A DNA stretch of 64,000 bases. Source: Dehalococcoidia bacterium (GTDB lineage Bacteria > Chloroflexota > Dehalococcoidia > Tepidiformales > Tepidiformaceae). The notes under the pieces are model-generated. The model was not told where the DNA came from, did not search any database, and saw only the letters and a list, made by a program, of their open reading frames with translations. Position 1 is the first letter of the stretch, and each line of letters starts with the position of its first letter. The stretch spans positions 99,240-163,239 of the forward strand of contig JAXLWZ010000004.1 in the NCBI GenBank assembly GCA_046328225.1, in the 5' to 3' direction. The translations under genes and the position numbers were made by a program. Shown here one piece after another: positions 1 through 64,000 of the stretch.

Positions 1-56
1 AGATCACCGGCGGCGCCGCCGATAACCCGCTGCGCGCCGTGGCGTACAACGGCTAG
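1..56 (+). CDS. 3' end of an unidentified upstream gene (partial, C-terminal 17 codons ...AVAYNG*)
   Basis: Open frame from the window edge to TAG at 54-56; too short to assign a product. Confidence 0.3.
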   Translation, partial: ITGGAADNPLRAVAYNG

Positions 57-68
57 CGGGAGGCCTCG

Positions 69-1928
69 TTGAACACCCAGAAGCAGATCATCCTCATCGT
101 CACGCTGTTCTTCGTCTTCGTCGGCAGCTGCGCGGCCTACGCCGTCATCGACCTGCCGATTCGCGCGCAAGACCAGACCGAGTGGCACCACTCCCAGTCT
201 ATCGAGCGCGGCGCCCTCCTCTTCGCGAACAACTGCCGCACCTGCCACGGCAACGTCGGCGAAGGCGGCGTGGGGCCGGCCCTCGATGCGACCAACCCGC
301 GGGACTTCCAGAACCAGGACCCGCTCGTCCTCAAGAACAACAAGGCCCTCCTCAAGCGCACCCTTTCCTGCGGCCGCGCCGGCACCCTCATGCCCGCCTG
401 GCTGAACACGAACGGCGGCGCCCTCAACGAGCGCCAGATCGACCACCTCATCGACCTCCTTACGTCACCCGTCGATGCGAAGTACGTCGATGAAGCCGGG
501 AATCCGACGAGTGAGGGCTGGTTCTATGCCCTCGAATTCGCCCATAACCTGAACCACGCGACGGCCATCTCCGTCGGCGGCGATACGCTCGGCACCATCG
601 CCAACGCCCACCTCCTCGGCATCGCCGAGTTGAGCGCGGCCAACGGCAACGTCGACCCGTACGCCATCATCGAGCGCGGCCAGAAGGTCACGCTTCCGCC
701 GACGCTGGCACATCCCAAGGGCCGCGAGTACCTCATCCGCAAGGACAACGAGACCCTCGCCAAGATCGCCGAAAGCCAGGCGGTCGGCGCCATCATCCTC
801 GCCGAGTTCAACGGCCTGCCTTACAAGTTCGATGAGAAGTCCGCCAAGCTGACCCTTCTCAACGAAAGCGGCCAGGAAGTCCCGGGACTCTTCCCCGGCG
901 ATACCCTCAAGCTCCCCGATAACTCGCGGTACGTCGTCAAGACCGGCGACACCATCGAGGCCATCGCGACCGCCCACGGGCTTCGCCCCGCCGACGTCTC
1001 CGGCAATGGCAACAACGCCAAGGCCCTCGGCACCACCAACCAGACCGAGGCCCTCGAAGGGGCGCGCAAGATCCGCGTGCCTTCGACGTACGTCGTCCAG
1101 CCGGGCGATTCCGTCGCCACCATCGCGACCAACCACGGCCTGACGCCCACGGACTTCCAGAGCCTCAACGGCCTCACCGCCGAGACCGTGCCCGGCGCCG
1201 GCCAGGAACTCAAGCTCGACGACGCCGCCACCTATCTGGTCCAGCCTGGCGACAACCTCGGCACCATCGCGGTCTCCCACAAGACCACGCCCGCCGACCT
1301 CGCCAAGCTGAACGGCATCCAGCTCACCGACCCGGTGACGCCGCAGGTCATCATCACGCTCCCGAAGGTCGACAAGTACGTCGTGAAGGGCCAGAGCCTC
1401 GACGACATCGCGAAGACCCTCTCGAATGTGACCGCCTCCGAACTCGGCGACGCGAACAGCGTGCCCGAGACGGCCGTCCTCCGCATCGGCCAGGGCCTCG
1501 TGCTCCCGACCGCCGCGCGGGGCAGCGCTCCGCCCGACGCCCGCAACCCCGGCACCGCCTGTGTCGAGCACGCCATCCCGGACGCGGTCTTCCAGACCCT
1601 CCCCGGCGTGGGCACGCCCCAGGCCCAGGTGTCGCCGCCGGCGGCACAGTCGAAGGACGTCACCATCACCAGCGGCGCCAACGACTTCACCGTCACCGCC
1701 GATGGCACCAAGTCCGACCTGAACAAGGGTGTCGTGGCCATCGCCAAGGGCACCGCGGTGAAGTTCGTGAACCAGGTGGGCATCCACACCATCACCGTGA
1801 ACGGCACGAAGGACGGCGCCGACTTCAAGGGCACCGACACCCGGACGCTCACCTTCAACAACGCGGGGACTTTCAAGATCACCTGCGACTTCCACCCCGC
1901 GATGCTCGCGACGATCTTCGTCCAGTAG
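69..1928 (+). CDS. Membrane-anchored c-type cytochrome fused to 4-5 LysM repeats and a C-terminal amicyanin-like cupredoxin domain
   Basis: TTG start with GGGAGG RBS at 58-63. N-terminal TM helix IILIVTLFFVFVG. Heme-binding CRTCH (CxxCH) with distal Met in GTLMPAW. Repeated LysM signatures (YVVKTGDTIEAIATAHGL, YVVQPGDSVATIATNHGLTP, YLVQPGDNLGTIAVSH...LAKLNGI, YVVKGQSLDDIAKTL). C-terminal type-1 Cu ligand pattern H...CDFHPAM (C-x2-H-x2-M as in amicyanin). Confidence 0.8.
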   Translation: MNTQKQIILIVTLFFVFVGSCAAYAVIDLPIRAQDQTEWHHSQSIERGALLFANNCRTCHGNVGEGGVGPALDATNPRDFQNQDPLVLKNNKALLKRTLSCGRAGTLMPAWLNTNGGALNERQIDHLIDLLTSPVDAKYVDEAGNPTSEGWFYALEFAHNLNHATAISVGGDTLGTIANAHLLGIAELSAANGNVDPYAIIERGQKVTLPPTLAHPKGREYLIRKDNETLAKIAESQAVGAIILAEFNGLPYKFDEKSAKLTLLNESGQEVPGLFPGDTLKLPDNSRYVVKTGDTIEAIATAHGLRPADVSGNGNNAKALGTTNQTEALEGARKIRVPSTYVVQPGDSVATIATNHGLTPTDFQSLNGLTAETVPGAGQELKLDDAATYLVQPGDNLGTIAVSHKTTPADLAKLNGIQLTDPVTPQVIITLPKVDKYVVKGQSLDDIAKTLSNVTASELGDANSVPETAVLRIGQGLVLPTAARGSAPPDARNPGTACVEHAIPDAVFQTLPGVGTPQAQVSPPAAQSKDVTITSGANDFTVTADGTKSDLNKGVVAIAKGTAVKFVNQVGIHTITVNGTKDGADFKGTDTRTLTFNNAGTFKITCDFHPAMLATIFVQ

Positions 1929-1955
1929 CGTTCGCGAACCACCCCGAACCACGAC

Positions 1956-1990
1956 GAAGGGAGGCCGCAAGGCCTCCCTTCGCCGTTTCC
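1956..1990 (+). terminator. Putative intrinsic terminator after the cytochrome/LysM/cupredoxin gene
   Basis: GC hairpin gaagggaggcc-gcaa-ggcctcccttc followed by a weak T run (gccgtttcc). Confidence 0.4.
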
Positions 1991-2010
1991 ACGCCACCCG
2001 CTCCGGCGGT

Positions 2011-2039
2011 TTGACGCTCACGATCCCCATGGCTACGAT
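2011..2039 (+). promoter_or_regulatory. Candidate sigma-70-type promoter for the two mini zinc-ribbon genes
   Basis: TTGACG (2011-2016), 17-bp spacer, TACGAT (2034-2039); about 60 nt upstream of ATG 2099, which has a GGAAGGGGG RBS. Confidence 0.4.
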
Positions 2040-2098
2040 CCCGACGCAAGAAATCGAGCGCGTCGCTTCGTCGCGCCACTTCGGAAGGGGGACTGGGC

Positions 2099-2218
2099 AT
2101 GGCAGCGCAGACCGGCAAGCGGTACACGTGCCCCAAGTGCGGATCGGAATTCATCGTCACCAAGGGCGGCGATGGCGAGCTCATGTGCGGCGATACTCCG
2201 CTCGAGCTGAAGAAGTAA
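2099..2218 (+). CDS. 39-aa zinc-ribbon mini-protein (MAAQTGKRYTCPKCGSEFIVTKGGDGELMCGDTPLELKK)
   Basis: ATG with strong RBS; CPKC ... C..D Cys pattern; not in the ORF track (<60 aa) but clearly paralogous to the next ORF. Confidence 0.55.
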   Translation: MAAQTGKRYTCPKCGSEFIVTKGGDGELMCGDTPLELKK

Positions 2219-2232
2219 GGAGTACCACGACC

Positions 2233-2376
2233 ATGGCAGTGCAACTCGGCAAGCGCTACAAGGACGAGCAGACCGGCATCGAGCTCCTCGTCATCAAGCC
2301 CGGCAACTGCGACCTCAGCGTCAGCGGCCGCCCCATGGAGCTCATGCAGCCCAAGGTCCTTCCTTCGGCCGACTGA
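2233..2376 (+). CDS. 47-aa paralog of the preceding mini-protein with a degenerate zinc ribbon (MAVQLGKRYKDEQTGIELLVIKPGNCDLSVSG...)
   Basis: Same MAxQxGKRY...E(F/L)(I/L)V(T/I)K(G/P)G...L core, but the CxxC ligands are replaced (KDEQTG). In frame with track ORF 2011..2376. Confidence 0.5.
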   Translation: MAVQLGKRYKDEQTGIELLVIKPGNCDLSVSGRPMELMQPKVLPSAD

Positions 2377-2399
2377 GCCCCCACACCTCGAGCGACGCG

Positions 2400-2432
2400 A
2401 AACAGGCGGGCATCCCCCGCCTGTTTTGTTGT
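2400..2432 (+). terminator. Rho-independent terminator
   Basis: acaggcggg-catccc-ccgcctgt hairpin followed by TTTGTTGT. Confidence 0.65.
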
Positions 2433-2458
2433 CCCCGCCCACCCGCTAGGATCAGCCC

Positions 2459-2953
2459 ATGGGCTATTGGGACCTCATCGAAGCCCGCATCCAGGAGGCC
2501 ATCGAGGGCGGCGCCTTCAAGGACCTCCCCGGCGCCGGCCGGCCCCTCGCCTTCGATGACGCCGACAAGCTCGCCGGCGACGACTGGCTCGGCTTCAAGA
2601 TCCTCCGCAACGGCGACATGACACCTGAGTGGATGATGCTCGGCCGCGAGATCGAGCACGACATCGCCCGCCTCGAAGAGACCGCCCGCCGCTTCCACAA
2701 CTTCGCTCGCTGGGCCGCCGAGGAAGACGACTGGCCTGCCTACGCCGGCCGCCTCGCCCGCGTGCGCGAACAGTATGCGGACCTCGCCCATCGCATTCGC
2801 CGCAAGCAGGACCGCTTCAACCACAAGGTGCCCTCGCCCGCCCTCGAACGGCCGGGCCTGTGGGTCGAATACCTCCTCGAACGCCTCGATGAATCCCTCG
2901 CCGCCGCCGGCGCCCCCGAGGGCCTCCTCGCCACCACGAAAGACATCGCATGA
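2459..2953 (+). CDS. DUF1992 (DnaJ-C28 homology) domain protein
   Basis: N-terminal WDLIEARIQEAIEGGAFKDLPGAGRPL is the DUF1992 signature; ATGA overlap with the next gene. Confidence 0.7.
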   Translation: MGYWDLIEARIQEAIEGGAFKDLPGAGRPLAFDDADKLAGDDWLGFKILRNGDMTPEWMMLGREIEHDIARLEETARRFHNFARWAAEEDDWPAYAGRLARVREQYADLAHRIRRKQDRFNHKVPSPALERPGLWVEYLLERLDESLAAAGAPEGLLATTKDIA

Positions 2954-3399
2954 CACTCAAGGACACTATCGCCCACGACCTCAACGAGGCCATGCGCGCG
3001 AAGGACGAGACCCGCAAGTCCGCCCTCCGCATGCTCACCGCCGCCCTCAAGAACGCCGAGATCGATGCCCGCGGCAAGCCCTTCGGCGATGCCGAGGCGG
3101 TCGTGGTCATTCAGAAGCAGGTCAAACAGCGCCGCGATTCCATCGACGAGTTCACGAAGGCGAACCGCGAGGACCTCGCCGCGAAGGAACGCGCCGAGCT
3201 CGGCATCCTCGAGACCTACCTCCCCGCGCAGGCATCCCGCGAGGAGATCGAAGCCGCCGCCCGCCGCATCGTCGCCGAAACCGGCGCGTCCGGCGCCCGC
3301 GACATCGGCAAGGTCATGCCGCTCATCGTGAAGGAGTTCGCGGGCAAGGCCGATGGCCGCACCGTGAACGAGGTCGTCCGCGCCGTCCTCGGCGCATGA
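2950..3399 (+). CDS. yqeY: GatB/YqeY domain protein
   Basis: 149 aa with the YqeY-family pattern (KDxxRKSALRMLTAALKNAEID...EEIEAAARRIVAETGASGARDIGKVM). Confidence 0.8.
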   Translation: MTLKDTIAHDLNEAMRAKDETRKSALRMLTAALKNAEIDARGKPFGDAEAVVVIQKQVKQRRDSIDEFTKANREDLAAKERAELGILETYLPAQASREEIEAAARRIVAETGASGARDIGKVMPLIVKEFAGKADGRTVNEVVRAVLGA

Positions 3400-3460
3400 C
3401 CGCACGAGGCATACCGCGACACCGGCGCCGCCGCCCAACCTGATATCCTCCGGTGGAGCC

Positions 3461-5605
3461 ATGCTGCGCCGCCGTCCCCATCGCGTCGTCACCGGAAATC
3501 GCGCCGCCGCGTTCGGCGTGCTGCTGGCTGCGTCCGTCGCGATCCTCCTTTCGCCCATCCTTCCCGCGCGCCAGGAGGTGCGCGAAGGCGACCTCGCGCC
3601 GCGCACCTACCCCGCCGCGCGCGACGCCCAGTACCCCTCCGAGGCCCTCACCGCCGCCGCCCGCGACGAGGCGGAGCGCCAGGTCGAGCCCGTGCTCCTG
3701 CCGCCGAGCGCCGCCGTCGGTGCCCGCCAGGCCGATGCCCTCGCCGTGTTCCTCGCCCAGGTCCGCGATATCCGCGCCCGCCCCGTCGCCGCGCAGCAGC
3801 AGCTGGCCGAACTTAACGCCCTGCCCGCGGCTGCCCGTGTCACCTCGAACGCCCGCTCCTACCTCATCCTGCTCGAACGTGCCGCCTTCGACGCTTTCAC
3901 CGAACGCGCGCGCAAGGCCCTGGCGGAGGTCATGGCCGGCCCCATCGGCAAGGACGAAGTCGCCGCCAAGCTGAACGAGTACCTCGCCCGGCAGGGTAAC
4001 AACCCCGGCACCGAGGTCGAACAGACCCTCCTCCGAGACACCCTCCGCGCCTTCGTCGAAGCGAATGTCGAGGTCGACCAGCCGGCCACCGACGCGAAAC
4101 GCGACGCCGCCCGCGCGAACGTCTCGCCCGTCATCGTCACCTTCACCCGCGGCCAGGTCATCGCCACCGAGGGCCAGTTACTTGATGCCGGCACCATCGA
4201 AGCCCTCCGCGAAACCGGCACCATCGAGGACGGCTTCGATTACTACCGCATCGGCGGCGCCGGTCTGTTCGCCGCCGGGATGGGCGTCCTCCTCGGGCTG
4301 TTCGCGTTCCAGCTCCAGCCGTTCTCGGCCGCGCCGGGCAGACGGCTGTTCGCCACCGCCGCGCTCGTGGTGGCCGCCGTGGCCGCCGCGCGCCTGCTGC
4401 TGCCGGTGGTGACGCCCGATACGGACCAGCGCTCGCTCGGGTACGCCCTACCCGTGGCCGCGGCGGCGATGGTTGTGGCTTCCTACTCCGAGCTCTCCTT
4501 CGCACTTGCCGTGGCCGCCGTGACCGGGTTCGCCGCCGCGTTCGCGGGCGCCGTCGCCCCCGACCTCGCCGGCTCCGGCTTCATCTCCTCCCTCGAAGCG
4601 CTCGAGTTCGCGATGGTCTACGCCACGGCCGGCTTCGTGGGCGCGGCCGCCGTCCACCGCGCCGAACGCCTTGGGCGCTACATCTGGGCCGCGCTTGCCG
4701 TTGCCGCGGCCGGCGCCGGGGCCGTCGCCGTCTTCTGGCTGGTGAGCGAACCGCACGAGACCATGCCGCTGGGGTGGGCACTGGGCACAGCCGCCACCGG
4801 CGGGGTCGCTTCCGCGCTCATCGCGCTCGGCTGCTTCGTCGGGCTGCCGGGCCTGTTTGGCGTCACCACCCGCCTGCAGCTCATGGAGCTCACCCACCCG
4901 GGCCACCCGCTCCTGCGGCGCCTCCAGGATGAGGCCCCCGGCACCTACCACCACAGCATGATGGTCGGTGCCCTCGCCGAGCGCGCCGCCGACGGCATTG
5001 GCGCCGATTCCCTCCTCGCCCGCGTCGGCGCCTATTTCCACGACATCGGCAAGCTCGAACGCCCCGTCTACTACATCGAAAACCAGCTCGAAGGCGCCGC
5101 GAGCCCCCACGACGCGCTCACTCCCACCGAGAGCGCGACCTTCATCCGCGACCACGTCGTCAACGGCCTCGAACTGGCCCGCCGTTACCGCCTGCCGCGC
5201 CCCGTTCGCGACTTCATCCCCGAGCACCACGGCACCCGGCTCGTGACCTACTTCTATCGCCGCGCGATGCAGGCCGACGCATCCCAGGAGCCCGGGCCGT
5301 TCCGCTACTCCGGCCCACGTCCCCAATCGCGCGAGACCGCCATCGTCATGCTCGCCGATTCCTGCGAGGCCATCGTACGGGCGAACCAGGAACGCACGCG
5401 TCCGGCCATGGAGGACCTCATCGACGGTATCCTCGCCGAGCGCCTGGCCGAAGGTCAGCTCGATGAGTGCGACCTCACCATGCGCGAACTCCAGGAGGTG
5501 GCCGCCAGCTTCAAAGCCACCCTCCGCGCCGTGTACCACCCGCGCATCGCCTACCCGAGCCCCGCGCCCGAGGAGATCGCCCGCATCGCCCAGCGCACGA
5601 ACTGA
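3461..5605 (+). CDS. pgpH: 7TM-receptor with intracellular HD hydrolase (PgpH/YqfF-type c-di-AMP phosphodiesterase family)
   Basis: N-terminal signal/TM, a long extracellular region, multiple TM helices, then the HD domain motif HHSMMVGALAERAADGIGADSLLARVGAYFHDIGKLERP. Confidence 0.8.
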   Translation: MLRRRPHRVVTGNRAAAFGVLLAASVAILLSPILPARQEVREGDLAPRTYPAARDAQYPSEALTAAARDEAERQVEPVLLPPSAAVGARQADALAVFLAQVRDIRARPVAAQQQLAELNALPAAARVTSNARSYLILLERAAFDAFTERARKALAEVMAGPIGKDEVAAKLNEYLARQGNNPGTEVEQTLLRDTLRAFVEANVEVDQPATDAKRDAARANVSPVIVTFTRGQVIATEGQLLDAGTIEALRETGTIEDGFDYYRIGGAGLFAAGMGVLLGLFAFQLQPFSAAPGRRLFATAALVVAAVAAARLLLPVVTPDTDQRSLGYALPVAAAAMVVASYSELSFALAVAAVTGFAAAFAGAVAPDLAGSGFISSLEALEFAMVYATAGFVGAAAVHRAERLGRYIWAALAVAAAGAGAVAVFWLVSEPHETMPLGWALGTAATGGVASALIALGCFVGLPGLFGVTTRLQLMELTHPGHPLLRRLQDEAPGTYHHSMMVGALAERAADGIGADSLLARVGAYFHDIGKLERPVYYIENQLEGAASPHDALTPTESATFIRDHVVNGLELARRYRLPRPVRDFIPEHHGTRLVTYFYRRAMQADASQEPGPFRYSGPRPQSRETAIVMLADSCEAIVRANQERTRPAMEDLIDGILAERLAEGQLDECDLTMRELQEVAASFKATLRAVYHPRIAYPSPAPEEIARIAQRTN

Positions 5606-5642
5606 GCTGGGAAGCGGCCCGCCTGCCTGCTAGAGTGCCGCC

Positions 5643-6362
5643 ATGGCCGTCCCCGCCGTTCGCGCGCTCACCTTCGATGTCTTCGGCACCGTCGTCGATT
5701 GGCGCTCCAGCATCATCCGCGAAGTCGCCGCCACCGCCGCCGGTGCCGGCGTCAGCGGCGATTGGCCCGCCTTCGCCGACGAATGGCGCTACGACGGCTA
5801 CATCGCCGGCATCGGGCGCATCAACCGGGGCGAAGCGCCCATGGCCACGGCCGACGCCATCCACCGCGCGAAGCTCGACGAGCTGCTCCCCCGCTACGGC
5901 CTCGGCGCGCTCGATGAGGCCGCCCGCGACCACCTCAACCGCGCCTGGCACCGCCTCGACCCGTGGCCCGATTCCGCTGCCGGGCTCGCGCGCCTGCGCA
6001 CGGGCTACATTGTCTCCACGCTCTCGAACGGCAACGTCTCGCTGCTCGTGAACATGGCCAGGCATGCCGGGCTTACCTGGGATTGCATCCTCAGCGCCGA
6101 ACTCACGGGCGCGTTCAAGCCCATGCCCCGCTGCTACACCGAAGCGGCCCGCCTCCTCGGCTTCGCGCCGGGCGAGGTCATGATGGCCGCCGCCCACAAG
6201 GGCGATCTCCGCGCGGCCGCGAAAGCCGGCCTGCGCACCGCGTTCATCCCCCGCCCGCTCGAAGCCGGTCCGAATCGCGAGGTCGACCTCGCCCCGGAGG
6301 CGGAGTTCGATATCAATGCCGCCGACTTCCACGACCTGGCCACGCAGCTCGGCTGCGCCTGA
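5643..6362 (+). CDS. Haloacid dehalogenase type II (HAD superfamily hydrolase)
   Basis: N-terminal LTFDVFGTVVDW (DxxGT-type nucleophile motif) and the L-2-haloacid dehalogenase layout. Confidence 0.7.
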   Translation: MAVPAVRALTFDVFGTVVDWRSSIIREVAATAAGAGVSGDWPAFADEWRYDGYIAGIGRINRGEAPMATADAIHRAKLDELLPRYGLGALDEAARDHLNRAWHRLDPWPDSAAGLARLRTGYIVSTLSNGNVSLLVNMARHAGLTWDCILSAELTGAFKPMPRCYTEAARLLGFAPGEVMMAAAHKGDLRAAAKAGLRTAFIPRPLEAGPNREVDLAPEAEFDINAADFHDLATQLGCA

Positions 6363-6365
6363 GGG

Positions 6366-7115
6366 TCACGCCCCGCGCAGCCGCTCCGCGAGAAAGGCGA
6401 TGGCCGTGTCGGCGCACTCAGGCGGCGAATCCGCATGGAGCCCCGGGTACGCCGTGAACCGCTTGTCCTTCGTGCCCAGCATCCGGAACAGCCGCACCGT
6501 CCCCGTGAACGCGAACCGTTCGTCGTCCAGCATCGCGAAGAACTGCACGGGCACGGTCACGTTCGGGGCATCGGCGATGTGCCGCGGCACGATGTGGCCC
6601 CGCACCGCGCTTGACCCTTCGAGCCCGCAGAGCCCGAGCACGGCCGCCTTCACCAGCGCCTCCGCCGCCACGAACGGGAGCCCGAACATCGTCCCCATCG
6701 AGAGGCCCCAGTAGCCCACGCGCTCCGCATCGATTTCGTCCAGGGCCGAAAGCGCATCGAGCGTCGCCTGCCAGTCCGCCACCATCCGGTCGATTGGCCC
6801 GTTGCGCCACATCGCCCGGTAGAGGGTGTCGTCGTCCGTCGTGTTCGTGATCGCGCCGCGCTCGCCGTGTTCGATGCCATCGATGACCGCCGCCGCGAAC
6901 CCTTCGCGCCGCACCAGCAGGCCCGCCCGCGCCATGATTTTCGGGTCCTTCTTGTGCGAACGGCCCCCGTGCCCGACGAGCACGAGCGGCACCGGCCCGG
7001 GCGCCGCACCGTCCTTCGTCCACAGGTACCCGGGGAACCGGTCGCCATCCCGTTCGATGATGAAACGCCGTTCGCGCACGCCATCCGTGACCGTCGCGGC
7101 CCCATCCCATTCCAT
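6366..7115 (-). CDS. Alpha/beta hydrolase, dienelactone-hydrolase-like
   Basis: Nucleophile elbow GLSMG and dienelactone-hydrolase-like length; start taken at MEWDGAAT (the track ORF extends to 7226). Confidence 0.6.
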   Translation of the reverse strand: MEWDGAATVTDGVRERRFIIERDGDRFPGYLWTKDGAAPGPVPLVLVGHGGRSHKKDPKIMARAGLLVRREGFAAAVIDGIEHGERGAITNTTDDDTLYRAMWRNGPIDRMVADWQATLDALSALDEIDAERVGYWGLSMGTMFGLPFVAAEALVKAAVLGLCGLEGSSAVRGHIVPRHIADAPNVTVPVQFFAMLDDERFAFTGTVRLFRMLGTKDKRFTAYPGLHADSPPECADTAIAFLAERLRGA

Positions 7116-7192
7116 GCTCGAACCTCGCAGCAGTACCTTCGCGCCGCACTCTACGGGGGCGCCACCGCCGCGTCGACGCCGCCGCGCGATGG

Positions 7193-7672
7193 CTACCGCT
7201 CGATCGCCGGCGAACCCGCACGCCACACCAGGTGCCGCGGCCGCGACGTGCTCTCCCCTCGCGGCCCGTACGTCACCAGCAGCGCCGACTCGATATCGAA
7301 CTCGAAGAGCACATGGTCACGGCTATGCCCGCCGCTCGCGAGGAACGCAGCCTCGACCGCCCGCAGCAGCACCGCATCGTCGCGAGGACGGGCGGTGCCA
7401 GTGAGTGCGAGCTCGTCGTCGCGGTCCGGCATCCCCTGCGTGTGGATCGCGACACGCGGGTCACGCAGCAGGTCCCGCCGCTTCGGCCCGGGAATGATGA
7501 GCCCGTAGAGCCCGTCCCCGCGCTGGATCGGGCAGAACGGGTGCAGGCGCGGCCCGCCATCCGGCCGCACCGTCGCCAGGTATCCCAGCCCGATCCCGGC
7601 GAAGTACATGATCTCCCGCCCGCGCGCCGCCATCTCCGGCGCTTCCGCCGCGAAGCCTGCCCAGTTCGCCAT
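7193..7672 (-). CDS. Pyridoxamine 5'-phosphate oxidase (PPOX)-family FMN/F420-binding protein
   Basis: PPOX split-barrel-like sequence (YFAGIGLGYLATVRPDGGPRLHP...). Confidence 0.6.
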   Translation of the reverse strand: MANWAGFAAEAPEMAARGREIMYFAGIGLGYLATVRPDGGPRLHPFCPIQRGDGLYGLIIPGPKRRDLLRDPRVAIHTQGMPDRDDELALTGTARPRDDAVLLRAVEAAFLASGGHSRDHVLFEFDIESALLVTYGPRGESTSRPRHLVWRAGSPAIER

Positions 7673-7878
7673 CTCGAAGCCTCCTCACGTGATACGCACC
7701 GCAACGTTAATCCGCCCACTCTCTGCCCGCCCGCGCGATGCGATAGAATGGATCCACAACCACCCGGGATGTTGCCACTGTCGCGGACACGCATCATGTC
7801 AGGTTCGAACTTCCCCGGCGGCCTTCGCCAGCCGCGGATCCCGGTGTGTGCCAGTCCTTTCTCACGGTCCCTTTCACG

Positions 7879-8487
7879 ATGAAAAAACGGGTGGGCGTTC
7901 TCGCCCTCCAGGGTGATTTCCGCGAGCACCGCGAAGTGCTCGAAACGCTTGGCCACGAAGTCCTCGAAGTCCGCAAGCCGGCCCAACTCGATGGCCTCGA
8001 CGCCCTCATCATCCCCGGCGGCGAAAGCACCACCATCGCCCGCCTCATCATCAGCAACGGCTTCCAGCAGCCCCTGCGCGATTTCTGCGCCAGCGGCCGT
8101 CCCACCTGGGGCACCTGCGCCGGCGCCATCCTCCTCGCCAAAGAGGTCGACAACCTCGACCGGCCCGGTATCGAGACCATGCATATCGCCGTCCACCGCA
8201 ACGCCTTCGGCCGCCAGGTCGATAGCTTCGAAGCCGACCTCAACGTCCGCGGCCTCGAAGGTGGCCCCGTGCGCGCCGTCTTCATCCGCGCGCCCCTCAT
8301 CCAGCGCGTCGACCCGCCGGCCGAGGCCATCGCCACCCTGGACGACGGCACCATCGTCGCCGCGCGCGAGCGGAACCTGCTCGCCATCTCCTTTCACCCC
8401 GAGCTCACCGGCGACACCCGCCTGCACGAGTTCTTCCTCACCATCGGCACGCCCGCCCGCGAGCCCGCCATCGAGGTCGCCGGATGA
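7879..8487 (+). CDS. pdxT: Pyridoxal 5'-phosphate synthase glutaminase subunit PdxT
   Basis: VGVLALQGDFREH ... IIPGGESTT ... GTCAG catalytic Cys region; start at MKKRVGVL. Confidence 0.85.
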   Translation: MKKRVGVLALQGDFREHREVLETLGHEVLEVRKPAQLDGLDALIIPGGESTTIARLIISNGFQQPLRDFCASGRPTWGTCAGAILLAKEVDNLDRPGIETMHIAVHRNAFGRQVDSFEADLNVRGLEGGPVRAVFIRAPLIQRVDPPAEAIATLDDGTIVAARERNLLAISFHPELTGDTRLHEFFLTIGTPAREPAIEVAG

Positions 8488-9407
8488 GTGACGTCCGCGC
8501 TGAGCCGTTGAGCCCGATCGATGCCGCGACCCTCTGGCCGCAGCTCGGCCGGCTCGATACCGAGGTGCTTGCCACCCGCGGCGGCGAAAGCCTGCTCGTG
8601 CGCTTCGGCCTCGCCGCCACCGGTCTCACCCGCCTGCCGCGCATTCCCCGCACGGCCGTCCTCGGGGTCAAGCGCGGGCTCGGCTATCGCGGCGTCGTCG
8701 TCGTGAAGGAACTCGCCGGCGGCGCCGGCTGGGAGGCCGTGTCCCTGCGCCTCGCCCGCGAAAAGGACGACGAAGCCGTCACCGCGCTGCTCAGCGGCGC
8801 CGCGAACGAAGTCGCCTCCCGCGGCGGCCGCACCCTTTCGCTTCGTGCGGCCGAGGGTTCGCCCCACAAGGAGGCCATTCGCCGCGCGGGCTGCATGGCC
8901 TATCGCATCGAACGCCTCCATGCCGTGCCCGCGGCCCATCCCGCTGCCTCGGAGACGCGCTTCCGGCCCGCCACCCGCGCCGACCGTCATGGCATCTTCC
9001 GCCTTTATTGCCGCGCCGTGCCCGAACACATTCGCCGCCAGGAAGCGCCCACCCAGCAGGAGTGGCGCGCCGTCCTCGATTCCTTCGACGCAGGCCGCGA
9101 ATTCGTCCTCGAACGCGATGGCGCCATCGCCGCCTGGGTGGGCATGGGCGAACGCGAAAGCCGCGTCCTGGAAGACGGCACCGGCGAAGGCGTCGCCGAT
9201 GCCGCGCTCGCCCTCGTCGAAAGCGCCGGCCCACACCATGGCACCCTCGTCCTCGCCGAGGACCAGGTCTCCCTTGAACGCGAAGCGGATACCCGCGGCT
9301 ACACGCCCCTCGGTGTCCGCCTGGTCTTCGCACGCCGTATGGCGCTCCTCAACCCCCTGAAGGAGGTGGCTGCGGTCCCGGCCGAATCGCTCGCCCTGCC
9401 GCAGTAA
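8484..9407 (+). CDS. Hypothetical protein, possibly tandem GNAT-like folds
   Basis: ATGA overlap with pdxT and TAATG overlap with the next gene; no strong motif, weak acyl-CoA N-acyltransferase-like halves. Confidence 0.45.
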   Translation: MSDVRAEPLSPIDAATLWPQLGRLDTEVLATRGGESLLVRFGLAATGLTRLPRIPRTAVLGVKRGLGYRGVVVVKELAGGAGWEAVSLRLAREKDDEAVTALLSGAANEVASRGGRTLSLRAAEGSPHKEAIRRAGCMAYRIERLHAVPAAHPAASETRFRPATRADRHGIFRLYCRAVPEHIRRQEAPTQQEWRAVLDSFDAGREFVLERDGAIAAWVGMGERESRVLEDGTGEGVADAALALVESAGPHHGTLVLAEDQVSLEREADTRGYTPLGVRLVFARRMALLNPLKEVAAVPAESLALPQ

Positions 9408-11134
9408 TGCCCGTGACACAGCTCGAGCTCTCTGGTTCCGAATCCGGCTACACCGAGCAGATCATCACCGACGACCTGGACCTGCTCCTCGATTCCCTGC
9501 CGCCGCGCATCTGCGAGATCTTCCGCGAAGCGGAGCGGCGCAACGGACTCCTTGAAGTGGTCATGGACCTTGGCCGCCTCCCCGAGGCGCGCTACCCCGG
9601 CCGCGAAATCGTCCTCAGCCACCAGGAAGTGACCGAGGATGACCTCCTCTACGTCATCGAACACATCGGCGAATTCGGCCTCGACAACCGCGCCGGCATC
9701 GAACGTACCCTCCACCGCATCTCCTGCATCCGCAACCGCCGCGGCAAGGTCGTCGGCCTCACCTGCCGCGTTGGCCGCGCCGTCTACGGCACCATCCGCG
9801 TCATCGAAGACCTCGTCATGGGCGGCAAGAGCGTCCTCCTGCTGGGCCGCCCCGGTGTGGGCAAGACCACCATGCTCCGCGAAATCGCCCGCGTCCTCGC
9901 CGACGACGCCAACAAGCGGGTCATCATCGTCGATACCTCGAACGAAATCGGCGGCGACGGCGATATCCCGCATCCCGCCATCGGCGGCGCCCGCCGCATG
10001 CAGGTCGCGACCCCGGCGAACCAGCACGCCGTCATGATCGAAGCCGTCGAAAACCACATGCCCGAAGTCATCGTCATCGATGAGATCGGCACCGAGCTCG
10101 AAGCCGCCGCCGCCCGCACCATCGCCGAGCGCGGCGTCCAGCTCGTCGGCACCGCGCACGGCACCGAACTCGAAAACCTCATGCTCAACCCCACCCTCGC
10201 CGACCTCATCGGCGGCATCCAGTCCGTCACCCTCGGCGACGAGGAAGCCCGCCGCCGCGGCACCCAGAAGTCCATCCTCGAGCGCAAGGCCCCACCCACG
10301 TTCGACGTGGTCGTCGAAATCCAGAGCTGGCAGCGCGTCGCCGTCCACACCGATGTCGCCGAGACCATCGACGCCATGCTCCGCGGCTACGACGCACCCC
10401 CCGAGGTCCGCCAGCTCGGCTTCGGTGGCCGCCTCGAAATCGTCGATGAGCCCCTCGATCCCGACGCCGAGGAGCCTCGCGGCCGTGGCCTCTCTCCGCG
10501 CGGCGGAGGCTCCGCCGGTGGCGGCGGCCGCGGTGGCTGGGAGCTCGGCCTCCCCCGGACGCAGCATCGCCGCACCGGCGGCCACGTCCGCGATGAGGAT
10601 GCCCCCGCCGAACGGGAATCCCAGCGCGACCGCTTCGGCGCGCAGCACGGCGCCGGCGGGCCCACCATCAAGCTCTACCCGTTCGGGCTCAGCAAGGCCC
10701 GGCTCGACGAGGCGATGCGCAACGCCGGCACCAGCGTCGATATCGTCCACGACGTCCGCGAAGCCGATGTCGTCATCACGCTCCGCACCTACTATCGCCG
10801 CAAGCCCCCGGCCCTCCGCGAGGCCGAGGAGCGCTCCGTGCCCGTCTACGTCATCAAGAGCAACACCGCCCTCCAGATCGAGCAGGTGCTGACCCAGTTT
10901 CACCCCGGCGGCGGCGAACGCGGCATCCGCCGCGATCCCATGGTCGATGTCTTTCGCGAAACCGAGGACGCCATCGCTCGCGTGATGGAGGAGGGCCGCC
11001 CGATCGAGCTCCCGCCCGCGAACAGCTACGTCCGCCGCGTGCAGCACCAGCTCGCGACCCGCTACAACCTGGATTCGCGCAGCGCCGGCAAGGAACCGAA
11101 TCGCCGCGTCCGCATCCTGCCCACCTCCGGCTGA
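9407..11134 (+). CDS. Ycf45/SpoIIIAA-like P-loop ATPase with C-terminal R3H nucleic-acid-binding domain
   Basis: Walker A GRPGVGKTT, Walker B IIVIDEIG, conserved N-terminal EVVMDLGRLPEARYPG block typical of Ycf45; C-terminal R3H-like region. Confidence 0.75.
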   Translation: MPVTQLELSGSESGYTEQIITDDLDLLLDSLPPRICEIFREAERRNGLLEVVMDLGRLPEARYPGREIVLSHQEVTEDDLLYVIEHIGEFGLDNRAGIERTLHRISCIRNRRGKVVGLTCRVGRAVYGTIRVIEDLVMGGKSVLLLGRPGVGKTTMLREIARVLADDANKRVIIVDTSNEIGGDGDIPHPAIGGARRMQVATPANQHAVMIEAVENHMPEVIVIDEIGTELEAAAARTIAERGVQLVGTAHGTELENLMLNPTLADLIGGIQSVTLGDEEARRRGTQKSILERKAPPTFDVVVEIQSWQRVAVHTDVAETIDAMLRGYDAPPEVRQLGFGGRLEIVDEPLDPDAEEPRGRGLSPRGGGSAGGGGRGGWELGLPRTQHRRTGGHVRDEDAPAERESQRDRFGAQHGAGGPTIKLYPFGLSKARLDEAMRNAGTSVDIVHDVREADVVITLRTYYRRKPPALREAEERSVPVYVIKSNTALQIEQVLTQFHPGGGERGIRRDPMVDVFRETEDAIARVMEEGRPIELPPANSYVRRVQHQLATRYNLDSRSAGKEPNRRVRILPTSG

Positions 11135-11143
11135 GGCCACGCC

Positions 11144-12421
11144 CTAGGGCTTCGGCCCCAGCAGGACCAGGTCCGCGACGACCATCCCGCTTCGCGCATC
11201 GATGCCGCCGCTGACGGTGACAAGGTGCCCGGCGGCGGTCGCGCCCGCGAGCCATTCGCGCAGCGTGATGCCGCTCTCGCCGACGAGGATGCGCGTGTCG
11301 GCCCGCAGCTGGACGCGCACGGGCCCACCATCGGTCGCCACGCGCAGCACCAGCCCGTCGCGCTCCGTGAGCACGCCCGTCACGCGCAGCAGCCCCGTCG
11401 CCGGCGGTGTACTCGCCACACTCGGCCGATTGGGCGGCGTCACCGCGGTGCCGCTCGCCGGCGTCAGCGTCGGGCGAACACCAGCCGCCCCCCGCGTGGG
11501 GGGAAGCGCCACACCCTCGAACTCAAGGAAGAACATCCCGCCCGCTCCCGGCGACACCCCGGCCACGGTTACCCGCCGCCCGATGACCTCACCGAGCTCC
11601 ACGAGCCGCTCCGCCGAACGTGGGTCGATGATGACCAGGACCCGCTGCCCGCCGGCTACCTCGAGGGTCACGCGGCCGCGCCCCGCGGGCGTCAGCGCGA
11701 AGGCGACCACGCGGCCCGGCAGCTTCCCGTCGAGCGATTCCAGGCGCCGCATCGCGACCTTCGCCGGGGCCGGCAGCTTCGCCGATGATACCGCCAGCGT
11801 TCGCGCACTCACGTTCCCGTCATCGTCCGCCACCCCTCCGACGAGCACGGTGTCGCCCGCCTTGAGCGTCCCCGGGTCCACGGCCGCACCATCGGCCACG
11901 GCCGTCGTCGACTCCCCGACCTGGACGGTGACCGTCCCGAGCTCGTACCGGAGTTCGAGCGCCCCCGGGCTGACGCGCGCGACCGTGCCCTGGAGCTGCA
12001 CATAATCCCCCGCTTCGAACGCCGCCGCTGCCTCCGTCGTGTTCCGCAGGTTCTGCGCGGCGAAGAGCGCGGCCACGGCCACGATCCCGATGGCGGCCGC
12101 CACCGCCACCCCGCGCACCCCCGTGACCAGCACCGCGAACCGTCCGAAGCGGCCCCCTGGCTTCGCCGTGGACACCGGGGCACGCCCCTTCGTCGCGGTA
12201 GCTGCCGCCTGCTGCTGTGCCGTGAATCGCTCGAATCGCGCGCGCGCCGTGGGCTTCGCCGCGGAAGCGTCCTCGTGCGCGGCATCCCGTGCCGCCCGCA
12301 GCATCGCCCGCCCCGCGAGCAGCCGCTCAAGCTCCGCACGCTCGGCACCGGTCGCCTCCGGTGGGATGCTCCCGGTTTCGATCGCCCGTTCGAGGAGGTC
12401 GTCGATGCGGTCCGCCATCAC
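11144..12421 (-). CDS. Anti-sigma factor, single-pass membrane protein with large beta-rich extracytoplasmic domain
   Basis: ATGA-coupled immediately downstream of the ECF sigma gene; N-terminal cytoplasmic helical domain, TM helix VAVAAAIGIVAVAALFAA, repeated beta-domain C-terminus. Confidence 0.55.
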   Translation of the reverse strand: MMADRIDDLLERAIETGSIPPEATGAERAELERLLAGRAMLRAARDAAHEDASAAKPTARARFERFTAQQQAAATATKGRAPVSTAKPGGRFGRFAVLVTGVRGVAVAAAIGIVAVAALFAAQNLRNTTEAAAAFEAGDYVQLQGTVARVSPGALELRYELGTVTVQVGESTTAVADGAAVDPGTLKAGDTVLVGGVADDDGNVSARTLAVSSAKLPAPAKVAMRRLESLDGKLPGRVVAFALTPAGRGRVTLEVAGGQRVLVIIDPRSAERLVELGEVIGRRVTVAGVSPGAGGMFFLEFEGVALPPTRGAAGVRPTLTPASGTAVTPPNRPSVASTPPATGLLRVTGVLTERDGLVLRVATDGGPVRVQLRADTRILVGESGITLREWLAGATAAGHLVTVSGGIDARSGMVVADLVLLGPKP

Positions 12422-13002
12422 AGCTCTCCCCCCGCATAGGCGCTCCCCGCGAGCGCTCGCTGCATCGCCGCCAGCGCCCGCCGCTGCAGGTTCTTCACCG
12501 CGTCCTCGGACCGGTTCATCAGCTTCGCCGTGTCCGCCACCGATTTATCGAGCAGGAAGCGCAGCGAGAGCACCGTCTGCTGGTCCTCCGTGAGCGCGTG
12601 CATCGCCCGCGAGAGGTCCTGCCGCAGCTCCAGCGCCGCGATGCCGTCCGCGTCCGGTGGTGCTACCGCTTCCACCAGTTCCTCCTCGAATCCCCTGCGC
12701 CCGAGCTTCTTGATGTGGTCCCGGGCGAGGTTCCGCGCGATGCCGATGAGCCAGGCCTCGATGGGCACGCCCCGGTAATCGAAACGGTCCGCGCGTGCGT
12801 AGGCCACTTCGAACACCTGCGAGGCGATATCCTCGGCCTCCGCCGCGCCCCGCAGCCGGTAGCGCACGAAGCCAAAGACGGCGTTCCAGTGCCGGTCGAA
12901 AATCTCCGACCAGGCCGCCGCGTCCCGTGCGGCCGCCCGGCGGGCGATTTCCGCGTCATCACGGCCCTCAGCCGCCAGCGCATCTGCCTTTACCTCAAGC
13001 AC
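12418..13002 (-). CDS. ECF (sigma-70 family) RNA polymerase sigma factor
   Basis: Region 2 (FDRHWNAVFGFVRYRL...AEDIASQVFEVAY) and region 4 (LTEDQQTVLSLRFLLDKSVADTAKLMNRSEDAVKNLQRRA). Confidence 0.85.
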   Translation of the reverse strand: MLEVKADALAAEGRDDAEIARRAAARDAAAWSEIFDRHWNAVFGFVRYRLRGAAEAEDIASQVFEVAYARADRFDYRGVPIEAWLIGIARNLARDHIKKLGRRGFEEELVEAVAPPDADGIAALELRQDLSRAMHALTEDQQTVLSLRFLLDKSVADTAKLMNRSEDAVKNLQRRALAAMQRALAGSAYAGGEL

Positions 13003-13124
13003 AGCGGTTTCACTGTACGAATGGCACGGCCGCGCCGAAAGGTGACGGCTTCCCTAGGGATAACCGCCAACAATCCAGGGGATGCCCGGTGAAGGGGCTC
13101 GCTTGCGGGCGAGGACGCCCGCCG

Positions 13125-13775
13125 CTACCCGCCGTCGCGCGCTTCGATGTACTCCATCGTCCGGCGGTACGCATCCTCCTGGATGTGCCCTGCCGACATC
13201 AGGTACGTCGCGATCTGGTCGAGCTTGAGGATGCTCACGAGGTTGATGCCGGCCGCCTTCAGGTTCGTGCGGCCGCCTTCCTGCCGGTCGATGAGCGTCA
13301 CCGCGTCGCGCACCACCAGGCCCGCCTCCGTCAGCGTCGCCGCCGTCTGGAGGATGCTGCCGCCGCCCGTGATCAGGTCATCGATGATCAGGCACGATTG
13401 CCCGCGCACGAAGATGCCCTCGATCACGTCCGCCTTATCCGTCGCCGGCGGGTGGATGTAGATCATGGGCGTGTTCACGGCGAGCGAAAACGCCGTCGCC
13501 ACGTGCAGCCCGCCAAAGGGCACCCCCGCGACCAGCGTGAACGGCTGCACGTGCGGGTTGCGCATCGACATCAGCGTTTCCAGCTCTTCGCGGATGATGC
13601 GCGCGCACTTCGCCAGCGCCTTCGGGTTCGAAATCAACCGCCGCAGGTTGATATAGATGGGCGAATGAACCGACGTGCGGCCGAGCGTGTAGTCGCCGAA
13701 ATCGATCGCGTTGAGCTTCCAGAGCTCCTCGGCGAGCCAGAGGTTACCGGCCGGGGTTTTCGACAAGCGTGGCAC
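13125..13775 (-). CDS. pyrE: Orotate phosphoribosyltransferase-like type I PRTase
   Basis: PRPP-binding loop LIIDDLITGGGS; GTG start at 13775 (the track ORF extends upstream to 13931). Confidence 0.7.
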   Translation of the reverse strand: MPRLSKTPAGNLWLAEELWKLNAIDFGDYTLGRTSVHSPIYINLRRLISNPKALAKCARIIREELETLMSMRNPHVQPFTLVAGVPFGGLHVATAFSLAVNTPMIYIHPPATDKADVIEGIFVRGQSCLIIDDLITGGGSILQTAATLTEAGLVVRDAVTLIDRQEGGRTNLKAAGINLVSILKLDQIATYLMSAGHIQEDAYRRTMEYIEARDGG

Positions 13776-13935
13776 TCCAGTGAGCGTGGCGGGGAACCAC
13801 GCAAGCGTACCCCCTTTTTCGCTACCTGAACGTAATGTGTCAAGTCGAAGCGCCGTCAGCGCCCCTGCGGGCCACGGTTCGCCGTGCCTCCCGCGTTGCC
13901 CGGGAGCCGCGCTTGGGCCATACTCAAACACGAGT

Positions 13936-14022
13936 GCCGAAGTGGCGGAATGGCAGACGCGCTACGTTCAGGGCGTAGTGTCCGTAATGGGCGTGCGAGT
14001 TCAAATCTCGCCTTCGGCACCA
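13936..14022 (+). tRNA. tRNA-Leu (anticodon CAG)
   Basis: Hand-folded cloverleaf: acceptor GCCGAAG/CUUCGGC, anticodon stem CUACG/CGUAG with loop UUCAGGG, long variable arm, T-arm GCGAG-UUCAAAU-CUCGC, encoded CCA. Confidence 0.85.
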
Positions 14023-14030
14023 GCACTCAG

Positions 14031-14106
14031 GCGCCCGTGGCTCAGCGGATAGAGCGTTAGGTTGCGGACCTAAAGGTCGGAGGTTCGAGTCCTCCCGGGC
14101 GTACCA
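14031..14106 (+). tRNA. tRNA-Arg (anticodon reads GCG)
   Basis: Acceptor GCGCCCG/CGGGCGU, D-arm GCUC-AGCGGAUA-GAGC, anticodon loop UUGCGGA, T-arm GGAGG-UUCGAGU-CCUCC, CCA; overall close to E. coli tRNA-Arg. Confidence 0.8.
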
Positions 14107-14117
14107 ATCAACGAAGC

Positions 14118-14143
14118 GAAGGCCCTCCACCCGGAGGGCCTCC
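14118..14143. terminator. Hairpin after the tRNA pair, possibly bidirectional
   Basis: gaaggccctcc-accc-ggagggcctcc; sits between the tRNA-Arg 3' end and the stop of the convergent GNAT gene. Confidence 0.4.
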
Positions 14144-14144
14144 G

Positions 14145-14882
14145 TCATTCCCGCGCGATCGCCACGCTCGTCCCCACCAGCGGCAGCCCCAGTTCGCGCG
14201 CCACCGCACGCGACGCCAGGTTCGTCACCGACGTGCTGTAGAACAACGTCCGCGCTCCCAGCGCCGGGTGCGCGCTCCACGCGGCCGTGACCGCGCCGGC
14301 GAGCCGCCGTCCCCGGAAGCGCGGGAAGGTGTAGACGCCCACGTCGGACGCCTCGTCTCCGAGCCGGGCGGCGAACGCCGTGGCCGCCATCTCGCCCTCC
14401 ACGAGCGCGATGCACCACGGCTCCCAGAACTCCTCCATCACCGGGAAGCCCGCAGCCGCCACATCCGCGGGCATGCCCTCGCGCCGCACCCGTTCGGCCA
14501 GCGCTGCCGCGGACTCCGTCCCCGAAAGCACCAGCTCCGCCGGGACCGCGGGCAGCGCGTGGCGCTCGAGCACGAACGTCAGGTGCATGTCCCGCGGCCG
14601 GGCGGTGCCGTCTGCGCCGCCGAGGGCGCGCGCGAACTCCGCCAGCGGGAGTTCGCGCACGTCCTCGCGTTCGCGCACCGCCGCGTGCAACGAATGCACC
14701 GCCGCCGCGGCATCGTCGCTCACCCCGCACCCGAGCCAGTACCCGCTGCCGCCGGCTCCCGCCGCAATGTAGAGGTCCGGCGCCGGCCGCCCGCCGGGGG
14801 CGTTCTCGGCGAGCAACCGGCCGTGCGCGTCTCGCGTGAAGAGCGCGCTCGCCTGCAGCACCAGCAATTCCAGGCCGTTCAC
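14145..14882 (-). CDS. GNAT-family acetyltransferase-like protein
   Basis: C-terminal half resembles the acyl-CoA N-acyltransferase fold (RFRGRRLAGAVTAAW...); weak. Confidence 0.45.
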   Translation of the reverse strand: MNGLELLVLQASALFTRDAHGRLLAENAPGGRPAPDLYIAAGAGGSGYWLGCGVSDDAAAAVHSLHAAVREREDVRELPLAEFARALGGADGTARPRDMHLTFVLERHALPAVPAELVLSGTESAAALAERVRREGMPADVAAAGFPVMEEFWEPWCIALVEGEMAATAFAARLGDEASDVGVYTFPRFRGRRLAGAVTAAWSAHPALGARTLFYSTSVTNLASRAVARELGLPLVGTSVAIARE

Positions 14883-14892
14883 GCCACGGATG

Positions 14893-15291
14893 CTAGGCCG
14901 GCTGGTACCACTCCGCGTGGCGCGTCGCCACGTGCGCCAGCCCGACGTGCACGCCGTCCGCGTCGCTCGCGATGGAGAGCGTCACCTGCTTCCGGCGCGC
15001 GGCCTCCAGCGGCCTCGCCGGCTTCACCGATTCAAGCACGAACGGCATCGCCGCCGTGTCCGCCATCGCCCACGCTTCCACGATCGCCGCGACCGTGAAC
15101 GCCGGCAGCGCGCGGAACTCCTCGATGAGCGTCGACCGCTGGCCCGCTTCCGCCACCTCCGCCAGCGCGCGGATGTACTCCGCCGGCTCGGCGCGCGCCG
15201 CCCGGAGCGCCCGCAGCTCCTCGGCGATCCGCGGCTCCGCGAACGCCCGCGAAAGCCAGCCCATCGTCTCTTCGCACCCGACCCATGTCAT
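14893..15291 (-). CDS. Hypothetical protein (132 aa)
   Basis: Protein-like composition at the C-terminal end of the long track ORF 14893..16665; the opposing +frame here is Arg-rich junk. Confidence 0.35.
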   Translation of the reverse strand: MTWVGCEETMGWLSRAFAEPRIAEELRALRAARAEPAEYIRALAEVAEAGQRSTLIEEFRALPAFTVAAIVEAWAMADTAAMPFVLESVKPARPLEAARRKQVTLSIASDADGVHVGLAHVATRHAEWYQPA

Positions 15292-15372
15292 CGTTGCTTC
15301 CTCCGAAACCGAATGGAGGGAGTCTGCCCGGCCGAACGCTATGTCACCTATCTCCGAAGAGTGGACACCCGG

Positions 15373-16944
15373 ATGTACACTCACCCGGTGACGCCCCAGG
15401 TACCCACCAGCCCGCCGGCGAGTTCCATCGAGCGGCTCCGCGGCATGCTCCGCGAACAGGGGCGCACCGCCAGCCTGGACCGCGAGGTCGAAGCCGCCCT
15501 CGAAGCGGCCTACGTTTCCAACAACCTCGAAGAGCTTTCGCAGGTCGTGCACTTCGTCTGCGCGGGCCTCGATGCCGAAGGCCGCTTCGATGAAGCCCTC
15601 GCGCTGATCGAGCACTCGACCGCGTGGACCGCCCGCCGCCCCGAGGCGCGCGCGCTCATCCAGGCGCTCTCCGCCGGCATGCTGCTCTCCCGAGGCCGCG
15701 TCGAGGCCGCCCGGGCCGCCATCGCCAGCGCCGGTATCGATGAGCCCCGGCTCGTCACCCCGTTCGCCCGCGCCGTCGTCGTGAGTACCCGCAGTGTGGT
15801 CGACATGGTCTCGCTCACGCCCGGCGCCGTCGCCCGCGCCGAGAACGTCCTTTCCGACCCGTCGCTGCAGGCCATCCCCCGTCAGCAGCTCTGGGTGCTG
15901 AGCTGGTTCGTGCCCTGCGTGGCGGCCATGGGCCGGCGTGGCAGCATCGAACCGTGGTTGCGGCTCCTCCGTGCCCTCGCGCGCGCCGAAGGCCACGAGT
16001 GGCGCCTGGCCGATGCGCGCTCCTTCGAATACGCGCTCGCGGTCGGCCCCTCGTGTGGTCGTGGCGCCATCCCCGAGCCCGCCGAGCCGATGCTTTCGAA
16101 CCCCATCGCCGAGATGCGCTGCGTGCTCGCACGCCTTCGCGCATCCGTCGTCCGCCGCGACTGGCCCGCCGTCGGCGCCCCCCTCCAGCGCCTCGCGGAG
16201 ATGGACGCCGCCCAGGGAGGGTCCCCCTTCGGCGCCGTCGCGAACTACCACGCGCTGGTCGAAGCGCACCGCGACGGCGAAATCACCACCCCGGTCGCGT
16301 TCGCCGCGGAGTTTCACCTGGGCAACCTCCCGGCGACGCTCGCCGGCGTCGAGGCCATCGCCCACGGCGGCACGCAGTCCGAGGCGGTCGCCGCTCTGCG
16401 CCGCATGTCCGCCATCCCGCGCGCCATCGAGACATCGCTCGAATGGCCCGTCTCCCGCGCGCGCGTGCAGGGGTTGCTCGCCCTTCGCGCCGGGAACGAA
16501 AAGGACGCACGCCGCCTGCTGCAGCACGCCATCGAGTGGGCCAGCGATGCGGGGTACGGGGTGGAGCGCGACCTCGCCGCCTTCCAGCTCGGCGAACTGT
16601 TCGCCAACGGCACCCTCATCGTCTCCCAGAAGCAGCGCCGCACGCAGCGTCGCGACGCCAGTCACTCACTCCTCCACGCCGGGATCGACCCCGGGCCGCA
16701 CGCACTGCCCGTCGCCCGTGCCCTCAGCCGCGGCGCCGGCATGGAACTTGGCGGCCACCTCGCGCCGCGCGAGGTCGAAGTGCTGCGCAAGCTCGCCGAA
16801 GGCCTCAGCTACAAGGAAACCGCGGCCGCTCTCGGCGTGAAGCCGTCCACCGTGCAGACGCTCGCGCACCGCTGCTACGACAAGCTCGGGGTGAACGGGC
16901 GCGTCGCCGCCATGAATCTCGCGCGTGAGCTCGGCATCCTCTGA
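15373..16944 (+). CDS. Large LuxR-family transcriptional regulator (helical N-terminal domain + C-terminal LuxR HTH)
   Basis: C-terminal EVEVLRKLAEGLSYKETAAALGVKPSTVQTLAHRCYDKLGVNGRVAAMNLA is a canonical LuxR/GerE HTH; start taken at MYTHPV (the upstream part of the track ORF is Arg-rich artefact). Confidence 0.75.
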   Translation: MYTHPVTPQVPTSPPASSIERLRGMLREQGRTASLDREVEAALEAAYVSNNLEELSQVVHFVCAGLDAEGRFDEALALIEHSTAWTARRPEARALIQALSAGMLLSRGRVEAARAAIASAGIDEPRLVTPFARAVVVSTRSVVDMVSLTPGAVARAENVLSDPSLQAIPRQQLWVLSWFVPCVAAMGRRGSIEPWLRLLRALARAEGHEWRLADARSFEYALAVGPSCGRGAIPEPAEPMLSNPIAEMRCVLARLRASVVRRDWPAVGAPLQRLAEMDAAQGGSPFGAVANYHALVEAHRDGEITTPVAFAAEFHLGNLPATLAGVEAIAHGGTQSEAVAALRRMSAIPRAIETSLEWPVSRARVQGLLALRAGNEKDARRLLQHAIEWASDAGYGVERDLAAFQLGELFANGTLIVSQKQRRTQRRDASHSLLHAGIDPGPHALPVARALSRGAGMELGGHLAPREVEVLRKLAEGLSYKETAAALGVKPSTVQTLAHRCYDKLGVNGRVAAMNLARELGIL

Positions 16945-17178
16945 GGCCGTCCCGTTCGATGGACAAACCCGTGTCCATCGATTTCCGAATATTGCGGCGC
17001 ACGACGCTTCCTTAACATTTGATCCGGACACGACATGCGCGCCCCGGCCCGGCCCCACTCGCATGCATCGGCCCACGCGGCCGGCGCTTGCGAGCGGAGC
17101 GGAAGGGGCCGGGCCACATGCCGGTGCAAGGCCGGGCGCACGCCCGGCCTTCGCATTGTCCGTTCGATGCCGCCGGTT

Positions 17179-17676
17179 CTACTCCGTGGTCTCGCGCTGG
17201 CGGGCCTGGTACTCGCGGTCCGCACGCTTTCCCCGGTACACGCTCATGTCGATGGCGCGGCGCACCTCGGGCACGAGCTTGAACAGAAGCCGCGGTTCGG
17301 TCTGCATGTTCGAAAAGAAGCGCTCCACCGCCTCGGCGTTCGCCGGGTCGCCGCGGCCCACGTACTTCTCGGCCAGCGCCCGCGAGATCGGCCAGATATC
17401 GAAGTCCGGCAGTTCTTTCGCCTCGACATAGCCATCGAATTCGATGTGGCCCGAGTTCGGCCTGCCCGCTTCGATGCACAGCGACGCACGCGGGTCCTTC
17501 AGCAGCTGTTTGCACCACACCCGCGAGTACGTTCCCGTGACCCAGATCTCACCGTCGCGCCAGAGCCACCAGACAGGCACCGTGTACGGCATGCCGTCCT
17601 TCCGCAGCGTCGCGATGACGCCCGTGATCGGCTGCTGCAGGAACGCCTCCTGCTTCTCGTCGGACATCCGGGGCAT
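17179..17676 (-). CDS. PPOX-class FMN/F420-binding protein
   Basis: ITGVIATLRKDGMPYTVPVWWLWRDGEIWV split-barrel motif. Confidence 0.65.
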   Translation of the reverse strand: MPRMSDEKQEAFLQQPITGVIATLRKDGMPYTVPVWWLWRDGEIWVTGTYSRVWCKQLLKDPRASLCIEAGRPNSGHIEFDGYVEAKELPDFDIWPISRALAEKYVGRGDPANAEAVERFFSNMQTEPRLLFKLVPEVRRAIDMSVYRGKRADREYQARQRETTE

Positions 17677-17781
17677 GCCATCCTCCACGGCCCGGCACAC
17701 ACTGGGTGTCCGGCGCACCGCGGCGATCCTGCATGCCCCGCCGGCGTGCCGCAATCGGCTGTCGTGCCTGGCGGCCCGGCC

Positions 17782-18039
17782 TCAGGCGGTGGCCAGCGCC
17801 GCGACCTCCTGCGCCGGGACCATGCCCTTCAGCACGCGCTCCAGCGCCATCGTGTGGCTGCACACCTGCCAGCCCTCGAAGAAGTCGCAGTTACAGTGCC
17901 ACCGGCTGTCCCGGATGGTGACCTCGTGGTCGCTGTTCTCCCCATGGAAGCTGACGTGAAGGCCATCGATCTGCATGCGATGGCGCTCGCCGGCGTACGC
18001 GCGGGCTTTCTCGACCTTGGAGATGAGGCTGGACTGCAT
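17782..18039 (-). CDS. Small SWIM zinc-finger protein (85 aa)
   Basis: WHCNCDFFEGWQVCSHTMA = CxCxnCxH SWIM signature; start at MQSSLISK. Confidence 0.55.
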   Translation of the reverse strand: MQSSLISKVEKARAYAGERHRMQIDGLHVSFHGENSDHEVTIRDSRWHCNCDFFEGWQVCSHTMALERVLKGMVPAQEVAALATA

Positions 18040-18203
18040 TCGGGGGCTCCCCTTTCGTGGTGTGTGACCCGAGAGACTGTCCGGATGCGCCCCCCTCTGA
18101 AACCACAAACGGCGACGCCTGCGCGCCGCCGTCCGTTCACCCTCTCTTGATTCCAGAGAGCGCATCCATAGGCCCCGACACTAGTCCCCTCGATCCCGCC
18201 CTG

Positions 18204-19199
18204 TCAACGGCTTGCAGGAACTGCAAGATGGTCCCCTCGCCCCTCGCTTTTGCTCCCCGGAGCGAACCGGACCACCATTCCCGGCGCCGCCGCGACGGCC
18301 AGCCGCGAGCCCGCACGCGGCGCCGGCACGCCCGCATCCAATCGCACACGCACCACCGATTCGCCGATTCGCCCCAGGACCTCGACTCCGCCGGGCAGCG
18401 GCACGGCGCCCTCCACCGCCAGCGTGAACGTCACCCCTCCCGTGCCGACCGAGAGCGCGTCCGGCCACACCGCGACGACGCCGCTCTCGGTCTCCACGAC
18501 GGCAAACCCGATCGCGGCCGCCGTCTCCGCGTCCGGCGGCGAAGCCAGCACCTCCGCGACCGGACCCTGCGCGGCGAGCCTGCCGCCCACCAGCACCACG
18601 AGGTCATCCGCGAGTGCCGCCGCCGGGCGCGCGTCGCGCATCGCCAGCACGACGGTGCCACCCCACGACCGCAACACCCCCGGGAGGGCGACGAGCAGCT
18701 CCGCCTGCGCATCGCCGTCCAGGCCCGCGAACGGCTCGTCGATGAGCGTCACCGGCGCGCGTCGTGCGAGTGCCCGCGCGAGGTGCACCCGCTGCATCTC
18801 GCCCCCCGAAAGCTCCCGCACGTCCCGCTCCATGAGTGTCCCGATGCCGATCGCCGCCGCCAGCGCCTCCGTTCGCGCCCGCGCGGCCTCGCCGGTCCGG
18901 CCGCGAAAGCGCCGGCGGCCCTCCAGCTGGTCGCGCACGGTCCCGCGCCCGCGCTCGGCCGGCTGGAACGCGGTCGCGATCCGCTCCTGCATCGCGCGCA
19001 CCGCCGCTTCGCCCCCGATGCGCACCTGCCCCGCGGACGGCCGTTCGCCGCCGGCGATGAGCCGCAAGAGCGCCGACTTCCCCGCCCCGTTCGCGCCAAC
19101 GACAGCCGTCACCCGCCCGCCCGCGATGGTCAGCTCCGGGACCGAGAGCACCGTAGTCCCGCCGCGCTCGAGGCGGACCCCCTGCAACCGCACGTCCAT
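18204..19199 (-). CDS. ABC transporter ATP-binding protein with C-terminal TOBE-like domain; no permease adjacent
   Basis: Walker A GANGAGKS, ABC signature LSGGEMQRV, Walker B LIDEPFAGLD; C-terminal regulatory beta domain. Confidence 0.8.
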   Translation of the reverse strand: MDVRLQGVRLERGGTTVLSVPELTIAGGRVTAVVGANGAGKSALLRLIAGGERPSAGQVRIGGEAAVRAMQERIATAFQPAERGRGTVRDQLEGRRRFRGRTGEAARARTEALAAAIGIGTLMERDVRELSGGEMQRVHLARALARRAPVTLIDEPFAGLDGDAQAELLVALPGVLRSWGGTVVLAMRDARPAAALADDLVVLVGGRLAAQGPVAEVLASPPDAETAAAIGFAVVETESGVVAVWPDALSVGTGGVTFTLAVEGAVPLPGGVEVLGRIGESVVRVRLDAGVPAPRAGSRLAVAAAPGMVVRFAPGSKSEGRGDHLAVPASR

Positions 19200-19263
19200 C
19201 GGCGAATTATCGCGCCAGCCGCGCCTTCGCGACCGCTCCCCGCCGCGCTATGATGCCGCCGCG

Positions 19264-20070
19264 ATGAGCGGCCTGTTCACCATCACCCACAGCATGGTCC
19301 AGTCCTACGAACGCTGCCGGAAGCAGTACTGGTTCACCTACCTCAGCGGCCTCGAACGGCCCCCCGACGAAGTGGTCACGCCCGCCGGCCTCATCGGCAA
19401 CGGCGTCCACCGCGCGATGAAGACCCTCTGCCTCACCGGCGACCCGGAGGACGGCGCCCGCGAACTCGATGCTTACCTGCGCATGCCCGCCCACGATTGC
19501 GCCGGCCCCGGCACCGATGCCTTCGATCGTGCCATGGCCCTCTACGCGCGCGGCTGCGAAGCCCACGCCTCCATGGCTAGCGAAGACCGCTGGCCCGAGC
19601 TCGATACCTGGGTCCCCGTCCCGAGCCGCGCCGTCACCCTCCGCGCCCGCATCGATCGCGCTGACCGCTTCGCCGGCGGCCACTGGCAGGTCATCGATTG
19701 GAAGACCGGCCACGACCTCGACGAGGTCACCGATGCCCAGCTCGATCTTGGGCACGTCGCCGTTCGCACATCCTTCCACCTTCCCGGCGATGCGATCGTG
19801 CGCGCGGTGGGATGGAATCTGCGTTCCGGACAGGTGCGCGAGCGCGTGCTTCGCAGCACCGATGCTGCCGCCACCGTGAAGCGCTACATCGGTATCGCCT
19901 ACCGCATCCAGGCCACGCAGGACTTCCCCGCGACACCGAACCGCGCCTGCGGCTTCTGCGCCTGGCGCCCCATGTGTCCCGATTCCGAACCCCCGGCCGT
20001 GAGCGAATGGGACTGGAGCGACGACGACCTCCCCGGCGACGATGCCCCCACCGGCGACCCGTCCGCGTAG
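19264..20070 (+). CDS. PD-(D/E)XK nuclease, Cas4/RecB-like with Fe-S cysteine cluster, standalone
   Basis: N-terminal Cys (ERC), motifs RIDRAD...VIDWKTG (D...D/ExK), QxxxY-like KRYIGIAYR, C-terminal CGFCAWRPMC. Confidence 0.65.
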   Translation: MSGLFTITHSMVQSYERCRKQYWFTYLSGLERPPDEVVTPAGLIGNGVHRAMKTLCLTGDPEDGARELDAYLRMPAHDCAGPGTDAFDRAMALYARGCEAHASMASEDRWPELDTWVPVPSRAVTLRARIDRADRFAGGHWQVIDWKTGHDLDEVTDAQLDLGHVAVRTSFHLPGDAIVRAVGWNLRSGQVRERVLRSTDAAATVKRYIGIAYRIQATQDFPATPNRACGFCAWRPMCPDSEPPAVSEWDWSDDDLPGDDAPTGDPSA

Positions 20071-20102
20071 AATCGCGCGCACCACACCAGAGAGCGCACG
20101 CC

Positions 20103-21020
20103 ATGCCCGACTCCACCCCCGTCCCCTCCGCCGAGGAGGTGAACGCCTACTTCGAACGCTGCACCAACTGGGGCCGCTGGGGCGAAGGCGACAACGCCGG
20201 CACCATCAACCTCATCACCCCGGAGAAGCGCCGCGCCGCCGCCGCACTCGTACGCAATGGCCGCGCCGTCTCGCTCGCGCACCAGTGGAACACCATCGGC
20301 GGACCCGGAAACGCCAATCCCGCGCAACACTTCGTGCGCTCCACGAACGACTTCTCGGTCGACTACCTGGGCATCATGTACCACGGCTACGCGACCACCC
20401 ATATCGATGCCCTCTGCCACATCTTCTGGGAAGGCAAGGGCTGGAACGGCCGCCCCGCGAGCGAAGTCACCTCGCTGGGCGCGCGCTTCGGTTCGGTCGA
20501 CGCGTGGAGCCAGGGCATCACCACCCGCGGCGTCCTCATCGATATCCCCCGCTTCCGCGGGGTCCCCTTCGTCGATGACGCGAACCCGGTGCGTGGCTGG
20601 GAGATCGATGCCGCCGCCGCGAAGCAGGGCGTGGCCATCGAGCCCGGTGACGCTCTCATCGTTCACAGCGGCCGCCAGGCTTTCTACGAAGCGAACCCCG
20701 CCAGCGAGCCCGGCACCTCGCCGTCCCCGGGGCTCCACGTCGATGTCGCGCCCGTGCTGAAGGCGCACGACGTCGCCCTCCTCGGCTGGGACATGATGGA
20801 CGCGCGCCCCTCCGGGTATCCGGTGTTCGATGCCCGTGGCCTCTCCGTGCACGTCCTCGCGATTGTCTACATGGGGCTCCCGCTGCTCGATAACGCCCGC
20901 CTTGAGCCGCTCGCCGCCGCCTGCGCCGAGGAGGGGCGCTACGACTTCCTGCTCACCGTGAACCCGCTCAACGTCCGCGGCGCCACCGGCTCTCCGGTGA
21001 ACCCCATCGCGATCTTCTGA
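20103..21020 (+). CDS. Cyclase-family protein (kynurenine formamidase-like metal hydrolase)
   Basis: HIDALCHIFWEG ... His/Asp-rich metal motifs typical of the putative cyclase family. Confidence 0.65.
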   Translation: MPDSTPVPSAEEVNAYFERCTNWGRWGEGDNAGTINLITPEKRRAAAALVRNGRAVSLAHQWNTIGGPGNANPAQHFVRSTNDFSVDYLGIMYHGYATTHIDALCHIFWEGKGWNGRPASEVTSLGARFGSVDAWSQGITTRGVLIDIPRFRGVPFVDDANPVRGWEIDAAAAKQGVAIEPGDALIVHSGRQAFYEANPASEPGTSPSPGLHVDVAPVLKAHDVALLGWDMMDARPSGYPVFDARGLSVHVLAIVYMGLPLLDNARLEPLAAACAEEGRYDFLLTVNPLNVRGATGSPVNPIAIF

Positions 21021-21075
21021 GACCGCCATGCGCGTTCGCCGGGGCAACCCGCGAACGCGCTACACTTTGCGCGCC

Positions 21076-21900
21076 ATGGGCGAGCCCCCACCCCTGCCGG
21101 AGGCGCTCCTTGCTCGCCTCCACGAAAACTTCGCCGAGGCCTACCGGGTCATCGGCCGCAACGTCCCCGGCGGCGCCGTGTGGGAATCCGAAGGCGCCAC
21201 CGCCGTCGCCACGGGGGTTGGCCGCGCCGAATTCAACCGCCTCTTCGTCCTGCGCCCGCCCGCCGACGCCGATGTCCTGCTCGACCACGCCTCCCAGTTC
21301 TTCGCGGCCGCGGGCGTGCCCTGGTGCATCATCGTCCCGCCCGATATCGCCCCGTTGTTCGCGAACGCTTCCGCCATCGAACCCGGCTCGCACATCGTGG
21401 GCATGGCGATGGCCGATCTCCGCGCGCTGCCGCCCCGCCCGGGCACGACCCTCACCGTGCGCGCCGTCGAAACGGTGGAGGACGCCGCCACCTTCGTCGC
21501 GACCATGGCCGCCGGCTTCAACACGCCGCGCGAGCTGTTCGACCTGTTTGGCCATCACTCGCTGCTGGGGCGGCCGGGTCTCACGCACTACCTCGGCTTC
21601 GTGGGCCCGAAGCCTGTGGCCACGGCCACCCTCGTCGCCAGCCACGGCATCGCCGGGATATTCAACGTGAGCACGCTGGCGTCGCATCGCCGCCGGGGCT
21701 ACGGCGAAACCATGACGTGGCACGCCCTCCGCGACGGGCTCGCGGAGGGATGCTCGGCCGCGGGCCTCCAGGCGACGCCCCTCGGCTACCCCATCTACCG
21801 CCGCATGGGCTTCCGAGGCTCCGTGGACTACCGCAGCTGGTACCCGCTGGAGTCGCTCATCGAGGAGGGCATCGTGCCGCCGTCGATCGTCGCGACATAA
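21076..21900 (+). CDS. GNAT-family N-acetyltransferase
   Basis: C-terminal IFNVSTLASHRRRGYGETMTWHAL acetyl-CoA binding motif (R/Q-x-x-G-x-G/A). Confidence 0.65.
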   Translation: MGEPPPLPEALLARLHENFAEAYRVIGRNVPGGAVWESEGATAVATGVGRAEFNRLFVLRPPADADVLLDHASQFFAAAGVPWCIIVPPDIAPLFANASAIEPGSHIVGMAMADLRALPPRPGTTLTVRAVETVEDAATFVATMAAGFNTPRELFDLFGHHSLLGRPGLTHYLGFVGPKPVATATLVASHGIAGIFNVSTLASHRRRGYGETMTWHALRDGLAEGCSAAGLQATPLGYPIYRRMGFRGSVDYRSWYPLESLIEEGIVPPSIVAT

Positions 21901-22305
21901 GAGCCAGTCTCGCCCGGGCATACTCGCCTATTACGCCCGGAATCCCGCCGGGACGTAACGGAACCGCATCATCAATCCTGTGTGAACGCGGGCGCCGTGG
22001 CGTCATAACAGCCTGTTGCAGCACGCCTGTCGCCGCTACAGTCGGCGCGTTGGAGGCGGGGTGAAACGGTTAGCCGGTGGTGGCACGGCGATTCGCCGCG
22101 GCCCACCACGGACGCCGCGATGCCCGCGGCGACTCGCGGAAGCACCGCGGGGGCGAAGGCGCCAACCGGCGCCCGGCCGCCCCGTTACGCGACCGCGCGG
22201 CGGCGATCCCGGCAGTGACGCGTGGCCCCCGCCCGCGCGCGCCGGCATCGCGCCGGGGCAAGCCTCCACCACGCGCGGCCGGTAGCCCTCGCTGCCGGCC
22301 GCGCC

Positions 22306-22794
22306 CTATTCCTTCCGGCCCTCGTCCAGGATCTTTTCGACTTCCGCCAGGATATCCAGCGGCGCCGCCTTCGCCTCCGGCGCGACGCCTTCGGAGCGCT
22401 CGCCTGCCTCGGCCGAAGTTGGCGGCGTTGGCGGCGGGGGCATCGGCGTGGGGTCGCGGTCCTCAATCTCATCCGCCGCCGGCGATGGGCGCTGCTGCTC
22501 CTGGGCGGCCGGCCGCGGGAACGGCACGGGCTCGATGCGCGCTGCCTCGCACCAACGGCAGGCATCTCGCGACCCCACCAGCGACAGGCAGAAGTGCGCC
22601 CACGCCCGCCCGCAGTTGCGCCCCGCGCGCTGCCGCGCCGACGCCACGTTCGTCCGGCGCGGCTTCACCGTCTTCGCCTTTTTCGCCGGCTCCACGCCCC
22701 CCGCGATGCCTCCCGGCCGCCGCGCGTTGTACGCGTTTAACAGGTACACCCCGAGCGGCGCCAGGAACACCAGCAGGAAAAAGATGATGCTCAC
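22306..22794 (-). CDS. Hypothetical membrane-anchored Cys-rich protein
   Basis: N-terminal TM helix IIFFLLVFLAPLGVYLL, Cys cluster CGRAWAHFC...CRWC, Pro-rich acidic tail. Confidence 0.35.
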   Translation of the reverse strand: MSIIFFLLVFLAPLGVYLLNAYNARRPGGIAGGVEPAKKAKTVKPRRTNVASARQRAGRNCGRAWAHFCLSLVGSRDACRWCEAARIEPVPFPRPAAQEQQRPSPAADEIEDRDPTPMPPPPTPPTSAEAGERSEGVAPEAKAAPLDILAEVEKILDEGRKE

Positions 22795-22886
22795 ACCGTC
22801 ATCCTACGCCCGGCGCCAATCATTGGCTTGCATCGCGCATCGCTGATCCGTCATGCTCTTGCCCGGCGGGAGCAGGTCAGTGCGCG

Positions 22887-23846
22887 ATGGAAGAGTCGGC
22901 GCGGCATCTCCCTGTCCTTCTCGTTCTCCTCGTCGCCGTCTTCGCCTCCGCCCTCGGCGCGGCCAACCTGCGCATGGGCGACGGCTTCGATGTCACCTTC
23001 GTTCCTTCCTCGGCCGGCTCGAAGCAGGCCGTGGTCACCGTGGGCGGGCCCGGCGAAGCCCCGTCGCTGCCTACCGCCGTGCGCCCCGCGCCCGTGCCCG
23101 ATGACTCCCTCGAACGCGCCATCCGCGACGCCCTCGGGGACGACGCCGCGAGCTACGCCATCGTTGTCCGCCGCCTCCGCGACGGCCGCACGTTCGAGCT
23201 CAGCCCCAACCGCGAGTTCTACGCCGCCAGCACCTTCAAACTCGCCGTGCTTTACGAAGCCGAACGCCGCATCAGCCTGGGCGAGCTCCGCCTCGACGAC
23301 CGCGTCACCATCTCCGGCGAGGACGCCGGCGAGGACCTGGGCACGATCGGCCTCCTCGACCTCGCCCCCGATGGCTCGCTCTCGGTCGGCGAAGCGCTCC
23401 GCGCCATGGTCACCCGCTCCGACAACGCCACGGCGGTCGCCCTCCTCCACATGCTGGGCGCGCCCGCGATTGACGCCACCCTTCGCCGCCTGGGTGCCAC
23501 GGGCATCTCCGTCAACACCCGCGACCTTCCGATCACCGCCGCCGGGATGGCCCGCCTCATGGAGGCGCTCGTCCGTGGCGAAGGGCTCACCCCCGATGCT
23601 CGCCGCCACGCCCGCGAGCTCCTCCTCGCCCAGGAATGGCGCGATGGCATCCCCGCCGGCCTGCCCGCCGGCACCGCGGTCGGCAACAAGACCGGCACCT
23701 GGGAAGGCATCACGCACGACATCGGCTTCGTCGAAGCACCGGGCGGCACCTACGTCATCGCCGTCCTCTCCGAACACGGCTGGGTCTGGGACCCCATCGC
23801 CCGTGTGAGCGCCGCCGCCTGGAACGACCTCATTCGCGAACCCTGA
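22887..23846 (+). CDS. Class A beta-lactamase-family serine hydrolase (secreted)
   Basis: Signal peptide; active-site motifs STFK (SxxK), SDN, KTG present. Confidence 0.75.
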   Translation: MEESARHLPVLLVLLVAVFASALGAANLRMGDGFDVTFVPSSAGSKQAVVTVGGPGEAPSLPTAVRPAPVPDDSLERAIRDALGDDAASYAIVVRRLRDGRTFELSPNREFYAASTFKLAVLYEAERRISLGELRLDDRVTISGEDAGEDLGTIGLLDLAPDGSLSVGEALRAMVTRSDNATAVALLHMLGAPAIDATLRRLGATGISVNTRDLPITAAGMARLMEALVRGEGLTPDARRHARELLLAQEWRDGIPAGLPAGTAVGNKTGTWEGITHDIGFVEAPGGTYVIAVLSEHGWVWDPIARVSAAAWNDLIREP

Positions 23847-23949
23847 ACCGCCGCCGGCGCGCCGGGGACGGTGCATAACAGTTCGGAAAGCTTCACCTTC
23901 TGTCACGCCGCTCGCGGATCCGCCCGTCGCACGTCAGACTGGATGGGCC

Positions 23950-24774
23950 ATGATCCGTGTCACCCTCATCTCGCACTCCCCCGAGCCCATGCGCTCGCTC
24001 TACATGGCCTACCGCACCTGCTACAGCGCGCTCACGCCCCAGCAGGTGTTCGCCCGCATCGACGACGAACGCATCACCGCCGAGCAGATGCGCGCGTTTA
24101 TCGAGGAGCGCCTCAAGACCGGCCACGCCAGCCCCCTGGAGCAGGTCTACTTCGAATTCGGCATCTCCGGCGTCTCGCGCGCGTTCAGCCACCAGTTCGT
24201 GCGCCACCGCGTCGGTATCTCCTTCGAACAGCAGAGCCAGCGCTACGTCACCTACAAGGGTGGCGAATTCCCCTACACCATCCCCGACACCGTCAAAAAG
24301 GCCGGGATGGACGACAAGATGGAGGAGCTCTTCGGCCGCGTGGGCGAACTGTACGAGGAGCTCGTCGCCGCCGGCGTCCCCGCCGAGGACGCGCGCTTCC
24401 TCCTTCCCAACGCCACGAACACGAACTTCAAGATCACCGTCAACTTCCAGAGCCTCCTGCACATTTGCGACCTCCGGCTCTGCACGCGCGCCCAGTGGGA
24501 GTTCCGCAAGGTCGCCGCGCTCATGCGCGCCGAGGTGATGAAGGTCGTGCCCGAGCTCGGCCGCTACCTCCAGCCCAAGTGCGGCGAGTTCCGCCTCGGG
24601 TACTGCGACGAATCCGAAAAGGACTGGGCCGCCTGCCCCATCGGACGCGTCCGGCCCCACAAGGATGCCCTTTTCCGCCTCTACGACGCCCATCGCAAGG
24701 GCGAGCTCGCCCCCCTGCGCGACGAGGATTGGGCCGCCATCGAAGCCGAAGACCCCGAGCCCCGGCTCCTGTAA
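23950..24774 (+). CDS. thyX: FAD-dependent thymidylate synthase ThyX
   Basis: ThyX signature RHRVGISFEQQSQRY (RHRx7-8S). Confidence 0.9.
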   Translation: MIRVTLISHSPEPMRSLYMAYRTCYSALTPQQVFARIDDERITAEQMRAFIEERLKTGHASPLEQVYFEFGISGVSRAFSHQFVRHRVGISFEQQSQRYVTYKGGEFPYTIPDTVKKAGMDDKMEELFGRVGELYEELVAAGVPAEDARFLLPNATNTNFKITVNFQSLLHICDLRLCTRAQWEFRKVAALMRAEVMKVVPELGRYLQPKCGEFRLGYCDESEKDWAACPIGRVRPHKDALFRLYDAHRKGELAPLRDEDWAAIEAEDPEPRLL

Positions 24775-24788
24775 TCGGCCGCCGCACG

Positions 24789-24995
24789 ATGCGCCCTCCC
24801 GTCATCCCGCTCGGCCGCAAGCTGCCCTGGGTGGCCGCCGCGCTCGGCGTCCTCGCCGTCGCCTACGGCCTTCTGCGCGATGATCCCGCGTTCGTCCTGC
24901 TCGGCGCCGTGGTCGCGGTGGCGGTGCTGATCGCGTTTCCCCTCGCCTCGCGCATCGCCGGCAGCGATACCGAACCACCGTCCCGGCCCGAATAG
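24789..24995 (+). CDS. Small membrane protein (68 aa)
   Basis: Two hydrophobic helices (LPWVAAALGVLAVAYGLL / FVLLGAVVAVAVLIAFPL), ATG with short spacing after thyX. Confidence 0.35.
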   Translation: MRPPVIPLGRKLPWVAAALGVLAVAYGLLRDDPAFVLLGAVVAVAVLIAFPLASRIAGSDTEPPSRPE

Positions 24996-25049
24996 CGACC
25001 CCTTGGTATCATTCGCCGGGGCGGCCCCATCGGCCGCGCGCGGGTTGGA

Positions 25050-25934
25050 ATGCAGTACCGCAGCTGGATCGCCGCTTCGTTCGTCATCGGCCACCTGCCC
25101 GCTCGCGCCGCGTACGCCCTGGCCGCCGTCATCGGTGTCATTGGTTACTACGGCTGGCCGCGCGGCCGCCACGCGATGCACCGCAACTTCCGCCAGGTCT
25201 TCCCGCAGGCCGCTCCCGCCGAGATCCGCCGCGTCGCCCGCGCCTCGCTCGTGAACTACTGCCGCTACCTGGCCGACTTCATCCAATTCCACCGCTTCTC
25301 CCCCGCCGGCCTGGTCGCCGCCTGCCGCGGCGAACCCGCCTTCGCCGGTCTCGACGCCGTCCTCCAGCGCGGCAAGGGCGCCATCATCGTCTGCATGCAT
25401 TTCGGCAACTGGGACCTCGGCGCCGGGGCCGCCGCCGCTCGCGGCTATCCCCTCACGGTCATCGCCGAAACCTTCACCGATCCCCGGCTCGATGCGATGG
25501 TGGTCGGCGCCCGCCGCCGCCTGGGGATGCAGGTGGTGCCCATGGAGCGCGCGGCCCCGAGCCTCTTCCGCGCGCTCAAGGCGAACGGCCTCCTCGCCAT
25601 CCTCATCGACCGTCCAGTGCGCGGCGACGGCGTCACCGTCGAGTTCTTCGGCCGCCCGATCGATGTGCCCGCCGGCGCCGCGCGCATCGCCCTGCGCACC
25701 GGCGCCGCCGTCGTGCCCGTCGCCTTCGCCCGTGAGCACCCGTCCCGCCGCGAAGTCACCGTCCTCACCGATTTCTCCGTCATCCCCGAACGCACCGGCG
25801 ACGACCGCGAGGACATCCGCCGCCTGACACAGGCGATCATGCACGCCCACGAACGCTTCATCCGCGCCCACCCGGAGCAGTGGTACAAGTTCCAGGAGAT
25901 GTGGCCGCGGACCCCGGCCCGCGCCTCCGCATGA
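25050..25934 (+). CDS. Lysophospholipid/lipid A-type acyltransferase (LpxL/HtrB family; PIM acyltransferase-like)
   Basis: HtrB-family layout; ATGA-coupled to the next paralog. Confidence 0.7.
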   Translation: MQYRSWIAASFVIGHLPARAAYALAAVIGVIGYYGWPRGRHAMHRNFRQVFPQAAPAEIRRVARASLVNYCRYLADFIQFHRFSPAGLVAACRGEPAFAGLDAVLQRGKGAIIVCMHFGNWDLGAGAAAARGYPLTVIAETFTDPRLDAMVVGARRRLGMQVVPMERAAPSLFRALKANGLLAILIDRPVRGDGVTVEFFGRPIDVPAGAARIALRTGAAVVPVAFAREHPSRREVTVLTDFSVIPERTGDDREDIRRLTQAIMHAHERFIRAHPEQWYKFQEMWPRTPARASA

Positions 25935-26803
25935 GCCGCAGGAACCTCCTTCGCATCTGCATCCCCCTCCTGGGGCGCTTCCCTGCGCTCTCCTACCCCT
26001 TCGGCTGGTTCGCCGGTTGGGTGGCCTGGAATATTCGCCCCGCGATGCGCCGCCGCCTCACCCGCACGATGCTCCCCCTCTGCGGCGGAAACCGCCGCCT
26101 TGCGCGCCACGCCGGCCTCGCCGCCTGCCGCAACGTGGCCTGGTACTGGATCGACCTCTGCACCCTGCGCTACCGCGACCTCTCGCGCGTCGAGCACGAC
26201 CATCTCCGCCTGGTGAACCCGCAGCGCCTGGCCGTGCTCGCCGAACCCGGTCCCGTCATCGTCGTCAGCGCCCACACGGGCAACGCCGAACTCGCCATCC
26301 AGGCCCTCACCTACCGCGGCCGGCCGTTCGTCGCGCTCGTCGAGCCGCTGCAGCCACGCGATTTCGCCCTCGACCTCCTGCGCCTCCGCTCCGTCGCCGG
26401 CGGCCAGTTCCACGAAGCCAGCTTCGGCGGCCTGCGCGCCTGCATCGAAGCCCTCGAAGACGGCGGCCTCGTCGGTGTCATGGGCGACCGCGACATCCAG
26501 GGCAGCGGCGTCTGCGTCGAGTTCTGCGGCCGCACCGTCAAACTCCCGCGCGGTCCGTGGGACCTTGCCCGCCGCACCCGCTCCGTCGTCCTGCCCGTCC
26601 TCAGCTCGCGCATCCGCCGCGACGACTTCGCCGTCTGGGTCGAAGAGCCCATCCGCGTCGCCCAGACCGCCGACCCCGAGCACGACATCCGCGAAGCCAT
26701 CGAACGCTGGTGCCTCATCCTCGAAAAGCACCTCCGCCGCGACCCCGCCCAGTGGACCGTGCTCGAGGACTTCTGGGAGGTACACCGCTGTGGGGAAGGC
26801 TGA
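25931..26803 (+). CDS. Second LpxL/HtrB-family acyltransferase paralog
   Basis: Same family architecture (HTGNAELA ... GDRD); translationally coupled. Confidence 0.7.
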   Translation: MSRRNLLRICIPLLGRFPALSYPFGWFAGWVAWNIRPAMRRRLTRTMLPLCGGNRRLARHAGLAACRNVAWYWIDLCTLRYRDLSRVEHDHLRLVNPQRLAVLAEPGPVIVVSAHTGNAELAIQALTYRGRPFVALVEPLQPRDFALDLLRLRSVAGGQFHEASFGGLRACIEALEDGGLVGVMGDRDIQGSGVCVEFCGRTVKLPRGPWDLARRTRSVVLPVLSSRIRRDDFAVWVEEPIRVAQTADPEHDIREAIERWCLILEKHLRRDPAQWTVLEDFWEVHRCGEG

Positions 26804-27527
26804 CCTCCACCTCCATACCTCCATCTCCGACGGCATGTACTCCGTCGCCCGCCTCCTGGAGCACGTCGAAGCCAACCTCGACCTCGACGTCATCGCCGTC
26901 ACCGACCACGAGGACGCGACCGGCGGCCACCGCGCCCGCGAACTGGCGGCGAAGCGCGGCTATGGCGTCGAGGTCATCGTCGGCGCCGAAGTGACGACCC
27001 TCCAGGGGCACCTCCTCGCGCTCGACATCGAAACCGCGCCGAAGAGCTTTCGCGGCATCGAAGCCACGCTCGAGGCGATCCACGCCCAGGGCGGCCTCGC
27101 CGTCATCCCCCACCCCTTCAGCTGGCTCACGCGCTCCCTCAGCGAACGTACCGTCTCCCGCCTCATGCACCGCAACGAGGGCGGCATCACCTTCGACGCC
27201 ATCGAGGTCGCGAACCCGAGCCCCGCCGGGCGTGTCACGGCCGCCCGCGCGCTGCGCCACAACCGCGCGTGGCGCCTCCCCGTCACCGGCTCCTCCGATG
27301 CCCACCACCTGCCGCACGTGGGTACCGGGTGGACCGAATTCGAAGGCACAACCGCCGCGGACTTGCGCCGCGCCCTTACCAGCGGCGCGACCGTAGCGAT
27401 GGCCTCGCGGTATCCTGCGCTCCGGGAAGTCGGCATCGGGCAGACGCTGCTCGGGCTGGCGTGGGGCTATTCGGCAACGCCGCGCAAGATGCTGCGCCGC
27501 ACATCGATGGAGAAGCCGCAGGCATGA
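26790..27527 (+). CDS. PHP-domain metal-dependent phosphoesterase
   Basis: DLHLHTSISDG N-terminal PHP motif, later HD/His motifs (IPHPF, SSDAHH); GTG start overlapping the previous gene by 14 nt. Confidence 0.7.
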   Translation: MGKADLHLHTSISDGMYSVARLLEHVEANLDLDVIAVTDHEDATGGHRARELAAKRGYGVEVIVGAEVTTLQGHLLALDIETAPKSFRGIEATLEAIHAQGGLAVIPHPFSWLTRSLSERTVSRLMHRNEGGITFDAIEVANPSPAGRVTAARALRHNRAWRLPVTGSSDAHHLPHVGTGWTEFEGTTAADLRRALTSGATVAMASRYPALREVGIGQTLLGLAWGYSATPRKMLRRTSMEKPQA

Positions 27528-28675
27528 GGATCGCCCTGGTCTCCCCCTACGACTGGTCCGTCCACGGCGGCGTCACCAATCACATCAAGCACCTCGCCGA
27601 GCGCTTCCGTGCCTGGGGCCACGACGTCGTCATCTTCGCCCCCGCCTCCGACCCGGCGACCGCATCCCAGGAGTGCTACGTCCTGGGCAAGCCGCGCAGC
27701 CTCCGGGTCAGCGGTTCGGTCGCGCGCATCACCTTCTCTTGGAAGTCCCCCGAGGTGAAGGCCGTCCTCGCCGAGGGCCAGTTCGATGTCGTGCACCTGC
27801 ATGAGCCCCTCATGCCCCTGCTCCCCTACCACTTCCTGCGCTACAGCAACGCCGTCAACGTGGGCACCTTCCACGCCTTCAAGGAGGGCGGCAACCGCTT
27901 CTACGAATACACCACCGCCCTCACGCGGCGCTGGTTCCGCAAGCTCGAAGGCAAGATCGCCGTCTCCCCGGCCGCCGCAGGCCTCATCACCCGCTACTTC
28001 GCCGGCTACTTCAACATCATCCCCAACGGCATCGACTACGCCCATTTCGCCGGGCCTTCCGAACCGCTCCCGGAGTTCATGGACGGCCGCTTCAACATCC
28101 TCTTCGTGGGCCGGCCGGAAAAGCGGAAGGGGCTCAAGTTCCTCCTGCGCGCCTACCTGTTGATTCGCCGCGTCGAGCCGAACTGCCGCCTGATCGTCGT
28201 CGGCGCCGGCGATTTCTCGCGCTACGAGAACCTCTTCCGCACCTTCGACGACGTCGTCTTCCGTACGAACGTCCCCTTCGCCGAGATCCCGCGGTACCAC
28301 CACAGCGCGCACGCCTTCTGTTCGCCCGCCACCGGCAACGAAAGCCAGGGCATCGCCCTGCTCGAAGCGATGGCGGCCGGCGTGGCCGTGGTCGCGAGCA
28401 ACATCGAAGGCTTCGCCACCATGATCACCCACGAGGAGGAGGGCGTCCTCGTGAAGCCGCGCGACCCCGAGGCCATCGCCGCCGCTATCCTCCGCTACAT
28501 TCGCGAACCCGCCTTCCGCCAGGCCATCGCCGCGCGCGGGCAGGCCCAGGCCGAGCACTACAGCTGGGACCACATCGCCCATCGCGTGCTCAGCTACTAC
28601 GAACGGCTGTTGTACGAACGCCGCCAGGTCGAAGAGGTTCGCGCCCGCCGCCACCATTCGGCCGTTCGCGCCTGA
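27523..28675 (+). CDS. GT4-family glycosyltransferase (phosphatidylinositol mannosyltransferase PimA-like)
   Basis: GT-B GT4 fold with the EX7E region (ESQGIALLEAMAAGVAVVAS); ATGA overlap with the PHP gene. Confidence 0.8.
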
Positions 28676-28677
28676 CG

Positions 28678-29202
28678 ATGCCGCGGGCGCCGCGACCTTC
28701 GCCGGCGCTGTCGATTCCGCTCGCGTTGGCCGCCTTCGGGCTTGCCGTCGCGGCCGGCGCCGCCATCGCCCGCGACCTGCCGGCCCCCGCCGCGGGGTTG
28801 ACCCTGGGCGCCGCGCTCATCGCCATGGCCGCCGCGAAGGCGACGAACAGTGGCTATCCCGCCGTCTTCGTGCCCATCGCCACCGCCTGGGGCGAAGCCG
28901 CGATCTTCGCGGGCGCCGCCTGGCACTTCGGGGACACGAACGACCACGCCGCCGCCATGGCCGCGTTCGCCGCACTGACGGCTGCGATTGCGCAGTCCTA
29001 CACCGCCGCCCGCGCCGCTGTCGTTGGCGCACCCACCGCCGAAGGTCCTGTCCGGTATCCCGTGCGTGCGGTCGTGCTCGCCGCCGCCCTCGCCTTCGAC
29101 CAGCTGGAGCTGGCACTTTGGCCGCTCGCCGCGTTGGCGATGCTCAGCGCGCTCTTCACCTTCGCGCGGCTGCTCGCCGCCCTCAGGGCACGCCCCGCCT
29201 GA
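28678..29202 (+). CDS. Hydrophobic membrane protein, last gene of the glycolipid operon
   Basis: Ala/Leu-rich multi-TM sequence, start 3 nt after the GT4 stop. Confidence 0.45.
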   Translation: MPRAPRPSPALSIPLALAAFGLAVAAGAAIARDLPAPAAGLTLGAALIAMAAAKATNSGYPAVFVPIATAWGEAAIFAGAAWHFGDTNDHAAAMAAFAALTAAIAQSYTAARAAVVGAPTAEGPVRYPVRAVVLAAALAFDQLELALWPLAALAMLSALFTFARLLAALRARPA

Positions 29203-29242
29203 GCCGCGCTCCGCGTGACTGGCATTGGTGGATTGGGAATGC

Positions 29243-29605
29243 TTAGTCGGCGCACCCGGCCGGGACTTCGTGGCCCCAGCGCGACGCCCACGCGCTCAGC
29301 GAGAGCACGATCTCCTGCAGCTCCCGGCCCTTTTCCGTGAGCGCGTACTCGATCCGCACCGGCGTCTCCGGGTACACCGTCCGCGAAACGATCCCCGCCG
29401 TCTCGAGCTCCCGCAGCCGCTCCGAGAGCAGCCGGTCCGAAAGCCCCGGGACGTTGTGGAGGATGTCCGAGAACCGCAGCGATCCGCACAACATGCTGCG
29501 CACGATCGCACCCGTCCATCGCCGGCCAATGAGCTCCACGGCCGACTGGAAGACGGGACAGTAGGGCGTGAGACCGGCGGAGTGGCTCTTCGCGGGGGCA
29601 GCCAT
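29243..29605 (-). CDS. HxlR-family winged-helix transcriptional regulator
   Basis: CPVFQSAVELIGRRWTGAIVRSMLCGSLRFSDI is the HxlR signature. Confidence 0.8.
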   Translation of the reverse strand: MAAPAKSHSAGLTPYCPVFQSAVELIGRRWTGAIVRSMLCGSLRFSDILHNVPGLSDRLLSERLRELETAGIVSRTVYPETPVRIEYALTEKGRELQEIVLSLSAWASRWGHEVPAGCAD

Positions 29606-29786
29606 GCGGCTATCCTACAGCAAACGGCGCCCCTTCGAACCAGCCCCTTTGTTACCGGCGTTACCTTCAGCCCCCTCGCCGTCACGCTTCTGCAACCCGC
29701 TGTCACCCCCGTTCGAGGGAATTCCCCGATATCGGGGCGGTGCGACTCCGATGTGTAATGAGTATGCGCCCACTGGGGTGGTTGAA

Positions 29787-31442
29787 ATGGCTGGCTGGAG
29801 TACCGACATCAAACGGCATCCTGGACGGTGGAAGCGGAACCGCGGGAGCGCAGACTCCGCCCTCGCACCGTCCCGCCGCGCCGCCTCGCTCCTCCTCGGG
29901 GTGAGCGTGCTGGCCGGCGTCCTCGCCTTCGCGCTGCGCCCCCGGGCCGCCGCCCGCCGCAGGCATCTCGCCGCCGCCGTCGAAGCCCTCCCCGATACCG
30001 TCTTCGTCGCCGATGCCGGAGGGACCCTCCACGGCTGGCACGCCCCCGGCGACGACCAGCGCGATGCCGCGACCCTCGCCGATGCGCTTCCCGCCGGTGC
30101 CGCGGGCCCCATCCGTGATGCCTCCCGTCGTGCCATCGAAACCCACGCCGCCCAGGAAGTCGAAGTCCCCGGGCCCGGTGGCGCCGTCCTCCAGGCGCGC
30201 ATTTCCCCCTTCGGCGATGCCGAGGCGGTGGGCATCGTCCGCGACATCACCGGTGTCCGCCTCGCCGAGGCCGAGCGCGACCGCGACCGCGAGCGCATCG
30301 CCCAGGCCGAACGCCTCGAGAGCCTCGGTGTGCTCGCCGGCGGCATTGCCCACGACTTCAACAACCTGCTCGTCGGCATCCTCGGCAATGCCCAGCTCGC
30401 AATCACCATGCTCGACCCGGCCGACGAGCCCGTGCGCGAAAGCCTCGAGGACATCGTCCGCGCCGGCCGCCGCGCCAGCGACCTCACGAGCCAGATGCTC
30501 GCCTATGCGGGCCGCGGCCGCTTCTCCTTCGAACTCCACGACGTTCGCCGGCTCGTCGACGCCGCCGTGGGGGCGATGACGCCGCCGCCGGGCGTGGCCA
30601 TTTCGCTGGCCCTCCCTGAACAGCCCGTCGAGGCGAACGTCGATGCCGCCCAGGTCACGCGCTGCCTCGGCGAACTCCTCCGCAACGCCGTCGATGCCCT
30701 TAACAGCGAGCCGGGCGCCATCGCCGTGCGGGTCGCCGCCGAGCTGGTCGACGCCCGCGCCTATCCCGACGCGCTGCGCGCCGCCACCTTCGACGGCGGT
30801 CCCTGTGCCGTCATCGAAGTTCGCGACGACGGCGAGGGCATGTCCTCCGAGTTCCTCGACCACGTCTTCGACCCGTTTTTCACCACCCGCTTCCCCGGCC
30901 GCGGCATGGGGCTCGCATCGCTCCTGGGCGTCGTCCGGGCGCATGGCGGCGCGGTCTGGGTCGAAAGCGAACGTGGCCACGGTGCCACCTTCCGTCTCTG
31001 CTTCCCGATCGCCATTCCTTCGGCGCCGGAAGCCGCCGCCACGACGGGTGAACATCGCCCGCACACCGCCACCGTGCTCGTCGTCGACGATGAGCCCCAC
31101 GTCCGCGACGTCACCGCGCGCGCCCTCGGCCTCTCCGGCTACAGCGTCCTCACGGCAGAAAGCGGCAGCCTCGCGCTCGACCTCTACCGCGAACACGCCG
31201 GCGAAATCGACTGCGTCGTGCTCGACCTCGCCATGCCGGGGATGGATGGCGTGCAGACCTTCGATGCCCTCCGCGCCCTCCGGCCCGATGCTCGCGTGCT
31301 CGTGACCACCGGTTCGGGCCCGGCCGAGGCTGCCGCCCGCTTCCAGGGGCGCGCCCCCGCCGGCTTCCTGCGCAAGCCCTACATGCTCCCCGAACTCAGC
31401 GAAGCCGTCCGCGACGCCCTCGGTACGTCCGCCGCGGGATGA
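29787..31442 (+). CDS. Hybrid sensor histidine kinase/response regulator (PAS - HisKA - HATPase - REC)
   Basis: H-box LAGGIAHDFNNLL, G-boxes (DDGEGM, GRGMGL), C-terminal receiver VLVVDDE...VVLDLAMPGMDG; alternative start at 29752. Confidence 0.8.
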   Translation: MAGWSTDIKRHPGRWKRNRGSADSALAPSRRAASLLLGVSVLAGVLAFALRPRAAARRRHLAAAVEALPDTVFVADAGGTLHGWHAPGDDQRDAATLADALPAGAAGPIRDASRRAIETHAAQEVEVPGPGGAVLQARISPFGDAEAVGIVRDITGVRLAEAERDRDRERIAQAERLESLGVLAGGIAHDFNNLLVGILGNAQLAITMLDPADEPVRESLEDIVRAGRRASDLTSQMLAYAGRGRFSFELHDVRRLVDAAVGAMTPPPGVAISLALPEQPVEANVDAAQVTRCLGELLRNAVDALNSEPGAIAVRVAAELVDARAYPDALRAATFDGGPCAVIEVRDDGEGMSSEFLDHVFDPFFTTRFPGRGMGLASLLGVVRAHGGAVWVESERGHGATFRLCFPIAIPSAPEAAATTGEHRPHTATVLVVDDEPHVRDVTARALGLSGYSVLTAESGSLALDLYREHAGEIDCVVLDLAMPGMDGVQTFDALRALRPDARVLVTTGSGPAEAAARFQGRAPAGFLRKPYMLPELSEAVRDALGTSAAG

Positions 31443-31594
31443 GCCCCGGGGCCTCGGGCCCGTTCCCTCGCCGCCCGAAGCCCCGGTTGCCGATCGATAC
31501 GGTTGAACGCCCGCCGTGGATGCGTGTGCCCCTTCCCCCACGCAGCGGCGCGGCCACCCATAATGGCACCGGCATCCTGCCACCGGAGACGCTC

Positions 31595-32563
31595 ATGCCC
31601 TGGGTCGTCAGCATGTTCTTCGCCGCCATCGTCTGCGGCGCCATCTTCTTCGTCGGGCGAACCATCTCTCGCGCGGCCCGCGATGGCGACCCCGCGGGCA
31701 GCCGCGGCTCCATCATCCGCGTCGCCGCCGTCGCCCTCTTCGCCATCTGGGTCGTCGTTCACACCGCCTCGGCATCGATCCGGCAGGTGCCGGCGGGCAA
31801 CGTCGGCGTTGTCTACGAATTCGGCTCCATCGTCGGCCAGAAGGGCGAGGGCCTGCAGTTCATCGCCCCCTGGCAGTCGATGAAGCGCGCGAGCGTGCAG
31901 GTGCAGCGCCACCGCTTCGAACAGGTCACCGCCTTCTCCAGCGAGACCCAGGACGTGCTCCTCACCGTCACCGTGAACTACCAGGTCAGCCCCAACGCCG
32001 TGCAGGGTCTCTACCGCAACGTCGGCCCGAACTGGTTCGACCGCCTCATCGAAGCCCGCGTCGTGAACTTCGTGAAGGAAGAGACGGTCAAGTACGCCAG
32101 CGTCGATGTCGCGCCCAAGCGCGAGCAGATCCGCCAGGCCGTGCGCGAACGCCTGACGACCGAGCTTCGCCCGTTCTCCATCTCCATCGCCGACTTCCTC
32201 ATCGAGGACATCCAGTTCCGCGAGGAGTTCAAGCAGGCCATCGAACAGAAGCAGATCGCGACCCAGGACGCACTGCGGGAACAGGAACGCGTGAAGCAGC
32301 GCCAGTACGAGGCCCAGCAGCAGGTCGAAACCGCGAAGGGCGAAGCCGACGCCAACCGCATCCGCGGCGAAGGCCAGGCCGCCGCCAATGCCGCCATCTC
32401 CGCTTCGCTCACGCCCGCCGTCATCCAGTTCCAGGCGCTTCAGAAGCTCAGCGACAAGATCCAGATCGCCCTCATCCCCAGCGGCCAGGGCATCATCATC
32501 GACCCCACGCAGCTCTTCGGGACGCTCGGGACGGCGTCCGCCTCACCCACGCCCTCGCGCTAA
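31595..32563 (+). CDS. SPFH/Band-7 (prohibitin/HflC-like) membrane protein
   Basis: N-terminal TM, SPFH core (IRQVPAGNVGVVYEFG...), coiled-coil C-terminus. Confidence 0.75.
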   Translation: MPWVVSMFFAAIVCGAIFFVGRTISRAARDGDPAGSRGSIIRVAAVALFAIWVVVHTASASIRQVPAGNVGVVYEFGSIVGQKGEGLQFIAPWQSMKRASVQVQRHRFEQVTAFSSETQDVLLTVTVNYQVSPNAVQGLYRNVGPNWFDRLIEARVVNFVKEETVKYASVDVAPKREQIRQAVRERLTTELRPFSISIADFLIEDIQFREEFKQAIEQKQIATQDALREQERVKQRQYEAQQQVETAKGEADANRIRGEGQAAANAAISASLTPAVIQFQALQKLSDKIQIALIPSGQGIIIDPTQLFGTLGTASASPTPSR

Positions 32564-32578
32564 GCCCGCGGGCCGCGC

Positions 32579-33493
32579 TCAGCCGCGCGCAAGCTCCGCG
32601 ACCACCCGGTACGCCTCCTCCGGGTGGGCGCCGGGGAGCTGCGGGATCGCGGCCACGAAGTCGGTCACGCCCGCCTCGCGGTAAGCCGCCACGCCCGCGG
32701 CGATGGCCCCCTCGTCGCCCGCGACCGCGACATCGGCGGGGCCGTCGGCGCCGCCACGGTCGAGCGCCGCCCGGTACGACGGGATCTGCCCGTAGTTCTT
32801 GAACGCCGCCGTCACGGCTTCGCGCCCCGCGTCCGCGTCGCTGTTGAGCGCCACGGGCACCATCGCCACCACACGCGGCGCGGGCCGGCCGGCAGCCTCC
32901 GCCGCCGCGCGCACCGCCGGGATGGCGAAGTCCCGCAGGTAGGGCAGGCCGCCCATCCATGTCACCGTCCCGTCCGCGTGCCGCCCGCAGAGCCGCAGCA
33001 TGTCGGGGCCGAGCGCGGCCACCAGCACCGGCGGCTTCACCGGGTTCGCCACCGCGAGGCGCGCGTTCACGCGGTACTCGCTCCCGTTCAGCGATACCGC
33101 CTCGCCCGCCATCAGCCCGTTCAGCACCGCCAGGTAGTCGCGCATGTGCGGGATGGGGCGCGAATAGTCCATCCCCAGCGCGCCCTCGACCATCATCCGG
33201 TGGCTGAGCCCGATTCCCAGGGCGAGGCGGCCACCCGTCGCATCCTGCACGGTGAGTGCCTGCCCCGCGAGCATCACCGGGTGCCGCGGATAGGTCGGCA
33301 CGACCGACGTCCCCAGCTCGATACGCGACGTCGCGCCCCCCGCGATGGCCAGCACCGTGAGCGAATCGAGCCCCGTCACCTGCGGCAGCCAGCCCGAGGC
33401 GAAGCCCGCTTCCTCGGCCTCCACGGCGCGCCGCACCAGGCCCGCCACGTTCGTCAGGTCCCCCGGCATGGAAAGCATGATCCCGATGCGCAT
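32579..33493 (-). CDS. LLM-class F420/flavin-dependent oxidoreductase
   Basis: Luciferase-like monooxygenase TIM-barrel pattern; start MRIGIML. Confidence 0.75.
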   Translation of the reverse strand: MRIGIMLSMPGDLTNVAGLVRRAVEAEEAGFASGWLPQVTGLDSLTVLAIAGGATSRIELGTSVVPTYPRHPVMLAGQALTVQDATGGRLALGIGLSHRMMVEGALGMDYSRPIPHMRDYLAVLNGLMAGEAVSLNGSEYRVNARLAVANPVKPPVLVAALGPDMLRLCGRHADGTVTWMGGLPYLRDFAIPAVRAAAEAAGRPAPRVVAMVPVALNSDADAGREAVTAAFKNYGQIPSYRAALDRGGADGPADVAVAGDEGAIAAGVAAYREAGVTDFVAAIPQLPGAHPEEAYRVVAELARG

Positions 33494-34011
33494 CACTGTT
33501 CCCCTTTCGCGGCCGTCGCCTTCGCGTACACGAGCATGTGCCGCCCCGACTGCGGCCGGAACCAGTCCCGCTCCGGCTTCCGTTCGAACCCCATCCGCTC
33601 GTACAGCTGCTGCGCCGCCAGCATCCGTTCCTGCATCGAAAGCACCACCTGGCGCGCGCCCTCTTCCCCCGCGATGCGCAGGCCCTCTTCGATAAGCAGG
33701 CGCGCGACGCCGCGGCCGCGCGCGCCCACGGCCACCGCCAGCTGCCGCGCCTCGAGCTCGCCCTCGATGGCGATGAGCGCGTATGGCGTGCCCGGCTCGG
33801 CGAGGAGGATGGTCCCCACGATCGCGTGCGTCGCCGTGTCCTCCGCCACCAGCACCCGCGCCGCGCGCGCCCGGTGCCCGACATCGCCGAACGGGTTCGC
33901 ACCCACGGGCGTGAACCCTTCGCCAATCCAGACCGTCGTCAGCAGCTCCTCGACGGCCGCCGCATCCTCGGGCGCCACCGCGCGGATCACAATTCCAGGG
34001 GCGTCCGCCAT
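33493..34011 (-). CDS. GNAT-family N-acetyltransferase
   Basis: RGRGVARLLIEEGLRIAGEEGA acetyl-CoA motif; ATGA overlap with the LLM gene. Confidence 0.7.
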   Translation of the reverse strand: MADAPGIVIRAVAPEDAAAVEELLTTVWIGEGFTPVGANPFGDVGHRARAARVLVAEDTATHAIVGTILLAEPGTPYALIAIEGELEARQLAVAVGARGRGVARLLIEEGLRIAGEEGARQVVLSMQERMLAAQQLYERMGFERKPERDWFRPQSGRHMLVYAKATAAKGEQ

Positions 34012-34088
34012 GCAGGCCCTCCACGGGAAGTGCGCCCGAGAATACCAGCCTCCGCCCGTTCCGCGCCTTCAGGCCGGGTCGCGAACAT

Positions 34089-35066
34089 CTACAGCGCGAG
34101 CTGCATCACCGCCGTCGCCCGGATGATCGTGTCCACGTCGAGCACGCTCGTCGCCCGGGCTGCCTCGACGTGCACATGCGAACCCTGCGCGCAGGACGAG
34201 TCGTACTCCGGGCCGCTTTCCGGTCCCATCCGGCCCACCACCGTCCCCGGCGCGATGACGTCATCGACGCGCACCAGCACGGGGTCCATGTGCGCGTATA
34301 GCACCCACGCATCCGATGGCCGCCAGGCGCCACCCGCGGCCCGGTACTCGATGCGAATCTGCACCTTGTTCCCGCCGTCGCTCAGCTGACCCGAGCGGCA
34401 GGCCGGCCCGATGATGCGGACCACACCGCGCACCTCGGTCCCCTCGGGCGCGGCAACGTTGAACGCGATCGACTGGCCGATGCTGGGCGCATCGATGACA
34501 TCGAGATCCATCGACCGCGAACCCCCGTACGGCGTGTGGTGTCCCTGGCTCGATGACGACGTCACCCGCGTGTCGCCGCCGAACACGATCGGGTTCAGGA
34601 TTTCGATGGTTCCCGCGAGCACGCCCGCGCCGGGCAACCGCAGCACCTGGTTCACGCTGATGATGAACGGCTCACGGATGCCGTTCGCCGCCGCGATGTC
34701 CCGCCAGTTCAGCCCCAGCCGCGTGCCGATCGCGCTCAGGCTGTCACCGGGCATCACCGTGTAGAAGGTCGCGCTCGCCGCCGTCCCCGATCGGTCTTCC
34801 GGCGGCTTGCGGTCGTGGCCGGGCACATCGATGTCGAGGCCCGGCGGCTCATCGTTCACCGCCCGCGCGCCATCCACGGTGATGTAGTCGCCGTGCACGA
34901 AGCCAGGCCCGAGCGGCGATTCCACCCGGCGCCAATCGCCATCGCGCGCGGTGATCGTCACCACCTGGCCCATCGCCAGGAGCCCCAGGATTTCGGTCGC
35001 CGTCGAAGGTCCACGGCGCAGCCGCAGGCCCTCCTCCGGGATCACGGTCGCCGGCCGGTTGCCCAT
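34089..35066 (-). CDS. M23-family peptidoglycan metalloendopeptidase with SH3b and LysM domains
   Basis: SH3b-like GLRLRRGPSTATEILGLLAMGQVVTI; LysM YTVMPGDSLSAIGTRLGLNWRDIAAANGI; M23 motifs H..D (GHHTPYGGSRSMDLD) and HxH (SHVHVE). Confidence 0.7.
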   Translation of the reverse strand: MGNRPATVIPEEGLRLRRGPSTATEILGLLAMGQVVTITARDGDWRRVESPLGPGFVHGDYITVDGARAVNDEPPGLDIDVPGHDRKPPEDRSGTAASATFYTVMPGDSLSAIGTRLGLNWRDIAAANGIREPFIISVNQVLRLPGAGVLAGTIEILNPIVFGGDTRVTSSSSQGHHTPYGGSRSMDLDVIDAPSIGQSIAFNVAAPEGTEVRGVVRIIGPACRSGQLSDGGNKVQIRIEYRAAGGAWRPSDAWVLYAHMDPVLVRVDDVIAPGTVVGRMGPESGPEYDSSCAQGSHVHVEAARATSVLDVDTIIRATAVMQLAL

Positions 35067-35174
35067 CGCATGCCTCCAGGATGAGTGGCACCCGGGGCGG
35101 GGTGTCGTGCGAGCGATTGTAGCCGCGCCCGCGAGCCGTAATGCCCCCACATGGCACTCCCCGCGCGAATCCGC

Positions 35175-36191
35175 TCACACAGCGCCCGGCGCGCACGCCC
35201 GCAGCACCGCGCGCGCGGCGTCGATCCCGGGCTGTGCCCCGACGATCCGGACCACCGCGAGATCGAGCCCCTGCGACAGCCGTGCCAGTGCCGCCGGTGC
35301 GCCCGCTGCCTTGCCGTAATACCCCACCTCGCGCAGCAGCTCCTCCGGGAAGAGGTCGAGCAGTTCGCCCGCGGGTGCCCCGGCGTCGTGCCGCTCCTCA
35401 ATGTGCGAAAGCGGCGCGTCGAAGCCCATGCGCCGGAAGTGCCCGCGATAGCCGTGGTCCTTCGATGCCCCCGCCCGCGCGAGCGCGTATGGCATCAGCG
35501 CCCGCACAAAGGCGCGTCGCGCCTTCGCCTCGTCCTCATCGATGCAGACCCGGATGTACTCCGTGACGCGGATGGCCGATGGGTCCCGGCCCCGGCGGCC
35601 GGCGCCCCGCGCGATGGTCTCGCGCACGCCCGCGCGCATCCCCGGCGCGGTCCAGTTCAGGCAGACCCCATCGGCGACCTCGCCCGCGAGCGCCAACATC
35701 TGCGGCCCCAGCGCCGCCAGGTAGAGCGGCACCGCCAACGGCCTGCCCGTCACCTGCAACCCCCGGAGGCGCACGACCTTCCCCTCGAGCGTGACCGTCT
35801 CGCCCGCCAGCAGCCCGCGCAGCGCGCCCAGGTATTCGCGCATCATCGTCACCACCGGCCACTCCGGCAGCCCATACGTCGAGCGGTACTCCGCGCCGTA
35901 GATGCCGCCCGTCCCCAGCCCGAGCGTGAAACGCCCTTCGCTGATTTCGTGCAGCGAACCGGCCTGCTGCGCCAGCGATGGCACCGTCCACAGCGGCGCC
36001 GGGATGACCGAGATGCCCACGGGCAGGCCCTGTGCCGCCCACTGTCCGCACACCTGGAAGCCGTCGCGCGTCGCGGGCCCGCTCGGCGTCCACGCGCCCG
36101 CGTACCCGGCATCGCGAGCCTCCCCGACGAGCGCCCGCTGTTCCGCCAGCGTCAGCCCCAGGCTGGCATCAATCCCGATCCCGAACTCCAT
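35175..36191 (-). CDS. LLM-class flavin/F420-dependent oxidoreductase
   Basis: Luciferase-like monooxygenase family pattern. Confidence 0.75.
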   Translation of the reverse strand: MEFGIGIDASLGLTLAEQRALVGEARDAGYAGAWTPSGPATRDGFQVCGQWAAQGLPVGISVIPAPLWTVPSLAQQAGSLHEISEGRFTLGLGTGGIYGAEYRSTYGLPEWPVVTMMREYLGALRGLLAGETVTLEGKVVRLRGLQVTGRPLAVPLYLAALGPQMLALAGEVADGVCLNWTAPGMRAGVRETIARGAGRRGRDPSAIRVTEYIRVCIDEDEAKARRAFVRALMPYALARAGASKDHGYRGHFRRMGFDAPLSHIEERHDAGAPAGELLDLFPEELLREVGYYGKAAGAPAALARLSQGLDLAVVRIVGAQPGIDAARAVLRACAPGAV

Positions 36192-36337
36192 GGCGACGTT
36201 CCTCCCGGGCGAACGCTACCGCGCCACGGTGCCCGCCGCCACCGCGGATGTCCGATTCGTGCCAGGGGCAGTATTCGACACACGCAGCCAGCCGGCCGCT
36301 GCCGGCCGTGGTTGAATCCCGGGATTGTGTTCGAAAC

Positions 36338-36946
36338 CTAGGGCTGGACCAGCTGCGACACCCGCAGCGGGAACGTCGCCAGCACCTCGTACATCGCACC
36401 CTGCGTCGTCAGCCGGCTGCGCATGAGCGACACGTGCGCCGTCCGCCACGAGGTCTGCGGCACATCCATCTTCCCGACGGCGACCTCGATCTCGGCCCGT
36501 TGCCGCGTCGAGATCTCGTCCCGCACCCGGCCCAGCGTGAGGTGCGGCCGGAAGGGCCGCCGTTCGGGCTCGAAGCCGACAACCGCGAGCGCCGCGTTCA
36601 CCGCGCGCACCAGCGCCTCCAGCCGCAGCACATCCCCGGCGATCCCAACCCACATGATGCGCAGGCCCTCGCGCCCGCCGAACGTGCCGATGTTCGAAAA
36701 CTCGAGCTCGAACGGCGAGTGACCGACCACCGCCTCCTGGATCGCGAGCTTGATCGCCGGCAGCTGCCGCACCGGCACCTCGCCCAGGAACTTCAGCGTC
36801 ACGTGGACGCCTTCAGGGCGGATCCAGCGCACGGCGCTGCCGCTCCGGTCCTTCAGCGTCTCGATGATCTCCCCGATGGTCTCGCGGGCGTCTTCGGGGA
36901 CTTCACAGGCAACGAAAAGCCTGACGTGGTCGGTAGGCGTGTTCAT
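36338..36946 (-). CDS. thpR: RNA 2',3'-cyclic phosphodiesterase (2H phosphoesterase, ThpR/LigT)
   Basis: Two HxT/SxL motifs: HVTLKFLG and HLTLGR. Confidence 0.8.
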   Translation of the reverse strand: MNTPTDHVRLFVACEVPEDARETIGEIIETLKDRSGSAVRWIRPEGVHVTLKFLGEVPVRQLPAIKLAIQEAVVGHSPFELEFSNIGTFGGREGLRIMWVGIAGDVLRLEALVRAVNAALAVVGFEPERRPFRPHLTLGRVRDEISTRQRAEIEVAVGKMDVPQTSWRTAHVSLMRSRLTTQGAMYEVLATFPLRVSQLVQP

Positions 36947-37791
36947 GGTTGGTGCGATTCCGAGAACAGAGTTGTCGCGTTTCCGCCACACACCGCCTGC
37001 GCGATTGCGCCCGGGAGCGACGCCCGCAGGCGCTGCAGCTGACGACGTGGCGAAAGCAGCGGGTAATCAGAGCCAAAGAGCACGCGCTCCGGGCCCGCAA
37101 GGTCCGCGAGACGCGCGACACTCCCCATATCATACAGCAGCGTTACAGCCGCCGTATCGAACCACACATTGGCCAACGCACTCCGCACTTCCGGCATCTC
37201 CAGGTAAAACGAAAGGCCACCGCCAAGGTGCGCCGCCACCATCCGCGTCCCGGGGTGCGCCCCCGCCAGCGCGCACAGCTCCGCGGGCGAAATCCCGCCC
37301 GCCTTCCCCGGGTAGCGATGGCCCACCGGTTCGCTCACATGCCAGAGAAGCACCGCCCCTCGCGCCGCCGCAAGCTCCGCGAGCGTGTGCCCGTCCGGTC
37401 CGAGGGGGTCCCAGCCCTGGCTCCCGGGCCGCAGCTCGCCGAAGCCGCGGGCGCCCGCGGCCAGCGCCGCCTCCGCCGCGTCCCGCCACCCTTCCACCGC
37501 CGGGTTCACCGTCGCAAGAGGGATGATGCGCCCCGCGGCTTCCGCTGCGGCCTCGATGATGCCCCGGTTCTGCATCTCGCAATCGCCCGGGTTGGCAAAG
37601 GCGAACCCGGCGACGACCGCTCGCTCGATGCCCGCCTCGTCCATCGCGGCGACCAGCTCCGGCGCCGTCGCCATCCGCGCTGCCGGGTCGCCATACATCT
37701 CGGCGAACGTCGCATCCCGCGCGGCGATCACGGCGCGGCGGTCGCGCTGCTCCGGGGCGAAGAGGTGCGCATGCGCATCGACGACGGGCAC
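36943..37791 (-). CDS. Amidohydrolase-2 family TIM-barrel metal-dependent hydrolase
   Basis: N-terminal VDAHAHLF metal-binding motif; ATGA-coupled to thpR. Confidence 0.65.
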   Translation of the reverse strand: MPVVDAHAHLFAPEQRDRRAVIAARDATFAEMYGDPAARMATAPELVAAMDEAGIERAVVAGFAFANPGDCEMQNRGIIEAAAEAAGRIIPLATVNPAVEGWRDAAEAALAAGARGFGELRPGSQGWDPLGPDGHTLAELAAARGAVLLWHVSEPVGHRYPGKAGGISPAELCALAGAHPGTRMVAAHLGGGLSFYLEMPEVRSALANVWFDTAAVTLLYDMGSVARLADLAGPERVLFGSDYPLLSPRRQLQRLRASLPGAIAQAVCGGNATTLFSESHQP

Positions 37792-37846
37792 GTTCGCATG
37801 CTAACAGGCCGCTCAAGCCTTCACCCGGCCCCTCCACGCGCCCGCG

Positions 37847-37885
37847 AAAACAAACCAAAAGGGGTGGCCCCATCGGAGCCACCCC
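37847..37885 (-). terminator. Rho-independent terminator downstream of the thiolase/DUF35 operon
   Basis: ggggtggc-loop-gccacccc hairpin; on the minus strand it is followed by UUUUGGUUUGUUUU. Confidence 0.6.
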
Positions 37886-37991
37886 TTCTAATCTCTCGCC
37901 CGTGTCCCCCCCGTCTCCTCGCCCCCCGGGGTTGCCCCCTGGGAACTGGGAACCGGGAACCGGGAACTGCGGCCCTGGCGCGCTCCGCGCG

Positions 37992-39134
37992 CTAGGGCCG
38001 CTCGTTCGACATGATGATCGTGCCGCTGGCCGCGAACATGCCGCCCACGCCGTGGCAGACCGAAAGCTTCGCGCCCGGCACCTGCGCCGGGGCGATCCCG
38101 CGCATCTGCCGCACGCTCTCCTGCAGCGCGTACATGCCGTACATGCCCGAGTGCATGTAGCTCAGGCCGCCGCCGTTCGTGTTCAGCGGCAGCTTCCCGC
38201 CCGGGCGCGTGTTGCCCGCGGCGATGAACTTGCCCGCCTCGCCGCGCTCGCAGAACCCGAGGTCCTCGAGCCCGTAGATCGGCAGGTGCGCGAAGGCGTC
38301 GTAGATCATCAGGTGATCCACGTCCTTGTGCGTGATCCCCGCCTCGTCGAAGGCCTTCTTGCCCGAGACGCGGAACGCCTTCGAGCTCGTGAAGTCCTCC
38401 ATCTGGCTGATCATCGGCGTCTCGACGCTTTCGCCCGTGCCCACGACGTAGACCGGCTTGTTCGGGAAATCCTTCGCCCGGTCGGCCTTGGTGAGGATGA
38501 GCGCGCCGCCGCCGTCGGTCACGAGGCAGCACTCCAGCAGGTGGAACGGGTACGCGATCATCCGCGAGGCAAGCACGTCCTCGACCGTGATCGGGTCCTT
38601 CATCGTCGCGCGCGGGTTCTTGCCCGCCCATTCGCGCTGCACGACCGCCACCATCGCCAGCTCTTCGTGCGAAAGACCGAAGTCCTTCATGTAGCGAAGC
38701 ACCGGGATGGTGAACATGCTCGGCGGGCCGGCGATGCCGTACGGCGATTCGAACTGCCCGTTGATGGTCGAAGCCCCGCCGCCGAAGCCGCCGCGGCCAA
38801 CGCCGGACTTGCCGCTTTCGCCGTGCGTGATCAGGACCGTGTTGCACAGCCCTTCATTGATGGCCGCCGCCGCGTGGCGGACGTGCAGCATGAACGAGCA
38901 GCCGCCGACCATCGTGCCATCGGCCCAGGTAGGCGTGATGCCCAGGTACCAGGCCACTTCCATCGGGCTCTGGCCGGCGCAGGCGACACCGTCGATGTCC
39001 TTGGGCGAAAGACCCGCGTCCTTCATCGCGTTCAGCGCCGCATCAGCGTGCAGGCCGAGCTGCGAGAGACCCGGGATCAGGCCGAGCTCGGTCGTTTCCG
39101 CCGCGCCGACAATGGCAATGCTTCCGGGCTTCAC
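37992..39134 (-). CDS. SCP-x-type thiolase-domain protein
   Basis: Thiolase fold with the nonspecific lipid-transfer-protein-type pattern (GVACAGQS...CLVTDGGGALIL...NTNGGGLS). Confidence 0.8.
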   Translation of the reverse strand: MKPGSIAIVGAAETTELGLIPGLSQLGLHADAALNAMKDAGLSPKDIDGVACAGQSPMEVAWYLGITPTWADGTMVGGCSFMLHVRHAAAAINEGLCNTVLITHGESGKSGVGRGGFGGGASTINGQFESPYGIAGPPSMFTIPVLRYMKDFGLSHEELAMVAVVQREWAGKNPRATMKDPITVEDVLASRMIAYPFHLLECCLVTDGGGALILTKADRAKDFPNKPVYVVGTGESVETPMISQMEDFTSSKAFRVSGKKAFDEAGITHKDVDHLMIYDAFAHLPIYGLEDLGFCERGEAGKFIAAGNTRPGGKLPLNTNGGGLSYMHSGMYGMYALQESVRQMRGIAPAQVPGAKLSVCHGVGGMFAASGTIIMSNERP

Positions 39135-39619
39135 GAGCCACCTCCCACGGGGCGGAAAATCGGCAGGCTGATCGTCTCCGAGGCCGCCTCGGGCGCCAGC
39201 TCCACGGGCATATCGAGCACCAGCGCTTCCGGCGTCTGCTCGATGCCGCTGATGTTCGTCATCATCTTCGGGCCTTCATCCAGCTTCACCACCGCAATCG
39301 CGTACGGCGCGGTGAACCCCGGAGCCGCCCGGTGGTTGATCACGTAGCTGTGCAGCGTGCCCTTGCCGCTCGCCTTGAAGGTCGCGATATTGCGCGACCC
39401 GCAGGACGGGCAGAACGGCCGCGGCGGGAAGTACGCCTGCGCGCAGCCAGCTTCCTGGCAACGCTGCAGCCGGAGCTCGCCGGCCTTGACCCCGTCCCAG
39501 AATTCCTGGGTTTCGGGCGTGGGCTGTGGAATGGGTTTGCGCGGTGCAGCCAAAGAGTGGCCCTGCCTTTCGTGAAGTGCGGCCCGGCCGTCCCGGTTCC
39601 CGGCGCCGCCTCGGAGCAT
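39131..39619 (-). CDS. DUF35 Zn-ribbon/OB-fold protein (thiolase partner subunit)
   Basis: CQEAGCAQAYFPPRPFCPSCGS zinc ribbon + OB fold; ATGA overlap with the thiolase; start ambiguous (ATG MLRGG, or a downstream TTG). Confidence 0.65.
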   Translation of the reverse strand: MLRGGAGNRDGRAALHERQGHSLAAPRKPIPQPTPETQEFWDGVKAGELRLQRCQEAGCAQAYFPPRPFCPSCGSRNIATFKASGKGTLHSYVINHRAAPGFTAPYAIAVVKLDEGPKMMTNISGIEQTPEALVLDMPVELAPEAASETISLPIFRPVGGGS

Positions 39620-39681
39620 CGGTGATTCTTCCGCACCCCCATCGCTCGGGCAACCACGCCCGGCCAAGGAGACACGCGAAG

Positions 39682-39700
39682 ATTCAAAGCGCCTTTGAAT
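39682..39700. promoter_or_regulatory. Perfect palindromic operator-like site ATTCAAAG-cgc-CTTTGAAT
   Basis: 8-bp perfect inverted repeat with 3-bp spacer in an AT-richer island, about 60-80 bp upstream of the DUF35/thiolase operon start. Confidence 0.4.
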
Positions 39701-39780
39701 TGCGCCCGCGATACCTTAATCCCCGCGCGCCACTGCGTACAGCATCGCCACCGGATTCCGCGCCATGGTGCGTCGCAACC

Positions 39781-39810
39781 AATGAAAAAGGGCACCGGGA
39801 TCCCGGTGCC
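39781..39810 (-). terminator. Rho-independent terminator ending the tad operon (after the DUF192 gene)
   Basis: gggcaccgg-gatc-ccggtgcc hairpin; the minus-strand RNA is followed by CUUUUUCAUU. Confidence 0.6.
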
Positions 39811-39839
39811 GCCATGGATCGCCCCCGCGGTCCCTGTCC

Positions 39840-40184
39840 TCAGGCCGCGAACTCCAGTTGGTGGCCCGCCTCCACGAAGTCGGCCGCACCCCGGGGCAGT
39901 TCGACGACGCCCTTCGCGCCGCGCCCGCCGAAGGCAAGGCCTACCCAGGGCCGCACGCCACGCGCGACCTTCGTCACCCGGCCCTCACGGTCGTAGAACA
40001 CCGCGTCGATGGCGAAGCGCATGAACATCATATGGATGGACCCGCACGGCCGGATGTCGAGCCCCTCTCCCTCGGCGAGACCGCCGCGCAGCATCAGCCC
40101 GCGGAAGCGCGTCCAGGCCGTGTCCGCCGTCGATGCGCGCTCCGCGACCACCCGCCCGGCCGAAAGGTCGACGATGCGCGCCAT
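39840..40184 (-). CDS. DUF192-domain protein
   Basis: DUF192 pattern (GLMLRGG...GEGLDIRPCGSIHMMFMRFAIDAVF); last gene of the tad locus. Confidence 0.65.
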   Translation of the reverse strand: MARIVDLSAGRVVAERASTADTAWTRFRGLMLRGGLAEGEGLDIRPCGSIHMMFMRFAIDAVFYDREGRVTKVARGVRPWVGLAFGGRGAKGVVELPRGAADFVEAGHQLEFAA

Positions 40185-40186
40185 CC

Positions 40187-41092
40187 CTAGAACGCGCCCT
40201 TCATCTGGATGATCGCCGGGCCGCCGATGACGATCAGGATCGCCGGGAAGATGAACAGCACCAGCGGGAACACCATCTTGATCGGCGCCTTGAAGGCTGC
40301 CTCTTCCGCCTTCTGCTTCCGCTTCACCCGCATAACGCCCGTCTGCACCCGGATCACCGAGCCGATGGAGATACCCATCTGCTCCGCCTGGACGATCGAG
40401 TTCACCAGAGAGCGAAGCTCTTCAACGCCCGTGCGGTCGGCCATATCGAGGAACGCTTCGCGGCGCGTGCGCCCCATCGTGATCTCGCGCATCGTCCGTG
40501 TCAGCTCTTCGGCGAACGGGCCCTTCACCTTTTCAATCACTCGCGAGAACGCGGCATCGATGCCCAGGCCGGCCTCCACCGACGCCGTGATCAGGTCGAA
40601 GGCGTCCGGCAGCGCCCGCCAGATCTCCTTCTGGCGCCGCTTGATGCGGCCCATGATCCAGACGCGCGGCCCATAGATACCGAAGCCGGCCGCGACGCCG
40701 TAGGTGATGAGCAGCATCTGCCCCGTCTTGCCGATGGCCGCCATGTAGAGCACGGCCAACAGCGGCACGAGGCCCGCCGTAATGCCCACGATGAGGATGA
40801 GCTGGCCCGTCTTCATGTTCAGGCCCGCCTGCTTCATCGCCGATTCCAGCCGCTCGGACATCGTCGAGGGGAGCACGCCGTTCGCCTTGGCCGAGAGCGC
40901 CTTCACGATCGGCGCGAGCACGCGCGCCTTGAAGGCCGCCTCCGGGTCCGGCAGTTCCTGCTTCCCGGGCCGGACATAGCGCAGGCCGCCCAGGCGCGAA
41001 TCCATCGGGTCGGCCTCCGCCTGCCGGTAGAAGAGCCCATATGCCGTGAGCGTCACCGTGACGAACGTAGCCAGCGCGATCAGTGCTTCCAC
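40187..41092 (-). CDS. tadC: Tad pilus inner-membrane platform protein TadC (T2SS F family)
   Basis: T2SSF-domain membrane protein, paired with the upstream paralog. Confidence 0.8.
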   Translation of the reverse strand: MEALIALATFVTVTLTAYGLFYRQAEADPMDSRLGGLRYVRPGKQELPDPEAAFKARVLAPIVKALSAKANGVLPSTMSERLESAMKQAGLNMKTGQLILIVGITAGLVPLLAVLYMAAIGKTGQMLLITYGVAAGFGIYGPRVWIMGRIKRRQKEIWRALPDAFDLITASVEAGLGIDAAFSRVIEKVKGPFAEELTRTMREITMGRTRREAFLDMADRTGVEELRSLVNSIVQAEQMGISIGSVIRVQTGVMRVKRKQKAEEAAFKAPIKMVFPLVLFIFPAILIVIGGPAIIQMKGAF

Positions 41093-41096
41093 GGCC

Positions 41097-42062
41097 CTAT
41101 ACCTCGATGTTCACGATCTTGCGGATGACGGCGAAGCCCAGGATCTCCATGCCGATGGCGCCGCCGAGCATCATTCGCCCCAGCGGGTCCGTGAACAGCT
41201 TCCCGGTGAACTCCGGGCTGATCATCATGAAGATGATCCCGAGCCCGATCGGGATGCCGCCGATGACGTAGCCCGTCATGCGCTGCTGCGATGTCAGCGT
41301 CCGGATTTCGCCGCGAATGCGCTCCCGCTCGCGCATCGTGTGCGCCACGTTGTCCAGGATCTCGGCGAGGTTGCCGCCCACGCTTCGCTGAATCAGCGTC
41401 GCCGTGATCACGATGTCGAAGTCCGAGCTCCCCACGCGCTGGTTGAGCGCGCTCAGCGCCTGTTCCACGCTCGCGCCCATCGCCGTGTCCCGCAGGGTGC
41501 GGCGGATCTCCGTCGCCAGCGGGTTCGGCAGCTGTTCCGAAGCCGAATCGAGCGCCTGGATGAGGCCGAAGCCCGCGCGCAGGCCGCTCGCCAGCATCTG
41601 CAGCATCTCCACCAGCTGCGCCTCCAGCTTGCGCGTGCGGCTGCCGATGCGCCGCTTCACCCAGAAGCCGACCGCGAAATAGCCGAGTGGCAGCCCCAGC
41701 ACGGAGAGCTGCGGCATGGGCAACGTCATCAGCCCGATGAGCACCATCACCACGCCGAACGTCGCCCGCAGGATGAAGTACTCCCGCGCGTTGAGCGCCA
41801 GGCCCGCCCGCTCCAGCTGCACCGTCCACTGCTGCACGAGGTTCGCTGAGACCAGGTTCACGCCGCCGAAGGTCACCGTCGCCCGCTTGCGCAGGCTCAG
41901 GCCGCCGCCGGCCGGGCCGCCCTGGGGCGCGCCGTCCATGCTCTTCAGCCGCGTCAGCCGGCTCGCCGCCTCGGCGGAGACGCCGCCGAAGCCCGTCGCC
42001 CAGAGCGTGAACGTCGTGGCCGTGGCCCCCGCCAGGAGGCAGGCCGTCAGGAGTGCGATCAT
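41097..42062 (-). CDS. tadB: Tad pilus inner-membrane platform protein TadB (T2SS F family)
   Basis: T2SSF domain; start MIALLTAC with ATGA overlap to cpaF. Confidence 0.8.
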   Translation of the reverse strand: MIALLTACLLAGATATTFTLWATGFGGVSAEAASRLTRLKSMDGAPQGGPAGGGLSLRKRATVTFGGVNLVSANLVQQWTVQLERAGLALNAREYFILRATFGVVMVLIGLMTLPMPQLSVLGLPLGYFAVGFWVKRRIGSRTRKLEAQLVEMLQMLASGLRAGFGLIQALDSASEQLPNPLATEIRRTLRDTAMGASVEQALSALNQRVGSSDFDIVITATLIQRSVGGNLAEILDNVAHTMRERERIRGEIRTLTSQQRMTGYVIGGIPIGLGIIFMMISPEFTGKLFTDPLGRMMLGGAIGMEILGFAVIRKIVNIEV

Positions 42063-43801
42063 CACGAGCCTCCCTTCCGGTAACCCGGGTCGAACAGCGT
42101 CGCCGGCAGCTCGATGCCCGCCATCTGGAACTTGTGCAGGAACGAAGGCCGCACACCCGTCGGCTGCATCGAGCCCACGACCTTCCCGTCCTCGTCCACC
42201 CGGTCGAGCTTGAACAGGAAGATGTCCTGGAGCGTGATCGTGTCGCCCTCCATGCCGCTCACTTCCGTCACGTGGCTCACGCGGCGGCTGCCGTCCTGGA
42301 GACGCTGGACCTGGATGAAGATGTCGATGGCCGACGCGATCTGCTCGCGAATCGCCCGGGCTGGCAGGTCCATGCCCGCCATGAGCACCATGTTCTCGAG
42401 GCGGGCGAGGGCGTCGCGCGGCGTGTTCGCGTGAATCGTCGAAATCGAACCGTCGTGGCCCGTGTTCATCGCCTGCAGCATGTCGAAGCACTCTTCGCCG
42501 CGGACTTCGCCGACGATGATGCGGTCCGGGCGCATGCGCAGGCAGTTCTTCACGAGGTCGCGCTGCTTGATCTGGTTCTTCCCCTCGATGCTCGCCGGCC
42601 GTGCCTCGAGCGTGATCACGTGCTCCTGCTGGAGCCGCAGTTCCGAAGGGTCCTCGATCGTGATGATCCGCTCGGTGTTCGGGATGAACGCCGAGAGCGC
42701 GTTCAACAGCGTCGTCTTACCGGTGCCGGTACCGCCGGAGATGATGACGTTGAGGTGCGCTCGCACGCACATGGCCAGGAACTCCGCCGTTGCCTCGCTC
42801 ATCGCGCCGACGGCGATGAGGTCCGCCATCCGCATCTTGTCCGCCCGGAACTTTCGGATGGTGATGCTGGGCGCCTTCGGCGATGCCGGCGGGATGGTGA
42901 TGTTCACGCGCGAACCGTCCGGCAGGCGCGCGTCCACCATCGGGCTCGATTCGTCGATACGCCGCCCCAGCGGCGCCACGATGCGCTCGATGATGCGCAT
43001 GATGTGCTGCTTGTCCCGGAACCGCAGCGGGCTCCGGTAGATGCGCCCGTCCTGCTCGAAGAAGATCTTGTCCAGGTCGTTGACCATCACTTCGCTGACC
43101 GATGGGTCGCGCAGCAACGGCTCCAGCGGCCCGAGGCCGAGCACTTCGTCGGCGACGGCTTCGACGAGCTCGTCGCGCGTCGCCCCGCCGAGCTGCAGCT
43201 GCTCCTGGGCGACGATTTCGCGCGCCGCGCGAATGACCGCCTCGCGCTGCTGCTCCGCCGGCAGGCCCTCGAGGCTCCCGTGTTCCAGCTCCTCGATGAG
43301 CAGTTCGTGCAGGCGGATCTTCGCCGCCTCGATCTGCGGGTTCGCGCGCGCATCACGCTGGCCGGCCTCGCCCGGGCGGCCGTCCGCGGCCCTGCGGCGC
43401 GGCGCCTGCTGCCCGTCCGGCGTCGCCGGCGGCTGGTTCGAAGGCGGGATCTGGCGGCGGTCGCGGAAGGGCAGCGGCTGCGCCGGAGGCGGCGTTTCGC
43501 TCGGCGCCGCGCGACTCTGGGGCGCCTCCGAAGGCGGCGCGGCCGGCGGCCTCACCTCATCCGGGATGCCGCCCCAGCTCCGCCGCGGCGGGAGCTGGCC
43601 CGATGGCCGAAGCAGCCGGCCATCGCCCGCGGGGGGCTGCGCCGGCGGCTGCGGCCGCATCGCGAGGTTGCCATCGCTCGGCGGCGGTTCCGCCGGCCCC
43701 TGCCCTTCCGGGCCCGGGCCGCCGACCCGCCGTCGCGCGCTCGACCAGCCGAAGAGGCGGCCGCTCTCAGGGGGTGTTTGCCGTTCAGACTCATCCGCCA
43801 C
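42062..43801 (-). CDS. cpaF: CpaF/TadA secretion ATPase with ~180-aa Pro/Gln-rich N-terminal extension
   Basis: Walker A GGTGTGKTT, Asp box, Walker B IIVGEVRGEE, His box TIHANTP; N-terminus low-complexity PPxP-rich. Confidence 0.9.
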   Translation of the reverse strand: MADESERQTPPESGRLFGWSSARRRVGGPGPEGQGPAEPPPSDGNLAMRPQPPAQPPAGDGRLLRPSGQLPPRRSWGGIPDEVRPPAAPPSEAPQSRAAPSETPPPAQPLPFRDRRQIPPSNQPPATPDGQQAPRRRAADGRPGEAGQRDARANPQIEAAKIRLHELLIEELEHGSLEGLPAEQQREAVIRAAREIVAQEQLQLGGATRDELVEAVADEVLGLGPLEPLLRDPSVSEVMVNDLDKIFFEQDGRIYRSPLRFRDKQHIMRIIERIVAPLGRRIDESSPMVDARLPDGSRVNITIPPASPKAPSITIRKFRADKMRMADLIAVGAMSEATAEFLAMCVRAHLNVIISGGTGTGKTTLLNALSAFIPNTERIITIEDPSELRLQQEHVITLEARPASIEGKNQIKQRDLVKNCLRMRPDRIIVGEVRGEECFDMLQAMNTGHDGSISTIHANTPRDALARLENMVLMAGMDLPARAIREQIASAIDIFIQVQRLQDGSRRVSHVTEVSGMEGDTITLQDIFLFKLDRVDEDGKVVGSMQPTGVRPSFLHKFQMAGIELPATLFDPGYRKGGS

Positions 43802-43861
43802 AGCCGGCCTCCTCTCGTCGTTGCTCCACGCTCACGGTGCCGCTCTCATGTTTGGTTTCGG

Positions 43862-45097
43862 TCAGGCGCTCTTGCGGAACAGGGGCCGGAGGAGGTTCGT
43901 CAGCGGCCCGCCGCCACTGCCCGCCTTCTTCCCCTTCTGCTTCGCCTGGCGCACGCCCGCCAGCGCCCGCGCCATTTCGCGGATCTCCAGCGAGACCTTC
44001 GTGTTCGGCCGGCTCATGACGATCGGCCGCCCGAGCTGCGCCGCCTTCACGACTTCGTTGTCCTGCGGGATGCGCCACCACAGCGGCGAATCCAGCGTCC
44101 GCTCGACGTCCTTCTCCCGCACGCCCGTGTCCACGCCCGCGCGGTTGAGCACGACCTTGATCCGCTCCTCGTCGTTCCCGAACCGCTCGTGGAGCATCTC
44201 CAGGGCCAGCACCGTGTCCTTGATGCTCGCCATGTCCAGCGTCGTCACGAGCAGGATCATCGTCCCGACTTCGATGGCCGCCGCCACGATCTCGTTGAAG
44301 GTGCCCGGCGTGTCCAGGATCACGAAGTCGTGCGTCTGCGCGAGCACGTCGACCACGTCCCGCACGTGCCGCGCGGTCAGGTTTCGCCAGTCGCTCGGCC
44401 GCGTCGGCGCCGGGAGAATGTGCACCCCCGACTCGTGCTCGACGAGGTACTCCTTCAGCGACTGCCGGTCGACGTTGTCCAGGTTCCGCGCCAGGTCCGC
44501 GATCGAACGCTCCACGGGGATGTCCATCGTGATGGCGACATCGCCGAAGCGCGTGTCCATGTCGACGAGCGCCACCGACTGGTGTGCTTCGCCCGCGAGC
44601 GCCACGGCCAGGTTCGACGAAATCGTCGTCTTGCCGATGCCGCCCTTGGCCCCGAACACGGTGATGATCGTCCCCTGCGGGATCGGGTCATCGAGTTCGC
44701 CCCGGCGGCGCATGCCCTCGCGCTCCTTGCGTTCGAGCACCTTGATGATCGACGCCTCGAGCTCCTCCGGGTTCAGCGGCTCCTGGAGATAATCCGAAGC
44801 CCCCGAGACCATCGACTGCCGCATCAGGCGGATGTTCGCTTCCGTCGAGAACACCACGATGGGCAGGTCCGGCAGACCGTCGTTGATGCGCGAAAGCGTC
44901 TGCACGGGCCGCACCAGCGGCTCCTCGATGCGCATCAGCATCACGTCCGGCCGCAGCTGGAATGCCAGCGTGAACGCTTCCACGCCATAGCCGGCCGCAC
45001 CCGCCACGGAAAACCCGAGCATCGTCAGCGTCTTCTGGATCTCCGCGCTGCTTTCGCGGTCCGGGTCGATCACGATGACCTGTGGAACCCTCGCCAT
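43862..45097 (-). CDS. cpaE: CpaE/TadZ: pseudo-receiver domain + ParA/MinD-type ATPase
   Basis: N-terminal REC-like fold lacking the canonical phospho-Asp; deviant Walker A GAKGGIGKTT. Confidence 0.8.
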   Translation of the reverse strand: MARVPQVIVIDPDRESSAEIQKTLTMLGFSVAGAAGYGVEAFTLAFQLRPDVMLMRIEEPLVRPVQTLSRINDGLPDLPIVVFSTEANIRLMRQSMVSGASDYLQEPLNPEELEASIIKVLERKEREGMRRRGELDDPIPQGTIITVFGAKGGIGKTTISSNLAVALAGEAHQSVALVDMDTRFGDVAITMDIPVERSIADLARNLDNVDRQSLKEYLVEHESGVHILPAPTRPSDWRNLTARHVRDVVDVLAQTHDFVILDTPGTFNEIVAAAIEVGTMILLVTTLDMASIKDTVLALEMLHERFGNDEERIKVVLNRAGVDTGVREKDVERTLDSPLWWRIPQDNEVVKAAQLGRPIVMSRPNTKVSLEIREMARALAGVRQAKQKGKKAGSGGGPLTNLLRPLFRKSA

Positions 45098-45194
45098 TGC
45101 CTGTCCTCCACCATCGGCGGCGGCCCGCTCAGCGCGAGCCGCACATTGTTCCGCTTCCCGTTGACCAGGGCGTGCGTACGCCCACGGGCGCCTG

Positions 45195-46151
45195 TTACTT
45201 CTTCTTCTGCGTGAACACATCCTCCAGCGACCAGAGCTGCGCGCCCTCGATCGCCTTCGCATCGCCCTTCTGCCGCGGGAGGATGCGCCACTGGCCCACT
45301 TCGTCCTTCATCGCGTCGATGATCGCCACCTTCGCCGCCAGGTCGACCGGCAGCGCGAGCGTCACCGAGATCGCCTTCTCGTACGTCGTGAGGTCCTTCT
45401 CCTTGTCCGGGTCCACGCTCGTGCCCGAACCGCCCGTCGTCGTGCTCGTGCCCAGGGTCGTCGTCGTCGCGCCCGCCGTCGCCGTCGAGCTCGCCGCCGC
45501 CTTCGCCTTCTGCGCGTCCGTGTTCACCACGACCTTCACCAGCGTCTGCGAAACCGCCAGCACCTCGACGTCGCTCGCCAGGATGCCCGCGATCACGTCC
45601 GGCTTCTCCGCGCCCGTGAGGGGGTCGATCTTGCTCAGCGTCGTGAGGCCCAGCACGTCCACGCGGTCGCCCGGCTGCGGCAGGCCGCCGGCGATCCACG
45701 CCTCGTGCGGCACCTGCAGGGCCAGCGCCCGCATCCCCTCCGGGATCTTGTACGCGAGCCCCGCCTGCCCTTCGTACGTCGTCACCTTCGCCGAAAGCAC
45801 CTGCTCGCCCGTCACGGCCGGCGCCGTCGTCACCTTGCCGACGAGCTCCTGCGAGCGCGTGGCTTCGAACCGGCCCGGCAGCAGCGCCGCCGCCGGCACC
45901 GTCTTCGCTTCCAGCATCGAATCCGTGATCTTCTCGCCCGCGCCAACATCGCGCGTGAACACCAGGACCGATTCCGCCCCGTTCCCGGCGTTCAGCGCCT
46001 GGTCGAGCGTGCTGTCCTTGGCGCCCCGGCTGTTCAGGAACGCGAACATGAGCGCCGCGCTCAGAATGCCGAACACCGCGGCGAGCATCAGGACGCCGCG
46101 ATTCCGGCTCGAACCGGCCGCGGCAGTGGAAGCGATTGAAGTACGTGGCAT
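45195..46151 (-). CDS. cpaB: Flp pilus assembly protein CpaB/RcpC
   Basis: N-terminal TM then SAF/CpaB beta domain, Thr/Gly-rich linker; start MPRTSIAS. Confidence 0.7.
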   Translation of the reverse strand: MPRTSIASTAAAGSSRNRGVLMLAAVFGILSAALMFAFLNSRGAKDSTLDQALNAGNGAESVLVFTRDVGAGEKITDSMLEAKTVPAAALLPGRFEATRSQELVGKVTTAPAVTGEQVLSAKVTTYEGQAGLAYKIPEGMRALALQVPHEAWIAGGLPQPGDRVDVLGLTTLSKIDPLTGAEKPDVIAGILASDVEVLAVSQTLVKVVVNTDAQKAKAAASSTATAGATTTTLGTSTTTGGSGTSVDPDKEKDLTTYEKAISVTLALPVDLAAKVAIIDAMKDEVGQWRILPRQKGDAKAIEGAQLWSLEDVFTQKKK

Positions 46152-46299
46152 CGCAGGATCTCCTCCCCTAGCTGTATCGACAGCCACACTCCACCGGCAC
46201 AGGGCCGCAACCCCCTCTTGACCTTCCCGATCCCTCGCCTAACGAAACGGCCGCCCCTCGCGAGGCGGCCGTCTGCGGTGATTGGGGCCGGTGCGCCGG

Positions 46300-47883
46300 C
46301 TACTGCGTCAGCTGAATGTGCGTCTCCGCCGCGATGTTCGCGAACGCGTCATCGAGCTCGGCCGTCGTCGGCGATTTGAAGTACTTCCCGCCCGTCAGGA
46401 CCGCGACCGCCTCCAGGTTCGCGTCGTCCACCGCCGTCCCCAGGCCGATCGTGTACAGGGTCACGCCCGCGTTCTTCAGCCGGTTGGCCTCCGAAGTCAG
46501 GTGTGAATACGCGACCGACGTCCCCGGGCTCTGCGGCGAACTGCACGACCCGTCGTAGTTCGACTGGCTGTAGCTCGAGTTCTGGCAGACCGTGTTCGTC
46601 ATACCGTCCGTCAGCAGGACGACGATCTTCTTCGAATTCATCCGCGAACCCGACCCCGTCGCGATTCTTCGCCCCAGCGCCGCCGCATAGGCGATGTTCG
46701 TGCCACCCGAGGGCACCAGGATGGCGTCCATCTGCGTGCGAACGGTCGAGAAGTTGCTGATCAGGTTGTAGTTGATCGTCCCCGAGGAGGAGAACGACGC
46801 CAGCCCGATCTTGTCGTAGGACTCGTTGAAGAAGTTCGTGAAGTACTTGGCGTTGTTGATCATCGAGTCGAATGGCTCGTGAGGGCCGTTCGTCGTCGTC
46901 GTCGCCTGGTAGGGCGCGGCCTTGTCGCAGTACGACTGGTCCGGGTTCGGATTCGTGTCCGTCCCGTGCAGCGACCAGATGTACGCCCGCGCCGCATCCG
47001 CCGCGTTCGCGCTGCCGTGGTGGTAGGCCTTCAGCGTCGGCGTGCTGTCGGCGTTGTTCCACTGCGCGCGCGTCACCGTGAGCTGGTTGGCCGGCGCGTT
47101 CACCGCCGTGATTTTGAAGAGCTCATCGTCAATCTGGATCATCCCCGCCCGTGGGCTGCCGCCGCCGGATGGCGTGCGTTGCCAGTAGGTAGTGGTGCTG
47201 TTCCAGCCGTCGCCGAAGTTCGAACGGTTCGTCGCCGCGTTGGTGCTGTTGAACACCCGCACGTCGTTCAGCGTGATGACGATGCTGTTGCCCGAGACCG
47301 CCGGGATGTCCGCCGCCAGGCGCGGGAAGCTGAACCCGCCCGCCGGCACCGTCAATCGCCCGGGGCTCATCAAATAGATCGAGTTCGCGTTCTCCGTCTC
47401 GGGGTAGCTCGCCATGCACATCGACCCCGAGATGTCGAGGACGATGGCGATGTCGAGCACCTGCGAAGCCGCCGTGCCCGTCGCGGACACGTGCCAGTTG
47501 TTGATGCCGAAGACCCGCGCGAAGAACGTCGGGATATCGGCCTGGCCCGTGATGTTCACAGCCTTATTCCCCGCGGGGAACGTGGTCGTGAAGCTCACAT
47601 TCTGGCCCTGGCTGTTGATGAACGTGGCGTTTTTCGTCCAATAGGTGTTCGCCGCCGCCGAGGCCGCGCTCGTGCCGTGCGGCATGTCCTGGGCCGCCGC
47701 AAGCGCCGCCGCGTCCACCGCCGCCTGCATCTGCGTCCGCGCCCACAGCAGCCGGCCGACATCGACGCTCAGCGCCACCAGCCCGATCAGCCCGATGAGG
47801 CCGATCGCGAAAAGCGGCAGCGTCTGCCCGCGCTCATCGCGCCGGCGTTCCCTGCCAATCAGCTTGTTCAGAATCGTTTGCAT
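46300..47883 (-). CDS. TadG/TadE-like pseudopilin with von Willebrand factor A domain
   Basis: TadE-like N-terminal (RGQTLPLFAIGLIGLIGLVALSVDVG...) plus vWA MIDAS VLDISGSM ... TDG. Confidence 0.7.
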   Translation of the reverse strand: MQTILNKLIGRERRRDERGQTLPLFAIGLIGLIGLVALSVDVGRLLWARTQMQAAVDAAALAAAQDMPHGTSAASAAANTYWTKNATFINSQGQNVSFTTTFPAGNKAVNITGQADIPTFFARVFGINNWHVSATGTAASQVLDIAIVLDISGSMCMASYPETENANSIYLMSPGRLTVPAGGFSFPRLAADIPAVSGNSIVITLNDVRVFNSTNAATNRSNFGDGWNSTTTYWQRTPSGGGSPRAGMIQIDDELFKITAVNAPANQLTVTRAQWNNADSTPTLKAYHHGSANAADAARAYIWSLHGTDTNPNPDQSYCDKAAPYQATTTTNGPHEPFDSMINNAKYFTNFFNESYDKIGLASFSSSGTINYNLISNFSTVRTQMDAILVPSGGTNIAYAAALGRRIATGSGSRMNSKKIVVLLTDGMTNTVCQNSSYSQSNYDGSCSSPQSPGTSVAYSHLTSEANRLKNAGVTLYTIGLGTAVDDANLEAVAVLTGGKYFKSPTTAELDDAFANIAAETHIQLTQ

Positions 47884-47956
47884 GGCGTGGTCCCTTTCCG
47901 GGTGGGTGGAGGCACGTCGCACCCTTGTGGACACCTGGTTCCTGGTCGCGCCGCCG

Positions 47957-48439
47957 TCATTCGAGGCGCATGTACGAAGTCGATTGGATCGTCGGCGCCG
48001 AGATCGAGCTCCCGCCGACGAGCTGCATGATGTTTCCGATGGGCGTCACGAAGTTGAACGCGAACGCCACCTTCACCGACGTCTCTGTCCCGCGCGTGCC
48101 CTGCACGTTCGTCTTCGTGACCGTCACTTTCGAAGCGTCGATCGCGCAGTTGGTCACCGCCGGGTAGGTGCTGCAGAAGCTCCCGTAGAGCTTCGCGTCG
48201 ATGGTCGCGTTATCGGATTGCACCGCCGCCGCTCGGGCGCCTTCGCGGGCCGCGTTGGTGACGACGATCCAGGTGTAGTAGCCGCGTCCGAAGTCCACCA
48301 TGCCGAACAGCAGGAGCAGGAACACGGGCAGGATGAGCGAGAACTCGACCAGCGATTGGCCCTTTTCGCCACCCCGGAAGCCCCGCCGCCCACGCGCGGC
48401 CTGCTGTCCATTGGCGCCAGCGTTCCGCGGTTCGGTCAT
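47957..48439 (-). CDS. tadE: TadE/TadF-family minor pseudopilin
   Basis: GQSLVEFSLILPVFLLLLFGMVDFGRGY TadE N-terminal domain. Confidence 0.7.
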   Translation of the reverse strand: MTEPRNAGANGQQAARGRRGFRGGEKGQSLVEFSLILPVFLLLLFGMVDFGRGYYTWIVVTNAAREGARAAAVQSDNATIDAKLYGSFCSTYPAVTNCAIDASKVTVTKTNVQGTRGTETSVKVAFAFNFVTPIGNIMQLVGGSSISAPTIQSTSYMRLE

Positions 48440-48523
48440 CTTGCTTCCCTCGTCTGGGCACATGGCCCGGATGTGGTTCGGGGGCGGGACGGGAGAGCCC
48501 CATCCCACCCCCGGTGCCTTTGC

Positions 48524-48545
48524 GTTCGCCCCCTCGCGGGGGAAC
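48524..48545 (-). promoter_or_regulatory. Stem-loop between flp and tadE, a possible intra-operon attenuator
   Basis: On the minus-strand RNA: GUUC-G-CCCCC-GCGA-GGGGG-AAC (GNRA-type loop), no U-tract. Confidence 0.3.
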
Positions 48546-48558
48546 CGCGCTCCGCGCC

Positions 48559-48744
48559 TTAGAAGGCCGCGTTCACGCTGCCGAGCGCGCCGTTGATGCC
48601 ACCACCCAGGGTCTGGAGAGCGGCGATGCAGACGACGGCGATGAGGGCGAGGATGAGGCCGTACTCGGCGAGGCCCTGGCCTTCTTCGTCGCGGGTCTTG
48701 GCGGCCACGTACTTGCGGAGCGCCCAGTTGTGAATCTTCGACAT
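48559..48744 (-). CDS. flp: Flp-family type IVb pilin precursor
   Basis: 61 aa; Flp motif G/LAEYGLILALIAVV (prepilin cleavage after Gly, then the EY motif). Confidence 0.85.
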   Translation of the reverse strand: MSKIHNWALRKYVAAKTRDEEGQGLAEYGLILALIAVVCIAALQTLGGGINGALGSVNAAF

Positions 48745-49140
48745 GGTTTCCTACCTCTTCCTGTGGTGGGGCCCCTGCCCCGAATCGAGTTCTCCCCGTC
48801 CTGTGCCCCGGGCCTCCCCGGCCATCTCCAGTGGCCAGCCCTCCCCGGTCGCCCCGCGGCGCTCCCTCTCTGGTGCGCGCTTGCGGGCCTTCCGGCTCGG
48901 GACCGGTGCTCTCGTTGAGGAGCTACTAGCAACTTCGTCCAGAGCCAGCCGCTCTAAAGGTGGGTTACCCCTTGTTCACCGGCCCTTCCCCATCCGGTCG
49001 ATCCCCCGCTCGCTTCCGAAGCTGACCGGGCCGTCGATCGGATTCCGCTGCCCTGTTCACCTTCGACCGCCACCACCCATACCCACAGGGCCCACTCCTG
49101 CCGATGTTGAAAAAGACACGCACGACGGAGTAACCGCCGC

Positions 49141-49776
49141 ATGGCCGCACGCGCCGCCGCCGACCCCACTACGCGATCCCACGTCAGCCCTTCGGCGTTC
49201 CTCCAGGATGCCGCGCTCGTCCTCGTTTCCACCCTCTTCTTCTGGGCGAACGCGCGCGAAGCCCTCGATGGGCACCTCCGCAACATCCCCTTCGCCTTCG
49301 AACAGGGATTGCTCGTCTTCATGTTCCTGAGCCGCCGCCGCGCCATCGCCACCAGCACGCGGCCGATCGATTGGGTGGTCGCGATCGGCGGCTGGACGGC
49401 CCTGCTCCTGCGCCCCCACGACGGCCACTCCACGCCCGAGCTCGCTGGCACCGCCATCCAGGTCGCGGGGCTCTGCCTCGTCTTCGTCGGCTTCAGCTAC
49501 CTGGGGCGCAGCTTCGGCGTCGTCGCCGCCAACCGCGGCCTGAAAGTGAACGGCCCCTACCGGCTCGTCCGCCATCCCATCTACTTCGCCCACTTCGTCA
49601 CGATGTCCGGCTATATCGTGGGCAACCCCACGCCCTGGAACATCGGCGTCTTCGCCCTTACCGCCATCTTCCAGGTGCTCCGCATCCGCGCCGAAGAGCG
49701 CATCCTCTCCGATACCGCGAACTACGCCGAATACCGCGCCCGCGTCCGCTACCGCCTGCTTCCCGGCATCTGGTAG
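49141..49776 (+). CDS. Isoprenylcysteine carboxyl methyltransferase (ICMT)/phospholipid methyltransferase-family membrane protein
   Basis: GPYRLVRHPIY...RAEERIL motif of the ICMT/PEMT family; multi-TM. Confidence 0.7.
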   Translation: MAARAAADPTTRSHVSPSAFLQDAALVLVSTLFFWANAREALDGHLRNIPFAFEQGLLVFMFLSRRRAIATSTRPIDWVVAIGGWTALLLRPHDGHSTPELAGTAIQVAGLCLVFVGFSYLGRSFGVVAANRGLKVNGPYRLVRHPIYFAHFVTMSGYIVGNPTPWNIGVFALTAIFQVLRIRAEERILSDTANYAEYRARVRYRLLPGIW

Positions 49777-49817
49777 GCGCCCCGGCGGCCTTCTGCCCGC
49801 GCCGTTACACTGTCGCC

Positions 49818-50495
49818 ATGGAAGTTGCGAACGAGATCATGGTCCGCGGCATCGTCGTCGGCGTGTTCCAGGAAAACTGCTGGGTCATCGGCAATCGCCG
49901 CACCCGCGAAGCGATCTGTATCGACCCCGGCGACCAGCCCGACGAGATCCTCGCGCTCGCCCGCGACATGGGCGTCGAAATCAAGCTCATCGCCAACTCC
50001 CACGCCCACATCGATCATGTCCTCGGCATCCGCGGCATCCACGCCGCCACGGGCGCGAAGTTCCTGCTCCACCACCAGGACCTCGACCTCCTGCGCGACG
50101 GCTTCGGCATGTCCGCCGCCCGCTTCGGCCTCGATCCCACGCAGAAGCCCCCCGACCCCGACGCCTTCGTCGAGGACATGGACACCGTCGAGGTCGCCGG
50201 CCTGCAGCTCAAGGCCATCACCACCCCCGGTCACACCCCCGGCAGCGTCAGCTACTACGCCGAGGGCATGCTCTTCAGCGGCGATACCCTCTTCCGCGGC
50301 TCCATCGGCCGGACGGACCTTCCCGGCGGCGACCTCGCCCAGGAGATGACGAGCATCTGCGACCGCCTGCTCACCCTCCCCGACGACACGATCGTCCTGC
50401 CGGGGCACATGCAGGAGACCACCGTCGCCTTCGAAAAGCAGTACAACCCCTTCGTGCAGGAGTGGCGCCGCCACCTCGAGTCGCTCGAGCGCTGA
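49818..50495 (+). CDS. MBL-fold metallo-hydrolase (glyoxalase II-like)
   Basis: HAHIDH (HxHxDH) zinc motif, TPGHTPG, downstream His/Asp ligands. Confidence 0.8.
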   Translation: MEVANEIMVRGIVVGVFQENCWVIGNRRTREAICIDPGDQPDEILALARDMGVEIKLIANSHAHIDHVLGIRGIHAATGAKFLLHHQDLDLLRDGFGMSAARFGLDPTQKPPDPDAFVEDMDTVEVAGLQLKAITTPGHTPGSVSYYAEGMLFSGDTLFRGSIGRTDLPGGDLAQEMTSICDRLLTLPDDTIVLPGHMQETTVAFEKQYNPFVQEWRRHLESLER

Positions 50496-50630
50496 GCGAG
50501 CCGCCCGGTAAACCGCCGCCCTTCGTCAGGCTCCCGCGATGCCCCCACGCCCGTTCGTGACTGTGGCGTACGCCCGCCGCGTTCCAATAGGTGCACGGCC
50601 GGGGATCGAGCCGGCCCGAAGGGGGTTCCT

Positions 50631-50759
50631 ATGAATCAGCAATGCGACCGGTGCGGACAGCAGATCCAGGGCGACGCCTTCCACTACCGGGACCGGAACT
50701 TCTGCTCCCAGGATTGCCTCAGCTCCTTCAAGCGCGAGGAAGCCGGTGCGTCCCGCTGA
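50631..50759 (+). CDS. 42-aa TRASH/YHS-like Cys4 mini-protein (MNQQCDRCGQQ...FCSQDCLSSF)
   Basis: ATG with GAAGGGGG RBS; CxxCG-x16-FCSxxC; distantly paralogous to the three minus-strand copies nearby; absent from the ORF track (<60 aa). Confidence 0.45.
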   Translation: MNQQCDRCGQQIQGDAFHYRDRNFCSQDCLSSFKREEAGASR

Positions 50760-50790
50760 CGCACCGGCTTCACGTGTGACCGGGGTACGC

Positions 50791-50815
50791 GAAAGGGGCC
50801 GATTCGGCCCCTTTC
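50791..50815. terminator. Bidirectional hairpin terminator between the convergent mini-genes
   Basis: gaaaggggcc-gattc-ggcccctttc, followed by T-rich sequence on the + strand. Confidence 0.5.
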
Positions 50816-50837
50816 GCATGGTTTCTCCGGGCAGGCT

Positions 50838-51026
50838 TTAGAAACCCGCCGGGGTAGCTTCCTCGGTCGACTTCTTGTGACGGAGCAGCGCCTCGAGCGT
50901 GAAGCCAAGGTCCGCCTTCTCGCACAGCGAGCTGCAGTAGGTCATCTTCAACGACGAACTCGGGGACTTGCGCCAGTCGTAGCGCAGCCCGCAGCGAGCG
51001 CACACCTTGATGTTGTCCAGGCTCAT
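50838..51026 (-). CDS. TRASH-like Cys4 mini-protein, tandem copy 1 (62 aa)
   Basis: Core CARCGLRYDWRKSPSSSLKMTYCSSLCEKADLGFTLEALL; internal Met start (the track ORF extends to 51143). Confidence 0.55.
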   Translation of the reverse strand: MSLDNIKVCARCGLRYDWRKSPSSSLKMTYCSSLCEKADLGFTLEALLRHKKSTEEATPAGF

Positions 51027-51174
51027 CCCCGTTGCACCGGGGCCGATGATGGGCGTATCCACGTTCCCTCCCCACGTCCTGAGTGACGTCCACTTACAGA
51101 ACGTAGTTCCAGCGTAGAAGGTTCCGTTCGCTGCCGCCACCACGGTAACAGCAGCTTAAAGAAACCTCCCCTTG

Positions 51175-51363
51175 CTAGGCCGCCACGGTCCGCTCGGACC
51201 GCAGGATCGTCTCGATGGTGAAGCCCAGGTCCGCCTTCTCACAGAGCGAGCCGCAGTACGTCATCTTCAGCGACGAGCTCGGCGACCGCCGCCAGTCGTA
51301 GCGCAGCCCGCAGTGCACGCACGTCACGATGTTCTTCGGGTCGAATTCGGTGATCGTTCCCAT
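51175..51363 (-). CDS. TRASH-like Cys4 mini-protein, tandem copy 2 (62 aa)
   Basis: Core CVHCGLRYDWRRSPSSSLKMTYCGSLCEKADLGFTIETIL; GGAAGGAA RBS before Met19 of the track ORF. Confidence 0.55.
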   Translation of the reverse strand: MGTITEFDPKNIVTCVHCGLRYDWRRSPSSSLKMTYCGSLCEKADLGFTIETILRSERTVAA

Positions 51364-51480
51364 GGCGAGTATTCCTTCCCCCCGGGCCGTTCCCGGCCCT
51401 GGGTCAGAGCGTGGCATTCACCGGAAGCAGGGCGCACCGCCATTAGGAGCAGAAAACACCCGCCTTTCGGCCGAAACTCC

Positions 51481-51672
51481 TCACGCCGCCAGCAGCGAAC
51501 GCCACGCCGGGCGCACACGCTTGTAGTCGTACAGGAGCGTCTCGATGGTGAACCCGAGGTCCGCCTTCTCGCACAACGACCCGCAGTAGGTCATCTTCAG
51601 CGACGAACTGGGCGATCGCCGCCAGTCGTACCGCAGGCCGCAGCGTCCACAGATCCGGATCGGGTTCTCCAT
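51481..51672 (-). CDS. TRASH-like Cys4 mini-protein, tandem copy 3 (63 aa)
   Basis: Core CGRCGLRYDWRRSPSSSLKMTYCGSLCEKADLGFTIETLL; GGAGGAAACC RBS. Confidence 0.6.
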   Translation of the reverse strand: MENPIRICGRCGLRYDWRRSPSSSLKMTYCGSLCEKADLGFTIETLLYDYKRVRPAWRSLLAA

Positions 51673-51878
51673 CGGTTTCCTCCGCGAACGGCCCCCCGCG
51701 CGAACGGGGTACCGTCATGGAGCGATCATCGGCATGCGCCCCGGCTACGGGCACTACGGGGTTTCGCCGATCCATTGCAGAACCGCACCGGGGTAACCCT
51801 CATGCGAGCCGCCTGCAATCCCTCGACTTCCCCGGTGCCCTCCCGCTGCGATACCGACGGCCGGCGGGCCACACCTCG

Positions 51879-53168
51879 CTACGCCTTGAGCGCGATCTCC
51901 CGGAGGCGCTGCATCGCCCGCGCGCGGCGCTGCTGCGCCTCCGGCAGCTTCGCAATGTCCTCCTCGGCGATGGCAAAGCCGTACGCCCGGTACGGCTCGA
52001 TCTGGTCGTCCGTCAGCTTACGCATCCATTCCTTCCGCTGGAACGCCGCCTCCACGTACGGCGCGAGCTCGTCCGCCTTCCGCCGCGCACGCTCGTCCTC
52101 GCGCTCCTTGAACTCCGGCATCACCGCCGACGCGAACAGGTCGAGCGACTCGCAGATGTCCTCGTGCCGGTTGTTCCCGCCCTGCTGGATGAACACCGTC
52201 TGGTCCACGCCGGCCGCCGCGAACTCGGCCAGGTGCGCGCGCATCGAGTCCGGCGTGCCGATGCCGCCGGTGCCGCCGCCCATCACTTCCGTCCCCAGCG
52301 CGTCCCGCACGGCGATGTACTTGTTCCAGATGTTCGTTCGCCCCGGCTTGTGCTCGCCGAAGTTGTAGTGGTGCCCCAGCGCGAACTGGAAGAAGCGGAA
52401 GCCATCGAGCCCGCGCCGTGCCGCCTCCGCCGCGTCCGGATGGCACGAAAAGCCTGTCACCATCGCCACGTTCGGGTTCACCGCATGCCCGATCGGCACG
52501 CACTCGCGCTTGAACGTCTCGTAGTAGTCGTCGACCCATTTCTTCGCCTCCGCCGGGTCCACGAAGGCGAATGTCAGCGCGCCGATGCCCAGCTGGGCGG
52601 CGAGGTGGATCGTGTCCCGGTTCGAGCAGGCCACCCAGAGCGGCGGATGCGGCTTCTGCACCGGCTTCGGCACGATGTTCCGGGTCGGCATCGAAAAGAA
52701 CCGCCCCTGGAAGCCCGGGTACGGGTCCATCGCCAGCATGTTCGCGACCTGCTCCGTCGTCTCGCGCCACATCGCCCGCCGCTCCGAAGGCTCGATCGCG
52801 AACCCCTCCAGCTCCGCCCGCGAGGCCGATTCGCCCGTGCCCCACTCCACCCGCCCGTTCGAGACCAGGTCGAGCGTCGCGATCTCCTCCGCGATGCGCG
52901 CCGGGTGGTTGTAGTTCGGCGGCATGAGCTTGATCCCGTGTCCCAGCCGGATGTTCTTCGTCCGCTGGCTGGCCGCCGCCAGGAACACCTCGGGCGCCGA
53001 GGAATGCGAATACTCCTCCAGGAAGTGGTGCTCCACCTCCCACGCGTAGTCGATCCCCAGCCGGTCCGCGAGCTCCACCTGCGAAAGCGCGTCCTGGAAC
53101 AGCTTCAGCTCCGCCCCTTCGCCCCACGGCCGCGGAATCTGGTGCTCATAGAAGATCCCGAACCTCAT
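51879..53168 (-). CDS. LLM-class flavin/F420-dependent oxidoreductase (large luciferase-like monooxygenase)
   Basis: MRFGIFYEHQ ... luciferase-like TIM barrel with a long C-terminal extension. Confidence 0.8.
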   Translation of the reverse strand: MRFGIFYEHQIPRPWGEGAELKLFQDALSQVELADRLGIDYAWEVEHHFLEEYSHSSAPEVFLAAASQRTKNIRLGHGIKLMPPNYNHPARIAEEIATLDLVSNGRVEWGTGESASRAELEGFAIEPSERRAMWRETTEQVANMLAMDPYPGFQGRFFSMPTRNIVPKPVQKPHPPLWVACSNRDTIHLAAQLGIGALTFAFVDPAEAKKWVDDYYETFKRECVPIGHAVNPNVAMVTGFSCHPDAAEAARRGLDGFRFFQFALGHHYNFGEHKPGRTNIWNKYIAVRDALGTEVMGGGTGGIGTPDSMRAHLAEFAAAGVDQTVFIQQGGNNRHEDICESLDLFASAVMPEFKEREDERARRKADELAPYVEAAFQRKEWMRKLTDDQIEPYRAYGFAIAEEDIAKLPEAQQRRARAMQRLREIALKA

Positions 53169-53405
53169 TCGCCCTGCCCTCCTGTCGCGGCCGCACCATA
53201 CCAACCAGTTTGAAATCCGAGAAGTATTTACCCTTGATTACCGACGCGGGCACTGCCACAATCCCGCGCACGCCGCCCGGCCAGCCGGGCACGCGCTAAG
53301 GAGACCAATGGTCGAACGGGATTCGGTGCCGGTGGCCGCACCCGATCCCGCTCCCCCATCGCCCGCCTGGCGCCGCGGTGTCCGTTCCCACCTCGCGACC
53401 ACGGA

Positions 53406-53933
53406 GTGCATGCCATGCTCACCCCGCCCCCGCCGGACCTGGTCCTTTCGCCCCTCGAAGCCGCCATGACGGAGTTCTTCAAGGCCAGCGCCCTGATGGA
53501 GCCCCTCCGCCTCCGTATCTGGGATACCGAGGGCCTCACGGTCACCCAGTTGCGCCTCCTCATGCTCGTCTCCGATGCCCCCGGCATCTCCAACGCCGAG
53601 CTCGCCGATCGCCTCTACATCACCCGTCCCTCGGTCTCAGCGCTGCTCGAGCGGCTCGAGCGCGGCGGCTTCCTTCGCCGCGACATCTCCCCCACCGACC
53701 GTCGCGGCATCTGTATCAAGCTCGAAGACCGCGGCCTCCGCGTCTGCAGCCAGGTCTCGAACGAAGTCCGCGATTACACCGTGGGCCTGATGAAGGACCT
53801 CAGCGAAGTCGATCTCGCCGAGCTTCAGCGTGCCCTGGCGAAGATGGTCGAAGCCGGCGAGCGCCGCCGCGCACTCGACCTCCAGTCCGAGAACGGCCGC
53901 GTGCACGAATTCGCTCACGCCTCCGCGAGGTAG
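53406..53933 (+). CDS. MarR-family transcriptional regulator
   Basis: wHTH LTVTQLRLLMLVSDAPGISNAELADRLYITRPSVSALLERLERGGFLRR; divergent from the LLM gene. Confidence 0.75.
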   Translation: MHAMLTPPPPDLVLSPLEAAMTEFFKASALMEPLRLRIWDTEGLTVTQLRLLMLVSDAPGISNAELADRLYITRPSVSALLERLERGGFLRRDISPTDRRGICIKLEDRGLRVCSQVSNEVRDYTVGLMKDLSEVDLAELQRALAKMVEAGERRRALDLQSENGRVHEFAHASAR

Positions 53934-55618
53934 TGCGTATCGCGAACAGCCCGCGAAAACCGTAACGCCTCCGCGGCGTCGTATCCGAGTGCGATGAGCG
54001 CCTGGCGCATGAGTTCCAGCCCGCCCTCGTACTCGGGCACCACGACTTCGCCCGCGCCGAGCTGGCGCATCACCGCCACCTCCCCGGCATCGCGCGCCCG
54101 CACAATCACCCGCAGTCCCGGGTTCAGGCGCCGCGCGTTCGCCACCGTCAGCAGCGCCGTGCTTTCGTCCGGTACGCACACCACGAGCAGCGCCGCCCGT
54201 TCGATCGCGGCCCGGTGCAATACGTCCACGCTCGCCGTGTCGCCCCAGGCCGCCGGGATGCCCGCTCCCGCCAGCCTTCGCACCAGCTCCAGGTCCGAAT
54301 CCACCGCGAGGAACGGCAGCTCCAACTGCCCCAGCGCATGCCCCGTGAGCTGTCCCACCCGGCCATACCCGGCGATCACCGCGTGCCCGGACATGCCCTC
54401 CCGCGCCTCCGGGAGCGGTCCCTGGCGGTCGGCCCAGCGCCACAACACGCCCGTACGCCGGAAGACGCGCTCCCACGCCGGCACGCCCGCGAACGTGATC
54501 GGATTCAGCGTGATCGAAAGCACCGCCGCCGCCAGCACCGCGTTGTACGCCGGCGCATGCATGAGCCCGCCCTCGACGCCTTCGCGCGCGATGATGAACG
54601 AGAACTCCCCGACCTGCGCGATCCCCGCGCCCGTGAACAGTGCCGTCCGCGCCGGGTACGGGAACGCGGCCGCGATCACCGCCGTGCCGAGCCCCTTCAC
54701 CACGAACACGATCCCGCACGCCGTCGCCACCAGCCCCGGGTGATCGCGGAACACCGCCGGGTCCAGCAGCATCCCCACGGAGACGAAGAACAGCACCGCG
54801 AACGCCTCGCGCAGCGGCACCACGTCGGCCGCCGCCTGGTGGCTCGTCTCCTTTTCGCTCACCACCACGCCCCCGACGAACGCCCCCAGCGCCACCGACA
54901 ATCCCGCCGCCGCAGCGCCCGCCGCCACCCCCAGCGCCACACAGACCACCGCCAGGATGAACAGCTCGCGGGAGCCGAGGCGGGCCACCTCCGCCAGCAG
55001 CCATGGCACCACGCGCGCCCCCGCCGTCAGCACGACCGCGAGGAACACCGCCGCCACCAGCAGGTCGCGCCCCGCCGACCGCACGAACGCGTCGAAGCCG
55101 CCCGCCTCCAGCGCCGGGAGCATCGCCAGCATGAAGACCGTCGCGATGTCCTGCACGATGAGCCAGCCGATGGCCACGCGCGCGTGCACCGAACCCATCA
55201 TCCCGCGCTCTTCCAGCGCCCGGACGACGACCACCGTGCTCGAAATCGCCAGCGCGAACCCCAGCACCACGCCTTCGCGGCCGCCGGCCCCGAAGTGGCC
55301 GCCCGCCCAGGCCGTCACGCCCGTCACCAGCGCCATCTGGATCAGCGCCCCGGGGATGGCCACCTTCCGCACCGACCAGAGGTCGCTCACGTTGAAATGC
55401 AGCCCCACGCCGAACATCAGGAAGATGATCCCGATCTCCGCGAGCTGCTCGAGCGTCGCGACATCGCCTTCGTACCCCGGCGTGAACGGCCCGATGGCCA
55501 CGCCCGCCGCCAGGTACCCCACGATGGGCGACAGCCGCACGAGCTTCGCCCCCAGCCCGCCGGCGAGCCCCACGCCCAGCGCGATCGCTACCTGTTCGAT
55601 GAGATGGGCGTCGGCCAT
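53915..55618 (-). CDS. CPA2-family cation:proton antiporter (Kef-type) with C-terminal TrkA-N/RCK domain
   Basis: N-terminus aligns with KefB (HLIEQVAIALGVGL...GYLAAGVAIGPF); RCK Rossmann motif AVIAGYGRVGQ; start chosen at MADAHLIEQ. Confidence 0.8.
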   Translation of the reverse strand: MADAHLIEQVAIALGVGLAGGLGAKLVRLSPIVGYLAAGVAIGPFTPGYEGDVATLEQLAEIGIIFLMFGVGLHFNVSDLWSVRKVAIPGALIQMALVTGVTAWAGGHFGAGGREGVVLGFALAISSTVVVVRALEERGMMGSVHARVAIGWLIVQDIATVFMLAMLPALEAGGFDAFVRSAGRDLLVAAVFLAVVLTAGARVVPWLLAEVARLGSRELFILAVVCVALGVAAGAAAAGLSVALGAFVGGVVVSEKETSHQAAADVVPLREAFAVLFFVSVGMLLDPAVFRDHPGLVATACGIVFVVKGLGTAVIAAAFPYPARTALFTGAGIAQVGEFSFIIAREGVEGGLMHAPAYNAVLAAAVLSITLNPITFAGVPAWERVFRRTGVLWRWADRQGPLPEAREGMSGHAVIAGYGRVGQLTGHALGQLELPFLAVDSDLELVRRLAGAGIPAAWGDTASVDVLHRAAIERAALLVVCVPDESTALLTVANARRLNPGLRVIVRARDAGEVAVMRQLGAGEVVVPEYEGGLELMRQALIALGYDAAEALRFSRAVRDTHYLAEA

Positions 55619-55701
55619 CGTCCAAGCGTACGGGATTGCCAGCGCCAACATGTCCCGTGCGACGGACATCACGATCCGGGCGATGCGCGTGTGTTCGACC
55701 G

Positions 55702-56739
55702 ATGAGCCGTCACCCCGGGCGCTCCGTGCGCCATACTCCCGGTGTGCCGAAGCCGTTCGCTGCCCTTGCCACCGTCCTCGTGCTCCTGCTGACCACCGCC
55801 TGCGGCCGGGGAGACCACGCCGCGAGCCCTGCTTCGCCCGCGCCCACGGAATCGCCAACCGCGGTGGCCGCGTCGCCGTCGCCCGCGGCGCTCGTGTCAC
55901 CGACGGCCGCGCCGCTCGCGCGCGGAGTCAGCACGCGCACCTTCCGCCATGGCGGGCTCGAACGCTCCTACCGCCTCTATCTGCCGGCGGCGGCCTCCCG
56001 GCCCGGCGCGAGCCTGCCGCTCGTGGTGGCGCTCCATGGCGGCCTCGGCGCACCCGACCAGTTCGCCGCCACCAGCCGCCTGGAAATGCTCGCCGAGTCC
56101 GAGGGCTTCATCGCCGTCTTCCCCGCCGGCATCGAGCGCACATGGAATGGCGGGAACTGTTGCCGCCCGGCGAGCGCGCTCCGCGTCGATGACACCGGCT
56201 TCCTCGCTGCCCTCATCGAGTCGCTCCAGGCCACCCTCCCCGTCGATGCGAAGCGGGTGCTCGTCACTGGCCACTCCAATGGCGCGATCATGGCCTTCCG
56301 GCTCGCCTGCGAACGCCCCGATGTTGTCGATGCCGTCGTCGCCGTCGCGGGCTCCCTCGAGATCGACCGCTGCCAGCCGTCCGTGCCCGTCCCCCTGCTC
56401 GATATCCATGGCGACGCCGACCGCAACCACCCGCTCGCCGGCGGCCAGGGCGACCGCTCCGTCGCGAACGTCGACTTTCGCTCCACCGCGGACACGATGG
56501 CGATGTGGACCGCCGCGCTCGGCTGCGCCGCGACGCCAACCAGCGCGGCGGCCGGCCCGCTCACGACGACCTCATGGATTGGCTGCCGCGGCGGCGTTCG
56601 CACCGAGCTCGTGGTCATCGCCGGCGCCGACCACCCCTGGCCCGGGAGCGTCGGGCGCTCGGCCGCCGGCGGCGAGCCCTCGCAGGCGCTGGATGCTTCG
56701 CGCGCCGCGTACCAGTTCCTGCTCGACGTAACGAAGTAG
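55702..56739 (+). CDS. Secreted lipoprotein esterase of the PHB-depolymerase/LpqC-like alpha/beta hydrolase family
   Basis: Lipobox LLTTAC, nucleophile elbow GHSNG, HGG oxyanion motif; an alternative GTG start at 55744 is possible. Confidence 0.65.
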   Translation: MSRHPGRSVRHTPGVPKPFAALATVLVLLLTTACGRGDHAASPASPAPTESPTAVAASPSPAALVSPTAAPLARGVSTRTFRHGGLERSYRLYLPAAASRPGASLPLVVALHGGLGAPDQFAATSRLEMLAESEGFIAVFPAGIERTWNGGNCCRPASALRVDDTGFLAALIESLQATLPVDAKRVLVTGHSNGAIMAFRLACERPDVVDAVVAVAGSLEIDRCQPSVPVPLLDIHGDADRNHPLAGGQGDRSVANVDFRSTADTMAMWTAALGCAATPTSAAAGPLTTTSWIGCRGGVRTELVVIAGADHPWPGSVGRSAAGGEPSQALDASRAAYQFLLDVTK

Positions 56740-57097
56740 TCTCCCACTCCCGAGTGAACAGCTGGTTGACGGGTACCAATGGCCCACACGCATGGGCCCG
56801 TCCGGACCACGCACGCCGTGCGCGAAGGGGTACAACTGATACATCAACGGAGCGGGAACCGGGGCGAGCACCGCAAACGGGATGGCCGGAAGGACAGGAG
56901 GCAACGAGATGCGCAGCAACATCCACGCCCTGTTCGGAGTACTCCAGGTCGATAGGCAGACCTCCGGGCAATAGCCCACAGGCGGCCTGGCTGCCACGAA
57001 CGCGCCGGATGCACCCTCCCCCATTCGGAGACCCGGCAACCCAACAGCGGCAATAACGAGGCAGGCCGAGACCGCCGAACCCATGGCAAATGAAACG

Positions 57098-57120
57098 AAG
57101 GCCCCGGAAACGGGGCCTTC
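57098..57120 (-). terminator. Terminator hairpin 26 bp downstream of thrS
   Basis: gaaggccccg-gaaa-cggggccttc; the minus-strand RNA is followed by GUUUCAUUUG. Confidence 0.5.
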
Positions 57121-57145
57121 GCGTTGTCATGAACCGGGCCGGCTC

Positions 57146-58948
57146 CTACGCGTCCTTGAACACGCCCGGCACGAGCGCCTTCGAATCGCGCTCACCGCGC
57201 AGCCGCGCCACGATGTCTGTCACCGGAGTCGCCCCGAGGTCGCCGCCGCCGCGGACGCGCACCGCCGCCGCCCGCGCCTCGGCCTCGCGGTCGCCGACCA
57301 CGAGCATGTACGGGATCTTGCGCATCTGGGCGTCGCGGATCTTGCCGTTCATCCGCTCGTTCCGGCCGTCCACCTCCACGCGCAGCTTCGCCGCCCGCAG
57401 CTCCTTCGCCACCTCCTCGGCGTAGGCCACGTGCCGGTCGGCGATGGGGATGACGACGGCCTGCACCGGCGACAGCCAGAGCGGGAAGTTTCCCTCGTAC
57501 TCCTCGATGAGCAGCGCCACCATGCGCTCCATCGTCGAGAGCACCCCCCGGTGCACGATGATCGGCCGCTGCCGTGACCCGTCCTCGGCGACGTACTCGA
57601 GCTCGAACTGTGCCGGCAGATGGAAGTCCACCTGGATCGTCACGAGCGTCTCGTCTTTGCCCGCCGCTGTCTGGAACTGCACGTCGATCTTCGGGCCGTA
57701 GAACGCGGCTTCGCCCTTCGCCTCATGGAATTCGAGCCCGGACCGCTGCATCACGCGCCGCAGCAGCGCCTCGCCCATCTCCCACATCGGCGGGTTATCG
57801 ACGTACTTCTCCGTGTCCTCCGGGTCCCCGAGCGAGAGGCGGTAGCTGTAGTTCCGCAGCCCGAGCGTCCCGTAGACGTCCTCCATGAGCTCCAGGACAC
57901 CCGCGATCTCCTGCTCCACCTGCTCCGGGCCGGTGCAGAAGATGTGCGAGTCGTTCAGCGTCATGATGCGCACGCGGCTCATCCCCGTGAGCTGGCCCGA
58001 CTTCTCCCAGCGGTGCATGTTCCCCAGCTCCGCCAGCCGGATCGGCAGCTCCCGGTACGAATGCAGCTCCGATTCGTACACCATGATGTGGCTCGGACAG
58101 TTCATCGGCCGCAGCGCGTAGATTTCGCCCTCGCGCTCCATGATCGGGTACATCGCGTCCTGGTAGTGCGACCAGTGCCCCGACCGCACGTAGAGCTCCT
58201 TCTTGCCCACGTTCGGCGTCACGATGTGCTGGTACCCGCGCTCGATTTCGAGGTCCTCGATCCAGCGAATGAGCTCGCGCCGGATGGTCGCGCCGGCCGG
58301 CAGCCAGATGACGTGCCCCGGGCCGATGTTCTCGATCAGGTCGAACAGCTTCAGCTCCCGCCCGATGCGCCGATGGTCGCGGCGGCGCGCCTCCTCGAGC
58401 TGCTGTTCGTACGCGGCCAACTCCGCTTCGGTCTCGAAGAGCGCTCCATAGACGCGCTGCAGCTGCGGGTTCTTCTCGCTCCCCCGCCAGTACGCGCCCG
58501 CGATGGACATCAGCTTGAACGCCGGGATTTCGCCCGTGTGGTTCACGTGCCCGCCGCGGCAGAGGTCCGTGAACGCCGCGTGCGTGCACTGCGTCACGTT
58601 CCCTTCCTCGATGTCCTTCAGCAGGTCGAGCTTGAACGGCTGGTTCGCCCACTTCGCCTCGGCCTCCGCCTTCGTCAGCGAGGCCATCTGGAAGGCGTGC
58701 TTGCCCGCCAGCGACCGCCGCATTCGCTCCTCGAGCCACGCCAGGTCGTCCGCGTTCAGTGGCCGCGGCAGCCGGAAGTCGTAGTAGAAGCCGGTATCGA
58801 TGGGCGGCCCGATGCCGAGCTCGGCCTCGGGCATCAGCTCCACCATCGCCTCCGCGAGGACGTGCGCGGCGGAGTGGCGCATGCGGTTCAGCCGTTCCTC
58901 CTTCGGCAGCGAAGCGAGGTCGACGTGGGATTCGATGGGGTCAGCCAT
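57146..58948 (-). CDS. thrS: Threonine--tRNA ligase (lacks the N-terminal TGS domain)
   Basis: Class II aaRS motifs, editing-domain HxxxH (RHSAAHVLAEA), catalytic core, anticodon-binding domain. Confidence 0.9.
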   Translation of the reverse strand: MADPIESHVDLASLPKEERLNRMRHSAAHVLAEAMVELMPEAELGIGPPIDTGFYYDFRLPRPLNADDLAWLEERMRRSLAGKHAFQMASLTKAEAEAKWANQPFKLDLLKDIEEGNVTQCTHAAFTDLCRGGHVNHTGEIPAFKLMSIAGAYWRGSEKNPQLQRVYGALFETEAELAAYEQQLEEARRRDHRRIGRELKLFDLIENIGPGHVIWLPAGATIRRELIRWIEDLEIERGYQHIVTPNVGKKELYVRSGHWSHYQDAMYPIMEREGEIYALRPMNCPSHIMVYESELHSYRELPIRLAELGNMHRWEKSGQLTGMSRVRIMTLNDSHIFCTGPEQVEQEIAGVLELMEDVYGTLGLRNYSYRLSLGDPEDTEKYVDNPPMWEMGEALLRRVMQRSGLEFHEAKGEAAFYGPKIDVQFQTAAGKDETLVTIQVDFHLPAQFELEYVAEDGSRQRPIIVHRGVLSTMERMVALLIEEYEGNFPLWLSPVQAVVIPIADRHVAYAEEVAKELRAAKLRVEVDGRNERMNGKIRDAQMRKIPYMLVVGDREAEARAAAVRVRGGGDLGATPVTDIVARLRGERDSKALVPGVFKDA

Positions 58949-59290
58949 GGGGGTACTCCGTGCAGTCGGCGGCCAGGTCGCCGCGGGCGAAACGCGCCTC
59001 GGGAGCGGGCTGGCGAAGGCGGCGCGGCCTCAGCCAGCCACGATAGTGGCCTGCCCCGGGCCCGTTCTCGTGTCGAAATGCATGCGCGATCGCGGCATGG
59101 CTGTTCCCCTGTGTTGCCTGCGCGAAAGGGCACGCCACGCTGGCGCCGCCAATCCCGGGACGAGCGCGCGGGCTCGTGGTTCCACCCGGGTTCGCCGCCC
59201 ATGGAGCGGCCTCATCATGGCCGGTGACGGGGCCATCCGTGCTCGCTTGGGGCGCCATCGCGCCGTTCGCGGCAGGCTCGCGGGTGGTCT
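58949..59290 (-). promoter_or_regulatory. Candidate T-box riboswitch leader of thrS
   Basis: The minus-strand RNA contains GAACCCGGGUGGAACCACG (T-box consensus AGGGUGGNACCGCG, one mismatch) about 225 nt upstream of the thrS AUG; GC-rich pairing potential and GGAG SD near the AUG. Confidence 0.35.
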
Positions 59291-59518
59291 TCGCCGGCCT
59301 TCTCGTCGCGCTTTCAGCCCGGGGCGCGAACTCTCTGGGGCGGACGGCTACTCGTCCCGGTCATCGCCGATGGTTCGAGGATAGCACAGGCGGCGCATGC
59401 CGCCGCCTGAGGAACGAGGAATGAGGAATGAGGAATGAGGCGCGAGGCTCGAGGCTCGAGGCCGAGGGGACAACCCTCAAGGCCCGAGTCCCGGCGTTGG
59501 GGCGCTGACGCGCTTACC

Positions 59519-60988
59519 CTACGGACGACCGGAACGGTTGAGGCTGTCCGCCGCCGCGAGTACGGGGTCGCGCCGCGCGGCCGACATGTCGTCCATCTCC
59601 AGCTGGACGTTGATGGGATAGACGCCGGTGAAGCACGCGTTGCAGAGGTCGTTCGCGCTTTGACCGGTTGCGGCGTTCAGCCCTTCCACGCTCAGGTAGC
59701 CCAGCGAGTCCGCGCCGATGTGCGCGCAAATCTCATCCAACGTCTTGTTCGCCGCGATCAGTTCGGACTTCGTCGCCATGTCCACGCCGAAGAAGCAGGG
59801 CGAGATGATCGGCGGCGATGCGAAGCGCATGTGCACCTCGGTCGCGCCCGCCTTCCGCAAAAGCTGGACCACGTGCGGCGTCGTCGTCCCCCGCACGAGC
59901 GAGTCATCCACGACCACGACGCGCTTGCCGCGCAGGACATCGCCGAGCGCGTTGAACTTCAGGCTGACGCCCGCCGCGCGAATGCGCTGGTCCGGCTGGA
60001 TGAACGTCCGCCCGACGTACCGGTTCTTGACGAGGCCCTCGCGGTAGGGGATGCCCGCCTCGCGCGCGTAGCCGATGGCCGCCGGGATCGCCGAATCCGG
60101 CACCCCAATGACGAGGTCCGCCTCCACGTGGTGCTCGCGCGCCAGCTGCGCACCCATCTCTTCCCGCACCGGGTAGATGAGCTTGCCCATGAACTGGCTG
60201 TCGGGTCGCGCGAAGTAGACGAGCTCGAAGGTGCAGGCCGCCCGCTTCGCCAGCGGCGCCACCGGCGAGAAGCTGCGCATCCCGCTGCCGTCGATTTGCA
60301 CGACCTCGCCAGGGCGCACTTCGCGTTCCATTTGCACTCCGAGGTGCTCCAGCGCGCACGATTCCGACGCCACCACCCAGCCGCCGTTCCCCAGCCGCCC
60401 GAAGCAGAGCGGCCGCACGCCCAGCGGGTCGCGAACGCCGAAGAGCACGTCCTTGGTCATGATGACGAGGCTGTACGCGCCCTCGATGCGGCGCATCACG
60501 TAGTGGAACTTCTCTTCCCAGGTTCCCGCCGGCGCCATCGCCAGCAGGTGCGCGATGAGTTCGCTGTCGGCGGTGGATTCGAACCGCACGCCCTGCGCCT
60601 CGAGGTCCTCGCGCAGCACGTCCGCGTTCGTCAGGTTGCCATTGTGTGCGAGCGCGATCTGCTCGCCCGTCTCCCGGTCGCGAACGAGGATCGGCTGCGC
60701 GTTGCAGGCCAGCGAACCGCCCGCCGTGCTGTAGCGCGTGTGCCCGATCGCGATCTGGCCCCGGAGGAACGCGAGATCCTCCTCGTCGAACACCTGCGAG
60801 ACCAGCCCCATCCCCGTCCGCAGACCGAAGCTTTCGCTCCCGTTGCTGGTGGCGATGCCGGCACTTTCCTGCCCGCGGTGTTGGAGGGCGTAGAGCCCAT
60901 AGAAGGTGAGCCGCGCGACATCCTCACCGGGGCCAAACACCCCGAACACGCCGCAGGCTTCTCGCGGATTATCGTCTTCAGGAATCAC
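59519..60988 (-). CDS. purF: Amidophosphoribosyltransferase PurF
   Basis: Class II Gln amidotransferase with catalytic Cys after an 11-aa propeptide (VIPEDDNPREA|CGVFGVFG); PRTase motif VVVVDDSLVRGTT; C-terminal Cys residues consistent with a 4Fe-4S cluster; GTG start (the track ORF extends to 61084). Confidence 0.85.
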   Translation of the reverse strand: MIPEDDNPREACGVFGVFGPGEDVARLTFYGLYALQHRGQESAGIATSNGSESFGLRTGMGLVSQVFDEEDLAFLRGQIAIGHTRYSTAGGSLACNAQPILVRDRETGEQIALAHNGNLTNADVLREDLEAQGVRFESTADSELIAHLLAMAPAGTWEEKFHYVMRRIEGAYSLVIMTKDVLFGVRDPLGVRPLCFGRLGNGGWVVASESCALEHLGVQMEREVRPGEVVQIDGSGMRSFSPVAPLAKRAACTFELVYFARPDSQFMGKLIYPVREEMGAQLAREHHVEADLVIGVPDSAIPAAIGYAREAGIPYREGLVKNRYVGRTFIQPDQRIRAAGVSLKFNALGDVLRGKRVVVVDDSLVRGTTTPHVVQLLRKAGATEVHMRFASPPIISPCFFGVDMATKSELIAANKTLDEICAHIGADSLGYLSVEGLNAATGQSANDLCNACFTGVYPINVQLEMDDMSAARRDPVLAAADSLNRSGRP

Positions 60989-61208
60989 GCCGTGGCACCC
61001 CTCCAAGCGCGTGACCGCTTCGCACCCTGCCAGTATAGGCGACCCGCGATCAGGGCGGCAAAGCCGCCGCATAAGAACTTTCACTAGGTGCCAATCCCGA
61101 TACCCCCTGTGCGCACCTTGCCACCGCGCCGACCGCGCGCCCGCGAGGGCAAACCAAAGGCCCGCCAGTGCGGCGGGCCTCCGGGAAGTTCGAACACGCC
61201 GTCCGCGC

Positions 61209-62144
61209 CTAGGCCGTGATCTTGTCGACCTCGGCCATCTCCTCGCCGGTGAGCCGCCATTCCAGCGCCGCTACGTTCTGCGTGATCTGCTCGGGCGAAG
61301 TCGCCCCCGCGATCACGCTCGGCACGTACTTCTTGCTCGCCAGCCAGCCCATCGCCAGGTCCAGGATCGAATGCCCGCGCGTCTGCGCGAACGTCGAGAG
61401 CTTCTCCACGAGGTCGAAGTTCTTGTCGCTCAGCATGCGGCCGGCGCGGGGGCCCCAGGCCGCGAGGCGCGTGCCCGCCGGCGGCTCCTGCCCCTGTACG
61501 TATTTGCCCGTGAGCACCCCGCTCGCCAGCGGGAAGTACGGCAGCAGCCCGACGTTGTACGCCTCCAGTGCCGGCACGAGGTCGCCTTCGACCCGGCGGT
61601 TCAGCAGGCTGTATTCGTTCTGCGCCGACACGAACGGCGCCACGCGCTCGTACTTCGCGATCGCCTGCGCTTCGGCCGTCTGCCAGCCCGCGAAGTTCGA
61701 ATGCCCGATGTAGCGCACCTTGCCCGCGCGCACGAGGTCTTCCAGCGCGCGCATCGTCTCGTCCAGCGGCGTGAGCGCGTCCGGCCGGTGAATCTGGTAC
61801 AGGTCGATGTAGTCCGTGCCCAGCCGCTTCAGGCTCGCCTCGCACGCCGCGATCACGTACCGCCGCGACCCGCCCGCCTTGTACGGCCCTTCGCCCATCG
61901 GGCTGCCGAACTTCGTCGCCACCACGACATCCTGGCGGCGGGCACCCAGCGCCTTGCCCAGCATCACCTCCGACTGGCCGCCGCCGTACACGTCCGCCGT
62001 GTCGAACAGCGTCACGCCCAGCTGGATCGCCTTGTCCACGACCGCCTGCGTCTTCTCCTGGTCGAGCCGCATCCCGAAGTTGTTGCAGCCAAGGCCCGCG
62101 ACGGAGACGCGCAGCCCGGAAAACCCGACGTTCCTGAATTCCAT
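61209..62144 (-). CDS. Aldo/keto reductase
   Basis: AKR catalytic tetrad context (DTADVYGGGQSE, ...K..., IGHSNF). Confidence 0.85.
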   Translation of the reverse strand: MEFRNVGFSGLRVSVAGLGCNNFGMRLDQEKTQAVVDKAIQLGVTLFDTADVYGGGQSEVMLGKALGARRQDVVVATKFGSPMGEGPYKAGGSRRYVIAACEASLKRLGTDYIDLYQIHRPDALTPLDETMRALEDLVRAGKVRYIGHSNFAGWQTAEAQAIAKYERVAPFVSAQNEYSLLNRRVEGDLVPALEAYNVGLLPYFPLASGVLTGKYVQGQEPPAGTRLAAWGPRAGRMLSDKNFDLVEKLSTFAQTRGHSILDLAMGWLASKKYVPSVIAGATSPEQITQNVAALEWRLTGEEMAEVDKITA

Positions 62145-62192
62145 CCCATTCCTCCCGTGTTCGTGCGGAGGAGTATACGAGCGATAAGCGGC

Positions 62193-63956
62193 TTATCGCT
62201 CGCCAGTGCCGGGGCCGGCGAACCACCACGGTGCCGCGCCGGGCGACGCCTCGCCCCACTGCCGTTCGAACCACTCGAACGTCGCCGCGTCGCCCGGGTG
62301 CAGGTCGATCACCCAGTACGGGTCGAGCGCGTTCCAGCCCGCCACCAGCCCGTCAAACACGAGCAGGCTGCCATCGTCGTGCCGCCAACGAAGGCGAAAG
62401 ACCACGCGCGCATCCGCCCGCCGCGCGCCACGCTTCTCCCACGCCGCGATCAGGTCGCGAATCGCCGCCGTGCCGTTCGGTGTCCGGCGCACCGCCGTCA
62501 CCGCCTGTTCGAACGCCCGGCCGGGACCACCCGTCACCGTCGGGTTCAGGAACGGCTTCAGCGGCGCCGGCACGAGCGTCAGCACCACCTCTTCCCAGTT
62601 CTCGACGTGCATCCGGAATGCCTCGGACGTCACCAGCTCCAGCAGATGCGGCCCGCCCTCGGTTTCATGGAACGGCGGCAGCGGAAATGGGTCGAAGCGC
62701 CGTGCCGCCGTGTTCCCGCCGATCAGCCGGCAGTCCGCATCGAACACGAACAGCGGCCAGGGCAGCCGTTCCGCATCCCGTTCCAGCTCGGCCGCCGAGA
62801 GGTAGTTCAGCGAGGCATTGGGGTGGTAGGCCACATCCAGGCCCGACATCCAGCGCGCAATCCACGAGGGCTCCGGGCTCATCCCCAGGTCCTCGAGGAT
62901 GAAGTTCATCGTCGGGCCGTCCATCTGCAGCGTCCGCACGATGGTCATGACGGTGTCGCGCCGGGGACGCCGGCGGCCCTTCTCGAGGCTGTACACCGCG
63001 TTCGCGGACAGCCCCACGCGCGCGCCGAACTCCGCCTGCGAAAGCTTCACCCGCTCCCGGAACGCACGCAACGCCTCGTTCCATCGCACCGGCAGGTCCG
63101 GCTCCCAGTGCTCGCGCGAATGCGCCTCGCGCGTGCCCATCGTCTTTTCCACCCAGCGCCACGTTTCCGCGTTCGCCGGGTGCCAGTCGAACGCGTAGAG
63201 CGAGTCGAAATCGCTCCACGCGCGGAACACGGTCTCGAAGCGCAGCACGGTACCGTCAGCCACGCGCCACTTCACGGGGTGGCTGTTCCGGGCCCCTTCG
63301 CGCCACACCGGCACCGTCTGGTAGAGCGTCAGCAGGTCGCCGAAGGCCTCCGGGAAGCGCGTCCCGAGCTCCATCATCATCTGCAGCAGCGGCGCCGCGC
63401 CCTGCCCCGCTTCGCCCGTCTCCGAATCCGGCGGCCGCGAAAGGTGCGCCATCTTCCAGAACGACACCTGCCGCCCGATGAGGTCCATCCAGTTCAGCAG
63501 GTGCTTGCGAAAGTGCGCCGTCGCCGCGAGCCACACCACATTCCGCTCCCCGAGCGTTTCGAAGTGCTCGGCGAAGTTCAGCTCCGCCACCGCCTCCGCC
63601 ACCGAGTTCCAGGCGAGGATGTCGTTGTAGTCGTCCAGCAGCAGGAACGACCAGGGGTACGCCTCCATCTCGTCCGCGTAGGGCCGCAGGCCGATGCGCC
63701 GCCGCCGCCGCAGCTCGCCCGCGGGATCGTTCGGCTCCGGCTCGAAGCCCGCGTCGGCCAGCACCGGGCGCCGCTCCGCGAGCGGCATCTCCAGGCGCTC
63801 GCAGTAGCGCAGCAGGTTCTCCCGTTTTGGGTGCCGCCCGCCCGTTTCCCACGCTTCGATCGTCGCCTTGCCGATGCCCGTCGCCTTCGCCGCCTGCAGC
63901 CGCGACCAGCCCATCCCGTCCCGCGCCCGCCGGATCGCCTCGCGCCATTCGTCCAC
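62193..63956 (-). CDS. Protein with two tandem XRE-type HTH + ~200-aa unknown-domain modules (Scr1/DUF5753-like regulator duplicated in one chain)
   Basis: HTH 1 GWSRLQAAKATGIGKATIEAWETGGRHPKRENLLRYCERLEM; HTH 2 VKLSQAEFGARVGLSANAVYSLEKGRRRPRRDTVMTIVRTLQMD; each followed by a Trp-rich domain with shared motifs (NxAxxxF, WxxVxxxL). Confidence 0.6.
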   Translation of the reverse strand: MDEWREAIRRARDGMGWSRLQAAKATGIGKATIEAWETGGRHPKRENLLRYCERLEMPLAERRPVLADAGFEPEPNDPAGELRRRRRIGLRPYADEMEAYPWSFLLLDDYNDILAWNSVAEAVAELNFAEHFETLGERNVVWLAATAHFRKHLLNWMDLIGRQVSFWKMAHLSRPPDSETGEAGQGAAPLLQMMMELGTRFPEAFGDLLTLYQTVPVWREGARNSHPVKWRVADGTVLRFETVFRAWSDFDSLYAFDWHPANAETWRWVEKTMGTREAHSREHWEPDLPVRWNEALRAFRERVKLSQAEFGARVGLSANAVYSLEKGRRRPRRDTVMTIVRTLQMDGPTMNFILEDLGMSPEPSWIARWMSGLDVAYHPNASLNYLSAAELERDAERLPWPLFVFDADCRLIGGNTAARRFDPFPLPPFHETEGGPHLLELVTSEAFRMHVENWEEVVLTLVPAPLKPFLNPTVTGGPGRAFEQAVTAVRRTPNGTAAIRDLIAAWEKRGARRADARVVFRLRWRHDDGSLLVFDGLVAGWNALDPYWVIDLHPGDAATFEWFERQWGEASPGAAPWWFAGPGTGER

Positions 63957-64000
63957 GCTCGCCCTCCAGATCAGCCGAACGCTTCGTACAGATGGCGATC

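What the first reader, a model, noticed from the sequence alone, without database searches (positions are those of the whole stretch)
69..1928. Cytochrome c + LysM repeats + amicyanin-like cupredoxin in one membrane-anchored protein
A single 619-aa ORF combines three parts. First, an N-terminal TM anchor and a mono-heme cytochrome c domain (CRTCH with a distal Met). Second, four to five LysM peptidoglycan-binding repeats. Third, a C-terminal type-1 copper site (His ... C-D-F-H-P-A-M) of the amicyanin/pseudoazurin kind. The architecture suggests a wall-tethered two-centre electron-transfer protein. I do not recognise this domain combination as a described family.
Basis: partly seen in the sequence, partly recalled or inferred. 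Interest (0 to 1): 0.6.

Follow-up and report, generated by a model that had tools for sequence, protein, structure and literature searches.

The report
Cytochrome bc subunit with LysM and copper domains
This gene encodes the haem-c subunit of a respiratory cytochrome bc (b6-type) complex in wall-bearing Chloroflexota. The subunit also carries its own blue-copper electron carrier and an inserted array of six cell-wall-binding LysM modules, a combination I could not find described in the literature I could search.

Summary
ORF 69..1928 (+) encodes 619 aa with five parts:
- an N-terminal membrane anchor;
- a class I cytochrome c domain (CRTCH, axial Met108);
- six LysM-like repeats (Pfam detects five);
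- a Pro/Ala-rich linker;

All haem and copper ligands are invariant or nearly so in 73 species-level homologues.

The window begins inside the last 17 codons of a Rieske gene. In 70 of 70 related loci with enough upstream DNA, this gene is the fourth of a cyt b6 / enlarged subunit IV / Rieske / this-gene operon.

LysM-less relatives (280-530 aa, one of 772 aa) sit in the same operon slot in other Dehalococcoidia. They share the anchor and haem module and end in one or two cupredoxins (30 representatives) or a second haem-c domain (11). The LysM array therefore looks like an insertion into a loop bounded by a conserved Cys pair (Cys101/Cys498).

Most likely function: the electron exit of complex III, running Rieske to haem c to a tethered copper domain to an oxidase, held to peptidoglycan in a monoderm. 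No description was found in the searchable literature. I rate it a new variant of a known kind.

The parts
1..56 (+). 3' end of the upstream Rieske iron-sulfur subunit gene (last 17 codons, ITGGAADNPLRAVAYNG, stop TAG at 54-56). The rest of the operon lies outside the window.
   Evidence: The translation matches the C-terminus of the Rieske protein of the 92%-identical locus L006. The Rieske gene lies directly upstream in all related loci.
58..63 (+). GGGAGG ribosome-binding site, 5 nt before the TTG start
   Evidence: Read from the sequence.
69..1928 (+). Complete ORF, 619 aa plus stop: cytochrome c - 6x LysM - cupredoxin subunit
69..158 (+). Residues 1-30: N-terminal signal-anchor or TM helix (MNTQKQ + hydrophobic 7-28). 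It also contains a lipobox-like V-G-S-C with invariant Cys21.
   Evidence: Hydropathy. Cys21 is invariant in 73/73 homologues. LysM-less relatives often lack this Cys, so a TM anchor is the ancestral reading.
159..563 (+). Residues 31-165: class I cytochrome c domain. Features: CRTCH (res 56-60, nt 234-248), axial Met108 (nt 390-392), conserved Cys101 (nt 369-371).
   Evidence: Pfam PF13442/PF00034 above cut-off. C56, C59, H60 are 73/73 and M108 is 72/73. Similar to CcoP and actinobacterial QcrC haem domains.
564..698 (+). LysM repeat 1 (res 166-210)
   Evidence: beta-alpha-alpha-beta pattern in the AF2 model.
726..917 (+). LysM repeat 2 (res 220-283). Atypical (KDNETLAKIA), with a 19-residue insertion.
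   Evidence: conserved block.
927..1082 (+). LysM repeat 3 (res 287-338)
1086..1220 (+). LysM repeat 4 (res 340-384), the best Pfam LysM match. Absent in the 526-530 aa variants.
1230..1364 (+). LysM repeat 5 (res 388-432). Absent in the 526-530 aa variants.
1374..1508 (+). LysM repeat 6 (res 436-480). Atypical (KGQSLDDIA), the best-conserved repeat, retained in every short variant read.
1509..1583 (+). Residues 481-505: conserved motif (W)GSAPPDxxNPGTAC498V. Cys498 (nt 1560-1562) is the proposed disulfide partner of Cys101.
   Evidence: C101 and C498 are invariant in 73/73 homologues. Exactly one equivalent Cys pair (CGR ... CGQ) occurs in 41/41 complete LysM-less relatives. The disulfide itself is inferred.
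1584..1652 (+). Residues 506-528: Pro/Ala/Gln-rich flexible linker
   Evidence: The only low-confidence stretch of the AF2 model, pLDDT 51-63 over residues 491-520. Poorly conserved, 0.49.
1653..1925 (+). Residues 529-619: type-1 copper cupredoxin domain. Ligands: His573 (nt 1785-1787), Cys606 (1884-1886), His609 (1893-1895), Met612 (1902-1904). The loop is C-x2-H-x2-M.
1956..1981 (+). Perfect 11-bp GC-rich hairpin with a GCAA loop, 28 nt after the stop codon. Probable end of the operon transcript.
   Evidence: MFE -29.3 kcal/mol for 1951-1995. The consensus scan did not call it, because there is no T-run.

Best explanation
The protein is the c-type cytochrome subunit, the electron-exit module, of a b6-type Rieske/cytochrome b complex (complex III) of Tepidiformales-type Chloroflexota. 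These are monoderm aerobes with a peptidoglycan wall.

Proposed path:
1. Quinol is oxidised at cytochrome b6 / subunit IV.
2. The Rieske cluster reduces the membrane-anchored haem c domain (CxxCH, Met108).
3. The haem reduces the type-1 copper domain, which hangs on a flexible linker of about 25 residues.
4. The copper domain swings to a terminal oxidase, or another acceptor, and delivers the electron.

No diffusible carrier is then needed, which suits a cell with no outer membrane to retain one.

The six LysM modules are an insertion into a loop between the end of the haem domain and a conserved Cys motif. The loop is probably closed by a Cys101-Cys498 disulfide. The modules most likely bind peptidoglycan and hold the periplasmic head of the complex against the wall.

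Shown: the domains, the ligand conservation, the operon position, and the interchangeability of the C-terminal redox domain and of the loop insert among relatives.

Inferred: stable association with the complex, the direction and partner of electron transfer, the disulfide, and peptidoglycan binding.
For: (1) Domains and ligands.

(2) Operon. The window starts in the Rieske tail. In Tepidiforma flava and a groundwater MAG the order is cyt b (250 aa), PetD-like (295 aa), Rieske (about 200 aa), then this gene, with gaps of about 15-25 nt. The same order holds in 70/70 loci with enough upstream DNA. No other c-type cytochrome is encoded in the operon. The cyt b is b6-type with a YCLGG Cys. A hairpin follows the gene and the downstream genes are housekeeping.

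(3) Relatives found with residues 1-165 share the MNTxKQ anchor and haem module. They end in one or two cupredoxins (30 representatives) or a second haem-c domain (11 representatives). Four of them, checked directly, occupy the same fourth operon slot. A copper domain that is interchangeable with a second haem domain argues for an electron-relay role, as in the dihaem QcrC of actinobacteria.

(4) Both ends of the window protein are homologous to a 280-aa LysM-less relative: haem module E 1e-32, cupredoxin hhalign probability 95.7%. The LysM array therefore looks like an insert. LysM number varies from 4 to 6 while both ends are kept.

(5) Cultured Tepidiforma are strictly aerobic and oxidase-positive. 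They have a cytoplasmic membrane, a peptidoglycan layer of about 20 nm and an S-layer, with no outer membrane (PMC10284905). The window also encodes an SH3-LysM-M23 wall hydrolase.
Against: - No biochemical data exist for any member. Co-transcription does not prove stable assembly into the complex.
- No terminal oxidase gene lies in the window, so the acceptor is unknown.
- AF2 places the Cys498 motif with only moderate confidence (pLDDT about 63). Coordinates could not be inspected, so neither the disulfide nor a haem-copper docking geometry is verified.
- Two of the six LysM repeats (2 and 6) lack the canonical GDT(L/I) motif and may not bind glycan.
- The single-sequence Pfam cupredoxin score is below cut-off.
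Confidence: 0.7

Rival explanations
1. It is a separate membrane-tethered electron shuttle, like Bacillus cytochrome c550/c551 or Chloroflexus auracyanin. On this reading it is merely co-transcribed with the bc genes, diffuses in the membrane plane, and is not a stable subunit.
For: Only one N-terminal anchor, which may even be a lipid anchor: the lipobox pattern is present and Cys21 is invariant. There is weak similarity to c550/c551 models. One related operon (L088) has an additional free-standing cupredoxin gene downstream.
Against: The operon encodes no other acceptor for the Rieske centre. Linkage is invariant across at least 70 species with tiny intergenic gaps, and also in distant LysM-less relatives. 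Wall-binding LysM modules would hinder lateral diffusion.
Confidence: 0.15
2. The LysM array does not bind the wall. It is a semi-rigid spacer or scaffold that sets the reach of the head domains or packs against other subunits. The loop is simply a permissive insertion site.
For: The same loop holds an unrelated, unannotated repeat, or nothing, in relatives. The two best-conserved repeats (2 and 6) are the least LysM-like. AF2 gives pTM 0.64 for the whole chain, which suggests some fixed packing.
Against: Four repeats keep the canonical xGD(T/S/N)(L/I/V)xxIA motif and score strongly with Pfam LysM. LysM forms were found only in the Tepidiformales-type tier, whose cultured members have peptidoglycan. 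Repeat number varies between 4 and 6, which a precise ruler would not tolerate.
Confidence: 0.25
3. The copper domain is an electron entry point or serves a non-oxidase partner. Examples would be a periplasmic dehydrogenase, as with amicyanin, or nitrite/N2O reductases. The module would then connect the bc complex to another pathway rather than to a terminal oxidase.
For: The ligand loop C-x2-H-x2-M is that of amicyanin. The closest solved sequence relative is the C-terminal cupredoxin of a Nitrosopumilus NirK-like multicopper oxidase. Related wastewater genera are predicted to use nitrate as well as O2 (PMC10746286).
Against: The amicyanin model score is far below cut-off (16 vs 110 bits). 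There is no mau or nir gene context. Cultured Tepidiforma are strict aerobes. The position behind a Rieske centre implies outflow of electrons.
Confidence: 0.1

Closest known systems
Actinobacterial QcrC (dihaem cytochrome cc subunit of the bcc complex, as in the CIII2CIV2 supercomplexes of Mycobacterium and Corynebacterium)
   Different: Here the second centre is type-1 copper, not haem. The anchor is N-terminal. There is a LysM insertion. The cyt b is split b6-type. The NCBIfam QcrC model scores 25.6 against a cut-off of 200.
Cytochrome b6f with plastocyanin; Firmicutes and heliobacterial b6c complexes
   Different: Plastocyanin is a separate soluble protein and cytochrome f has an unrelated fold. 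In Bacillus the haem c domain is fused to subunit IV. Here subunit IV is enlarged to about 295 aa and the carrier is covalently fused.
Auracyanins of Chloroflexus/Roseiflexus; sulfocyanin SoxE of the Sulfolobus SoxM supercomplex
   Same: These are membrane-tethered blue copper proteins that take electrons from a quinol-oxidising complex in organisms of the same phylum (auracyanin), or as an integral part of a Rieske/cyt b-oxidase supercomplex (SoxE). One relative (P0240) weakly matches the SoxE Pfam model. This comparison otherwise rests on my own knowledge of these systems.
   Different: Auracyanin is a separate protein working with alternative complex III. SoxE replaces cytochrome c rather than being fused to one. 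Neither has LysM modules.
Subunit II of caa3-type cytochrome c oxidase
   Same: One membrane-anchored polypeptide combines a cupredoxin fold with a class I cytochrome c (Foldseek hit 2yev_B).
   Different: The caa3 copper site is binuclear CuA, the domain order is reversed, and the protein belongs to the oxidase. Here the site is mononuclear His/Cys/His/Met.
Amicyanin
   Different: Not an orthologue: TIGR02657 scores 16 bits against a cut-off of 110. There is no methylamine dehydrogenase context, and here it is a domain of a larger protein.
LysM wall-binding modules of peptidoglycan hydrolases (for example Thermus thermophilus NlpC/P60, DipM, MltD)
   Same: Tandem LysM repeats with 25-36% identity to solved LysM pairs.
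   Different: In those proteins LysM targets a hydrolase to the wall. Here it is inserted into a respiratory redox subunit.

Membership tests
Class I c-type cytochrome (PF00034 / PF13442) | CxxCH haem-attachment motif | tested here: met
   CRTCH at residues 56-60. C56, C59 and H60 are invariant in 40/40 and 73/73 homologues.
Class I c-type cytochrome (PF00034 / PF13442) | Distal Met axial ligand in the conserved G-x-MP loop | tested here: met
   Met108 in GTLMPAW is conserved in 72/73 homologues. It aligns to the MPA motif of CcoP haem domains.
Class I c-type cytochrome (PF00034 / PF13442) | Profile score above the curated cut-off | tested here: met
   29.0 bits vs 27 (PF13442) and 28.9 vs 21.3 (PF00034).
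Class I c-type cytochrome (PF00034 / PF13442) | Covalently bound haem in the mature protein | not testable with these tools
   Needs haem staining or mass spectrometry.
LysM domain (PF01476) | Profile match and beta-alpha-alpha-beta fold | tested here: met
   E 3.6e-42 with five stretches. Six repeats align internally. The AF2 secondary structure fits. Foldseek hits solved LysM pairs 4uz2 and 4s3j.
LysM domain (PF01476) | Binding of peptidoglycan or GlcNAc polymers | not testable with these tools
   Inferred only. The host clade has peptidoglycan (PMC10284905).
Type-1 (blue) copper cupredoxin | Greek-key beta-sandwich cupredoxin fold | tested here: met
Type-1 (blue) copper cupredoxin | Ligand set His ... 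Cys-xn-His-xm-Met in canonical positions | tested here: met
   H573, C606, H609 and M612 align to amicyanin H53, C92, H95 and M98. They are conserved in 72/73 homologues, with Met replaced by Gln once.
Type-1 (blue) copper cupredoxin | Pfam Cupredoxin_1 / Copper-bind score above cut-off | tested here: not met
   The single sequence scores 14.8 bits vs 27. A family profile does reach solved cupredoxins at E 1.3e-9 to 4e-6, and LysM-less relatives pass the cut-off.
Type-1 (blue) copper cupredoxin | Ligand side chains clustered around one copper; copper bound; 600 nm band | not testable with these tools
Spectroscopy is needed.
Amicyanin (TIGR02657) | Equivalog score and methylamine dehydrogenase context | tested here: not met
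   16 bits vs cut-off 110.2. There are no mau genes nearby.
Rieske/cytochrome b (bc/b6c-type) complex, c-type subunit | Encoded in one operon with cytochrome b, subunit IV and the Rieske protein | tested here: met
   The Rieske tail lies at window 1-56. The full four-gene order is seen, in 70/70 loci, and in LysM-less relatives.
Rieske/cytochrome b (bc/b6c-type) complex, c-type subunit | Physical association with the complex and reduction by the Rieske centre | not testable with these tools
   Needs purification or a structure.
Cytochrome c1 (PF02167) / cytochrome f | Homology to the canonical c1 or f subunit | tested here: not met
   Neither model appears among the Pfam hits at E up to 1. This is therefore an analogue, not a homologue.
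Actinobacterial QcrC (NF050122) | Curated model score | tested here: not met
   25.6 bits vs cut-off 200; only residues 7-71 match.
Bacterial lipoprotein | Lipobox [LVI..][ASTG][GAS]-C after a short hydrophobic region | tested here: inconclusive
   F-V-G-S-C21 fits, and Cys21 is invariant in the LysM family. Most LysM-less relatives have no Cys there, and AF2 draws one continuous helix over residues 3-55.

The most novel reading that the evidence does not exclude
The LysM array physically staples respiratory complex III to the peptidoglycan sacculus. Alternatively, it threads a redox-active head into the wall of about 20 nm. In these monoderm Chloroflexota the wall would then organise the respiratory chain. 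It could fix bc-oxidase supercomplexes in place, or let the copper domain reach partners beyond the membrane surface. The Cys-bounded loop would be a general 'plug-in' site where different lineages install different envelope-binding modules: LysM here, an undescribed repeat elsewhere.
Probability: 0.15. Interest if true: 0.85.

Novelty: new variant of a known kind. Interest (0 to 1): 0.6.

Why it matters
Cytochrome bc complexes are among the best-studied energy converters. Their electron-exit subunit is known to differ between lineages: c1, f, dihaem cc, and subunit IV-c fusions.

This would add a form in which the haem subunit carries its own blue-copper carrier. In effect, a cytochrome-f-like function and a plastocyanin-like function sit on one chain. 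In one order, it also carries a wall-binding array.

Three consequences follow.
- It suggests how monoderm bacteria without an outer membrane avoid losing a soluble carrier.
- It offers a natural fused haem/copper pair for studying tethered inter-domain electron transfer.
- It raises the testable idea that a respiratory complex is anchored to peptidoglycan.

The family is abundant in soil, groundwater, hot-spring and activated-sludge Chloroflexota. It is present in cultured Tepidiforma species, so it can be studied experimentally.

Tried and rejected
- **Amicyanin, pseudoazurin, QcrC and cytochrome c1/f membership.** Tested and not met.
- **Foldseek against afdb50.** The library was not available.
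- **Consensus terminator scan.** It found nothing after the gene. Direct folding shows a strong hairpin without a T-run.
- **Motif search of the whole window for haem-copper oxidase, CuA, further CxxCH or type-1 copper proteins.** No oxidase was found. The only other motif matches are a C..H..M in the ORF 18172-20067 and a CxxCH in an open reading stretch at 60903-63998, neither examined further. The acceptor cannot be named from this window.
- **Six literature searches** **and three papers**. No description of the protein was found. Subscription-only papers are not covered, so absence is not proven.
- **Lipoprotein versus TM anchor.** Unresolved.
- **Cys498-x2-His501 as an extra metal site.** Rejected, because His501 is not conserved.
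- **Copper-site geometry and the Cys101-Cys498 distance.** Not measurable, because AF2 coordinates are not returned.
- **Odd taxon labels on a few homologues** (Hyphomicrobiales, Gemmatimonadales). I regard these as binning or labelling noise. The loci carry the same operon and about 95% identical cyt b.
Full report
**1. The observation**

The ORF at 69..1928 (+) exists and encodes 619 aa from a TTG start. A GGGAGG ribosome-binding site lies 5 nt upstream. All homologues start at the same MNTQKQ residue.

Pfam finds LysM (E 3.6e-42, five stretches) and a class I cytochrome c domain at residues 44-131, above both curated cut-offs. The single sequence gives only a sub-threshold Cupredoxin_1 match (14.8 bits vs 27). 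NCBIfam gives a sub-threshold amicyanin match (16 vs 110 bits).

The protein has one strongly hydrophobic segment (residues 3-31) and one CxxCH (CRTCH, residues 56-60). It has six cysteines: 21, 56, 59, 101, 498 and 606. Internal alignment shows six LysM-like repeats at 166-210, 220-283, 287-338, 340-384, 388-432 and 436-480. Repeats 2 and 6 are atypical.

**2. The copper domain**

A profile of the C-terminal 92 residues from 27 homologues (A2) matches solved cupredoxins by sequence:
- the C-terminal cupredoxin of a Nitrosopumilus multicopper oxidase (9cck), E 1.3e-9;
- amicyanin, E 4e-6 to 5e-5;
- plastocyanins, E about 1e-3.

The alignment places His573, Cys606, His609 and Met612 on amicyanin His53, Cys92, His95 and Met98.

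The spatial clustering of the ligands could not be measured, because coordinates are not returned.

**3. Conservation**

There are 637 hits at E <= 1e-3, and the 120 listed are near-full-length homologues (>= 48% identity, ~600-640 aa). Most are unannotated or named only 'LysM peptidoglycan-binding domain-containing protein'. They include Tepidiforma flava.

A scan of one genome per species found 123 relatives. Nearly all are labelled Dehalococcoidia, Tepidiformaceae or Chloroflexota. The closest matches are two unnamed Dehalococcoidia MAGs (92-93%); the closest named organism is Ca. Amarobacillus elongatus at 83%.

In 73 complete sequences from these loci:
- Cys21, Cys56, Cys59, His60, Cys101 and Cys498 are invariant;
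- Met108 is kept in 72;
- the copper ligands His573, Cys606 and His609 are kept in 72;
- Met612 is kept in 71, with one Gln.

The haem domain (0.72), the Cys498 motif (0.70), the cupredoxin (0.65) and LysM6 (0.64) are better conserved than LysM1-5 (0.54-0.56) and the linker (0.49).

Length variants of 579 aa and 526-530 aa have lost or merged LysM repeats but keep both ends and repeat 6.

**4.

The first 56 bases of the window encode ITGGAADNPLRAVAYNG-stop. This is the C-terminus of the Rieske protein of the 92%-identical locus L006.

In T. flava and in a groundwater MAG, the gene is the fourth of a tight operon:
- cytochrome b (250 aa, PF00033; b6-like, with the YCLGG cysteine typical of haem ci-containing b6);
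- a PetD-like protein (about 295 aa, weak PF00032, five to six hydrophobic segments);
- a Rieske protein (about 200 aa, b6f PetC-like, CPHLGC...CPCHGS);
- this gene.

tblastn shows the same order in every one of the 70 loci that have enough upstream DNA.

An 11-bp GC hairpin follows the stop codon. The larger downstream genes are housekeeping: DJC28_CD, YqeY and a 7TM-HD receptor. No other c-type cytochrome is encoded in the operon.

**5. A wider family**

I searched residues 1-165 against 1.84 billion representatives. This gave 19 hits below 1e-30, and 375 hits below 1e-10. The 18 best (E <= 1e-36) are the LysM family and its fragments; the 19th is an unrelated multihaem cytochrome.

Besides unrelated multihaem cytochromes, there is a second tier of proteins that match from residue 1 (38-48% identity, 280-530 aa, one of 772 aa). 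Their sequences show the following layout:
- the same MNTxKQ anchor and haem module;
- a variable loop that is empty, or filled with an unannotated repeat (V-x-RG-xx-GT-x-A-xx-H, no Pfam match);
- a conserved Cys (mostly CGQ);
- a Pro/Ala/Thr-rich linker;
- one cupredoxin, two cupredoxins, or a second CxxCH domain.

Of 41 complete representatives, 30 end in cupredoxin(s) and 11 in a second haem domain. Apart from metal-binding cysteines and an optional N-terminal Cys, all 41 have exactly one CGR cysteine (the Cys101 equivalent) and exactly one post-loop cysteine (the Cys498 equivalent). Two have one further pair inside the cupredoxin.

Four such proteins were looked up, and all are the fourth gene of the same cyt b / PetD-like / Rieske operon.

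The window protein is homologous to a 280-aa member at both ends. The haem module gives E 1e-32, and the cupredoxin gives hhalign probability 95.7%. The LysM array therefore looks like a lineage-specific insertion into a pre-existing cyt c-cupredoxin subunit.

**6. Mechanism**

Shown:
- the domains, their ligands and their conservation;
- the operon position;
- the modular exchange of the terminal redox domain and of the loop content.

Inferred:
- (a) The haem domain accepts electrons from the Rieske centre, because it is the only candidate in the operon.
- (b) The copper domain, on a linker of about 25 disordered residues, shuttles electrons onward. Its interchangeability with a second haem domain parallels the dihaem QcrC of actinobacteria.
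- (c) Cys101 and Cys498 form a disulfide that closes the insertion loop and pins the start of the linker to the haem domain.
- (d) The LysM modules bind peptidoglycan.

Point (d) fits the biology of the clade. Tepidiforma are strictly aerobic, oxidase-positive monoderms. They have a 7-nm membrane and a 40-nm periplasm containing a peptidoglycan layer of about 20 nm, plus an S-layer. Peptidoglycan has been lost in many other Dehalococcoidia orders (PMC10284905). The window itself also encodes an SH3-LysM-M23 wall hydrolase at 34092-35174 (-).

The acceptor is unknown, since no oxidase gene lies in the window.

**7. Rivals**

- A co-transcribed but independent tethered shuttle. The single anchor, which is possibly a lipid anchor, is compatible with this. 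The invariant linkage and the lack of any other Rieske acceptor argue against it.
- LysM as a spacer or scaffold rather than a wall binder. The loop tolerates other inserts, and the best-conserved repeats are the least canonical. However, four repeats are canonical, and LysM forms were seen only in the Tepidiformales-type tier.
- The copper domain serving another partner, or electron entry. Only the amicyanin-like loop and the NirK-like nearest relative support this. There is no supporting gene context.

**8. Comparison and novelty**

In function this resembles dihaem QcrC, b6f plus plastocyanin, ACIII plus auracyanin, and SoxE in the SoxM supercomplex. In composition it resembles caa3 subunit II.

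It is not a member of the c1, f, QcrC or amicyanin families, since those curated models are not met.

Six searches of the held literature, plus a review of bc-complex diversity, gave no description of a cyt c-cupredoxin bc subunit in Chloroflexota or of LysM in a respiratory subunit. The library lacks most subscription journals, so this is absence of evidence only.

I rate it a new variant of a known kind. It is a real, widespread and conserved subunit architecture that is annotated only generically. It has cultured hosts available for testing.

Noticed in passing
window 2099-2218 (+) and 2233-2376 (+): Two tandem small ORFs lie right after the operon. The first is a 39-aa desulforedoxin-N-like protein with four Cys (MAAQTGKRYTCPKCGSEF...). 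The second is a 47-aa paralogue that has lost the Cys (MAVQLGKRYKDEQTG...PKVLPSAD). The same pair follows the bc operon in L003 and L089. One copy follows in L088, and the two are fused in T. flava L002. This holds in both LysM and LysM-less lineages, so the ORFs may be functionally linked to the complex.
   Followed up: partly
L005-L084, cyt b gene about 2.3 kb upstream of the match (e.g. L006 3692-4441): The cytochrome b of the operon is 92-100% identical in amino acids across species whose c-LysM-copper subunit is only 41-59% identical. That is an unusually strong constraint on cyt b. It also carries the YCLGG cysteine of haem-ci-type b6.
   Followed up: partly
L002 8488-9375 and equivalents: The subunit IV (PetD)-like protein is about 295 aa with five to six hydrophobic segments, about twice the size of PetD. 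Only residues 57-114 match PF00032.
   Followed up: no
proteins P0166, P0180, P0202, P0213, P0223, P0240, P0268 (relatives, not in the window): LysM-less relatives carry one to several copies of a repeat (roughly LLRID-E...V..V....V-RG--GT-A--H--GA-V). It sits in the same loop where the window protein has LysM modules. Pfam finds nothing there. This may be an undescribed extracytoplasmic repeat domain.
   Followed up: partly
L065 (match 6001-7875) and protein P0202: These are natural variants with Gln in place of the axial Met of the copper site (CDFHPEQ, CDFHPLEQ), as in stellacyanin-type sites. L065 is also very acidic and has an acidic C-terminal tail.
   Followed up: no
protein P0135 (643 aa): A LysM-containing family member with two tandem cupredoxin domains.
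   Followed up: no
window 1956-1981 (+): A perfect 11-bp GC hairpin with a GCAA tetraloop follows the stop codon (MFE -29.3 kcal/mol for 1951-1995). It has no T-run, so the consensus terminator scan missed it.
   Followed up: yes
window 34092-35174 (-): An SH3 - LysM - Peptidase_M23 protein, a peptidoglycan hydrolase. It is consistent with a peptidoglycan-containing envelope in this organism.
   Followed up: partly
L052 and L083 (matches from 6001): In these two MAG assemblies the orthologue appears truncated or frameshifted (570 and 422 aa, with nonsense tails). I suspect assembly indels rather than biology.
   Followed up: no

What the first reader, a model, noticed from the sequence alone, without database searches (positions are those of the whole stretch)
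50631..53933. Three tandem near-identical TRASH/YHS-like Cys4 mini-genes behind a MarR-flanked LLM oxidoreductase
Three ~62-aa ORFs on the minus strand start at 51672, 51363 and 51026, with periods of about 310-340 bp and each with its own RBS. They share a core that is 35-37 of 40 residues identical, C(A/G/V)(R/H)CGLRYDWR(K/R)SPSSSLKMTYC(S/G)SLCEKADLGFT(L/I)E. This is a CxxC-x18-CxxxC metal-binding pattern of the TRASH/YHS zinc-ribbon type. Their N- and C-terminal tails are unrelated to one another. A fourth, divergent copy with the same CxxCG...FCSxxC pattern lies convergent on the + strand at 50631-50759. The tandem set sits 206 bp downstream of, and on the same strand as, a large LLM flavin/F420 oxidoreductase (51879-53168) whose promoter is shared with a divergent MarR gene. 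Conserved-core/variable-tail tandem mini-genes are easily missed by annotation, and two of the four are below the ORF-track cut-off. They could be metallochaperone-like or stress-induced metal-binding proteins, or a diversified paralog set maintained by gene conversion.
Basis: seen in the sequence. Interest (0 to 1): 0.75.

Follow-up and report, generated by a model that had tools for sequence, protein, structure and literature searches.

The report
Conserved trio of mini zinc-finger genes
Three neighbouring genes in a Chloroflexota (Tepidiformaceae) genome encode small proteins built on one near-invariant four-cysteine zinc finger; they belong to an unnamed family also carried by phages, whose closest known relatives bind other proteins rather than carry metals, and whose function is untested.

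Summary
Three minus-strand genes (C 51481-51672, B 51175-51363, A 50838-51062) share a 141-nt core with 32-36 of 40 residues identical. They are translated: core pN/pS is 0.11-0.15 with synonymous sites near saturation.

They are not a recent or gene-converted repeat. The order C, then B (0-2 copies), then A recurs in 80 loci from Tepidiformaceae and related genomes. Each type has its own conserved termini: C ends W-x3-LLAA, B ends AA, and A starts with an IGPGP motif and ends P-A-V.

No Pfam or NCBIfam model claims the family, and only 210 clusters match among 1.84 billion representatives. Weak hits go to DUF2256, VATC and YacG. A confident AF2 model has the gyrase inhibitor YacG and FCS fingers as its only, non-significant, PDB neighbours.

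The fold is therefore a TRASH-clan treble clef, but none of 140 members hits TRASH, YHS or zf-FCS, and no metal-handling genes lie nearby. Distant members sit singly in phage replication and recombination modules.

My best reading is a structural-zinc docking module, built like YacG, whose tails set partner and lifetime. Function is untested. LLM/MarR linkage is lineage synteny only. The 42-aa "fourth copy" belongs to a different, TRASH/VATC-type family.

The parts
51481..51672 (-). Gene C (63 aa). First gene of the array. Zinc-finger core plus tail ending WRSLLAA. GGAGG lies 7 nt before the ATG.
   Evidence: ORF. 564 homologues. The first gene ends LLAA in 39 of 52 complete arrays. Core pN/pS is 0.142.
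51175..51363 (-). Gene B (62 aa). Middle gene; tail ends in AA.
   Evidence: ORF. Called as 62 aa in public records. Middle genes end in AA in 28 of 30 cases. Core pN/pS is 0.152.
50838..51062 (-). Gene A (74 aa). Last gene. Starts at GTG 51062 behind GGGAGGGAAC. N-terminal motif PIIGPGATGM; acidic tail.
   Evidence: Start revised from 51026. The IGPG-type motif precedes the last gene in 50 of 52 arrays. A 74-aa call exists in GCA_020847985.1. Core pN/pS is 0.112.
50881..51021 (-). 141-nt repeated core, copy in gene A. The other copies are at 51200-51340 (B) and 51530-51670 (C).
   Evidence: the repeat finder family D1, 81% and 75% identity, spacing 319 and 330 nt.
51725..51760 (-). Conserved block upstream of gene C (CCCCGTAGTG ... 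TGCCGATGAT). Possible promoter: TGCCCG-N17-GATGAT in the window, against a family consensus of TGAACA-N17-GA(A/T)GAT.
   Evidence: Alignment of 53 upstream regions. Reading it as a promoter is inference; the E. coli-type scan found none.
51111..51139 (-). Conserved block upstream of gene A (GGAACCTTCTACGCTGGA). Possible promoter: TGGCGG-N17-TACGCT.
   Evidence: Alignment of 62 upstream regions; CTTCTACGCTGG is at least 75-90% conserved. Reading it as a promoter is inference.
50789..50817 (.). Perfect 14-bp-stem hairpin between the convergent genes. Likely terminator.
   Evidence: Inverted repeat I4. The only terminator-like site found in the scan.
50631..50759 (+). Unrelated 42-aa FCS/VATC/TRASH-type zinc-finger gene, convergent on the array. 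A 14-bp hairpin at 50739-50771 spans its stop codon.
   Evidence: VATC 28.7 bits against a cut-off of 26.6, and TRASH E 2.5e-4. hhalign to the family gives 3%. Only 3 homologue clusters were found, and NCBI names it 'TRASH domain-containing protein'. Present only in the 3 closest genomes.
51879..53168 (-). LLM-class oxidoreductase (429 aa), upstream on the same strand. A neighbour, not shown to be functionally linked.
   Evidence: Bac_luciferase E 2.5e-52. An orthologue lies directly upstream in about 24 of 80 loci.
53406..53933 (+). MarR-family regulator, divergent from the LLM gene.
   Evidence: MarR_2 E 1e-16. No 9-mer is shared between its intergenic region and the array's upstream regions.

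Best explanation
**What is shown.** The three genes are ancient paralogues, here called types C, B and A, of an unnamed small-protein family. Each protein is a roughly 40-residue treble-clef zinc finger. Four invariant cysteines (C8, C11, C30 and C34 in gene C) would hold one structural zinc. Around them lies an almost invariant surface: YDWR-x-S, LKMTYC and CE-x3-LGFT. The genes are translated and under strong purifying selection. The array is a conserved unit, and the fold is closest to YacG and FCS fingers.

**What is inferred.**
- The finger is a docking module that binds one conserved cellular macromolecule.
- The type-specific ends decide what happens next. The nonpolar LLAA/AA C-termini of types C and B resemble the ssrA/ClpX recognition end, so they may make those copies short-lived. 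The proline-rich, acidic tail of type A would give a stable or differently targeted copy.
- The most likely working model is YacG-like: finger plus helix plus extended tail clamp onto a DNA-transaction enzyme, either a type IIA topoisomerase or a replication protein.

**How likely.** About 0.95 that this is a real, selected zinc-finger family in a conserved array. About 0.55 that it is a structural-zinc docking module rather than a metal carrier or enzyme. About 0.25 that the partner is gyrase or another DNA-transaction protein.
For: **Translated and selected.** Core pN/pS is 0.11-0.15 with pS about 0.6.

**A small family.**
- 564 homologues, all named hypothetical.
- 210 clusters at E <= 1e-3 among 1.84e9 representatives.

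**Conserved array.**
- Architectures across 80 genome loci are CBA 32, CA 17 and CBBA 2; the remaining partial forms never reverse the order.
- End motifs follow position in the array.

**Fold.**
- The AF2 model has pLDDT 85.7, above 90 over residues 1-45, with a beta-hairpin knuckle followed by helices.
- The top three Foldseek PDB hits are YacG chains.
- hhalign against a YacG alignment gives E 2.8e-4. It pairs W17 with W18, the last two cysteines with each other, and D38-L39-G40 with D36-L37-G38. In YacG, W18 and D36 contact GyrB (PMC4083091).

**Context.**
- Phage copies lie in replication and recombination modules. One overlaps a Prim-Pol primase gene next to a Cas4-type exonuclease and ThyX. 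Another sits in a contig with UvsX, a Cas4-type exonuclease and a small terminase subunit.
- Phage tails are an acidic run followed by R-[DEQ]-L-V-x-[AV]. This recalls YacG's acidic tail with its hydrophobic anchor.
Against: - All similarity to YacG is below significance: hhalign probability 41%, Foldseek E about 0.8, and Pfam YacG hits in only 12 of 140 members, all below the cut-off.
- Trp40 is invariant and essential in YacG. It corresponds to invariant Thr42 here, with Phe41 next to it.
- The finger is basic here (gene C pI 9.3), whereas YacG is acidic (pI 4.5). That fits nucleic-acid binding equally well.
- No gyrase, topoisomerase or Clp gene is linked to the arrays.
- Three or four paralogues with one near-identical binding surface is not what YacG biology predicts.
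- The degron reading rests on sequence resemblance alone. I could not read the lineage's own tmRNA tag.
Confidence: 0.55

Rival explanations
1. Small nucleic-acid-binding zinc fingers. The basic finger binds DNA or RNA directly, as a nucleoid-associated or transcription factor, or as a template-recognition finger serving a primase. The paralogues would differ in the partners their tails recruit.
For: - Gene C has pI 9.3, with conserved R18, R19 and K26.
- One phage copy overlaps a Prim-Pol gene that shows no Pfam-detected zinc-finger domain of its own.
Against: - Phage members are acidic overall (P0261 pI 4.8).
- Near-invariance of almost every surface residue suits a shaped protein pocket better than a phosphate backbone.
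- No DNA-binding family is hit.
Confidence: 0.25
2. Metal-binding or metallochaperone proteins of the TRASH/YHS type. The Cys4 site would bind and hand over Cu, Zn or Cd, or buffer metal under stress.
For: - The Cys pattern CxxC-x17/18-CxxxC matches the TRASH-clan pattern.
- The weak Pfam hits fall in that clan (PMC4047054).
- A true TRASH-type gene lies next door.
Against: - No hit to TRASH, YHS or zf-FCS in any of 140 members.
- The neighbours found across 80 loci are rhodanese, LLM, MarR and GH77, not P-type ATPases or metal regulators.
- The conserved residues lie mostly outside the cysteines, and the four cysteines form one buried structural site in the model.
- Phage copies sit in replication modules.
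- The TRASH-type neighbour occurs in only the 3 closest genomes.
Confidence: 0.07
3. Precursor peptides of a ribosomally made natural product. The tandem precursors would have a conserved recognition part and variable ends, modified by the adjacent LLM oxidoreductase.
For: - Tandem small genes lie directly behind an LLM-class enzyme on the same strand.
- An LLM gene of one kind or another is near the array in many loci.
Against: - The LLM429 gene is adjacent in only about 24 of 80 loci. Elsewhere a different LLM338 gene lies on the opposite strand behind GH77.
- No radical-SAM, YcaO, lanthionine-synthetase, protease or exporter gene was seen beside the arrays in the loci with gene tables.
- The conserved part is a confidently folded domain, not a disordered leader.
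- Each gene has its own conserved upstream block.
- Phage members are single genes in replication modules.
Confidence: 0.03
4. Untranslated repeats, or an annotation artefact of a GC-rich genome.
For: Many spurious long ORFs overlap this 65-70% GC region.
Against: pN/pS of 0.11-0.15 with saturated synonymous sites over more than 1,400 orthologue pairs per type. Conserved start contexts and termini. A confident fold prediction.
Confidence: 0.01

Closest known systems
YacG (Pfam PF03884, formerly DUF329), the E. coli DNA gyrase inhibitor; PDB 1LV3 and 4TMA
   Same: - Similar size, about 65 aa.
- One Cys4 treble-clef finger, followed by a helix and an extended tail.
- Shared motif positions: C-x2-C-G, Trp after strand 2, [FY]-C-x3-C, and D-L-G after the helix.
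   Different: - Below every significance threshold.
- The loop is 3 residues longer (x17/18 against x15).
- YacG's invariant, essential Trp40 is Thr here.
- The finger is basic, not acidic.
- It occurs as ordered trios with type-specific ends and in phages, whereas the YacG homologues retrieved are single proteins named from Enterobacterales genomes.
DUF2256 (Pfam PF10013), uncharacterised bacterial mini zinc finger
   Same: The most frequent weak Pfam hit: 47 of 140 members, best E 7.5e-4. Same clan and the same C-x2-C-G ... W-R-K ... Y-C-S-x2-C layout, the latter recalled from memory.
   Different: No member reaches the 25-bit cut-off. DUF2256 has no known function, so the match adds fold information but no mechanism.
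FCS / MYM / MYND-type zinc fingers (for example L3MBTL2 2W0T, PHC1 2L8E) and the VATC domain
   Different: These are eukaryotic domains inside large proteins. Sequence identity is only 16-18%. The F-C-S signature is replaced here by Y-C-[GS].
Archaeal TRASH (PF08394) and YHS (PF04945) metal-binding domains
   Same: Same Pfam clan and the same generic Cys spacing (PMC4047054).
   Different: No HMM hit for the three tandem genes and no metal-handling context. Only the separate 42-aa gene at 50631-50759 resembles these.

Membership tests
Pfam TRASH (PF08394) / YHS (PF04945) / zf-FCS (PF06467) | Profile match at or above the family's gathering score | tested here: not met
   None of these three families is listed for genes C, B or A at E <= 10, nor among the families hit by 140 members at E <= 1. 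The 42-aa gene scores 21.5 bits on TRASH (cut-off 27), 16.5 on zf-FCS and 14.1 on YHS.
Pfam TRASH (PF08394) / YHS (PF04945) / zf-FCS (PF06467) | Cys pattern C-x2-C-x(about 17-22)-C-x3-C | tested here: met
   C-x2-C-x18-C-x3-C in 189 family members and x17 in 65.
Pfam TRASH (PF08394) / YHS (PF04945) / zf-FCS (PF06467) | Genomic association with metal transport, sensing or resistance genes | tested here: not met
   The neighbours found across 80 loci are rhodanese (55), LLM429 (about 24), MarR (26) and GH77 (23). No metal ATPase or metal regulator appears in the gene tables. I searched for eight named neighbour genes, not exhaustively.
Pfam clan TRASH (CL0175) / treble-clef fold | Zinc knuckle on a beta-hairpin plus the N-terminus of a helix supplying the last two cysteines; remote similarity to several clan members | tested here: met
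YacG (PF03884) | Profile match at or above the gathering score (25.5 bits) | tested here: not met
   14.4 bits for gene A. 12 of 140 members hit, best E 0.0029. hhalign probability is 41%.
YacG (PF03884) | Invariant Trp40 after the D-L-G motif, essential for GyrB binding (PMC4083091) | tested here: not met
   The hhalign register pairs D36-L37-G38 with D38-L39-G40, which puts Trp40 opposite invariant Thr42. Phe41 is nearly invariant.
YacG (PF03884) | Overall fold: finger, single helix, extended C-terminal tail | tested here: inconclusive
YacG (PF03884) | Binds GyrB and blocks DNA binding by gyrase | not testable with these tools
   Needs a supercoiling assay or a complex prediction.
DUF2256 (PF10013) | Profile match at or above the gathering score (25 bits) | tested here: not met
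   16.9, 13.0 and 14.4 bits for A, B and C. 47 of 140 members hit weakly, best E 7.5e-4.
RiPP precursor peptides | Conserved co-location with a modifying enzyme, protease and/or exporter | tested here: not met
   LLM429 is adjacent in about 24 of 80 loci only. No other RiPP enzyme family appears in the gene tables.
ssrA-like C-terminal ClpX degron | Free C-terminus ending in L-A-A or a similar nonpolar end | tested here: met
   The first array gene ends LLAA in 39 of 52 arrays, and middle genes end AA in 28 of 30. This is a sequence match only. Recognition by ClpX comes from general knowledge of E. coli and was not tested here.

The most novel reading that the evidence does not exclude
The family could be a phage-and-host-shared class of mini-inhibitors or adaptors that clamp onto DNA gyrase or a replisome protein. 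In Tepidiformaceae it would have been fixed as an ordered trio. The members would share one docking finger but differ in lifetime: types C and B carry ClpXP-type LLAA/AA ends, while type A carries a stable acidic, proline-rich tail. Together they would form a built-in timer or rheostat for DNA topology or replication. Phage copies would use the same finger to take over the host target.
Probability: 0.12. Interest if true: 0.7.

Novelty: new variant of a known kind. Interest (0 to 1): 0.45.

Why it matters
- **An unmodelled family.** Small proteins are the least charted part of bacterial genomes. This family has no Pfam or NCBIfam model, yet its core is among the most conserved stretches in these genomes (17 invariant positions out of about 40 in the 42-sequence alignment).
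- **A fixed paralogue order.** The gene order C-B-A is kept across a whole family of Chloroflexota that are abundant in hot springs and wastewater plants. That pattern points to subfunctionalised copies acting on one essential target.
- **Possible payoff.** If the target is gyrase or the replisome, this would add a second natural lineage of YacG-like regulators, link it to phage takeover, and give a tractable test system in the cultured species Tepidiforma flava.
- **If not.** It is still a clean candidate for a new family definition within the TRASH clan.

Tried and rejected
- **PDB sequence searches.** Profile searches with the close (A1) and diverse (A3) alignments found nothing below E 0.4.
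- **First AF2 run.** Run on the shallow alignment, it gave pLDDT 61 and was discarded. The diverse alignment gave 85.7.
- **AFDB fold search.** The library was not available.
- **BFVD fold search.** Only non-significant hits (E >= 0.5), among them a MYND finger protein and a DUF2256 phage protein.
- **Rfam on 50300-54000.** Only sub-threshold hairpin matches, so no known RNA element.
- **Consensus promoter scan.** It found no E. coli-type promoter. The conserved upstream blocks came from comparative alignment instead.
- **Shared MarR operator.** I looked for one between the marR-LLM spacer and the array's upstream regions. No shared 9-mer was found.
- **tmRNA tag.** I looked for a tmRNA to read the lineage's own degradation tag. 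None occurs in the 1.14 Mb of sequence held.
- **Genome scan with A3.** A2 was used instead.
- **Taxonomy of distant members.** Cluster look-ups returned almost no names.
- **Gene conversion, RiPP precursor and untranslated repeat.** Considered and rejected, as set out under the rival explanations.


Full report
**1. What is in the sequence**

The region 50838-51672 carries three minus-strand ORFs. They share a 141-nt core, repeated at 50881-51021, 51200-51340 and 51530-51670. Identity to the first copy is 81% and 75%, and the spacing is 319 and 330 nt. Tandem Repeats Finder misses the repeat because the spacers and gene ends are unrelated.

Over a 40-residue window the proteins share 36 (C/B), 34 (C/A) and 32 (B/A) identical residues. 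I name the genes by position:

| Gene | Coordinates | Length |
|---|---|---|
| C | 51481-51672 | 63 aa |
| B | 51175-51363 | 62 aa |
| A | 50838-51062 | 74 aa |

The added residues (DTPIIGPGATG) match a motif conserved ahead of the last gene of related arrays. NCBI calls a 74-aa gene in the near-identical record JADLBC010000023.1.

The LLM oxidoreductase (51879-53168) and the divergent MarR gene (53406-53933) are as described.

**2. The genes are real and selected**

A search with gene C found 564 proteins, nearly all 59-105 aa. All are named 'hypothetical', none has a Pfam domain, and they come from Tepidiforma, Tepidiformaceae and Dehalococcoidia assemblies.

Over a 33-codon core, mean pN/pS among orthologues is 0.142 (C), 0.152 (B) and 0.112 (A), with pS about 0.6. 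That is the signature of translated genes under strong purifying selection.

Public gene calls already include the 63-, 62-, 74/62- and 42-aa genes. One ENA record leaves the C-type gene uncalled.

**3. A conserved, ordered array rather than a recent repeat**

A scan of one genome per GTDB species returned 80 loci. The window matches the MAG 'Dehalococcoidia bacterium SJ148' and is close to 'Candidatus Amarobacillus elongatus'. The cultured Tepidiforma flava YIM 72310 is among the hits.

The copies lie head to tail on one strand, 262-476 nt apart with a median of 356 nt. The architectures are:

| Architecture | Loci |
|---|---|
| CBA | 32 |
| CA | 17 |
| B | 10 |
| BA | 7 |
| A | 6 |
| C | 3 |
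| CBBA | 2 |
| CB | 2 |
| BB | 1 |

No locus shows a reversed order.

Counting by position avoids circularity with the type definitions. In 52 complete arrays:
- The first gene ends LLAA in 39, and has a W-x3-hydrophobic-A-A tail in 45.
- Middle genes end AA in 28 of 30.
- The last gene is preceded by the IGPG-type motif in 50 and usually ends P-[AV]-V or similar.

C versus A nucleotide identity is the same within a genome (0.724) as between genomes (0.725). The same type between genomes is 0.810. The duplication therefore predates the divergence of these species, and gene conversion does not maintain the similarity. Selection on the protein does.

**4. Surroundings**

- The most constant neighbour is a two-domain rhodanese, convergent and just downstream of the array, in 55 of 80 loci.
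- LLM429 lies directly upstream on the same strand in about 24 loci, with MarR in 26.
- In 23 loci a GH77 gene lies upstream, with a different LLM338 orthologue beside it in most of them.
- In a JGI metagenome contig the array is divergent from rpsP.
- In the window's lineage the rhodanese is absent within the 6-kb flanks. The 42-aa gene and a metallo-beta-lactamase-fold gene lie downstream instead.
- No 9-mer is shared between the marR-LLM spacer and the spacers of the array.

The array is thus the conserved unit, and the LLM/MarR link is lineage synteny.

Alignments of 53 and 62 upstream regions show conserved blocks. One lies about 75-85 nt before gene C (TGAACA-N17-GA(A/T)GAT). Another lies about 55 nt before gene A (TT(T/G)(A/C)CG-N17-TACGCT). 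I read these as separate promoters. That is inference, because the E. coli-type scan found none. A perfect 14-bp hairpin at 50789-50817 follows gene A.

**5. What kind of protein**

No Pfam or NCBIfam model reaches its cut-off. Scanning 140 diverse members one by one gave these weak hits:

| Pfam family | Members hit (of 140) | Best E |
|---|---|---|
| DUF2256 | 47 | 7.5e-4 |
| VATC | 13 | 4.4e-4 |
| YacG | 12 | 0.0029 |
| zf-MYND | 9 | 0.025 |

TRASH, YHS and zf-FCS do not appear at all. According to PMC4047054, DUF2256, DUF329 (the old name of YacG), MYND, zf-FCS, YHS and archaeal TRASH belong to one Pfam clan, CL0175.

An exhaustive profile search of 1.84 billion representatives found only 210 clusters at E <= 1e-3. 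This is a small family.

With the diverse alignment, AF2 gives pLDDT 85.7, above 90 for residues 1-45. The model has a beta-hairpin carrying C8 and C11, a long ordered loop (W17-Y29), and a helix from residue 32 that carries C34 and begins just after C30. Two further helices follow, the last at low confidence.

- Foldseek ranks three YacG chains first, at E 0.8-1.1.
- hhalign of the family against a 20-sequence YacG alignment gives probability 41% and E 2.8e-4. It aligns W17 with W18, Y29-C30 with F27-C28, C34 with C32 and D38-L39-G40 with D36-L37-G38.

In the YacG-gyrase structure, Trp18 and Asp36 contact GyrB, and Trp40 is invariant and essential (PMC4083091). Here the Trp40 position is an invariant Thr, with a nearly invariant Phe before it.

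YacG is thus the nearest characterised analogue. Membership is not met.

**6. Phage copies**

Distant members come from contigs with phage architecture.
- P0261 lies in a 70-kb contig with a UvsX-like recombinase, a Cas4-type exonuclease, a homing endonuclease and a small terminase subunit.
- P0390 overlaps the start of a Prim-Pol DNA primase gene, which is followed by a Cas4-type exonuclease, a COOH-NH2 ligase and ThyX.
- Three IMG/VR contigs also carry members.

These copies are single, in DNA of 44-50% GC, so their hosts are not Tepidiformaceae. Their tails end in an acidic run followed by R-[DEQ]-L-V-x-[AV]. Some chromosomal members are fused to a second CxxC...CxxC ribbon.

**7. Mechanism**

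*Shown:* one Cys4 site, a near-invariant surface, type-specific conserved ends, and phage copies placed in replication and recombination modules.

*Inferred:* the zinc is structural. The finger docks on one conserved macromolecule. The ends tune what follows. The LLAA/AA ends of C and B look like the ssrA/ClpX recognition end known from E. coli (general knowledge), which would make those copies short-lived. A's end would not.

The YacG-like reading has finger plus helix plus tail clamping a DNA-transaction enzyme. It is the best-supported specific model, but I give it only about 0.25. Direct nucleic-acid binding is about equally likely, because the finger is basic (gene C pI 9.3 against 4.5 for YacG). 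Metallochaperone, RiPP-precursor and non-coding readings are unlikely for the reasons listed under the rival explanations.

**8. The 'fourth copy'**

The 42-aa gene at 50631-50759 scores above threshold on VATC (28.7 bits against 26.6) and weakly on TRASH, zf-FLZ and zf-FCS. Its hhalign probability to the tandem family is 3%. Only three homologue clusters were found for it, and NCBI names one a 'TRASH domain-containing protein'. It occurs only in the three closest genomes. It is an unrelated neighbour that shares the generic Cys pattern.

**9. Verdict**

This is a new, unnamed family within a known fold clan, with an unusual fixed trio arrangement and phage relatives. Interest is moderate. There is no demonstrated function, but the hypotheses are clear and testable in a cultured organism.

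Noticed in passing
window 51725-51760 and 51111-51139 (minus strand): Sequence blocks upstream of genes C and A are conserved across more than 50 genomes. They have the spacing of -35/-10 promoter elements (TGAACA-N17-GA(A/T)GAT and TTnnCG-N17-TACGCT). A further conserved GGGTTTCCCC block lies upstream of gene C, and hairpin-prone 5' leaders follow. They could also be regulator sites or RNA elements.
   Followed up: partly
L098 8001-9123; L091 343-16162; L096 2482-8258: Distant family members are single genes in phage contigs. One overlaps a Prim-Pol primase gene. L096 and L098 share a module: phrog_16683, phrog_25883, several small genes, then the zinc-finger gene.
   Followed up: partly
L015-L088 (for example L015 6982-7818); absent from the window: A two-domain rhodanese lies convergent and downstream of the array in 55 of 80 loci. 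In the window's lineage it is absent within the 6-kb flanks, and a 42-aa TRASH/VATC-type gene and a metallo-beta-lactamase-fold gene (window about 49818-50495, + strand) lie there instead.
   Followed up: partly
proteins P0171, P0172, P0175 and cluster members P0399-P0412; L100 8001-8303: Some Tepidiformaceae members are solitary and fused at the C-terminus to a second CxxC...CxxC zinc ribbon. They lie among PAS-domain histidine kinase genes rather than in an array.
   Followed up: no
window about 42000-48750 (minus strand), mapped by offset from L008 12929-19619: An Flp/Tad pilus cluster (Flp, TadE, Tad/VWA, RcpC, ParA-like response regulator, T2SSE, T2SSF) lies beyond the PEMT/ICMT-like gene (49141-49776). 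The window coordinates are estimates and were not checked.
   Followed up: no
L001 9652-9864: In one ENA assembly the C-type gene was left uncalled while B and A were called. Annotation of this family is therefore uneven.
   Followed up: yes
window 13936-14106: tRNA-Leu(CAG) and tRNA-Arg(GCG) lie adjacent. No tmRNA is present in the window.
   Followed up: no
window 50631-50759 compared with L011: The window differs from JADLBC010000023.1 by 2 of 42 residues in the small TRASH-type gene and by about 1% in the LLM protein. Its LLM protein is identical to the one on JGI contig Ga0131092_10006479, so the window comes from a sister strain of MAG SJ148.
   Followed up: partly
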